This document shows positions 1-36,650 of a stretch of 36,650 nt of DNA, piece after piece. The notes beneath the pieces were generated by a model. That model had not been told where the DNA came from and ran no database searches. It saw only the letters and a program-made list of their open reading frames with translations. The position numbers and the translations under genes are program-made. Numbering within the stretch: position 1 is the stretch's first letter; each line of letters begins with the position of its first letter. This stretch comes from Opitutus sp. GAS368. Its GTDB lineage: Bacteria; Verrucomicrobiota; Verrucomicrobiia; Opitutales; Opitutaceae. Where the stretch lies: NCBI GenBank assembly GCA_945861645.1, contig CAMAVZ010000020.1, positions 1 through 36,650 on the forward strand, read 5' to 3'.

Positions 1-560
1 GTGTCGAAGCCGAGCACGGTTGCATTTCCACCGGGAAGCGCGGTGAGATTAGCGATGCCGCCAATATTGACAATGACGCGGTCGCGGCCGGCCGAGCGAA
101 ATACCGCGTCATGAAACGCCGGCACCAGTGGCGCGCCTTGGCCCCCAAGCGCCAGATCTTTGCGACGAAAATCAGCGACGACCGGAATGCCCGTGAGCGT
201 GGCAATGACGTTGGGATCGCCAATTTGCAGGGTAAAGGCCGGCGTGAATTTGGGGCGGTGGCGAATGGTTTGCCCGTGACTGCCGATGGCGCAAATATCC
301 CGCGCGGTGAAAGTGGTTTGAGCGAGCAGGGCTTGCACAGCTTGCGCCATAGCTTGGCCGATGAGCACGTCGGCTTGACCGAGTCGGTCGATTTCATTTT
401 CACCGGGCCGGCACAAACTGAGCACTGTTTCGCGTAGCGCAGGTGGAAACGGTGCGCAATGGGTCGCGATGAGTTCCGGCTCGGGTGAAAAACGGACGAG
501 GGCGGCATCGATGCCATCTACACTGGTGCCAGAGAGCGTACCAATATAGAGCTCAGACAT
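1..560 (-). CDS. anmK: Anhydro-N-acetylmuramic acid kinase, partial (3' end runs off the left edge)
   Basis: Not in the ORF track. Manual minus-strand translation from ATG at 560 gives MSELYIGTLSGTSVDGIDAAL...IGSHGQTIRHRP...DFRRKDLALGGQGAPLVPAFHD...NIGGIAN, all hallmark AnmK motifs. Divergent from murQ. Confidence 0.95.
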   Translation of the reverse strand, partial: MSELYIGTLSGTSVDGIDAALVRFSPEPELIATHCAPFPPALRETVLSLCRPGENEIDRLGQADVLIGQAMAQAVQALLAQTTFTARDICAIGSHGQTIRHRPKFTPAFTLQIGDPNVIATLTGIPVVADFRRKDLALGGQGAPLVPAFHDAVFRSAGRDRVIVNIGGIANLTALPGGNATVLGFD

Positions 561-642
561 CGGATAAAAGTCGGCGGATACGAAGCACTCTCATGAAATG
601 AACGATTGAACCCGCTGCCGCAACGCCGATTATCTTTTTGCC

Positions 643-1527
643 ATGCTCAACACGGAAACCCCCAGCCCCCAGCACCCTAATCTTGATCAATATGCTTCCG
701 CCGATCTCGTGCGGGCTTTTACCGCTGATCAAGTGGTGGCGGCGAATGTCGTCCATGCCGCGGCTGATGCCTTGGCGCGGGCGGTTGATGCCGCGGTGCC
801 GCGCATCGCGGCCGGTGGTCGTTTAATTTATGTCGGTGCCGGCACGTCGGGGCGACTGGGTCTCTTAGACAGCGTGGAATTATTTCCGACCTTTGCTTGG
901 CCGAAGGATCGCGTCGCCGCTTTGTTGGCCGGTGGTCACGCCGCGTTGGGTTCCGCCGCGGAAGGCGCGGAGGATGATGAGGCTCAGGGCGGGGCGGATC
1001 TGCGCGGGCTGGCGGTTACGCCGCAAGATGTCGTTCTGCTGATCGCCGCTTCGGGCTATACTCCTTACGTGCTAGGCGCTCTGGCGGTCGCGAAAAGTGC
1101 GGGCGCGTTGACGATTGGCCTCGCCAATAATCCCCAGGCGCCCGTGGCCACCCAAGCGGACATCGGCATCACGCTCGATACGGGCAGTGAAACGATTGCG
1201 GGGAGCACGCGACTCAAAGCCGGTACCGCGCAGAAAATCGCGCTCAACACGCTTTCGAGTTCGATTATGGTTCGACTGAATAAGGTCTACGGTAACTTGA
1301 TGGTCGATGTATTACCGACCAATGCCAAATTGGTCCGGCGCGCGGTGGCCTTAACACGGCAAGCCGCGAACGCGGACGAGGCTGCGGCCCGCGCGGCGCT
1401 CGAGGCCTGCAGTTATCGCGTGAAGGTGGCGATCGTCATGCTTCGCCAGAAGCTCAGCGTAGCCGACGCCCAAGCTGCGCTCGACGCGGTCGACGGCAGC
1501 GTTCGCCGCGCGCTCCTGCGCCGTTGA
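643..1527 (+). CDS. murQ: N-acetylmuramic acid 6-phosphate etherase
   Basis: SIS-domain motifs GAGTSGRLGLLDSVE, EGAED, AASGYTPY, GSTRLKAGTAQK, GNLMVDV, NAKL; adjacent to anmK. Confidence 0.96.
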   Translation: MLNTETPSPQHPNLDQYASADLVRAFTADQVVAANVVHAAADALARAVDAAVPRIAAGGRLIYVGAGTSGRLGLLDSVELFPTFAWPKDRVAALLAGGHAALGSAAEGAEDDEAQGGADLRGLAVTPQDVVLLIAASGYTPYVLGALAVAKSAGALTIGLANNPQAPVATQADIGITLDTGSETIAGSTRLKAGTAQKIALNTLSSSIMVRLNKVYGNLMVDVLPTNAKLVRRAVALTRQAANADEAAARAALEACSYRVKVAIVMLRQKLSVADAQAALDAVDGSVRRALLRR

Positions 1528-1535
1528 ATCAGGGC

Positions 1536-3140
1536 ATGAATAATTCTTCGGCAACGCGGCCGGCTTCGCGGCGGATTTTTTCTCCGGCTAATCTGGGCAT
1601 CGGCCGATGCGGGGTAAGCTTTAGCCTTTTTTCCGTTGCGGCCGCGGCCCTGTGCCTCGTCGGCTGTGCGACCCTCAGCCCGTCGCGCCAGCCACGAAAT
1701 GATCCGCCCGCGGCGCCCCGCGAGTTTCGGGCCGCGTGGGTGGCGGCAGTGGCGAATATTGATTGGCCGAGCCAGCCGGATTTACCGGTGGCCACGCAAC
1801 AGGCGGAAATACTAGCCATACTAGATCGGGCCAGCGCCTTGAAATTAAATGCGATCATTCTGCAGGTTCGTCCCGCGGCGGATGCATTGTATCCTTCAGC
1901 GCTGGAACCGTGGAGCGAATATCTCTGCGGCGAACAAGGGCGTGCCCCGGTGCCGTTCTATGACCCGCTCCAAATGTGGATTGAGGAAGCGCACCGGCGC
2001 GGCCTTGAACTGCATGCGTGGTTTAATCCTTACCGCGCCCGGCATCATCAGGCGAAGTCAGCTTTTGCGCCGAACCATTTGGCGCTGACGCATCCTGCCG
2101 CGGTAAAAAAATACGGCGAATCCTGGTGGCTGGATCCGGGTGAGCCGATTGCGGTGCAACGGACGCTCGCCGTCATCGCGGATGTGGTGCGGCGCTACGA
2201 CGTGGATGGCGTGCATCTGGACGATTATTTTTACCCGTATCCCATCGCGCCGCCCGCGGGCGCGATCGTCAAGCCGGGTGAAATTAAAGAGTCGTTGGAT
2301 TTTCCTGATGAACCCTCTTGGAAAATTTATCGAACGACGGGTGGACAGCTCAATCGCGCCGACTGGCGCCGACAAAATGTTAATAGTCTCGTCGAGCAAC
2401 TCCATCGCACCATTCATGCGATTAAGCCTACCGTGAAATTTGGACTGAGCCCCTTCGGACTGGGGCGACCTGATCGACGTCCGCCCGGCATCGCTGGTTT
2501 TAGTCAATATGATCAACTCTACGCCAACGTTGAGCATTGGATCGAGCGCGGCTGGATGGATTATCTGACCCCGCAACTTTACTGGCCAGCGGCCGCGACG
2601 GCGCAGTCGTTTCCGGTGTTACTCGATTATTGGGCCCAGCAAATTAACGGACGCTTTCATCTTTGGCCCGGACTGTTTACGAGCCGAATTAATGCTACGC
2701 CCCAAAGCTGGTCGGTCGGCGAAATTACGCAGCAAATCGCCGGGGCGCGGGCGCAGTCGGTGACGAGTGGCCACGTGCATTTTAGCATGGTGGCGCTCCT
2801 GCAAGATCGCCACGGAATTAGCACGCTTTTGCAAACGGAAGCGTACGCGCAAGCTGCGTTGGTGCCCACTTCGCCTTGGCTGGATGCGGTGGCCCCGCGG
2901 GCCCCTGAACTTAAAGCGCTGAGCGCCGGAAAAATTATGATCACACCCGCCGCGGGTAAACCAGTGGCGAATTATGCGATCTGGCGGGAGCGGGAAAAAG
3001 CTTGGGAGTTTTCTATTCAACCCGCGAGTGCGCCGTTGGTGGAGGCGCGGGGGGCGGAAGCTCTGGTGGTTTCGTCGATCGATCGTCTGGGTAATGAAAG
3101 TGCGCGCGTCACCTTGCGCTTAAACCGTCCGCGTCTTTAA
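1536..3140 (+). CDS. GHL10-family (YddW/DigH-like) glycosyl hydrolase, probable lipoprotein
   Basis: PREFRAAWVAAVANIDWPS, QVRPAADALYPS, HAWFNPYRA, YDVDGVHLDDYFYPY and DYLTPQLYW are characteristic of YddW/GHL10. Hydrophobic stretch ending LVGC resembles a lipobox. Start uncertain (TTG 1524 or ATG 1536). Confidence 0.88.
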   Translation: MNNSSATRPASRRIFSPANLGIGRCGVSFSLFSVAAAALCLVGCATLSPSRQPRNDPPAAPREFRAAWVAAVANIDWPSQPDLPVATQQAEILAILDRASALKLNAIILQVRPAADALYPSALEPWSEYLCGEQGRAPVPFYDPLQMWIEEAHRRGLELHAWFNPYRARHHQAKSAFAPNHLALTHPAAVKKYGESWWLDPGEPIAVQRTLAVIADVVRRYDVDGVHLDDYFYPYPIAPPAGAIVKPGEIKESLDFPDEPSWKIYRTTGGQLNRADWRRQNVNSLVEQLHRTIHAIKPTVKFGLSPFGLGRPDRRPPGIAGFSQYDQLYANVEHWIERGWMDYLTPQLYWPAAATAQSFPVLLDYWAQQINGRFHLWPGLFTSRINATPQSWSVGEITQQIAGARAQSVTSGHVHFSMVALLQDRHGISTLLQTEAYAQAALVPTSPWLDAVAPRAPELKALSAGKIMITPAAGKPVANYAIWREREKAWEFSIQPASAPLVEARGAEALVVSSIDRLGNESARVTLRLNRPRL

Positions 3141-4426
3141 TGTCGTCACTGATGAATACTCCGATTGCGCCCGCGCCGCGGCCGTGGCTTTGGATTCCGA
3201 CGCTTTATTTTGGACAGGGTATTCCCTACGTCGTGGCGATGACGCTTTCGGTGGTGATGTATAAAAATTTACAGATCTCGAACACCGCGATCGCGCTCTA
3301 CACGAGCTGGCTGTATTTACCCTGGGTCATCAAGCCGTTGTGGTCGCCAGTGGTTGATTTGTATCGCACGAAACGCTGGTGGATTGTGGGGCTGCAATTT
3401 TTGCTCGGGCTCGCTTTGGCTTTAGTGGCCTTCACGCTGCCGATGGGGAATGGGTTTCAACTGACCTTAGCCGTTTTCTGGCTGATGGCTTTTAGTTCGG
3501 CGACGCACGACATTGCGGCCGACGGATTTTATTTGCTCGCGCTTCCGGCGCATCAGCAAGCGGCACTGGTCGGAGTGCGCAGCACCTTTTATCGAATCGC
3601 GATGATTGCGGGGCAGGGCGGCTTAGTTTATCTGGCGGGCTCTCTGCAGGAATTTACGGGTGATGTTCGCGTAGCTTGGACCGCCATCTTCATCCTGCTT
3701 GCGGTGTTTTTTGTCGGGCTCGCGCTTTATCATTGGCTGGTGTTGCCGCGACCGGCGGGGGATGGACCGGTGGGGGCGGGGCAGCCTTTCGCCGCGGGTT
3801 ATCGGGAAGTATTCGGGGCTTTTTTTCGCCGCCCTGGGATTAAAGTTATTCTTAGTTTCCTGCTGCTTTATCGATTGGCCGAGGCGCAACTGCTGAAGTT
3901 AGTCACGCCTTTTCTCCTCGATGGTCGGGCGATTGGCGGGCTTGGGCTCACGACGCAGCAAGTGGGGATTGTTTATGGGACGGTTGGAGTAATCGCGCTA
4001 ACCTTGGGCGGCATTTTGGGCGGCCTCGTTATTTCCCGCTATGGTTTGAAACGTCTCCTGTGGCCCATGATCACCGCAATGTATTTGCCCAATATTATAT
4101 TCGTGTATCTGGCGGTCGCGCAGCCCACGAGCCTGCTCGTGATCGGTTCGGTGCTCGCGGTCGAGCAGTTCGGCTACGGCTTCGGCTTCACCGCTTATAT
4201 GATCTACATGATTATGGTGGCGAAAGGCGCGCACCAGACGGCGCATTACGCGATCTGCACGGGGTTCATGGCCTTAGGCATGATGGTTCCAGGGATGGCG
4301 GCGGGGTGGATTCAGGATCATTTAGGCTATCTTAATTTTTTCATCTGGGTCTTGGTTGTCAGTGTTCCATCCTTCTTCGTTACCGCCCTCCTAAAAATCG
4401 ACCCCTCATTCGGCCGCAAAAGCTGA
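3140..4426 (+). CDS. ampG: AmpG-family MFS muropeptide permease
   Basis: About 12 hydrophobic segments; motifs LPWVIKPLWSPVVD and FSSATHDIAADG; TAATG overlap with the upstream gene; recycling-gene context. Confidence 0.85.
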   Translation: MSSLMNTPIAPAPRPWLWIPTLYFGQGIPYVVAMTLSVVMYKNLQISNTAIALYTSWLYLPWVIKPLWSPVVDLYRTKRWWIVGLQFLLGLALALVAFTLPMGNGFQLTLAVFWLMAFSSATHDIAADGFYLLALPAHQQAALVGVRSTFYRIAMIAGQGGLVYLAGSLQEFTGDVRVAWTAIFILLAVFFVGLALYHWLVLPRPAGDGPVGAGQPFAAGYREVFGAFFRRPGIKVILSFLLLYRLAEAQLLKLVTPFLLDGRAIGGLGLTTQQVGIVYGTVGVIALTLGGILGGLVISRYGLKRLLWPMITAMYLPNIIFVYLAVAQPTSLLVIGSVLAVEQFGYGFGFTAYMIYMIMVAKGAHQTAHYAICTGFMALGMMVPGMAAGWIQDHLGYLNFFIWVLVVSVPSFFVTALLKIDPSFGRKS

Positions 4427-4498
4427 GCATTCTTGCAGCCGCGCGGCGCGAGGTAGCCGGTCTGCCTTCGGCAAAAGTTGCTGACTACTTAGGCCGCT

Positions 4499-6241
4499 TT
4501 AATGGTTATCACGCGGAACAAAGGAGCCCCTGGAGCCAACCAAAAAGTCTAAATCGACCCCTTCATCTGCTTGCAGCACATGGTCGACATATAATTTCCA
4601 GTAGCCAGAGGCTAATGGCGGCACGGGGGGAACCCATTGCTTGATTCGGCGGGCCAGTTCCTCGTCGCTGATAAGCAATTGTAGTTTCCGCATTGGCACA
4701 TCGAGTGCGATCAAGTCCCCATTCTGGACAATCGCGAGCGGGCCTCCGGCTGCGGCCTCTGGAACTGCATGCAGTACTACGGTGCCATAAGCCGTGCCAC
4801 TCATCCGGGCATCGCTGATCCGGACCATGTCAGTGATGCCTCGACGCAGCAATTTAGGCGGCAAGGGCATATTTCCGACCTCGGCCATACCTGGGTAGCC
4901 CTTGGGCCCACAATTTTTTAGCACCATGATGCAATGTTCGTCGATATCGAGCTCCTCATCATCAATGCGCGCGTAGAAATCTTCGATATTCTCAAAGACT
5001 ACGGCCCGCCCAGTGTGCACCATCAGCGCTTGCGTAGCCGCACTCGGTTTGATGACCGCACCCCGCGGGGCCAGATTGCCGCGCAAAACCGCGATGCCGG
5101 CTTTAGCTTTGAAAGGGGCTTGCAGGGTCTTAATTACTTCTGGGTTAAAATTCTTAGCCTCAGCAATATTCTCTCCGATGGTCTTTCCGGTCGCCGTGAG
5201 GGCATTGAGATGAAGATATGGCGCAATCTCTTTCATCACCACCGGTAAGCCGCCAGCATAGCAGAAGTCCTCCATTAAGTATTGCCCGGAGGGCTGCATA
5301 TTAACGAGGCACGGCAGCTCGCTGCCCAGTCGATCAAAGTCATCAATAGTCAATTTCACACCGATGCGTCCGGCTATCGCAATGAGATGGATCACGGCAT
5401 TGGTAGAGCCGCCAATTGCGGCCAAGGTGCGGATAGCATTTTCAAACGCCTCTCGGGTTAGGATTTTCGAGAGCTTCAAGTCCTCATGCACCATGGCCAC
5501 GATGCGGCGACCAGCCATCCGAGCTAGTACGTTGCGCCGACCGTCGACGGCCGGGTAAGCGGCGTTGCCGGGCAAACCAAGACCCAAGGCCTCCACCATG
5601 CTAGCCATCGTGCTAGCTGTGCCCATGCTCATGCAATGTCCGTGACTGCGATGCATGCAGCTTTCGGCCTCAAAAAAATCTGCTAACTTGAGGGTGCCGG
5701 CACTGACCTGCTCGCTCATATTCCAGACTCCCGTGCCTGAGCCTAATTCTTGACCGCGCCATTTTCCACTGAGCATCGGGCCACCGCTAACCCCCACCGT
5801 GGGTAAATCTACGCTGGCGGCCCCCATCATCAAGGAGGGGGTGGTTTTGTCGCAGCCCATCAATAAGACGACCCCATCGATTGGGTTACCGCGGATACTT
5901 TCCTCTACATCCATGCTGGCCAGATTGCGGTAAAGCATAGCGGTAGGACGCAGCAACGTTTCCCCGAGCGACATGACCGGAAACTCCAAAGGAAACCCGC
6001 CGGCTTCATAAACGCCAATTTTTACCTGCTCAGCGATGGTGCGGAAATGAGAGTTGCAGGGCGTCAGTTCGCTAAAAGTGTTGCAGATTCCAATCACCGG
6101 ACGCCCATCGAACTGGTCATGCGGAACCCCTTTCCCTTTCACCCAGCTCCGGTAAAGGAAACCTTCGCGATCTTGTCGGCCAAACCATTGCTGGCTTCTC
6201 AAACTGCGCGTTTTATTAGTGACGGAAGAGTCTGCGGCCAT
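4499..6241 (-). CDS. IlvD/Edd-family [2Fe-2S] sugar-acid dehydratase (L-arabinonate/D-xylonate dehydratase type)
   Basis: PCN, GCDKT and GHCMSMGTASTM cysteine ligands; GGSTN; GPKGYPGMAE; SDARMSGT; C-terminal His (VPRDNH) typical of the pentonate dehydratase subgroup. Confidence 0.9.
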   Translation of the reverse strand: MAADSSVTNKTRSLRSQQWFGRQDREGFLYRSWVKGKGVPHDQFDGRPVIGICNTFSELTPCNSHFRTIAEQVKIGVYEAGGFPLEFPVMSLGETLLRPTAMLYRNLASMDVEESIRGNPIDGVVLLMGCDKTTPSLMMGAASVDLPTVGVSGGPMLSGKWRGQELGSGTGVWNMSEQVSAGTLKLADFFEAESCMHRSHGHCMSMGTASTMASMVEALGLGLPGNAAYPAVDGRRNVLARMAGRRIVAMVHEDLKLSKILTREAFENAIRTLAAIGGSTNAVIHLIAIAGRIGVKLTIDDFDRLGSELPCLVNMQPSGQYLMEDFCYAGGLPVVMKEIAPYLHLNALTATGKTIGENIAEAKNFNPEVIKTLQAPFKAKAGIAVLRGNLAPRGAVIKPSAATQALMVHTGRAVVFENIEDFYARIDDEELDIDEHCIMVLKNCGPKGYPGMAEVGNMPLPPKLLRRGITDMVRISDARMSGTAYGTVVLHAVPEAAAGGPLAIVQNGDLIALDVPMRKLQLLISDEELARRIKQWVPPVPPLASGYWKLYVDHVLQADEGVDLDFLVGSRGSFVPRDNH

Positions 6242-6513
6242 AGAGCGATGGAGGGAGGGCTAAGTAAAATTTAGAATTAGCCTAATTTTTAAAATCTTAC
6301 TGGCGGGGTGCCGTTGCGATTTTTACGTCGGCTCGAGGTGTTTAAATAATCACCCCGCTTTTATTTAATAGCGAAGAAATACCAGATAAAATCATCGCGG
6401 TTGGCGCAAGCCCCTTGCGTCATTAGAAAATCACGGGTCCTTGCATGGCAAACTATCGAAAATCGCCTTTCCTTCGCTGGGACTGACCGCCAACTTCGAG
6501 CTACCCCCATTCG

Positions 6514-6538
6514 CTTCATCCCATGATGAAGGTTTTTT
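6514..6538 (+). terminator. Hairpin plus U-tract immediately before the symporter start codon (possible attenuator or RBS-sequestering stem)
   Basis: CTTCATC (6514-6520), loop CCAT, GATGAAG (6525-6531), G, TTTTTT (6533-6538), then ATG at 6539. Confidence 0.4.
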
Positions 6539-8041
6539 ATGAACCTCACGCTGCCTGATTGGATTATTATTATTACTTACCTGATCGGTTGCTTAGCCGC
6601 CGGTTTATCGATGCGGAAATTTGTGCGCGGCGTGGAAGATTTTGCCGTCGCCGGTCGCGAGATGGATGTAAATCTCGGCATCGCCTCGCTCGCTGCCACC
6701 GAACTTGGGTTGGTGACGATTATGTACACGGGGCAACTGGGCTACGAAAAGGGTTTCGCTGGCTCTATGATTGGCGTGATTATGTGCATCGCCATCTGGC
6801 TCATCGGTCGTACGGGATTTGTGATTGGTCCGCTGCGGGCCGCGGGGGTCATGACGATTCCAGAACTTTTTCAAAAGCGCTTCGGCTCACGCGTTCGCTG
6901 GTTAGCCGGACTTTTTGTGGTGCTCGGTGGTTTGCTTAATATGGGCATCTTCCTCCGGCTAGGAGGAGAGTTTTTGGTCTCTGCCACGGGCATGCCGCCC
7001 GGTTGGCTTGAGTGGGTCATGACGGTGCTCCTTGGCCTCGTGCTCATCTATACTGCGCTCGGTGGAATGCTTTCCGTCCTGGTCACGGATTATCTGCAGT
7101 TTTTAGTCATGGGGGTGGGCTTGGTGGTTACCTCCGTGTTGGTGATCGATCACATCGGCTGGATTAATTTGGTCCAAGGTCTCACCACCGCTTGGACGGG
7201 GGGCGGGGCGGCGCACTCCGTTACGCAGATGACGGCTCATCCGTTTAATCCCTTTCATGCTTCCAGTTTTGGTTGGGGTTATTTGCTCTGGCAGTTCGCG
7301 CTCAATATTGCCGTCGCCACGACGTGGCAGACCCAAATTAGCCGAGTGCTGGCCACTAAAAATGCGGACACCGCCAAGCGCATGTATCGGCAAACCGCCT
7401 TTTATTATGTAGGTCGTTTTTTGCTCCCCGGTCTGTGGGGCGCGGCGGCTTTCGTCTGGTACGCACAACAGGGCGGACTGCCGAAGGAGCTGACCTCGCT
7501 GACCGCGATGCCGCATTATCTGAGCCTGGTGCTCCCGGTCGGAGTGATTGGCCTCGTGGTCGCCGCGATGCTCGCCGCCGAAATGTCGACGGATAGCGGC
7601 TATATGCTGACGTGGGCCACCGTCATTTATAATGATTTAATCACCCCGTGTCTGCGGCAGCCCCTCGCGCCCAAGCAGCAACTCTTGCTCACGCGCCTGC
7701 TGGTCCTGGCGATCGCCATCTTTTTGCTGTTCTATGGACTCTGGTATGAGTTGCCCGGCAATGCTTGGGACTACCTCGCGGTTACGGGTAATATTTACCT
7801 CGCCAGTGTCTTCACGCTGTTGGTCGCGGGTCTTTATTGGCCGCGCGGCAATGCAACGGGCGCTGGGGCTGCTTTGATTTTAGGCGCGATTGGCCCGCTG
7901 GCTTTTCTTCTCTTAGGCCGAACCTATCCGATTGCGCCCGAAGTCGCCGGCGCTTCCTCTTTTGGCCTCGCTGCTCTCGGTATGATCCTCGGCTCCCTGC
8001 TCACTCCGGCCCCCTCCACTCAATGCATACTCCCGCGGTAA
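6539..8041 (+). CDS. Sodium:solute symporter (SSS/SLC5-6-like) family transporter
   Basis: 500 aa with about 13 TM segments; EDFAVAGR, TIPELFQKRFG, YTALGGMLSVLVTDYLQF, AAMLAAEMSTDS. Confidence 0.92.
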   Translation: MNLTLPDWIIIITYLIGCLAAGLSMRKFVRGVEDFAVAGREMDVNLGIASLAATELGLVTIMYTGQLGYEKGFAGSMIGVIMCIAIWLIGRTGFVIGPLRAAGVMTIPELFQKRFGSRVRWLAGLFVVLGGLLNMGIFLRLGGEFLVSATGMPPGWLEWVMTVLLGLVLIYTALGGMLSVLVTDYLQFLVMGVGLVVTSVLVIDHIGWINLVQGLTTAWTGGGAAHSVTQMTAHPFNPFHASSFGWGYLLWQFALNIAVATTWQTQISRVLATKNADTAKRMYRQTAFYYVGRFLLPGLWGAAAFVWYAQQGGLPKELTSLTAMPHYLSLVLPVGVIGLVVAAMLAAEMSTDSGYMLTWATVIYNDLITPCLRQPLAPKQQLLLTRLLVLAIAIFLLFYGLWYELPGNAWDYLAVTGNIYLASVFTLLVAGLYWPRGNATGAGAALILGAIGPLAFLLLGRTYPIAPEVAGASSFGLAALGMILGSLLTPAPSTQCILPR

Positions 8042-8169
8042 TTTTTTGGACCATCTTGCTTTTCGCCTCCATTGTTTGGTACGGCTTTCTCGTATTTTAC
8101 GTCGGGATTAAAGCCGGCCGAGAAATTCGCACCATGATCGCGGAATTAGAAAAAACGCTTTTGCCCTAA
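8023..8169 (+). CDS. 48-aa single-pass membrane protein, putative symporter accessory subunit
   Basis: ATG 8023: MHTPAVIFWTILLFASIVWYGFLVFYVGIKAGREIRTMIAELEKTLLP. One strong hydrophobic helix plus a charged amphipathic tail; overlaps the symporter 3' end and fills the gap to the amidase. Confidence 0.7.
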   Translation: MHTPAVIFWTILLFASIVWYGFLVFYVGIKAGREIRTMIAELEKTLLP

Positions 8170-8200
8170 GCGGTGAGGGCTTAACTAGGCACTTCATCTT

Positions 8201-9208
8201 ATGAGTAGCAGCATTCGTTGCCATATTCTTGGTTTTGTTCTCCTCGGCTTGTTGGGCCTGACGGGTTGCCAAACGCACCAACCCGGAACGTCGCTCGCCC
8301 GCACCGGCGATGAGATTGTGGTGGCCGGACAATTGTTTCATACGGGGACCCGCGTGATTACTTGGATGGATCCGCATGGTTATGATGCTTACCGCGTGGA
8401 GCGTCGGTTCAGTCCGCTGGCGAGCAGCGACTGGGAGAAGACGAAGGTGGAAGCCAAGGAGGTCACAACGCCCAACCGTTACAGCCTGCGCGGAAATTCG
8501 CTGGCCCCCGCCGAGCTTGAGCGCCTGCGCGGTGGCGGTTGGGATCTGCCCGCCTTGCAGCGCGTGGTAGATCAATTTGTAATCCATTATGATGTCTGCG
8601 GCCTCAGCAAGGTGTGCTTCAATGTGCTGCATGATCACCGCGGTCTCAGCGTTCATTTCATGCTCGATCTCGATGGCACCATTTATCAAACCCTCGATCT
8701 GAAAGAGCGCGCGCGTCACGCCACTATTTCCAACGATCGTTCCATCGGCATCGAGATTGCCAACATGGGCGCCTATGCACCCGGTGACACCAAGACGCTC
8801 GACGAATGGTATCAGCGGGATGCCCAAGGGCAGCCTTACATCAAAATCCCGGCGCGGCTCGGTGATCCCATGATCTACACCAAAAATTTTGTGGGACGCC
8901 CCGCTCGGGCTGTGCCGGTGCGAGGGGTCGTGCAGGGGACGGAGCTCGTGCAGTATGATTTTACGCCAGAACAATACGCCGCGCTGATCAAACTCACGGC
9001 GACGCTCGCAAAAATTTTCCCGAAAATTACCCTCGATTATCCTCGTGACCACCGTGGTCAGCTGGTCCCGCATAAATTAACTGACGCCGAGCTGGCCCGC
9101 TATCACGGCGTGCTAGGTCATTATCATATTCAGACGAATAAAACTGACCCAGGTCCGGCGTTGCAGTGGGATAAATTAATTGACGGGGCGCGTCAGTTGG
9201 CGCGCTGA
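8201..9208 (+). CDS. N-acetylmuramoyl-L-alanine amidase (Amidase_2, AmiD/AmpD-like), lipoprotein
   Basis: Lipobox LTGC; VIHY, SVHF, ARHA, SIGIEI and LGHYHIQTNKTDPG match the Zn-amidase motifs. Confidence 0.88.
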   Translation: MSSSIRCHILGFVLLGLLGLTGCQTHQPGTSLARTGDEIVVAGQLFHTGTRVITWMDPHGYDAYRVERRFSPLASSDWEKTKVEAKEVTTPNRYSLRGNSLAPAELERLRGGGWDLPALQRVVDQFVIHYDVCGLSKVCFNVLHDHRGLSVHFMLDLDGTIYQTLDLKERARHATISNDRSIGIEIANMGAYAPGDTKTLDEWYQRDAQGQPYIKIPARLGDPMIYTKNFVGRPARAVPVRGVVQGTELVQYDFTPEQYAALIKLTATLAKIFPKITLDYPRDHRGQLVPHKLTDAELARYHGVLGHYHIQTNKTDPGPALQWDKLIDGARQLAR

Positions 9209-9273
9209 TCGCCCGCTGGAGTCGTAGGCGCTGGGTGCAGTTAGCGTCTGCAGCGGCGGAGGCTCCCCGCGTT

Positions 9274-10317
9274 TTAGACGCACGGGGCCATTTTTTGTTT
9301 GAGCGCCATGACGCGTGCACAAGCGGCGGCGATTCGCTCGGGGGAGAGGCGCCCGGATTCGACGGCGCGGCTAATGATGGTCGCGGCTTTTTCGGCGATG
9401 CGCGGATCGTAACTCGAATTATTGCCCAAGCAGAGCACATCGATCCCCGCTTCCAGCGCTAGCGGGATGGCTTGCTCGAGACCGTAATGGCTAGCAATCG
9501 CCTTCATCTCCAAGTCATCGCTGATAATCACGCCTTGGAAGCCCAGTCGCTCCCGGAGTACGCCGGTTTGCACGGCTCGCGAAAGGGTGGCCGGGTAGGT
9601 TGGATCGAGGTGACGATTAATCACGTGGGCGCTCATGATGGCATCGCATCGCCCCGCGGCGATCAGTTGCTGAAACGGGATGAGTTCGCGCTCATGCCAG
9701 GTGGCCGTAACATCGACGAGGCCGAGATGGGTGTCACCAGTAGCGCTGCCGTGTCCGGGAAAATGTTTCGCGCAAGTCAGCACACGGTGGGCGCGGTGAG
9801 CTTCGACGAATTCAGCCGCGTGGCGGGCAACGACCGCTGGATCGCCTGAAAAACTCCGACCCTTGCCCTTGATGATGGGGTTATCAGGACGAGCATCGAG
9901 ATCAACCACCGGAGCCAAGTTGAGGTTGAAGCCCAACGCGGCCAGATTTTGGGCGATGCGCTCTGCGTGGCGGTAGGTTTCCGTTGGTTGATTCAGTTGG
10001 CCTAGCTCCTCGTGTGAGCTGCTGGCGGGGAATCCATACTCAGGCTTGAGCCGATTGACGCGCCCGCCCTCCTGATCAACCGCGATGAGCAAGGGGTGAG
10101 CGGCCTGGGCTTGGAGATAGGTGATCAGCGCGCGAACTTGTTGGGGTGACTCAATATTGCGGCGGCGCAGGCTGGGCTCTGCCATTTCCTGATCAAATAA
10201 AATGACCCCGCCAATGTGTTGTTCGCGAATCGCGCGCTCCACTAAACCGCACTCCGTCGGCGTGCAGCCGCGGAAACCGACGAGCAGGAGTTGGCCAATT
10301 TGTTCGCGTAGTGTCAT
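9274..10317 (-). CDS. nagZ: GH3 beta-N-acetylglucosaminidase
   Basis: DQEGGRV, KHFPGHGSATGDTH (NagZ signature), ISDDLEM nucleophile. Start set at ATG 10317 (MTLREQIGQ) to avoid overlap with the epimerase; no signal peptide. Confidence 0.93.
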   Translation of the reverse strand: MTLREQIGQLLLVGFRGCTPTECGLVERAIREQHIGGVILFDQEMAEPSLRRRNIESPQQVRALITYLQAQAAHPLLIAVDQEGGRVNRLKPEYGFPASSSHEELGQLNQPTETYRHAERIAQNLAALGFNLNLAPVVDLDARPDNPIIKGKGRSFSGDPAVVARHAAEFVEAHRAHRVLTCAKHFPGHGSATGDTHLGLVDVTATWHERELIPFQQLIAAGRCDAIMSAHVINRHLDPTYPATLSRAVQTGVLRERLGFQGVIISDDLEMKAIASHYGLEQAIPLALEAGIDVLCLGNNSSYDPRIAEKAATIISRAVESGRLSPERIAAACARVMALKQKMAPCV

Positions 10318-10342
10318 GAAAAAATTGTGACCGGCGGGAGGC

Positions 10343-11356
10343 TCAGCGTTTCGTGAGGCCGAGCCCGGGGGCCTCGGTCGGGATAATTTTCCCCTCGACC
10401 AACTGCGCGCCGTTAAAAAGATCATTTTTTATCAGCAGCGCCCCATCAAGGTCGACCCAGTCGGCTAAGGGCGAAAGTTGGGCGGCGGCGGAGATCGCGC
10501 AGGAGGTTTCGGTCATGCAGCCGAGCATCACTTTCAGATTTAGCTGGCGGGCGAGGGTGATCATCTGGTGCGCCTCGTGGAGGCCGGTGCATTTCATGAG
10601 CTTGATATTAATACCGTCAAATACGCCGCGCGCGGCGGGCACATCAATTAAGCGCTGCACGCTTTCGTCCGCCATCAAAGGGAGCGGGCTACGTTCGCGC
10701 AACCAGGCAGTGTCATCGATTTGCTCTTTGGGCATGGGTTGTTCGATGAACAAAACTCCCTGCGTGGCCAGCCACTCGCTCATGCGCAGCGCGTCCTCGC
10801 GGTCGCGCCAGCCTTGGTTGGCATCGACGGTGAGGGGCTGGTCGGTCACTTGGCGAATCGTGGTGATCAGTTCGCGATCCGTGTCGCGGCCTAATTTTAC
10901 TTTCAGGATTTTATAGGGCGCGGCGGCGAGCGTCTTCTGCCGCACCACCGCTGGGGTATCGATGCTAATGGTGAAAGAAGTGGCGGGGATGCGGGCCAAA
11001 TCGAGGCCCCAATGACGGTGCCATGAAGTGTTTAATTTTTTTCCGACCCAATCATGTAAGGCTAAATCTAGGGCGGCTTTCGCCGCGGGATTACCGGGAG
11101 CCAACGCCTCAACTTGCGCGCCGATGGCCGTGATTTGTAACAGGTCGGGGAAGGCCGCGGGATCAACTAATTTTAAAAAGGCGGCGGCACTGGCCGGGGT
11201 CTCCCCAAGATACGGCGGCATCGCGGCCTCACCGTAGCCGATGAGGCCCTCGTGCTCCAGTTCGACCATCAAGGCGGGGGTCGTGGTGCGTGAACTCGTC
11301 GCGAGGGTGAAGGGATGGGCGAGTTCGAGCGTGTAGGGATAAAAGCGGAGATGCAT
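10343..11356 (-). CDS. L-Ala-D/L-Glu dipeptide epimerase (enolase superfamily, YcjG/YkfB-like)
   Basis: GYGEA, KVK, VDAN, EQP, ADES, KLMK, GCM and the DLD motif of dipeptide epimerases. Confidence 0.9.
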   Translation of the reverse strand: MHLRFYPYTLELAHPFTLATSSRTTTPALMVELEHEGLIGYGEAAMPPYLGETPASAAAFLKLVDPAAFPDLLQITAIGAQVEALAPGNPAAKAALDLALHDWVGKKLNTSWHRHWGLDLARIPATSFTISIDTPAVVRQKTLAAAPYKILKVKLGRDTDRELITTIRQVTDQPLTVDANQGWRDREDALRMSEWLATQGVLFIEQPMPKEQIDDTAWLRERSPLPLMADESVQRLIDVPAARGVFDGINIKLMKCTGLHEAHQMITLARQLNLKVMLGCMTETSCAISAAAQLSPLADWVDLDGALLIKNDLFNGAQLVEGKIIPTEAPGLGLTKR

Positions 11357-11385
11357 AGCCAGGGAACTGACACCAAGGCGCGCGA

Positions 11386-13206
11386 TTATTTGGCGGGGGC
11401 CGGCTGCGAGTAAAAGACGCGCAGTTCTGGTTTAACCCCGATGAGCACCTGCGCCCGCTGCAGCGCTTTTTTCGTGGCGAGCGTCGGATTTTCTTCCGCC
11501 GAAAAAATATCTTCGGCGCCAATTTTTTTGGCGAGTCCGCTGCGTTTTAGCACGGCGGCAACATCGCCGTGGACGCCGGAAATGAGCAGATGCCGACCTT
11601 CTAACTGGAGATATTCTAACAATTGACCAAGGGCCATGACCGTCGTGGCGTCGAGGTGGCGCGCATTTTTCAGGCGCAGGATAAATACTCGGATTTGCGG
11701 ATCCTCGGCCAAGCGGCGGACCCCGTCCTGAAAAATATCGGCCGCGCCAAAAAATAAGTCGCCCTCGACGTGCACGATGGAAACCTGCGGACTATTCCGT
11801 TCTGTGGGGGTGTCGATCTGGGCGAGTTGGCCTTGGTCGTTAAAGGCATGCTCGATGAGGGTGGGGGCGCTGGCTTTCTGCAGAAATAGCACGAGTGAAA
11901 ATCCAATGCCGACATAAATGGCGGTATCAAGTTGCAGAAAGAGCGCGGCGAATAACGTCACCCAAAAAACCGCGGCGTCAGCGCGCGTAGAGCGACGGGC
12001 GATGGTGATTTGCGCGGGGTTAAATAAACGCAAGGCAATGCTGATCAGGTACGCCGCGAGGGCGGCGACGGGAATGTAATTGAGCAGCGGGGAGAGCAGG
12101 AGCACGGCAAACAGTACCCCGATACTGCTGATGATGGTCGCAAATTGGGTCCGACCCCCGCTCGCTAAATTGGTGGCGCTGCGCAAAAAGGAAGCTGATC
12201 CCGGCATCGCCCCGAAGGCGGTGGCGGCAAGATTGCCCAGCCCCATGCCAATGAGCTCTTGGTTCGGATCGAGCCGCTGCCCCGAGCGCGCCGCCAGGGT
12301 TTTAGCGATGGAAATAGCTTCCAGCATGCCGAGCAAGGCGATGGCGATCGCCGTGCCCGTGATGCGCGGCAGCAGGAGTAAGCCCTCTTGGTTTAAGGGA
12401 AACCCAGTGAAAATTGGCATCGCACTAACCATTTCGCCGAGATCGCGGACCAAGCGTAAACCGTGATCCTCGAGCTTGCATGTCGCGGCGATGATACTCG
12501 CGAGAAATAGGACGATGATCCCCTCTGGCCAGCGCGGTCGCCAACGGCGCAACAAATAGAGCAAGCTGAGTGAGCCCGCGCCAGTCGCCGCCGTTAGATA
12601 ATTAAAATCTAGACTCAGCAAACTCGTGATTAAGTAGTGGACCGTGCCGGGCAGACTGACTGCTGGGGCCCGATCGATCCCTAGGAAATTGCCAATTTGC
12701 CCGATAATAATTAAAATACCCACGGCCGTCGTGTAGGCGATGATCACCGTGCGCGAAATAAATTGAGTCAGTTGCCCCGTTTTAGTTAACCCCGCCGTCA
12801 GTTGAATGATGCCGATGATGCAACCGAGCAGCAGAACTTTCGCTAAGGGCGTTAGGGGAACATCCGCGAGACTCAGCACCGCGCCCGCCAGAATAATACT
12901 GATGGTGTTAGTGGGCCCGAAAACGAGGTGGTGGGATGAACTGTAGCAAGCGCAGATCAAGGAGCCGATCACCGCGGTGGCGAGGACCGCATGAATGGGT
13001 AGCCCGACGACGAGGGCGAAACCGATGGCCTGAGGAATCGTGATGACGGCGACCGTGACACCTGCAATTATATCAGCGCGCAATTTTTCTCGGCTGTAGC
13101 TGGCGACTTCTCGCCATAAAGGCGGAATTAAGTTGGCTCGAATTTGCCCGCCAATGCCGGTGATCCGCCGGCTGGCTACTTGGGTTAGGTCGTCGAGCTC
13201 CTGCAT
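11386..13206 (-). CDS. SulP/SLC26-family anion transporter with C-terminal STAS domain
   Basis: DIIAGVTVAVITIPQAIGFA, GPTN, NQELIGMGLGN, GSASFLRS; STAS motifs LFFGA and LDAT. Confidence 0.92.
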   Translation of the reverse strand: MQELDDLTQVASRRITGIGGQIRANLIPPLWREVASYSREKLRADIIAGVTVAVITIPQAIGFALVVGLPIHAVLATAVIGSLICACYSSSHHLVFGPTNTISIILAGAVLSLADVPLTPLAKVLLLGCIIGIIQLTAGLTKTGQLTQFISRTVIIAYTTAVGILIIIGQIGNFLGIDRAPAVSLPGTVHYLITSLLSLDFNYLTAATGAGSLSLLYLLRRWRPRWPEGIIVLFLASIIAATCKLEDHGLRLVRDLGEMVSAMPIFTGFPLNQEGLLLLPRITGTAIAIALLGMLEAISIAKTLAARSGQRLDPNQELIGMGLGNLAATAFGAMPGSASFLRSATNLASGGRTQFATIISSIGVLFAVLLLSPLLNYIPVAALAAYLISIALRLFNPAQITIARRSTRADAAVFWVTLFAALFLQLDTAIYVGIGFSLVLFLQKASAPTLIEHAFNDQGQLAQIDTPTERNSPQVSIVHVEGDLFFGAADIFQDGVRRLAEDPQIRVFILRLKNARHLDATTVMALGQLLEYLQLEGRHLLISGVHGDVAAVLKRSGLAKKIGAEDIFSAEENPTLATKKALQRAQVLIGVKPELRVFYSQPAPAK

Positions 13207-13648
13207 TTAAGTTAGAGTGGTAACAATGTGGACCGATGGCAATCTCTGGCTCGGTCAACGCGGGGCTGGTTTAAAAACCCGCGCATTATTTCATCGTGGA
13301 TCCGCTGCGCTCGTCGATTAATCGGCTCCGCCTAGCGTGACGCTGTCAGCTCTTGGTGAGGGTTATTTTTGCTGTCAGTTTTCGTTATCGGCTCGACGAT
13401 TTATATCCTTCAACTGCGCCGATCTTAACCTGCCAATGAGGTAGTGGATTAATCCGTAACTGGGTCGTTCGATAAACTGCGGCCAAGTTATCGCGTCCAG
13501 CAACGCCGGAGAACGCCTTGTTTTTGAATTAAAGACATGGATTTGCATCATGCAGCTGCTTTTGAGTATTTTTCTGCAGTCGACCTTTCGTAACCTCAAC
13601 TTGGCAGCAATTTGTGAAAATTTTTAGGGAAAATTATCGAGTGTTTTC

Positions 13649-13700
13649 TTGACTGGGGGGTATAGAATGGGGAGAAATGGGGCGTTCTGGGGAATTAGGG
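13649..13700 (+). promoter_or_regulatory. dcw promoter region with MraZ-binding direct repeats
   Basis: TGGGG at 13668, 13678 and 13688 (exact 10-bp period), extra TGGGG at 13654 and TAGGG at 13696; TTGACT -35-like hexamer at 13649. Matches the known TGGGN-N5 MraZ operator architecture. Confidence 0.75.
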
Positions 13701-13714
13701 CCCCGAACTCACCC

Positions 13715-14167
13715 ATGTCGTCTTTAAATAACACCATTTATTCCGGCCGTTTTGAGCACACGCTCGATGATAAGAATCGTCTCACGATTCCGTCATTGTG
13801 GCGTTGGGCACATACGGACACGGAGACGTTTTTGGCGATCCCGCATCCCGATAGTTACATCGCCGTGCTCCCGCCGGCGCGGGTGGCGAAATTACTCACG
13901 CAGGTTTCCGAAATGAAAATATCGGACCGCGAGGCCCAGGCAGTGAAGGCGAAAATATTCTCGGAGGCCCTTTCGTTTACCTTCGATAAGCAGGGTCGCT
14001 TCGGCATCAGCCCCGACCTCTTGCGTCATGCGGGCATTGCGAAGGACGCGGTGCTGTCCGGCATGGGCGATACTTTTAATATTCTCAGTCCGGCGCGTTG
14101 GACGGATCTGCAACGCACGACGGCGGGAGAAAACTTCGGCGACATGATGCGCCGGATCGGGCTCTAA
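13715..14167 (+). CDS. mraZ: Division/cell-wall cluster transcriptional repressor MraZ
   Basis: Two MraZ repeats (HTLDDKNRLTIP, FDKQGRFGI); first gene of the dcw cluster. ATG 13715 preferred over TTG 13649, which lies in the promoter. Confidence 0.93.
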   Translation: MSSLNNTIYSGRFEHTLDDKNRLTIPSLWRWAHTDTETFLAIPHPDSYIAVLPPARVAKLLTQVSEMKISDREAQAVKAKIFSEALSFTFDKQGRFGISPDLLRHAGIAKDAVLSGMGDTFNILSPARWTDLQRTTAGENFGDMMRRIGL

Positions 14168-14171
14168 AATC

Positions 14172-14312
14172 GTGAAGACCCTCACGCTGATTCGTCCGCA
14201 ACCTTTACCCAGGCTCGCGCTCATCTTCTGTGCCAACCGGCGCGCCTTGCTCCGCGAGTCGCTCACGCTCGGGCTGCCGTGGAAAAAAATCCATGCTCGC
14301 GCCCGCGCTTGA
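14172..14312 (+). CDS. Putative 46-aa basic peptide between mraZ and rsmH
   Basis: GTG 4 nt after the mraZ stop: [49 protein letters not shown] at 14310-14312; spans the whole intergenic gap. Confidence 0.4.
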
Positions 14313-14328
14313 ATCTCTGCCGCTCGCG

Positions 14329-15243
14329 ATGACACAGGGCCACCAACCGGTCATGTTGACGGAGGTCCTGGAATACCTCGCCCCCCTGCGTGGGCAGGTT
14401 TACCTCGATTGCACTTTCGGTGGGGGCGGGCACACCCGCGCCATTTTGGCCACGGGGGCGAGCGTGCTTGCCCTAGATCGGGATCCGGCGGCCCAGCCCC
14501 GTACCGTTGAGTTAAGCGCGGAGTTTCCGGCGACCTTTCGCTTTGTTGATTTAAATTTTGGCGATCTCGCGGCGTTGCCGGAGACTGGCTTGCACGGCAT
14601 CCTGTTTGATTTGGGCGTTTCGTCGTTTCAGCTCGACGAAGCTGACCGCGGTTTTGCTTTTCGCCATGACGCGATCACCGACATGCGCATGGATCCGCGG
14701 CAGGGTGCTGCCGCCGGCGTTTGGTTGGAAAATGCGAGCCATGATTCGCTCGTTGATGCAGTGCGCGATTTAGGTGAGGAGAAAAATTGGCGACGCGTAG
14801 TCGAGGCGATCGAAGGCGCCCGAGGCACGGGGGCACTCGCACGTACCGCCGCCTTAGCTGAGCTCATCGCGGCCGCGATTCCCGCGGCCGTTAAGCGGGA
14901 GAGTCGCCTTCATCCTGCGACGCGTACTTTCCAGGGTATTCGGATGGCGGTGAATGATGAACTGGGCGCGCTGGAGCGCGCGTTGCCCGTCGCCTTCGCC
15001 AAACTCGCGCCTGGCGGGGTGCTCGCGGTGATCAGTTTTCATTCACTCGAGGATCGTCCCGTGAAGCAATTTTTCCGCAAGGCCTGTGGCCAACCAGTTG
15101 ATGCCAACGATGCCACCCCCCAGCAACTGCGGGCCAAGTTTGCCGAGCCGCTCACCCGCAAGCCGCTGACTCCCTCCGAGCGTGAACTAGCCGCCAATCC
15201 ACGGAGCCGTTCCGCAAAGTTGCGCGTGCTGCGTAAAATTTAA
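14329..15243 (+). CDS. rsmH: 16S rRNA m4C1402 methyltransferase
   Basis: [59 protein letters not shown]. Start may be ATG 14293. Confidence 0.96.
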
Positions 15244-15252
15244 TCTATCGCC

Positions 15253-15666
15253 ATGAAACCACCTCCGGCCCTCGGCCTTATTAATCGCTCGATCGTCCTG
15301 ACACTGTTGCTGCTCATTTTCTGGGGTTCGGTCGGACTCGGCGCCGTCTGGGCGCGCCAAGGCATTTCACAGGCGGCGAATCGCAATCGCGCGCTCGTCA
15401 GCAAATTAGCCGATATCGATCGTCGGTTGGATGAGGTTAACGCCCAGGTCGCCACCGCCGTTAATCCTGATACGCTCTTGCATCAAAACCAAGTGATGCG
15501 GCTCACGCTGGCGTCGCCTCGTGAAGTGCAGGTGGTGCGGGTTGCGGAGTCCCCTGAATTACGCCTCGCCCAGAAGCGCAACAGCGAAATTTTTAATCTG
15601 ACTGCAGCTACTTTTAACACGGGCCAGGCCCCCGCTTTTCGCGGGCTAACCGCGGCCTTGCGCTGA
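15253..15666 (+). CDS. FtsL-like cell division protein
   Basis: One N-terminal TM helix followed by a coiled-coil-like segment; canonical position between rsmH and ftsI. Confidence 0.65.
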   Translation: MKPPPALGLINRSIVLTLLLLIFWGSVGLGAVWARQGISQAANRNRALVSKLADIDRRLDEVNAQVATAVNPDTLLHQNQVMRLTLASPREVQVVRVAESPELRLAQKRNSEIFNLTAATFNTGQAPAFRGLTAALR

Positions 15667-15670
15667 TCTC

Positions 15671-17521
15671 ATGTCGAAGGGTTTCGCTTCCAACCGTCTC
15701 AGCCTGCTCGCGATCGGCGTCATTGCTTGCTTCGTCAGCGTCGGCGTGCGATTGGTTTTTTTACACGTAGTGGATCGCGACGAGTTATTGCGCTTTGTGG
15801 ACAAAGCGCGCCGCCAGATCGTCGTCGAGCAAGCCCGCCGCGGCACGATTCTTGATACGCGAGGAAACTTGCTGGCAACCTCTCGCTCCGAAATCACCGT
15901 CGCTGTTGATCCTTGGTCGTTGCAAGAATACCTCGAGATAGAAAAAAATCCCAGCAAGCGCGCGCGCAAGAGCGCCGCGGAAAAAATCAAGCGGGGGCAA
16001 TTGGCCGCTTTGCTGGATCTGCCGGTGGCCGACGTCGAGCAAGCTTTTGTGCCGATGATGCGGCCGATCGATCCGCTGAAAGCTCAGCGTGATGGCAAGG
16101 TTGATGGCGTGACCAAGGATCGTTGGGTAAAATTGCGGGAAGCTTTGCCCGCGAGCGTCTATGATAAAATCGAGGCATTGGCGGTCCGCGGGATTACGCA
16201 TAATCGAGTTTATCGGCGAGTATACCCGGGCGATGGCCTCGCGGCGCACCTGATCGGTTACTTAAATAAAGAGGGCACACCGGTGAGTGGGGCGGAGCAT
16301 CATTTTAATCTCTATCTCAAAGGGCAGGATGGGTGGATTGAATCAGAAAAAGATGGGGCGCGGCGTGAACTCGCCCAATTTCGCTCGCGCGAGGTGCCCG
16401 TCGCCAACGGCAACGACGTCGTGCTGACCATCGACTCCGTGGTGCAGCACATCATCGAAGAAGAATTAAAAACCATCGCCGCTAAATTTCAGCCACATTT
16501 TGCCACGATCATCGCCAGCGATCCGATGACGGGTGCGATTCTCGGCCTGGCGAACTACCCGAGTTTCGATTTAAATCATTACAGTAAGGCGCCGCTGGAG
16601 GCGCAGCGTAATTATGCGATTACGGACCTGATTGAGCCGGGTTCCACCTTTAAGATTGTGGCGGCGGGGGCGGCGTTAAATGAAGGTTTAGTTACCGCGC
16701 GCACAACGTTCGACTGTAGCAATGCGACGATCGACTATAAAGGCCGCACCTTAAAATTGCCGAGGGAAGATGAATTGTTTGGCCGTTTGAGTGTGGCTGA
16801 TATTGTGGCGCATTCGAGTAATCGCGGAGCGGCGCAACTGGCGATGCTCATGGGCGAACAGCGTTTTTACGATTATGTCCGCGCGTATGGTTTTGGTGAA
16901 GCGACGGGCTTGGGGCTTGGGGGTGAGGTGCGCGGACAGCTGGCTTCGCCCGCCAAATGGGACGGTCTAACGATCACGCGCATGCCGATGGGTCATGCGG
17001 TGGCCGCCACCCCGTTGCAAATCCACATGGCAATGAGCGCCGTGGCGAACGGCGGCGTGCTTTTGCGCCCGCAGATCATCAAAGAAATTAAGGATCCGAA
17101 GGGAAATATTGTGCGCACCTTTACCGCCGAAAAACGGGGGCAAGTGCTCAAGCCCAGCACGGCGGCGCAATTAGCCCAGTTGCTCACGGGCGTCGTGCGC
17201 GAGGGCACCGCGAAGGGCTTTGATATTCCCGGTTTTGAAATCGCCGGAAAAACGGGGACGACTCAAAAAATTATCGGCGGCAAATACAGTACGAAGCATC
17301 ACGTCGCCTCCTTCGTGGGATTTTTCCCGGCGAGTCGGCCCGAGATTGTTTTATCGGTGATTGTTGATGATGCAGTCGTCGCTGGCGGTACGGCCTACGG
17401 ACGCGTAGTGGCGGCGCCCGCGTTCCACCACATTGCCGAGCAACTCATCCAGTATCTGGATATCAAGCCAGGGCTGCCGACGAATCGCACTTTTCTCGCG
17501 GCGCAAGGAGGTTTCCCATGA
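15671..17521 (+). CDS. ftsI: Class B penicillin-binding protein (septal transpeptidase)
   Basis: N-terminal TM; RGTILD; RVYP; SxxK (EPGSTFK), SxN (SSN) and KTG (GKTGT). Confidence 0.93.
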   Translation: MSKGFASNRLSLLAIGVIACFVSVGVRLVFLHVVDRDELLRFVDKARRQIVVEQARRGTILDTRGNLLATSRSEITVAVDPWSLQEYLEIEKNPSKRARKSAAEKIKRGQLAALLDLPVADVEQAFVPMMRPIDPLKAQRDGKVDGVTKDRWVKLREALPASVYDKIEALAVRGITHNRVYRRVYPGDGLAAHLIGYLNKEGTPVSGAEHHFNLYLKGQDGWIESEKDGARRELAQFRSREVPVANGNDVVLTIDSVVQHIIEEELKTIAAKFQPHFATIIASDPMTGAILGLANYPSFDLNHYSKAPLEAQRNYAITDLIEPGSTFKIVAAGAALNEGLVTARTTFDCSNATIDYKGRTLKLPREDELFGRLSVADIVAHSSNRGAAQLAMLMGEQRFYDYVRAYGFGEATGLGLGGEVRGQLASPAKWDGLTITRMPMGHAVAATPLQIHMAMSAVANGGVLLRPQIIKEIKDPKGNIVRTFTAEKRGQVLKPSTAAQLAQLLTGVVREGTAKGFDIPGFEIAGKTGTTQKIIGGKYSTKHHVASFVGFFPASRPEIVLSVIVDDAVVAGGTAYGRVVAAPAFHHIAEQLIQYLDIKPGLPTNRTFLAAQGGFP

Positions 17522-19110
17522 TTGGTTATCTCACGCCTAACTATCCGTTAGTGGCGGCTTTTCGGGCGCAACTGGTCGTGCGGCCCCGGGTAAAGCATCG
17601 GCTGACCACGGGACTCTTCAAATCGGCGCCAAATTTAGCGGACTATTTTCCGGCCGATGAAATCCTCGCGCGCCAAGGCGATTTAGATCGTCCCATTTCG
17701 GGTCTCGCGAGCGACAGTCGTCGGGTGCTGGCCGGCAATGTGTTTTTTGCGCTGCCGGGGCATCGAGCAGACGGTAATTCTTTTATCGACCAAGCGATCA
17801 GTCGCGGGGCCGTCGCCATTGTCGCGGAGAAAATTCCGAGCGGAATGGCGGCGCGCGTGACTTATATTCAGGTGGCTGATGTGCGGTGGACCCTCGCGAA
17901 AGCGGCGCAGCGCTTTAATCATTTTCCGGATCGCTCGCTGGAGGTGCTCGGGGTCACGGGTACGAATGGTAAGACCACGGTCGCGCATCTCATTAAGCAT
18001 TTATTGGCGACAACGACCCAGCGGGTTGGCCTGGTGGGGACGATCAACTACGATCTCGGGCATCGGGTGGTGCCCGCGTATCAGACGACGCCAGAGTCTT
18101 TAGAATTGTATGGTCTCTTGGCGCAGATGCGTGAGGCCGGTTGCCGCCAAGCGGTGGTGGAAGTCAGTTCGCATGGCCTCGATCAACAGCGCGTGGGCGG
18201 TCTGCAGTTCGGGGTGGCGGTCTTTACTAATTTTACGGCGGACCATCTTGATTATCACCGGACGAACGCGGCTTATTTTAGTGCGAAGAGACGATTTTTT
18301 AATGGTGAGAACGGGCCTCTCCCGAAAGTAGCGGTGGTTAATATCGATGACGCGGGCGGTCGGGAATTGGCGGCGGCGCTCCCCGCCGCGGTCCGTCTTA
18401 TCAGTTTTGGGGAGTCCGCGACTGCGCTCGTGCGAGCGGAGCAAGTGCAGGTGAGTGCGCACGGCACCGCCTTTCGCTTGCTTTGGCCCGAGGGAAGCAT
18501 CGACGTAGCAAGTCCGCTGCTCGGTCGTTATAATGTCAGTAATTTAGTCGCGGCGTTTGCGGCTTGTTATGCGCTGGGTCGTGATCCGGCGGTCGTGGCC
18601 GTGCGGCTAAAGAATTTTACCGTGGTGCCGGGTCGTTTGGAGCGAATTACCGGTGGGTCGGGAGCGCAGGTCTTCGTCGACTATGCTCATACCCCAGCGG
18701 CCATGCGGGCTTCGTTAAGTTTGTTGCGGGCGCTGACGCCAGGGCGTCTCTTGGTCGTCTATGGTTGTGGCGGCCAGCGTGACCGATCCCAACGGGCGCC
18801 GCTCACCAAAATTGTGCAGGAGATTGCGGATCAGGTTTGGGTGACCGCTGATAATCCCCGCGCGGAGCCGCTGGCCGATATTTTTGCTGACCAGCAGGCG
18901 GGGGTGATAGCGGCGGAGCGGATCGCTTTTGTGCCGGATCGGCGGGAAGCGATTCGGCAGGCGTTGGCCGCCGCGCGCGTCGGTGATGGCGTGCTCATCG
19001 CGGGGAAGGGCCACGAAATTTACCAGAAATTAGCCGATACGATTGTCCCTTTTGATGATCGGCAAGTGGCGCGGGAGTTACTCGTGCCGACGACACGGCG
19101 GCTGACTTAA
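17518..19110 (+). CDS. murE: UDP-MurNAc-L-Ala-D-Glu:meso-DAP ligase
   Basis: GVTGTNGKTT, EVSSH, DHLDYH, VDYAHTP, DNPR (mDAP-type motif), AGKGHE. SD AAGGAGGT at 17505 with ATGA overlap. Confidence 0.95.
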   Translation: MIGYLTPNYPLVAAFRAQLVVRPRVKHRLTTGLFKSAPNLADYFPADEILARQGDLDRPISGLASDSRRVLAGNVFFALPGHRADGNSFIDQAISRGAVAIVAEKIPSGMAARVTYIQVADVRWTLAKAAQRFNHFPDRSLEVLGVTGTNGKTTVAHLIKHLLATTTQRVGLVGTINYDLGHRVVPAYQTTPESLELYGLLAQMREAGCRQAVVEVSSHGLDQQRVGGLQFGVAVFTNFTADHLDYHRTNAAYFSAKRRFFNGENGPLPKVAVVNIDDAGGRELAAALPAAVRLISFGESATALVRAEQVQVSAHGTAFRLLWPEGSIDVASPLLGRYNVSNLVAAFAACYALGRDPAVVAVRLKNFTVVPGRLERITGGSGAQVFVDYAHTPAAMRASLSLLRALTPGRLLVVYGCGGQRDRSQRAPLTKIVQEIADQVWVTADNPRAEPLADIFADQQAGVIAAERIAFVPDRREAIRQALAAARVGDGVLIAGKGHEIYQKLADTIVPFDDRQVARELLVPTTRRLT

Positions 19111-19118
19111 TTACCCCG

Positions 19119-20495
19119 ATGCCCACTTTTGCCGCAGAAAAAATGGCGACTTGGACCGGTGGTCGCTGGCTGGGTTCACCCGCGAGCCCGCTCAGCGGCT
19201 TTACGGCCGATACGCGGACGCTGGTTGCAGGGCAGGCGTTTGTCGCCTTGAAAACAGCCCAGCGCGACGGACATGACTTTCTCGCGGCGGCGGCCGCCCG
19301 CGGTGCCGTAGCGGCCTTCGTTAGTCACGCGGTGTCCGGTAGTGGCTTAGCGCAATTAGTGGTGCCGGATCCATTGCGGGCGCTGCAACGCATCGCGCGG
19401 GAACATCGGCGAGAATTTAACGGTACGGTCATTGGAGTCACGGGCAGTGTGGGTAAGACTTCGACTAAAGATCTGCTGGGGATTTTACTGGGTGGGGCGA
19501 CTCACGTGCTGACCACCGAGGGGAATTTAAACAATCATCTCGGCGTGCCCTTGACGTTAACCAAGCTCGATACGACGCGGCAGGCATACGCGGTGCTTGA
19601 AGCGGGGATCAGTGGCCCAGGCGAAATGGCGCTATTGGCTGAAATGATCGAACCTGATCATAGTCTGCTCACGCTCGTGGCGCCGGCGCACTTGGCTGGG
19701 CTCGGTTCACTCGCCGGGGTGGCGCAGGAGAAGGCCTTATTATTGGCCGCCACGCGCGGGGGTGGGCTGAAAGTATTTCCGGCCAGCGCCGGTCAGTTTG
19801 AAGTTTTGCGCAGGTTAGTTAACGCCCTCGTGTTGGTGCCGGAAAATGAAAATTATTCCGCGGGGAGCGGCCGCAGCTTAAAATTTAAAGTAACCCAGTC
19901 GCCCAGCAAGACGGAGGTGACTTTGGGTGGTCAACGGCACTTTCGGTTGCCCCGAGTTTCTCGTGGGATGGCTGCAAACGCGGCACTCGCGCTGGCTTTA
20001 GCGGGCGAACTCGGAGTGACGGACAGCAACTTGCAGTGGCGGATCGCGAATTGGTTACCCTCAAAGTGGCGCGGAGAGTTGCAGCAGTTCGGTCGCGCCC
20101 AAGTATACTGTGATTTTTATAATGCAAATCCGGCCTCGATGCTGGATGCGCTTGAAGCGTTTCAAGGCAAGGTCGGGGCAAATCTCCCTCGCCTGTATGT
20201 GCTCGGGTGTATGGAGGAACTCGGGTCGGGGGCGGGCGAGTATCATCAGCAAGTCGGTCGGCAGATCCATTTACGGCCGGATGATTATTTATTTGTGATC
20301 GGTGGGTCGGCGGCGGCTTTACGGGAAGGTTTATTAGAAAATGGCAATGCGGCCGATCAGATTGCCGTGATTACTGATTTGCCGCCGGTGCGCGCGCGGC
20401 TGGCAGATTTTTCCGGAGCAGTTTTTTTGAAAGGCAGTCGTCGGTACCAACTGGAAACTGTATTGGCGGATACCGCGGTCAGCGCGACGCATTAA
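19119..20495 (+). CDS. murF: UDP-MurNAc-tripeptide:D-Ala-D-Ala ligase
   Basis: DGHDF, GVTGSVGKTSTKD, GNLNNHLGVPLTL, YNANPASM, LKGSR. Confidence 0.95.
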   Translation: MPTFAAEKMATWTGGRWLGSPASPLSGFTADTRTLVAGQAFVALKTAQRDGHDFLAAAAARGAVAAFVSHAVSGSGLAQLVVPDPLRALQRIAREHRREFNGTVIGVTGSVGKTSTKDLLGILLGGATHVLTTEGNLNNHLGVPLTLTKLDTTRQAYAVLEAGISGPGEMALLAEMIEPDHSLLTLVAPAHLAGLGSLAGVAQEKALLLAATRGGGLKVFPASAGQFEVLRRLVNALVLVPENENYSAGSGRSLKFKVTQSPSKTEVTLGGQRHFRLPRVSRGMAANAALALALAGELGVTDSNLQWRIANWLPSKWRGELQQFGRAQVYCDFYNANPASMLDALEAFQGKVGANLPRLYVLGCMEELGSGAGEYHQQVGRQIHLRPDDYLFVIGGSAAALREGLLENGNAADQIAVITDLPPVRARLADFSGAVFLKGSRRYQLETVLADTAVSATH

Positions 20496-20496
20496 A

Positions 20497-20625
20497 ATGG
20501 CATTTATTATCCAAAAATTAAAAATCGGTGAGGGCGAATGCCTAACGCCGCAGCGCGTGCGTAGCGGTGAACGTGCCGCGGGCGCTCGCGCAGGATTAAT
20601 CGTCACGGAGGAGTCGCATGCTTAG
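20497..20625 (+). CDS. Putative 42-aa peptide bridging murF and mraY
   Basis: ATG 1 nt after the murF stop: MAFIIQKLKIGEGECLTPQRVRSGERAAGARAGLIVTEESHA; its TAG overlaps the first codons of mraY (ATGCTTAG). Confidence 0.4.
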   Translation: MAFIIQKLKIGEGECLTPQRVRSGERAAGARAGLIVTEESHA

Positions 20626-21733
20626 TAAGCTATCAGCTTACGGCGATTGGTTCGGCCCGTTGCGATTGTTGCATTATAATAGTGTGCGGACCATTGGCGC
20701 GGCGATTACCGCACTCGTGATTGGTTTCATCATTGGCCCTTGGTTGATTCGCCGTTTTCGGGAATTGAAATTTGGCCACGGCTACATCGACGAGCGCACG
20801 GGCGCGTTAGGCGCCACGTATTTCGATAAATGCCACACGCCGACCATGGGCGGGTTAATTATATTTTTCTCGGTATTTTTCAGTAGTGTGCTCTGGGCAG
20901 AATCGAATATCTGGGTGTTCGTCGCCCTCTTAGTCTATACACTCCTCACCATTCCCGGTTGGCGAGATGACTACTTAAAGGTGGTGCACAAAAATAATGA
21001 CGGCCTTAAATCGTGGGAGAAGATCGCTTGGCAGTCCGCCACGACTGTTCTCGCGCTGGGGATTTTACTCTGGCACCCGCTCAGCGCCGGCAAGATTCGA
21101 GAACTGTGGGTGCCATTTGTAAAGACGGCCGTGATCCAATATATGCCGTGGTGGTTACTGCTCATGTTAATTTATCTGTGGATTGTTGGCTTCAGCAACG
21201 CGATCAACCTCACGGATGGTTTAGACGGACTCGCCGTCGGTTGCACCATCACGGTGGCCCTCGTTTTTGGCATGATGGCGTACGTGGCGGGGCGGGTTGA
21301 TTTCTCCGGGTATTTGTTAATTAGCCATGTGGCGGGCGCGGGGGAGTTGACGGTGGTTTGTGGCGCGCTCATTGGCGCCTGCATGGCATTTCTCTGGTAT
21401 AATTCTCATCCGGCGGAAGTTTTCATGGGCGATACGGGTTCGCTGGCTCTCGGTGGGCTGATTGGGGTGATGGCCTTCATGATTCATCAGCCAGTTACCC
21501 TCCTTTTGGTGGGGGGCGTATTCGTGCTCGAAGCCGTTTCAGTGATTTTGCAAGTAGGTTGGTTTAAGTTTACCAAGCGCCGCTCCGGCGTGGGCCAACG
21601 CCTCTTCTTGATGGCGCCCATTCATCATCATTTCCAAAAAAAGGGCTGGCCGGAAAGCAAGGTGGTCTTGCGTTTTTGGGTGCTCTCCCTCGGGTGTGCG
21701 CTGGCCGGTCTGGCCACGCTAAAACTTCGTTAA
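20618..21733 (+). CDS. mraY: Phospho-MurNAc-pentapeptide transferase
   Basis: TPTMGG, DDY, NAINLTDGLDGL, FMGDTGS, MAPIHHHF; SD GGAGG upstream. Confidence 0.97.
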   Translation: MLSKLSAYGDWFGPLRLLHYNSVRTIGAAITALVIGFIIGPWLIRRFRELKFGHGYIDERTGALGATYFDKCHTPTMGGLIIFFSVFFSSVLWAESNIWVFVALLVYTLLTIPGWRDDYLKVVHKNNDGLKSWEKIAWQSATTVLALGILLWHPLSAGKIRELWVPFVKTAVIQYMPWWLLLMLIYLWIVGFSNAINLTDGLDGLAVGCTITVALVFGMMAYVAGRVDFSGYLLISHVAGAGELTVVCGALIGACMAFLWYNSHPAEVFMGDTGSLALGGLIGVMAFMIHQPVTLLLVGGVFVLEAVSVILQVGWFKFTKRRSGVGQRLFLMAPIHHHFQKKGWPESKVVLRFWVLSLGCALAGLATLKLR

Positions 21734-21743
21734 CTAATCATTT

Positions 21744-21929
21744 ATGCCCATCGAATATAATTTTGAAAATACGCCTAATTTTCGGGTGCTGACTCGTTCG
21801 AGTTTGGTGCTGTTGCGCCAGCCCATCGTGCGATCCCTGGCTAAATTGCGGCGACTGCGTCTGGGGCAGGCCATTATTCCGGAAGGTCCGTTGTTGCGGA
21901 CCGCTAAATGTTTTAGGGGCGCCCGATAA
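21744..21929 (+). CDS. 61-aa basic hypothetical ORF at the usual murD position
   Basis: ATG 10 nt after the mraY stop; Arg/Leu-rich; no recognisable domain. Confidence 0.35.
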   Translation: MPIEYNFENTPNFRVLTRSSLVLLRQPIVRSLAKLRRLRLGQAIIPEGPLLRTAKCFRGAR

Positions 21930-22029
21930 CCCGCACTGCGGCCGCCGACGGCATTACCTTGTTCAAAAGCGCTGAATAACCTATATTTTTAGATAGCAAA
22001 ATAACCATCCTGCCTCACATATTCTACTT

Positions 22030-22890
22030 ATGAAAATCCTCCAAATCTTCGGAGCAGTTATCGCGGTGCACTTCCTCGCGTTCATCTTCATTTTTGCCAG
22101 TCCCGGTTGTCAGACTGGTCCGCGTAATATTCCAACGCCCGACGCCACCGCGCCGGTTGCCCACTCGGCCGCTCCGCCCGCTGAGCTCAGCGCGAACGGC
22201 GCGACGCCATTAATCTATCCCCCCGCGCTGAGTGCAGGTCATGCGACGCCGACCCGCCCAGGTTCACCGGCCGCCGCCGCCTTAGAGCCCGTTAAATCCT
22301 CAGCCGAGGTAGCGCCCGTTTCGACCTACACGGTGGGGAAGGGCGACAGCTTGTGGAGCATTGCGAAGAAAAATAATCTCACCGTCACCGAACTGGCCAA
22401 GGTCAATAATCTGAGCAGCGGTACGGCCCTCCAGCCTGGGAAGAAATTAATTGTTCCCGGTAAAGTTGGCGGCGCGCCAAAGGATCTCTCGACGGCGGCC
22501 GCTCCCGCAAAAATTGCCGCAGACAAGCCAGCGGCTGTGGTGCCGCGCGGAGATGCGGTGAAGCATACCGTGCAGCCCGGAGAAAGCCTCGGCGTCATCG
22601 CGCGCAAATATCAAGTATCTACCGGCGAACTCGCCGCCGCTAATAGCATCACTGATCCCTCTAAAGTTCGCGTAGGCCAACAGCTCGTTATTCCTGGCAT
22701 CAAGGCGGTCGGCGCGAAGAGCGCTGGCACCGCCGCCGCTACCCCCGTGCCCGCGCTCAACACGCCCCGGTTCGAACTGACCGTCCCAAGCCCTGGACAA
22801 GATCTTGATGCTGGCTTGAAGGGTGCGGGCACCGAGGTGCCAACGATCAAGGTGGCAACGCCTTCGGTTGAACAGCCGCCGAAGAAATAA
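22030..22890 (+). CDS. Membrane-anchored protein with two LysM peptidoglycan-binding domains
   Basis: N-terminal hydrophobic segment ending SPGC; LysM repeats YTVGKGDSLWSIAKK...LQPGKKLIVP and HTVQPGESLGVIARKY...VRVGQQLVIP; Pro/Ala-rich linkers. Confidence 0.9.
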   Translation: MKILQIFGAVIAVHFLAFIFIFASPGCQTGPRNIPTPDATAPVAHSAAPPAELSANGATPLIYPPALSAGHATPTRPGSPAAAALEPVKSSAEVAPVSTYTVGKGDSLWSIAKKNNLTVTELAKVNNLSSGTALQPGKKLIVPGKVGGAPKDLSTAAAPAKIAADKPAAVVPRGDAVKHTVQPGESLGVIARKYQVSTGELAAANSITDPSKVRVGQQLVIPGIKAVGAKSAGTAAATPVPALNTPRFELTVPSPGQDLDAGLKGAGTEVPTIKVATPSVEQPPKK

Positions 22891-22902
22891 GCCATTCTCC
22901 TG

Positions 22903-24060
22903 GTGAGTTCGCCGAGCGCTGTACCCCGCCGACCTCTTACGATCACCCCCGCGAGCGTCATCGTCGTCTGCGTCGTGGCGCTGGTGTCGATCGGTCTGGT
23001 CGTGCTGTTCAGTGCGAGCTCGCCGATTAAGGGCGGGCCTTACGCCTACCTGTATAAGCAATTTATTTTTCTCGCCGTGGCGATTGCGGCAGGGTGGGTC
23101 GTGGCGATTGTCGATCTCGAGCAATTGCGCAAATTTGCCTGGGTGGTGGGAGTTCTCGCGCTAGTCGCCTTGTTGTTCGTCTTGATTCCCGGCATCGGGA
23201 TTAAAGTAAATGGAGCCCGCCGCTGGATCGGCTTTGGGGGCGTGCGCTTGCAGGTCTCCGAATTTGCCAAGCTAGCGATGGTGTTTTCTCTCGCGCATTA
23301 CTTAGCGCTCAATCAGAGCAAACTCCATGATTTACTGCGGGGTTTTATTATCCCGCTCGGCTGGATTGGATTATTTTCTGGGTTAATTATTTTGGAACCA
23401 GATTTTGGCGCCGCTTTTCTGATCGGCACGATTGGGGTAGTACTCCTTTTTTTAGCGGGCGCCCGTTTGAAGTATTTGCTCCCCGCTATTGGCTCATTGT
23501 TGGTCCTCTTCGCGCTGCTGGTATTATTTAATCCGCTGCGGCTGCAGCGCGTGCTTTCCTTTCTTGATCCCGAGGCCAATCGGCAAGGGACCGGCTACCA
23601 ACCTTGGCAGGCCATGTTAGCGTTTGCGGCTGGCGGCGTGGATGGCGTCGGACTCGGCAATGGGCGCCAACAAAATGCATTTTTGCCCGAAGCGCATACC
23701 GATTATATTTTCGCGATTATGGGGGAGGAGATGGGGCTGATTTTCACCTTAATCGTCGTCATCCTTTTCGTCACGATTTTCGTCGCCGGTTTGCTGCATG
23801 TGCGGCGCGCGCCTAATCTTTTTCAGTTTCTCCTCGTGACGGGCGCTATTCTGCTGATTTGTCTGCAAGCCATCATCAATCTCGGCGTGGTCACCAGTCT
23901 GTTGCCTTCGAAGGGGATGGCGTTGCCGTTTATTAGCGCGGGAGGTTCTAATCTTCTGCTCATGGGTTTGCTGGTTGGCGTGATTATTAATTCCGCTCGC
24001 ACGTGGGAACGGCCGACGCCGCTGGTCCGCCGCCGCTCGCTGACGGAGGTCGTCGCATGA
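22903..24060 (+). CDS. ftsW: SEDS-family peptidoglycan glycosyltransferase
   Basis: NGARRWI, QVSEFAK, EPDFG, LPEAHTDYIF, EEMG, LPFISAGGS; GTG start. Confidence 0.95.
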   Translation: MSSPSAVPRRPLTITPASVIVVCVVALVSIGLVVLFSASSPIKGGPYAYLYKQFIFLAVAIAAGWVVAIVDLEQLRKFAWVVGVLALVALLFVLIPGIGIKVNGARRWIGFGGVRLQVSEFAKLAMVFSLAHYLALNQSKLHDLLRGFIIPLGWIGLFSGLIILEPDFGAAFLIGTIGVVLLFLAGARLKYLLPAIGSLLVLFALLVLFNPLRLQRVLSFLDPEANRQGTGYQPWQAMLAFAAGGVDGVGLGNGRQQNAFLPEAHTDYIFAIMGEEMGLIFTLIVVILFVTIFVAGLLHVRRAPNLFQFLLVTGAILLICLQAIINLGVVTSLLPSKGMALPFISAGGSNLLLMGLLVGVIINSARTWERPTPLVRRRSLTEVVA

Positions 24061-24061
24061 G
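24045..24061 (+). repeat. 17-bp direct repeat, copy 1 (SD plus stop/start junction, ftsW/murG)
   Basis: GGAGGTCGTCGCATGAG, identical to 25193-25209. Confidence 0.9.
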
Positions 24062-25208
24062 TGCCGTTGGCGTTTATGCGCGCCGCTTTGTCATCGCTTG
24101 TGGTGGCACAGGTGGGCACCTCACGCCGGGCATTGCCTTGGCGGCAGCGCTGCTGGCGCGGGGCCATGGTGTCACGCTTTTCATCAGTCAGAAAAAAGTA
24201 GATGCGCGCCTCGTGGCGCACTACGCGCAGCTGGCCGTCGAGCGGGTGCCAAGTGCTCCTTTCAGCTGGGGGCCGCGCGGGTTGCTGCGTTTTTATGCCG
24301 AACAGCTGAAGGGGTTATTATTTAGTCTGCGCTTCATTTGCGCCTATCAACCGGACGTTATTATTGGTTTTGGGGGCTTCACCAGTGCCGCCGTGGTGCT
24401 GGCCGGTTGGCTGCGGGGTATCCCCGTCGCTTTGCATGAAGCCAACCGTATTCCTGGTCGAGCGATCCGCCTCCTCGCTTGGGGGGCGCAACGGCTTTAT
24501 TTACCTCCGGGAGTGGCTTTGCCCGGTTGGCGGGGTCGGGGGGTGCGCTCCACTGGCTTGCCGGTGCGCGCAGATATTGTGCGGCAAGCCCCAGCGGTGG
24601 CACGCGCCCAGCTCGGTGTAGATCCTACCCAAAAATTGCTCGTGCTGCTCGGAGGAAGTCAGGGCTCCAGTAATCTTAATCAATGGGCCGAAGATAATTG
24701 GGCGGCACTGGCTTTGGCCGGCATCCAGTTGTACTGTGTCACGGGGTTGGGCAAGGGTCAGACGGGCGAGCGGTCGCAAGTGAACCATGACGGCGTCGTG
24801 GTTCGCGCATGGTTTGAGGCCTTTTCTGATCGGGTGGGCGTCTTGCTTTCCGCCGCTGATCTCGTGGTCAGTCGCGCGGGCGCGGGGACTTTAGCGGAAT
24901 TGGTGCGCTGCGTGACGCCAGCGATTTTACTGCCTTACCCCCAGGCGGCCGATAATCATCAGTGGGCGAATGCCACCTATTTTGTACAACAGGGCGGCGG
25001 GTTGGTCATGGCGGAGTCGGCGCTGCCGGCTTTGCGGGCGGAAGTGCTGCGCGTGCTGGCCGCTGACGCGTTGCTCCAGCAATTCCGCACGCAGCTCCTC
25101 CGCCAGGCGCAGGACGATGGTCTCGCCACCATGGTACCTGATCTGGAGCTGCTCGCCGGCGGTTCCCCCGCCGGGCGCTGGCGCAAATCTGAGGAGGTCG
25201 TCGCATGA
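24057..25208 (+). CDS. murG: Lipid II-forming GlcNAc transferase
   Basis: GGTGGH, GFGGF, HEAN, GGSQG, RAGAGTLAEL, HQWANA. Start at ATG 24057 (ATGA overlap, GGAGG SD). Confidence 0.96.
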   Translation: MSAVGVYARRFVIACGGTGGHLTPGIALAAALLARGHGVTLFISQKKVDARLVAHYAQLAVERVPSAPFSWGPRGLLRFYAEQLKGLLFSLRFICAYQPDVIIGFGGFTSAAVVLAGWLRGIPVALHEANRIPGRAIRLLAWGAQRLYLPPGVALPGWRGRGVRSTGLPVRADIVRQAPAVARAQLGVDPTQKLLVLLGGSQGSSNLNQWAEDNWAALALAGIQLYCVTGLGKGQTGERSQVNHDGVVVRAWFEAFSDRVGVLLSAADLVVSRAGAGTLAELVRCVTPAILLPYPQAADNHQWANATYFVQQGGGLVMAESALPALRAEVLRVLAADALLQQFRTQLLRQAQDDGLATMVPDLELLAGGSPAGRWRKSEEVVA

Positions 25209-25209
25209 G
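25193..25209 (+). repeat. 17-bp direct repeat, copy 2 (SD plus stop/start junction, murG/murB)
   Basis: GGAGGTCGTCGCATGAG, identical to 24045-24061. Confidence 0.9.
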
Positions 25210-26176
25210 CACGGCTAAAAGAAATACGCTGCGCCCCGCGCCAACTTGGGAGGATTTTTTGCGCGCGGTGCGCCGCGGTCTGCGTCCGGCGACCAAATTG
25301 CTGGAGTATGAACTGCTCGGCGCTAAGACTACGATGCGGGTGGGCGGCCCTGCGCGGGTTTATGCGGAGCCAGCGGACCTTGAGGATTTACGCCTCTTGT
25401 TGCGCCAAGCGAAGGGGTTGGGCTTGCCCGTTTTAATGCTGGGTCGCGGGTCGAATTTAATCATTCCTGATGCTGGAGTGGAGGGGGTGGTGATCAGTCT
25501 GGCGCATCCCGATTGGCAGAAATTTACGATTCAGCCCGATGGTCGGATCTGGGTTGGGGCGGGGTTACGTTTAAAAAATTTATGCGGTTTAGCAACGAAG
25601 GCGGGTTTAGCGGGCTTTGAATTTCTGGAAGGAATCCCCGGTTCGGTGGGGGGGGCCTTGCGCATGAATGCGGGGGCGATGGGCGGGTGGATGTTTGACG
25701 TCGTGGAGGAAGTCCAGTTGGTGACACCGCCGGGTGAACTCCAGGTGCTTAAAAAAGCGGCTTTGCACGTAGATTATCGGCATTGTGCCGAATTGCAGGA
25801 GGCCATTGCGCTCGGGGCTTACTTGCAGGCGCCCGCGGCCGCCGCCGCCACCACGATCCGAGGACAAATTGAGACCTATCAAAAAAAGCGGGTAGAGTCT
25901 CAGCCGCGGGAGCCCAGTGCGGGCTGTATTTTTAAAAATCCCTCAGAGGGGTCCGCGGGTCAGCTCATCGATGCCGTGGGGTTGAAAGGCGAGCGGGTGG
26001 GCGACGCCGAGGTTTCGGCGGTGCATGCCAACTTTATTATTAATCGCGGGTCTGCGACGAGTGCGGACATCATTGAACTGATCAAAATAATCCGGGCTCG
26101 GGTAAGCCGCGCGCGGGGGATCGAGCTTGAGCCGGAAGTAATGCTTTACGGCCAAGCTTGGCGAGATGTGCTCTGA
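25205..26176 (+). CDS. murB: UDP-N-acetylenolpyruvoylglucosamine reductase (stand-alone, no MurC part)
   Basis: TTMRVGGPA, GRGSNL, GIPGSVGGALRMNAGA, SAGCIFKNP, HANFIIN, LEPEV. Confidence 0.96.
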   Translation: MSTAKRNTLRPAPTWEDFLRAVRRGLRPATKLLEYELLGAKTTMRVGGPARVYAEPADLEDLRLLLRQAKGLGLPVLMLGRGSNLIIPDAGVEGVVISLAHPDWQKFTIQPDGRIWVGAGLRLKNLCGLATKAGLAGFEFLEGIPGSVGGALRMNAGAMGGWMFDVVEEVQLVTPPGELQVLKKAALHVDYRHCAELQEAIALGAYLQAPAAAAATTIRGQIETYQKKRVESQPREPSAGCIFKNPSEGSAGQLIDAVGLKGERVGDAEVSAVHANFIINRGSATSADIIELIKIIRARVSRARGIELEPEVMLYGQAWRDVL

Positions 26177-26233
26177 ACAGATCACGTCGCGCGGGAGGCT
26201 TGCACTCTCGCCATCAAACCGGAGGCTGACATA

Positions 26234-27166
26234 ATGTTTAAACCGATCATCGCAATTTTAGCCGGGGGCACTTCGCCCGAGCGGGAAGTTTCGCTCGGCT
26301 CCGGCCGTGCGGCGGCGTTGGCGATGGCCTATACTTATCCGACGCAATTTTTCTTGGTGGGAGCGGATGCTTTGCCGCTAGGGCTAGATCCGGCGCGCCA
26401 CATTGTTTGTTCGACCCTGCATGGAGTTTTTGGCGAGGACGGCGGCATGCAACGATTGCTCGAGGAGGCGGGAATGGCGTACGCGGGTTGTGATGCGCGC
26501 GGCAGTGAGCTGGCTTTTGATAAGTGGCGCACCCGGCAAGCGGTCTCCGCGCTGGGCGTATTAGTAGCCCCCGGGCGGCAATTTTTCGCCGCAGACAAGC
26601 CAACGGCGGCGGCGCTCTCGGCGGAGTTGGGTGAACAGGTGGTCCTCAAACCGAATCGACAGGGGAGCAGCGTGGGGTTGCAGATTGTGACTTCTAAGGT
26701 GGGGCTTGAGATCGCTTTAGCTGGGCTGCGGCAAGGCGAGTGGATTGCGGAGCGGCGTATTGTCGGGCGCGAATTTACCGTTGGGATTTTACGGGGCCGG
26801 GCGATGGGGGTAGTCGAAATCGTGCCGAAATCGGGCGTCTTTGACTACACCAGCAAATACACCAAGGGGCTGACGGAGTATTTTGCTCCGGCAAAAATTT
26901 CGGACGAGTTGGCCGCGAAAATCAGCGCAGCGGCCGAGACGGCTTTTGCGGCCTGCGGCGGCCGCGATTATGCGCGCATTGATTTTATGTTAGCGAATGA
27001 AGGGGATCTTTACCTGCTGGAAATTAACACGCTGCCGGGCATGAAGGACACGAGCCTGATGCCAATGAGCGCGCGTTGCGTGGGCTTGGATTTTATGGGA
27101 CTGTGTCGAGAACTAGTCGCCCCGGCGGTCGAACGCTTTCAACTCGCGCTAGTCGCTAAGCAATGA
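26234..27166 (+). CDS. ddl: D-alanine--D-alanine ligase
   Basis: GGTSPEREVSL, HGVFGEDG, GSSVG, DYTSKY, EINTLPG; GGAGG at 26221. Confidence 0.95.
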   Translation: MFKPIIAILAGGTSPEREVSLGSGRAAALAMAYTYPTQFFLVGADALPLGLDPARHIVCSTLHGVFGEDGGMQRLLEEAGMAYAGCDARGSELAFDKWRTRQAVSALGVLVAPGRQFFAADKPTAAALSAELGEQVVLKPNRQGSSVGLQIVTSKVGLEIALAGLRQGEWIAERRIVGREFTVGILRGRAMGVVEIVPKSGVFDYTSKYTKGLTEYFAPAKISDELAAKISAAAETAFAACGGRDYARIDFMLANEGDLYLLEINTLPGMKDTSLMPMSARCVGLDFMGLCRELVAPAVERFQLALVAKQ

Positions 27167-28140
27167 ACGAACCGGCAGCTAAACCTGCGTTACCTCCGGG
27201 GCGTTCTTGGCGTGATATTCGCCAAGAAGTGCAACCGGTGGCCATGTCACGGCGCGGTCGGCAGCGGCAGATTCTGGCGTGGACGAAGGCGATCGGGATT
27301 AGTCTGTTGCTGGCGGGAGTCACGGGTGCGGTTTATTATCTGGCGCACTCCTGGGCCACCGATCGAGCATCGCTGGCCACCGCGGTGCGTAGTGAGCGAG
27401 TGCGCGAAGTCGTGCTGATTACCAACGGCGTTCTGGCGCAAGCATGGGTCAGTGAGGTGTTGGCCTTGCCGAAGGCCAGCAGTCTCATGGCGCTTGATTT
27501 GCCGACACTGCGGACGCGACTCATGGTACATGGGCAAGTGCAGGTCGCTGTCCTGACGCGTAATTTTCCGGACGCACTGGTCGTGACGCTGCAGGAGCGC
27601 ACGCCGGTCGCTCGGGTGCAGGTACAGGCAGGCACGACGGCTCCGCAGCAACTTTTAGTGGCGAAAGATGGGGTGGTCTATGAAGGCAGGAATTATGATC
27701 AGCAGATGTTGGCTGGGCTACCGTGGCTGGATGGAATTCGGCTCGCGCCATCGGCGGAGGGCTTCGCCCCCATTGCCGGGATGGCGGAGGTCTCGTCTTT
27801 GCTGTCCACGGTGCAACTGCAAGCTCCGCACCTTTATCGTGGTTGGCTGATTGTTTCGCTGGCGCGTTTAGCCGTGGCGGATGAAATTGTGGTTAAAGCG
27901 CAGGATATACCCGAGATCATCTTTACCCGTAAGCGGCCTTTCTTTAAGCAAGTAGCCCAGCTCGACTATATTATCGATCGAGCCCATGAATTACCGGATC
28001 CGATGCTTAAATCAGTTAATTTAACTTTTGACGGACAAGTGCCAGTTAGGTTGGAAAATGCCTCGCCTGACGCGTCGTCCAAGCCGTCGGGAAAGTTTTT
28101 AAAACCAGTGGGTCAACGCAAAGGGAAACGTGAGTTCTAA
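27163..28140 (+). CDS. ftsQ: Cell division protein FtsQ/DivIB
   Basis: Basic N-terminus, one TM helix, POTRA-like region ending RNFPDALVVTLQERTPVA; located between ddl and ftsA. Confidence 0.82.
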   Translation: MNEPAAKPALPPGRSWRDIRQEVQPVAMSRRGRQRQILAWTKAIGISLLLAGVTGAVYYLAHSWATDRASLATAVRSERVREVVLITNGVLAQAWVSEVLALPKASSLMALDLPTLRTRLMVHGQVQVAVLTRNFPDALVVTLQERTPVARVQVQAGTTAPQQLLVAKDGVVYEGRNYDQQMLAGLPWLDGIRLAPSAEGFAPIAGMAEVSSLLSTVQLQAPHLYRGWLIVSLARLAVADEIVVKAQDIPEIIFTRKRPFFKQVAQLDYIIDRAHELPDPMLKSVNLTFDGQVPVRLENASPDASSKPSGKFLKPVGQRKGKREF

Positions 28141-29347
28141 TCGTACCAGAATCATTGCTGCCGTAGAAATCGGCACTAATAAAATCGTCGTGCTGGTCGG
28201 CCAAGTATCGCCGAGTCGCTTGCTGCAAATCATCGGGGTCGGGGTCGCTTCTGCTCGGGGGATTATGAAAGGCGAGGTGGTGGATTATAAGGCGGCTTGT
28301 GAAGCCACGCATGAGGCCTTGGAAATGGCCTCCACGCGCGCTGGCGCCAGCATTCAAGAGGTCTGGCTGGCCCAATCAGGCGGCCATTTAGATGCATTTT
28401 ATAATGAAGCCTCCGTTAATGTGAAATCAGCGGATAACATCGTCACCGCTCTTGATATGGCGACGGTGTGCGCGATGGCCAAAGAAAAGGAACTGCCGGA
28501 AGGCCGTTCGTGCATTCATGAAATTCGGCGACCTTACCGATTGGACGGTCGCACCGTGCCGGCCCCCGAGCATTTGGTCGCGCGCCGCTTGGAAGTGGGT
28601 TACTGGATCATCCACGGACCAGCGAGCAAAGTGAGCGATAATATCCATGTCATCGGCGGTTATCATTTAGAAGTGCGAGAGCTCGTGCTCGCCAGTTTGG
28701 CGAGCGGTTCGTTGCTGACGAATACTGAGGAGCGGACCAAGGGCGCGCTGGTGATCGATATGGGCAAAGGCGTAACTGATTACGTGCTTTACCGCGACGG
28801 CCATGTGCTCGTGACCGGGACGCTCGCGGTGGCTGGCGAGCACCTCACCAATGATCTCAGTCTCGGTTTACGCATCACCACGGCCCAAGCAGAAATGCTC
28901 AAACTGCGGCATGCGCGGGGCACCGTCCAGACCCGCGACAAAACCGATAAGGTTTGGTTGAATGGGGACGGGGCCTTCGGGGACCGGCAAATCTCTAAAT
29001 TGGCCATCGAGACGATCACGGCGGCGCGCACGCTGGAGATCCTCGAGGTGGTGAAGCAAAAGCTTGGCCCAGCCTTCGAGGCTCAGCATTGTGGGGCGGG
29101 GGTAATTTTGACGGGGGGAACTTCCCGGATGCCAGGTTTGGAAGAAGCGGCCGCCCGAATTTTTGGTCTACCAGCTCGGCGCGGAGAAGCCCCGACGTGG
29201 GTTAACGACGAATTGCGTGATCCCATGTTTAGCACCGCGCTGGGTATTTTTGAATTCGCCCTCCGTGGCGCCCATGAGCACCCCGTGCCCGCCCCGAGAA
29301 AATCGGGTTGGCTGGGTAGTCTCGCGCGAATTTTTGCGACCGCCTAA
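28130..29347 (+). CDS. ftsA: Cell division protein FtsA
   Basis: EIGTNK, IDMGKGVT, AEMLK, LTGG; C-terminal amphipathic helix GWLGSLARIF; GTG start. Confidence 0.93.
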   Translation: MSSNRTRIIAAVEIGTNKIVVLVGQVSPSRLLQIIGVGVASARGIMKGEVVDYKAACEATHEALEMASTRAGASIQEVWLAQSGGHLDAFYNEASVNVKSADNIVTALDMATVCAMAKEKELPEGRSCIHEIRRPYRLDGRTVPAPEHLVARRLEVGYWIIHGPASKVSDNIHVIGGYHLEVRELVLASLASGSLLTNTEERTKGALVIDMGKGVTDYVLYRDGHVLVTGTLAVAGEHLTNDLSLGLRITTAQAEMLKLRHARGTVQTRDKTDKVWLNGDGAFGDRQISKLAIETITAARTLEILEVVKQKLGPAFEAQHCGAGVILTGGTSRMPGLEEAAARIFGLPARRGEAPTWVNDELRDPMFSTALGIFEFALRGAHEHPVPAPRKSGWLGSLARIFATA

Positions 29348-29350
29348 TTC

Positions 29351-30601
29351 ATGAACTCTGTATTAAATGAATTACCGCTGGAGCCCCTGACGGAGCGGCC
29401 CATTAATCTGAAGCTCATTGGCGTGGGCGGCGGCGGGGCTAATGCGGTTGATCGCCTAAAGCGGCAGAATCTGGAGCGGCTGCAGCTGGCGGTCATCAAC
29501 ACGGATTTTAAAGCCCTCAGTAGTTCACCGGTGCCGGATAAGATTTTAATTGGGCACACGCTGACGCGCGGCTTAAGTGCGGGGGGCGATCCGGAGATGG
29601 GACGCCAAGCGGCGGTCGCGGATAGCGATAAAATTGCAGAAATCGTGAAGGACACTGATTTGATTTTTATCATCGCTGGGCTGGGGGGCGGCACAGGATC
29701 GGGCGCGGCTCCGGTGGTCGCAGAAATTGCGGTGAAAGCCGGGGCGGTGGTGATCGCTTTTGTCACCCTGCCGTTCAGTTTCGAAGGGGGGCGCCGTCAG
29801 AAGCAAGCGGAGGAAGCGCTCGCGGAGTTGCGCCGAGTGTGCGATGCCGTTATTCCCCTGTCCAATGACATGCTCCTGCAGGAAGGCACGGAGCAGACCA
29901 GTGTGCTGGACTCTTTTGCGCAAGCCGATGAGTGGATGGGGCGCGGCGTGAAATCGATTTGGTCGATGTTGTCTCGCACGGGTCTCATCAATGTTGATTT
30001 TACCGCGCTCCGACAGGTGTTTCAATACCGCGGCGGCAAGACGCTTTTTGGGCTCGGCGTAGGGGAGGGGGAAAATTCTGCGCAGGCGGCGCTCGAAGAT
30101 TTGCAGCAGTGCCCTTTGTTACAGACGCCAGAATATGCGCGCAAGGCGGATCGATTGCTCGTGAACATTACGGGCGGGGCTGAGCTCAGCTTGATGAAGG
30201 TTAATGATTTGATGACGGCTATTACCGAGTCTTTTGGCCGAGAAGCCCACGTGGTGATGGGCGCGGCGATTGACGAGCGCTGCGCGGGCCGCGTTGAGCT
30301 TTGCGTCATTGGCACGACTGACTTGGGGAGTCGAAATTTTGTGCGCCGCGCGCCACCGCTCCCGCGGGCGACCAGCGAGAAGTCAGTCCCAACCACCGCG
30401 GTTGCAAAGTCGCCCGTCGCGTCTGCTAAAAATGCGGGGGGCGCTGAGCCCGGAGAGAGACCGAAGCAGGTTGAATTTGGCTTTCAGGGGGACCCCGTTG
30501 AAAGTCGGGGCGCATTTGAGAAATCCGATCGCAATCTTTTTGAAGGGCAGGATCTGGATCTGCCGACCTATTGGCGCAAGGGGATCAAAATTGCGGTCTA
30601 G
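29351..30601 (+). CDS. ftsZ: Cell division protein FtsZ
   Basis: GVGGGGANAV, NTD, GGGTGSG tubulin signature, PFSFEG, GLINVDF, C-terminal peptide DLDLPTYWR. Confidence 0.96.
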   Translation: MNSVLNELPLEPLTERPINLKLIGVGGGGANAVDRLKRQNLERLQLAVINTDFKALSSSPVPDKILIGHTLTRGLSAGGDPEMGRQAAVADSDKIAEIVKDTDLIFIIAGLGGGTGSGAAPVVAEIAVKAGAVVIAFVTLPFSFEGGRRQKQAEEALAELRRVCDAVIPLSNDMLLQEGTEQTSVLDSFAQADEWMGRGVKSIWSMLSRTGLINVDFTALRQVFQYRGGKTLFGLGVGEGENSAQAALEDLQQCPLLQTPEYARKADRLLVNITGGAELSLMKVNDLMTAITESFGREAHVVMGAAIDERCAGRVELCVIGTTDLGSRNFVRRAPPLPRATSEKSVPTTAVAKSPVASAKNAGGAEPGERPKQVEFGFQGDPVESRGAFEKSDRNLFEGQDLDLPTYWRKGIKIAV

Positions 30602-30665
30602 GTGGCTTAAGGCCTATCGTCCGATTGCGCTTTACGCCGACGCTCAGGCATAGACTGATAGAGCC

Positions 30666-31697
30666 ATGTTTATCGACGAAACAACGATCAAGGCACGCGC
30701 GGGCGACGGCGGTCGTGGCTGCGTCAGTTTTCGCCGGGAAAAATATGAGCCGTGGGGCGGGCCTAATGGGGGCGACGGCGGCAAAGGGGGCGACGTCATC
30801 CTGCGGGGTGACGATGACCAGAATAACTTGATTGATTTTAAATTTAAACCGCACTGGACCGGCGAACGCGGTGAACACGGTTTGGGCAAAGACTGTAACG
30901 GCCGCGAGGGCCGGCCCGCCATTTTGCGCGTGCCGCTCGGCACCGTCTGCACCGATTTGGTGACGGGCGAGGTCGTGGTGGAAATCCTTAATGACCATCA
31001 AGAATTTGTCCTCTGCCAAGGCGGCAAAGGCGGGTTTGGTAACACGAAATTCAAATCCTCCGTGACGCGAGCTCCCCGTAAAACGGGCCCTGGTGAACCG
31101 GGTACAACGGGTAATTATCGACTGGAATTGAAGAGCATTGCCGACATCGGACTGGTTGGTTTCCCCAACGCTGGCAAATCATCGCTCACCACTTTAATCA
31201 CCAATGCGCGGCCCAAGACGGCGCCCTATCCCTTTACCACGCTCCATCCGCAGATTGGGATCATCGACTATGTGCCGGAATATGAACGCCTGATTATGGC
31301 TGATGTCCCGGGGCTGATTGCGGGCGCTAGCAGCGGGAAGGGGCTCGGGCATCGCTTCCTGAAGCATATCGAACGCTGCCAATTGCTCCTAATTATTTTA
31401 GACTTAGCCGGCACGGATACCCGCGATCCGCGCCTAGATTATAAACAGCTGCTAAAAGAGTTAGAACTGTATGCGCCAGCCTTATTGGACAAGCCGCGGT
31501 TGGTGGTCGCCAATAAAATGGATGAAGATGCTGCCGTCATCAATTTGGTTAAATTTAAAAAGCGCTATCCTAAAGTGGAAGTTGTGCCGATCTCCTGTTT
31601 GACCGAAATCGGCATTCCTAAATTGAAGAAAGAATTACTAAAACGAGTGAAGAAAATGCGCGCGAAAGCAAAGCAATCGTCCGCGACTAAGGCCTGA
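30666..31697 (+). CDS. obgE: Obg-family GTPase
   Basis: Gly-rich Obg fold (GGPNGGDGGKGG); G1 GFPNAGKS, G2 YPFTT, G3 DVPG, G4 NKMD. Confidence 0.97.
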   Translation: MFIDETTIKARAGDGGRGCVSFRREKYEPWGGPNGGDGGKGGDVILRGDDDQNNLIDFKFKPHWTGERGEHGLGKDCNGREGRPAILRVPLGTVCTDLVTGEVVVEILNDHQEFVLCQGGKGGFGNTKFKSSVTRAPRKTGPGEPGTTGNYRLELKSIADIGLVGFPNAGKSSLTTLITNARPKTAPYPFTTLHPQIGIIDYVPEYERLIMADVPGLIAGASSGKGLGHRFLKHIERCQLLLIILDLAGTDTRDPRLDYKQLLKELELYAPALLDKPRLVVANKMDEDAAVINLVKFKKRYPKVEVVPISCLTEIGIPKLKKELLKRVKKMRAKAKQSSATKA

Positions 31698-31715
31698 GTA
31701 AACTCCTGTTCTGTC

Positions 31716-32363
31716 ATGTCGGAATATCGACCATTATTGATGCGCTCAAATCGCCTGTTGGGTTCGGCTTTAATCGAGCACAATTTGGTCAAATTTGAGG
31801 ATCTGGAGGCGGCCAACGAGCGATTGCTGGAGATCGCCACTACCGGTGATTTGCGCCGCAGTTCCGTGCTCAGCGTGTTGGTCTATGAGAAAAAAGTACT
31901 GACCGAGGAGGCGATATTGCACCACGTAGTCGACAATCACGCGGTGAGCGTGATCGATTTACGCACTTATGATGTGCCGGAAAGTGTCCGCCGCGAACTT
32001 GATCTGGAGGCTTGCTGGGCGACGTGGAGCGTCCCGTTTGATCAGGAAGAAGATTTTCACTTTGTGGCGACGGCCTATTATTTAAGTTCGGCGGTGCGGT
32101 CTTTTTGGGAAAAAAAATTGGGCGGCCAAATTATTTGGCAAGCAACCACGATGGACATCATTGCGGATTTCATCGACCGCACGCACTGGGAGCAGCTGGC
32201 TGCCAAAAAAAATAATCTTCGCCCGCTGACCCCGGGTAGTCAGAGTTCCGTGCCGTTGCCGACGAGTAGCGCGCCGCCTTTTCCCCTGAGTGATCCCGTG
32301 AGTCCCCCGCCGCCGTTGCCGCTGGGTGGTCGGAGTGGTTCGCGTCCGCCTTTACCCGCCTAA
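31716..32363 (+). CDS. Hypothetical protein resembling a stand-alone MshEN/T2SSE N-terminal domain, with Pro-rich tail
   Basis: N-terminal RLLGSALIEHNLVKFEDLEAA resembles the RLGxxLLxxGLI motif; directly upstream of (3-nt gap to) a PilB/GspE ATPase. Confidence 0.55.
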   Translation: MSEYRPLLMRSNRLLGSALIEHNLVKFEDLEAANERLLEIATTGDLRRSSVLSVLVYEKKVLTEEAILHHVVDNHAVSVIDLRTYDVPESVRRELDLEACWATWSVPFDQEEDFHFVATAYYLSSAVRSFWEKKLGGQIIWQATTMDIIADFIDRTHWEQLAAKKNNLRPLTPGSQSSVPLPTSSAPPFPLSDPVSPPPPLPLGGRSGSRPPLPA

Positions 32364-32366
32364 GTT

Positions 32367-34100
32367 ATGCCGCTCGGTCGCACGCAAACACAGATTATTG
32401 AGAAGCTGCACGAGATGGGCAAGCTGACCTTGGAGCAGCGGGTGGTCTTGTTGGCGCGGCCGGATGAACCGACGGGCGATCAGCTCGATCAGCTCTTACA
32501 GGCGGATCACCGCATTACGCTTTTCCAGTTGCTGCTCGCCAAGTGCCGCGCTCTCGGCCTCGCGCCGTTTAATGTGGCGCGGTATAAAATGCACAATGGG
32601 ACCTTCGAGAAAATCGACCTCGAATTCTGTCAGCGGAATATTATTTTACCGGTGGGGCAGGTGGGCGATTTTCTCCTCGTGGCATTTGCGAATCCCTTCG
32701 AGACCTCGGTGGCGACTAAGATTCAGGACAAAACGGGATTGCGGGTCATTCGCCTGTTGGGCCGCGAGGCGGATATTCGCGAAAAACTGCAACACGACCA
32801 ATTACACGATATGGTGCAGTTTTCCGATGTCGTCGATCAGCTCGGGGCACAGTACGAAGATAAGGAAACGGAGATCAAAGAAGAGGATTTAACGAATGAG
32901 GAGTCGGCGCCAATTATTTTGCTCGCGAACCGGATTATTGAGGAAGCCTATTTTGCGGGCACCTCAGATATTCATCTCGAGCCTTGGGAGAAGGAAATGG
33001 TCGTGCGCTATCGGATTGATGGCTTAACCCAAGAAAAGCTCCGTTTGCCGGGGCGAGTCGCCGGGGCACTCGTGGCGCGGATTAAGATCATGTGCAATCT
33101 CGACATTGCCGAGCGACGCTTGCCGCAAGATGGGCGTATTGTTTTTAAGCAATATAACAAAAAGAATATTGATATCGACCTGCGGGTTTCGACCGCGCCG
33201 CTGAATTACGGCGAGGGCGTCGTGTTGCGTATCCTAGATAAGCAAAAATCAACGCTCCCCTTGCCGGCCTTGGGCTTTAGTCCCGCTAATCTTACTCAAT
33301 ATCGCGAGTGCATCCGCCAGCCTTACGGCATGATCCTCCATTGCGGGCCGACGGGCTCAGGTAAATCGATGACCCTGTATTCTGCCCTGAACGAAATTAA
33401 CACTACGGATGTGGTGATTCGCACGGCCGAGGATCCGATCGAGTACACCTTACCTGGCATCAATCAGATGCAGATGCATCGACAGATCGGGCTCACGTTT
33501 GCGACGGCGCTGCGCTCATTTCTTCGCCAGGATCCTGATATTATTCTCGTGGGTGAGATCCGCGACCAAGAGACGGCGAATATCGCGGTAGAGGCCGCGC
33601 TGACTGGCCACATGCTGCTCAGTACGCTGCACACGAATGATGCCCCTTCAACGATCGCGCGGCTCACGGACATGGGCATTGAGCCATTTATGATTTCCTC
33701 CTCGCTGGTGGCGGTTTGTTCGCAGCGATTGATGCGTCGGGTGTGCCGAATCTGCCGCCAACCGCACGAGCCGGATGAGCGGGAAAAAGAACTTTTACAG
33801 CGCGCCATCGACTGGCATGGGCCGATTTATAAGGCGCAAGCCGCTGGTTGCGCCAAGTGCAGTAATACCGGCTACAAAGGACGGGTGGGGATTCATGAAT
33901 TATTGGTCAATAATGAGGAATTAATTGAAGCCATTAACCGCGGGGCGGAAACCGCCGAGCTCAAGCGCATTGGTATGAAGCACGGGATGAAAACATTGCA
34001 CCAAGATAGCATGATGAAAGTGCGGGAAGGTCTTAGCACGATGGCGGAGGCCCTCAGCACGGTGCCGCAGGACATGGAATTGCGGGGCAGCCGAAAGTAA
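32367..34100 (+). CDS. GspE/PilB-family secretion or pilus assembly ATPase
   Basis: [24 protein letters not shown], Walker [32 protein letters not shown]...STLHTN, tetracysteine CRIC/CAKC, GYKGR. Confidence 0.93.
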
Positions 34101-34138
34101 GTCGGCCCCCTTGTCGTGATGGGCGCCGCGAAAAATTT

Positions 34139-34172
34139 CCCCGCTAGGTTTGCGGGCGCACCTTCAGCGGGG
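34139..34172. other. Intergenic inverted repeat / stem-loop, possible terminator
   Basis: CCCCGCT (34139-34145) pairs with AGCGGGG (34166-34172), with inner AGGT/ACCT pairing; no clear U-tract on the + strand. Confidence 0.35.
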
Positions 34173-34207
34173 TACGCGATTCGTCCTAAAGTTAGGTTTA
34201 TGCGCGC

Positions 34208-34837
34208 ATGAACTACTGGCCGGAATTTTTGCTCATAGTTGGGGCGCACGCGCTGGCGGTGGCGAGCCCGGGACCCGACTTTGCCATCGTGCTTAAACAA
34301 AGTCTCCTGCATGGGCGCCGCACCGCGCTCTGGACGAGCCTCGGCATTGGCGTCGGCCTTGCCGTGCATATAACCTATAGTCTACTGGGGGTGGGTTGGT
34401 TGCTTAAAAATTCCGCGGCTACGCTCTCGGCGCTACAATATTTGGGGGCGGCTTACCTGGCTTTTCTCGGCTGGCAGGCGGTCTTAGCCAAGCCGCGTGC
34501 CGGGGAAGTTGAGCTCGCCGGCTTCACCCGTGCGCCCACACCTCGGTCGGCTTGGCTCGCGGGTTTTTTGGTCAACGTCTTGAATCTTAAAGCGGCTTTA
34601 TTTTTTATCGCGCTGTTTGTCCTGCGCGTGAGTCCGCTCACACCGCTGTTGATTCAATTTGGCTATGGCGTCTGGATGACTCTAGCCACCGTGGCTTGGT
34701 TTAGCTTGGTCTCGGTCGTGTTTACTGAGCCCAGAATCCGGCATAAATTTCTCCGCTACGGTCACTGGATCGACCGCAGCCTCGGGGTCGTTTTTATCGG
34801 ATTTGCGCTTAGCTTGGTGCTGACGGCGGGGCGGTGA
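34208..34837 (+). CDS. LysE/RhtB-family amino acid exporter
   Basis: SPGPDF, GAAYLAFLG, NLKAALFF (variant of NPK); about 6 TM segments. Confidence 0.9.
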   Translation: MNYWPEFLLIVGAHALAVASPGPDFAIVLKQSLLHGRRTALWTSLGIGVGLAVHITYSLLGVGWLLKNSAATLSALQYLGAAYLAFLGWQAVLAKPRAGEVELAGFTRAPTPRSAWLAGFLVNVLNLKAALFFIALFVLRVSPLTPLLIQFGYGVWMTLATVAWFSLVSVVFTEPRIRHKFLRYGHWIDRSLGVVFIGFALSLVLTAGR

Positions 34838-34855
34838 TCGCGCGCTCACTGCGGC

Positions 34856-35839
34856 TCAGATTTCGTTGAGGCGGACGCAGGCGACGTGGCGTTGGGGTTC
34901 CGCTAATTGCAGCGGAGGCGTGGTCGCGCGACATTGCGCCTGTACGTGAGGACACCGCGGATGGAAGGCGCACCCGGTCGGCGGATGGAGGGGAGAGGGT
35001 GGATCACCCGCGAGGATCAAGCGAGGGCTCCGGCGCTGAAGATCAGGATCGAGGTGGGGGATCGCGCTCACCAACGCTTGCGTGTAAGGGTGGCGGGGAC
35101 GTTCAATGACGTCGGTTGCGGGTCCGAGCTCGACGATTTTCCCGAGATACATCACGGCGATGCGATCCGAGATGTGTTTCACCACGGAGAGATCGTGCGC
35201 GATGAAAATCAGGGTGAGATTCATCTCGCGGCAGAGTTGGGCGAGTAAATTAAGAATTTGCGCTTGCATGGAAACATCGAGCGCCGAGACGGGTTCATCG
35301 GCGATGATGACCTTGGGTTCCAAGGCGAGGGCCCGCGCGATCGCGATGCGCTGACGTTGCCCGCCGGAGAATTCGTGGGGATATTTCCCGAGCACCTGGG
35401 ACGACAGACCTACTTTTTCGGCCAAGGCCACGACGCGCGCGCGGACTTGCTCGGGTGGCACGACTCGATGCACGAGCAGCGGCTCCGCCAAAGTGGCGTA
35501 GACCGTGAGCCGCGGGTTCAGCGAGGCAAAGGGATCTTGAAAAATCATCTGTAAGTCGCGCCGGGCGACGAGCAGTTCAGCGGCGGAGGCGGCGGTTAAG
35601 TTTCGGCCTTCGAGCAATACTGTGCCGGCCGTTGTCGGCACCAATTGCATGATCGTGCGCGCCAACGTGGATTTACCGCAGCCCGATTCGCCCACCAGCC
35701 CGAGAACCTCGCCGCGTTGAACGTTCAGCGTGATGCCATCAACGGCTTTGACGGTGCCGGTTTGATGGCGGAACAGAAAGCCTGATTCGACGGGGAAGTG
35801 CGTCTGCACGTCGTTCAGTTGGAGAATAGGGGATGGCAT
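34856..35839 (-). CDS. Oligopeptide/dipeptide ABC transporter ATP-binding subunit (OppF/DppF type)
   Basis: GESGCGKS, QMIFQDP, FSGGQRQR, ADEPVSALD, HPYT, C-terminal GCAFHPRC. Confidence 0.93.
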   Translation of the reverse strand: MPSPILQLNDVQTHFPVESGFLFRHQTGTVKAVDGITLNVQRGEVLGLVGESGCGKSTLARTIMQLVPTTAGTVLLEGRNLTAASAAELLVARRDLQMIFQDPFASLNPRLTVYATLAEPLLVHRVVPPEQVRARVVALAEKVGLSSQVLGKYPHEFSGGQRQRIAIARALALEPKVIIADEPVSALDVSMQAQILNLLAQLCREMNLTLIFIAHDLSVVKHISDRIAVMYLGKIVELGPATDVIERPRHPYTQALVSAIPHLDPDLQRRSPRLILAGDPPSPLHPPTGCAFHPRCPHVQAQCRATTPPLQLAEPQRHVACVRLNEI

Positions 35840-35876
35840 CAGGATCAGCTTTCCTTGGGAAAATAGATTCCGTCGG

Positions 35877-36650
35877 CTAAATTTCTTGGGCTTGAACGCG
35901 CAGGCAGGCGGTAGCTTGGGTGGCGCTCACTGGCAGCAGGCCGGGGTCGGTGGCCTGACAGCGGTCGGTGACCGCGGCGCAGCGGGAAGCGAAGGCGCAG
36001 CCTGCCTTGGGTTTTGATAGATCGGGAGGTAGTCCTGAAATGGTGTAGAGATCGCGACCTTTGGGCTGTAAAGACGGAATCGAGCGCTGCAGGGCTTGGG
36101 TGTAAGGATGGCGCGGCGCGCGGAATAGGGTGCGGGTGTCAGCGGTTTCAACAATGCGCCCAGCATACATGACTTGGACGCGATCACAAAGTCCGGAGAC
36201 GACGCCAAGGTCGTGGGTCACAAAAATGACCGCCATGTGAAATTCCTGCTGGAGCTTTTTGATCAGCTCGAGGATTTGCGCCTGCACCGTAACATCCAGC
36301 GCGGTGGTTGGTTCGTCGGCGATGAGGATTTCCGGTCGCGTAATGAGCGCCATCGCGATCATGACCCGCTGTCGCATGCCCCCAGAAAATTCGTGAGGGT
36401 AAGCTTGGAGACGCTGCGCGGCGTCGTTGATTCCAACCGCTTCCAGCATGGCGAGGCCGCGGGCTAAGGCCGCGGGACGCGAGATTTTTTCGTGAATGAG
36501 TAGTGGCTCGATGAGTTGATCCGCGATGCGCAGGTAGGGATTAAGCGACGTCATCGGATCCTGAAAGATCATCGCGAGGCGTTGGCCGCGAATCGCGCGG
36601 GCCTGCGCGGGCGAGCAATGGAGCAGGTCGGTGCCGTCGAACATCGCGGT
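35877..36650 (-). CDS. Oligopeptide/dipeptide ABC transporter ATP-binding subunit (OppD/DppD type), partial (5' end outside the window)
   Basis: [42 protein letters not shown]; Walker A absent and the frame stays open to the window edge. Confidence 0.92.

Follow-up and report, generated by a model that had tools for sequence, protein, structure and literature searches.

Background

Murein peptide recycling by AmpG, AmpD, LdcA and Mpl is well described in Escherichia coli, where Mpl serves as a non-essential branch alongside the essential ligases MurC and MurD. In the Verrucomicrobia, a MurC::MurB fusion is known from Verrucomicrobium spinosum (PMC4803751; PMC12283558; PMC10214165), for which murCB and murD are each reported to be essential (PMC12283558). 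The MurD2/MurL system of Xanthomonas, as described, obtains wall D-Glu without MurI or Dat, glutamate being epimerised once it is peptide-bound (PMC8788868). Equally, the role ascribed to the L-Ala-D/L-Glu epimerases YcjG, YkfB and BT1313 is degradative, with conversion of L-Ala-D-Glu to L-Ala-L-Glu in wall-peptide catabolism (PMC4600125).

The genome of Opitutus sp. GAS368, from which a stretch of 36,650 nucleotides (the window) was analysed, resembles each of these systems in part. It shares with E. coli recycling an Mpl with the specific motifs, an AmpG-family permease, NagZ and MurQ, but MurC and MurD are gone, LdcA, which would make tripeptide from tetrapeptide, was found in none of five genomes searched, and the amidase is a lipoprotein rather than a cytoplasmic AmpD. 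As in the Xanthomonas lineage described (PMC8788868), glutamate racemase is lacking; here, however, there is no MurC/MurD-type ligase and epimerisation is proposed to occur on the free dipeptide by an enolase-superfamily enzyme. This enzyme belongs to the same group as YcjG, YkfB and BT1313 but is proposed to act mainly in the reverse direction, feeding biosynthesis. Relatives carry the verrucomicrobial MurC::MurB fusion at the same dcw position, whereas in the window the ligase half has been excised and MurB corresponds to the C-terminal half. Two supposedly indispensable wall enzymes are absent from free-living bacteria, and no published account of MurC/MurD loss in Opitutaceae was found in the literature.

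A dcw cluster without murD and murC

Pfam and NCBIfam scans of the window identified mraZ (13649-14167), mraW (14230-15243), an ftsL-like gene (15253-15666) and ftsI (15671-17521), followed on the + strand by murE (17518..19110; 487.2 bits on TIGR01085, above its cut-off of 257.3; DNPR motif, residue 445), an intact murF of 458 aa (19119..20495; TIGR01143, 304.5 bits against 288.6) and mraY (20618..21733; 371 aa; Pfam Glycos_transf_4, E 7.9e-34), the product of which is 80-84% identical to those of relatives. On the same strand follow an arginine-rich ORF of 61 aa without family (21744..21929), a gene in NlpD/DipM-like position for a protein with two LysM repeats (22030..22890; Pfam LysM, E 4.2e-32), ftsW (22903..24060; Pfam FTSW_RODA_SPOVE, E 1.1e-86), murG (24003..25208; Pfam Glyco_transf_28 and Glyco_tran_28_C; 198.1 bits on TIGR01133, under the cut-off of 250.25), murB alone (25205..26176; 323 aa; NF010480, 305.9 bits against 259) and ddl (26234..27166; Pfam Dala_Dala_lig_C, E 1.2e-40), with ftsQ, ftsA and ftsZ, in that order, 3' of ddl. 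As the listed GTG start of murG overlaps ftsW, its true start may lie later; its stop shares 4 bp with the murB start. The scans bore out the preliminary description of this DNA, which had reported both murD and the MurC domain to be missing from the cluster and murE, murF, mraY and ddl to be intact.

Close relatives show the order mraY-murD-LysM-ftsW-murG-(murC::murB fusion)-ddl, and their 422-aa murD occupies the site that spacer alignment assigns in the window to 21930..22029, from the stop of the small ORF to the start of the LysM gene. The approximately 300 bp noted earlier behind mraY indeed measure 296 bp, but the 61-aa ORF contained therein is not junk. Nor is it a murD relic: it is conserved between mraY and murD in murD-keeping relatives as well, is 60-61 aa long in all five genomes compared, one genome pair differs by 27 synonymous versus 9 non-synonymous codons, and Pfam gave no match at E<=1. 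The ORF belongs to the regular gene set of Opitutaceae dcw clusters and, in genomes that keep murD, lies between that gene and mraY. A murD remnant was not detected by tblastn at E<=10 in the window or the whole assembly, where searches with queries taken from two relatives (MurD and MurC::MurB) equally recovered no traces of murC or murD, only cross-matches to MurE, MurF and Mpl.

The 323-aa MurB consists, as the preliminary description had stated, of MurB without a MurC domain: FAD_binding_4 and MurB_C are its only domains and the Mur-ligase domain is absent, while in the fusions of relatives the MurB domains come after Mur_ligase, Mur_ligase_M and Mur_ligase_C. It aligns at 76% identity with residues 628-936 of the G008 frame and, equally at 76%, with residues 480-788 of the 788-aa fusion of genome G020, so precisely the MurC half has been lost.

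Joint loss of both ligases in Opitutaceae

In the genome of the window, an 84%-complete MAG in 116 contigs, neither MurC nor MurD was found anywhere and the Mur_ligase_M matches are four, namely MurE, MurF, Mpl and FolC. The identical double deletion is present in 17 further Opitutaceae genomes, including a closed, 100%-complete genome and the cultured isolate Oleiharenicola lentus, in which the order mraY-LysM-ftsW-murG-murB is that of the window. Exactly four Mur_ligase_M proteins were likewise counted in five of five further genomes of 99-100% completeness, one of them a single contig, and in the O. lentus isolate, a Lacunisphaera MAG and a closed chromosome of 8.9 Mb; with only these four proteins, a MurC-MurD fusion or an additional MurD2-type ligase, both considered earlier as replacements, is absent. 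Among 25 genomes of the genus, MurC and MurD are both absent in 10 and both present in 15. The two genes are always lost jointly, whereas MurE and MurF are never lost.

Some free-living freshwater and soil Opitutaceae, one cultured species included, have undergone a clean deletion of murC and murD. The earlier inference that both ligases had been removed stands, as relatives of 99-100% completeness, the one-contig genome and the isolate share the architecture; it reflects neither relocation nor misassembly. MurE, 83% identical when a relative without MurC/D is compared with one that has them, ranks among the best-conserved dcw proteins and is retained in every MurD-less genome examined. Since MurE is so strongly conserved, UDP-MurNAc-dipeptide must still be made, and with MurC and MurD lost but MurE and MurF kept, the bypassed step is exactly the addition of L-Ala plus D-Glu.

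The remaining ligase

An Mpl ligase, one of the replacements envisaged previously, is encoded in the same genome outside the window (G000:C94:1018-2478). The mpl model gives it 363.8 bits and the murC model 231.0; it has the Mpl structure 3HN7 as its best PDB match and contains the motifs SAFFDKRSK, KRR, GHH, EPRSNT and TNG, which are Mpl-only according to the list in PMC3060825. Judged by these features, it is a bona fide Mpl, and the only member left of the families known to acylate UDP-MurNAc; with MurC and MurD gone, it must carry the whole flux. Weak activities of known Mpl enzymes have been reported with L-Ala-D-Glu (1.4 per min, the value given for the Psychrobacter enzyme at 15 mM) and with L-Ala (0.7 per min); for one Mpl the dipeptide rate was about 0.5% of the tripeptide rate, and overexpressed E. 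coli mpl rescued a murC(ts) mutant (PMC3060825). Sequence comparison of MurC/D-less and MurC/D-bearing genomes gave no sign of Mpl re-specialisation in the former: identity across the groups is 68-77%, neither group has lost any Mpl-specific residue, and of six columns first separating them only A386S survives wider sampling, with Ser in 18 of 20 MurD-less genomes but also in MurD-bearing G046, G028 and G036.

The salvage locus and the dipeptide epimerase

The peptidoglycan-salvage locus recognised earlier upstream of the dcw cluster is real. It comprises, on the + strand, murQ for MurNAc-6-P etherase (NF003915, 349.6 bits against 168) with a gene for a GHL10 protein (E 4.3e-64) with a lipobox-like N-terminus (together 643..3140), an ampG-family muropeptide permease gene (3140..4426; TIGR00901, 183.7 bits, below the cut-off of 350) and an Amidase_2 MurNAc-L-Ala amidase (8201..9208; Pfam Amidase_2, E 3.9e-20), the N-terminus of which ends in LTGC, a lipoprotein signal that makes it periplasmic and not AmpD-like. 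On the - strand lie a nagZ-like GH3 beta-N-acetylhexosaminidase (9274..10425; NF003740, 202.8 bits, just under the cut-off of 207) and a dipeptide epimerase (10343..11356). The adjacency of this locus to dcw is not conserved among relatives, and ampG occurs in 23 of 24 genus relatives regardless of MurC/D status. A second locus encodes a secreted D-Glu-deacylase-like amidohydrolase::PBP4 fusion next to another dipeptide epimerase.

The window epimerase (MR_MLE_N and MR_MLE_C; cytoplasmic, no signal peptide) falls in the L-Ala-D/L-Glu epimerase (AEE) group by end-to-end alignment with PDB 3IJI, 3IJL and 3IJQ at 437 bits, although it reaches neither of the two AEE cut-offs of NCBIfam, where its top match is DgcA (211 bits, cut-off 400). 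Structure 3IJI is that of the Bacteroides thetaiotaomicron enzyme. By sequence, the protein is a candidate source of L-Ala-D-Glu. In contrast to AmpG and the amidase, it is specific to MurC/MurD-less genomes: in two unbiased samples pooled, its orthologue occurs in 18/18 MurD-less versus 2/37 MurD-bearing Opitutaceae (10/10 versus 1/15 in the genus sample, 8/8 versus 1/22 in an independent order sample of at least 90% completeness), counts that are not phylogenetically independent. The contrast holds inside two genera; epimerase and MurC/D occur together in G020, G098 and Horticoccus, and no Opitutaceae genome lacks both. The Opitutaceae epimerases, which were acquired horizontally, form one clade nested among sequences from Bacteroidota, Ignavibacteriota and Planctomycetota. 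In another family (f17), MurC and MurD were lost and a second MurE paralogue was gained, but the Opitutaceae-type epimerase is absent, its homologue there being a DgcA adjoining DgcN; the epimerase is hence not a general requirement.

A proposed dipeptide route and its alternatives

The observed deletions, ligase inventory, MurE conservation and epimerase co-occurrence can be united in one route, which we put forward tentatively, at a little short of even chances. Stepwise addition of the first two stem-peptide amino acids would have been given up in this Opitutaceae lineage; Mpl, as sole and essential entry point, would attach a preformed peptide already holding D-Glu, after which MurE, MurF, MraY and MurG would proceed as usual. 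The epimerase, run 'backwards' on L-Ala-L-Glu that is imported or derived from proteolysis, would yield the dipeptide, and salvaged wall fragments would be a further source. We infer in this scheme the substrate of Mpl, the in vivo direction of the epimerase and the source of L-Ala-L-Glu. Several findings speak against the route: Mpl gives no hint of re-specialisation, the published dipeptide rate is low, f17 dispenses with the epimerase, the co-occurrence counts lack phylogenetic independence, an enzyme making L-Ala-L-Glu was not found, and neither LdcA nor NlpC/P60 proteins for trimming salvaged peptides turned up in any of five genomes. The preliminary idea of a stem built from an L-Ala-D-Glu unit is the best-supported reading through the epimerase co-occurrence, but AmpG, the amidase and the adjacency of the loci are not linked to it. 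If true, the route explains D-Glu acquisition without glutamate racemase, which the MurI check confirmed to be missing above cut-off in all 41 genomes of the order searched; Asp_Glu_race had no match in three of five genomes tested, that of the window among them.

The epimerase may, however, simply mark a wall-peptide-eating life style, as its described role elsewhere is catabolic. In a rival reading the wall peptide comes from salvage only: the organisms would effectively be wall-peptide auxotrophs with a purely catabolic epimerase, MurE serving a minor dipeptide-salvage branch or being kept for another reason. In Mpl, none of the residues to which tri- to pentapeptide binding has been ascribed (PMC3060825) is lost, which is in line with this reading, as are the encoded AmpG, NagZ, periplasmic amidase and MurQ and the second epimerase locus with its secreted fusion protein. 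Nevertheless we consider it unlikely, because net growth is impossible from recycling, a MurC/D-less isolate lives in pure culture, MurE conservation matches that in relatives with MurC/D, AmpG occurs just as much in those relatives, and LdcA was found in none of five genomes.

Unrecognised non-Mur enzymes, or moonlighting FolC or MurE, might instead add L-Ala and/or D-Glu, with variants in which L-Glu is added and then epimerised in a MurL-like manner or in which Mpl substitutes for MurC, whose substrate L-Ala it is reported to use weakly (PMC3060825). No D-Glu source is recognisable anywhere in the order, not even in genomes with MurD, so wall chemistry of an unknown kind already exists there, and the replacement of MurC/D in f17 alongside an extra MurE paralogue indicates that other solutions evolve. 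Still, such a replacement is improbable for Opitutaceae, where no extra Mur-family ligase, distinctive ATP-grasp_4 protein or other candidate gene was identified, and it would leave the tight epimerase link unexplained.

A different stem peptide, for example one not starting with L-Ala-D-Glu, or a much reduced wall would make MurC and MurD unnecessary, and subdivision-4 organisms have been said to lack muramic acid or DAP (PMC5303756); this is very unlikely, given that MurA, MurB, MurE (DNPR type), MurF, Ddl, MraY, MurG, FtsW and FtsI each remain intact and conserved, that MurE and MurF need UDP-MurNAc-dipeptide or -tripeptide and that the same source reports peptidoglycan in the related genus Lacunisphaera. 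That murC and murD lie elsewhere, on unassembled contigs, or that the junctions are misassembled, is suggested by the fragmented state of the window genome but has next to no credibility and is refuted at the lineage level, as architecture and four-ligase set are shared by the one-contig 100%-complete genome, the closed 8.9-Mb chromosome, the isolate and more than 15 others, and tblastn detects no remnants.

Other candidate supply genes

The ATP-grasp_4 matches correspond to Ddl and other unannotated frames, none distinctive of MurD-less genomes. By score, the class-IV aminotransferase on contig C67 of the window's genome was assigned to IlvE, as was its counterpart in G008; the assignment covers these two proteins, and the window's genome has a further Aminotran_4 match on C111 (135.2 bits).

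Loss of MurC and MurD in the lineage

In a Pfam and NCBIfam scan of all long ORFs of the window, the dcw cluster reads mraZ, mraW, an ftsL-like ORF, ftsI, murE, murF, mraY, a spacer, a LysM gene, ftsW, murG, murB, ddl, ftsQ, ftsA and ftsZ. The salvage locus on its upstream side comprises murQ, the gene of a GHL10 lipoprotein, ampG, genes for a sugar-acid dehydratase and a sodium:solute symporter, an Amidase_2 lipoprotein gene, nagZ and genes for a dipeptide epimerase of the enolase superfamily and a SulP permease. The preliminary description proved accurate, coordinates included. The spacer between mraY and the LysM gene measures 296 bp, the LysM protein carries two repeats and the 323-aa MurB contains the FAD_binding_4 and MurB_C domains only. 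MurE, MurF and MurB score 487, 304 and 306 bits vs NCBIfam cut-offs of 257, 289 and 259, respectively, MraY and Ddl are ordinary, and no Rfam family was matched within the window. MurA is present and MurE possesses the DNPR motif, a motif linked to meso-DAP specificity; between a MurC/D-less and a MurC/D-bearing genome MurE is 83% identical, second only to MraY among eight dcw proteins compared.

The genome of the window (2.30 Mb in 116 contigs, 84% complete) holds four Mur_ligase_M matches, namely MurE and MurF in the window, a 486-aa Mpl on contig C94 and FolC on contig C79. Searched genome-wide, as the preliminary description had proposed, neither MurC nor MurD rises above its curated cut-off: the MurC model TIGR01082 (335.1 bits) reaches at most 230.6 bits, on the C94 Mpl, and the MurD model TIGR01087 (211.95 bits) at most 73.4 bits, as a cross-hit on MurE. 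Equally, tblastn with MurD and MurC::MurB queries from two relatives retrieved no further matches in the window or the assembly. Given the incompleteness of this assembly, the relatives provide the decisive evidence. In the genus set of 24 genomes plus the window's own, both genes are absent from 10 of 25 genomes, some of them 99–100% complete, and both are present in the other 15. The top TIGR01082 matches of the nine other MurD-less genus genomes (E 1.9e-64 to 1.2e-68) are all Mpl, with 217.5–232 bits among the matches listed (eight genomes), vs 272–332 bits in relatives with a MurC::MurB fusion; the TIGR01087 cut-off is exceeded in 28 of 41 relatives, 10 of the 25 genus genomes falling short. 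A separate sample of the order (completeness at least 90%, MurD called at E<=1e-30) contained MurD in 261 of 297 high-quality genomes, with absence from 8 of the 30 Opitutaceae, three of which (G293, G325 and one other) were judged on MurD alone. Exactly four Mur_ligase_M proteins are encoded by each of five MurD-less Opitutaceae genomes, all 99–100% complete and one a single contig, as well as by the cultured Oleiharenicola lentus isolate, a Lacunisphaera MAG and a closed 8.9-Mb Opitutaceae chromosome, vs all six in a Horticoccus isolate. Wherever MurC or the Mur-ligase inventory was examined, MurD-less genomes lack MurC and keep MurE and MurF, including those of a second family of the order (f17).

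The loss of MurC and MurD in the lineage is thus confirmed, and the earlier inference that both ligases have been removed is upheld by the ligase inventory of near-complete and closed relatives. Relocation of murC and murD is ruled out for the lineage by the whole-genome HMM and tblastn searches together with the inventories of complete relatives, and an assembly gap is equally dismissed. The MurC–MurD fusion or MurD2 considered earlier does not hold, as the MurD-less Opitutaceae inventoried possess no fifth Mur_ligase_M protein besides MurE, MurF, Mpl and FolC.

Two further loci concern the distribution of these ligases. In genus relative G014, the MurC::MurB fusion is accompanied by a separate, unfused canonical MurC (515.8 bits) encoded on the short contig C199 (1399–2721, locus L016), which may represent contamination or transfer. 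In another family of the order (f14), 10 of 28 genomes pass the MurD threshold of E<=1e-30; a 464-aa frame of f14 genome G037 (C1, 185924–187144) with two weak MurD matches of 84 and 74 bits suggests a strongly divergent MurD rather than loss.

Architecture of the deletion sites

Comparison of dcw synteny revealed the same double deletion in other Opitutaceae. The relatives G008 and G020, which keep the genes, show the order mraY, murD (422 aa), LysM, ftsW, murG, a 788-aa MurC::MurB (its length in G008 taken from a longer 936-aa frame) and ddl. The MurD-less relative G024, the O. lentus isolate and the window share mraY, LysM, ftsW, murG, murB and ddl, and the MurB of the window is 76% identical to residues 480–788 of the G020 fusion. 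Such a MurC::MurB fusion is reported from Verrucomicrobia (PMC10214165, PMC12283558). Pseudogene relics were found by tblastn neither in the mraY–LysM spacer nor ahead of murB.

The spacer harbours a small arginine-rich ORF of 61 aa (21744–21929, plus strand) with no family match, which is present at 60–61 aa in all five genomes aligned and lies between mraY and murD in the two that carry murD. It is ruled out as a murD relic, being a conserved gene also in murD-bearing relatives. The excess of synonymous over non-synonymous codon differences (27 vs 9 in one genome pair) points to purifying selection, and the small ORF belongs invariably to the Opitutaceae dcw cluster, where mraY precedes it and murD (or LysM) follows. 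The excision of murD downstream of it was clean, and the spacer is not a scar. Right after the stop codon of the small ORF, three relatives (L027:13118–13734, L158:15085–15627 and L026:13868–14384; columns ~440–500 of spacer alignment A1) share a conserved segment containing an 8-nt inverted repeat (GCTGACAG ... CTGTCAGC) with arms about 45 nt apart, a possible terminator or regulatory hairpin; the segment is mostly absent from the window.

Mpl as the remaining ligase

The C94 protein matches the mpl model with 363.8 bits over residues 3–480 of 486, short of the curated equivalog cut-off of 388.7; mpl is nevertheless its top family, far above murC at 231.0 bits, and among PDB structures it matches Psychrobacter Mpl best (3HN7, E 1.1e-82). 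The motif (S/T)AFFDKRSK has been described as confined to Mpl, and RR, F-A-H-H, EPRSNT and SNG as Mpl-specific residues of the C-domain (Das et al., PMC3060825). The C94 protein displays SAFFDKRSK at 167, KRR at 334, FGHH at about 351–354 with Gly for the Ala of F-A-H-H, EPRSNT at 380 and, close to its C-terminal end, TNG. By the structural match and these motifs it is predicted to be a genuine Mpl, and it is the only enzyme left of a family known to acylate UDP-MurNAc. Mpl is probably the sole entry point into the pathway. The Psychrobacter enzyme turns over the tripeptide at 260, L-Ala-D-Glu at 1.4 and L-Ala at 0.7 per min, and overexpression of Escherichia coli mpl rescues a murC(ts) mutant (PMC3060825), so that the activity needed exists as a weak side activity of known Mpl enzymes.

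Re-specialisation of Mpl finds no backing in the alignment, as no residue exclusively splits the groups. Mpl is 68–77% identical across the MurD-less and MurD-bearing groups with the specificity residues kept in both; of the six among 562 alignment columns that initially separated them, only A386S, adjoining the EPRSNT loop, largely survived the addition of 19 genomes (18 of 20 MurD-less, not exclusive). In a quick Mpl tree of 46 rows, 17 MurD-less genomes share a clade of support 95 with G020 and with G046, which has kept MurD and lacks the epimerase; the MurD-less G330 and G305 fall outside a clade of support 99 that also holds 13 MurD-bearing genomes. If the Mpl tree equals the species tree, MurC and MurD would have been lost at least twice in Opitutaceae, each time on an epimerase background.

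The dipeptide epimerase and its association with the loss

The epimerase of the window (10343–11356, minus strand) is a 337-aa protein with the Pfam domains MR_MLE_N and MR_MLE_C. Its residues 1–336 align with residues 1–337 of 338 of PDB entries 3IJI, 3IJL and 3IJQ at 437 bits, followed by the E. coli L-Ala-D/L-Glu epimerase 1JPD with 143 bits; it begins at residue 1 of the 3IJI enzyme, presumably a Bacteroides thetaiotaomicron dipeptide epimerase, and carries no signal peptide. The NCBIfam equivalogs for this activity are not reached (NF011708, 160.4 vs 343 bits; NF041118, 127.5 vs 500 bits), and the top NCBIfam match, the N-acetyl-D-Glu racemase DgcA, likewise falls short (211.3 vs 400 bits); with the scores below these cut-offs, we infer the substrate from the PDB relative. 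BT1313 has been characterised as converting L-Ala-D-Glu to L-Ala-L-Glu (PMC4600125).

Defined as 65–97% identity, an orthologue occurs in all 10 MurD-less vs 1 of 15 MurD-bearing genomes of the genus (G020) and, in the independent order sample, in all 8 MurD-less vs 1 of 22 MurD-bearing Opitutaceae (G098), counts that are phylogenetically non-independent. One more MurD-bearing genome of the order sample possesses a merely 37%-identical homologue. The contrast is also seen within each of two genera, and no genome of the Opitutaceae samples lacks both the epimerase and MurC/D. Epimerase and MurC/D coexist in G020, G098 and the Horticoccus isolate, the last picked up via its epimerase and left out of the counts. 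Of 24 genus genomes, by comparison, 23 encode AmpG, and the amidase has a patchy distribution among MurD-bearing genomes, so that it is the epimerase, not general salvage, that tracks the loss. The whole salvage locus is therefore rejected as a correlate, and of the L-Ala-D-Glu suppliers envisaged in the preliminary description only the epimerase retains its place, AmpG and the amidase not being specific to the loss. Equally, conserved adjacency of salvage locus and dcw cluster is ruled out, for example, by the closed genome G269 with the epimerase at 2.90 Mb and murE at 0.31 Mb. A FastTree of 81 sequences, its root not fixed, groups the window protein with all 22 Verrucomicrobiota copies in a single clade (support 99). 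The sequences among which this clade is nested come from Bacteroidota, Ignavibacteriota, Planctomycetota and, in one case, Acidobacteriota, which fits horizontal acquisition.

A second, Thermotoga-type epimerase paralogue, on contig C78, follows the same pattern with respect to the loss. It neighbours, along with a symporter and a LacI regulator, a 999-aa secreted fusion of Amidohydro_3 and a PBP4-type DD-peptidase, whose Amidohydro_3 part is D-Glu-deacylase-like (nearest model ‘amidohydrolase family protein’, 201 bits); the locus (C78, 359–6129, L028) is kept in G024 and G020. Since epimerase and C78 locus, with its secreted fusion, resemble a kit for wall-peptide catabolism, the association with the loss could mirror a wall-peptide catabolic life style.

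Supply of D-Glu and a putative dipeptide route

The search for MurI, likewise raised in the preliminary description, found the glutamate racemase model TIGR00067 above its cut-off in none of 41 genomes of the order. Among five genomes scanned, PF01177 had no match in the window's genome and the closed relatives G008 and G269, a weak one in G024 and, in the isolate of O. lentus, two (129 and 66.9 bits). A class-IV aminotransferase is common to these five; the copies on contig C67 of the window's genome and in G008 score as IlvE (433 and 435 bits vs a cut-off of 363), and a second Aminotran_4 match of the window's genome (135.2 bits) resides on contig C111. MurI, Dat or another racemase is thus rejected as the D-Glu source on the absence of TIGR00067 matches above the cut-off and the IlvE assignment of the C67 and G008 copies. 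In Opitutales, MurD-bearing members too, no recognisable glutamate racemase (41 genomes) or D-amino-acid transaminase (five genomes) came to light, and epimerisation at the dipeptide level would solve the D-Glu supply of the MurD-less clade.

In the route considered, L-Ala-L-Glu would be imported or derived from proteolysis, the enolase-superfamily epimerase, putatively from Bacteroidota-like donors, would turn it into L-Ala-D-Glu, and Mpl would join this dipeptide in one piece to UDP-MurNAc; de novo synthesis would then need no MurC, MurD or MurI. That an epimerase feeds such a dipeptide route, the reading favoured here, is quite possible, with the balance tipping slightly against it. The fuller proposition, a de novo stem-peptide route independent of MurC, MurD and MurI, with peptide dependence and at least two losses on an epimerase background, is put forward tentatively and appears rather doubtful. 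Evidence against the dipeptide route is that Mpl is not visibly re-tooled and that neither an enzyme making L-Ala-L-Glu nor two kinds of peptidase came to light: for one ATP-grasp family, PF13535, Ddl and a few other frames were retrieved, none restricted to MurD-less genomes, which speaks against a dedicated L-Ala-L-Glu ligase within this family, and LdcA (Peptidase_S66, PF02016) and NlpC/P60 (YkfC) peptidases were each found in none of five genomes. In contrast to cytoplasmic recycling of the E. coli type, LdcA is missing from these five genomes and the Amidase_2 protein bears a lipoprotein signal unlike cytoplasmic AmpD.

Further evidence against it comes from family f17, which lacks MurD and the MurC domain independently, with the same dcw architecture, and has no epimerase of the window type. 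Its epimerase homologue is DgcA, located beside DgcN, and its other enolase homologue is just 24% identical to the second epimerase, so f17 does not count as independent replication of the link to the epimerase. All four MurC/D-less f17 genomes (G040, with loci C16 (L161), C4 (L160:7290–8798) and C64 (L159:7245–9283), G070, G094 and G146) carry an extra full-length MurE paralogue outside the dcw cluster (459 bits), absent from the MurD-bearing f17 genome (n=1).

Relation to previous work and implications

MurC and MurD are essential enzymes and antibiotic targets. Mpl, the L-Ala-D/L-Glu epimerase and the verrucomicrobial MurC::MurB are known families, their arrangement as observed here was not known before. 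A report of selective loss of MurC and MurD was not found in the literature searched, where supplementary tables of dcw surveys might list absences. Three Opitutae are described as possessing ‘almost all’ of the wall genes, along with a joint MurB/MurC protein, and peptidoglycan cell walls are reported in Lacunisphaera (Rast et al., PMC5303756). A 2025 survey calls the dcw genes highly conserved in Verrucomicrobiota and reports murCB and murD both to be essential in Verrucomicrobium spinosum (PMC12283558). The loss would surprise wall specialists. A free-living culturable lineage that retains the remainder of the pathway minus exactly these two steps indicates that stem-peptide synthesis can be rewired at its start by enzymes commonly classed as ‘recycling’ enzymes.

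If the dipeptide route is true, it would add to MurI/Dat and MurD2/MurL a third known means of supplying the wall with D-Glu, Mpl would shift from accessory to essential, and Mpl-based resistance to or bypass of MurC/MurD inhibitors would be evolutionarily accessible. Nutritional dependence on peptides or wall fragments would follow, with a bearing on the culturing of Verrucomicrobiota. Equally, a de novo route would render both Mpl and epimerase essential and the bacteria peptide-dependent, and could partly account for the need of members of the group for yeast extract or peptone. An Oleiharenicola-clade isolate described in 2025 received yeast extract ‘as a growth factor’ in all growth tests (PMC12388122). 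The question is directly testable, because the MurC/MurD-less O. lentus isolate and close relatives that keep the genes are in culture.

Additional observation in the window

Downstream in the window, a 215-aa ORF (31716–32363, plus strand) shows a faint MshEN-domain match only (E 0.032) and is directly followed by a type II/IV secretion ATPase (32367–34100).
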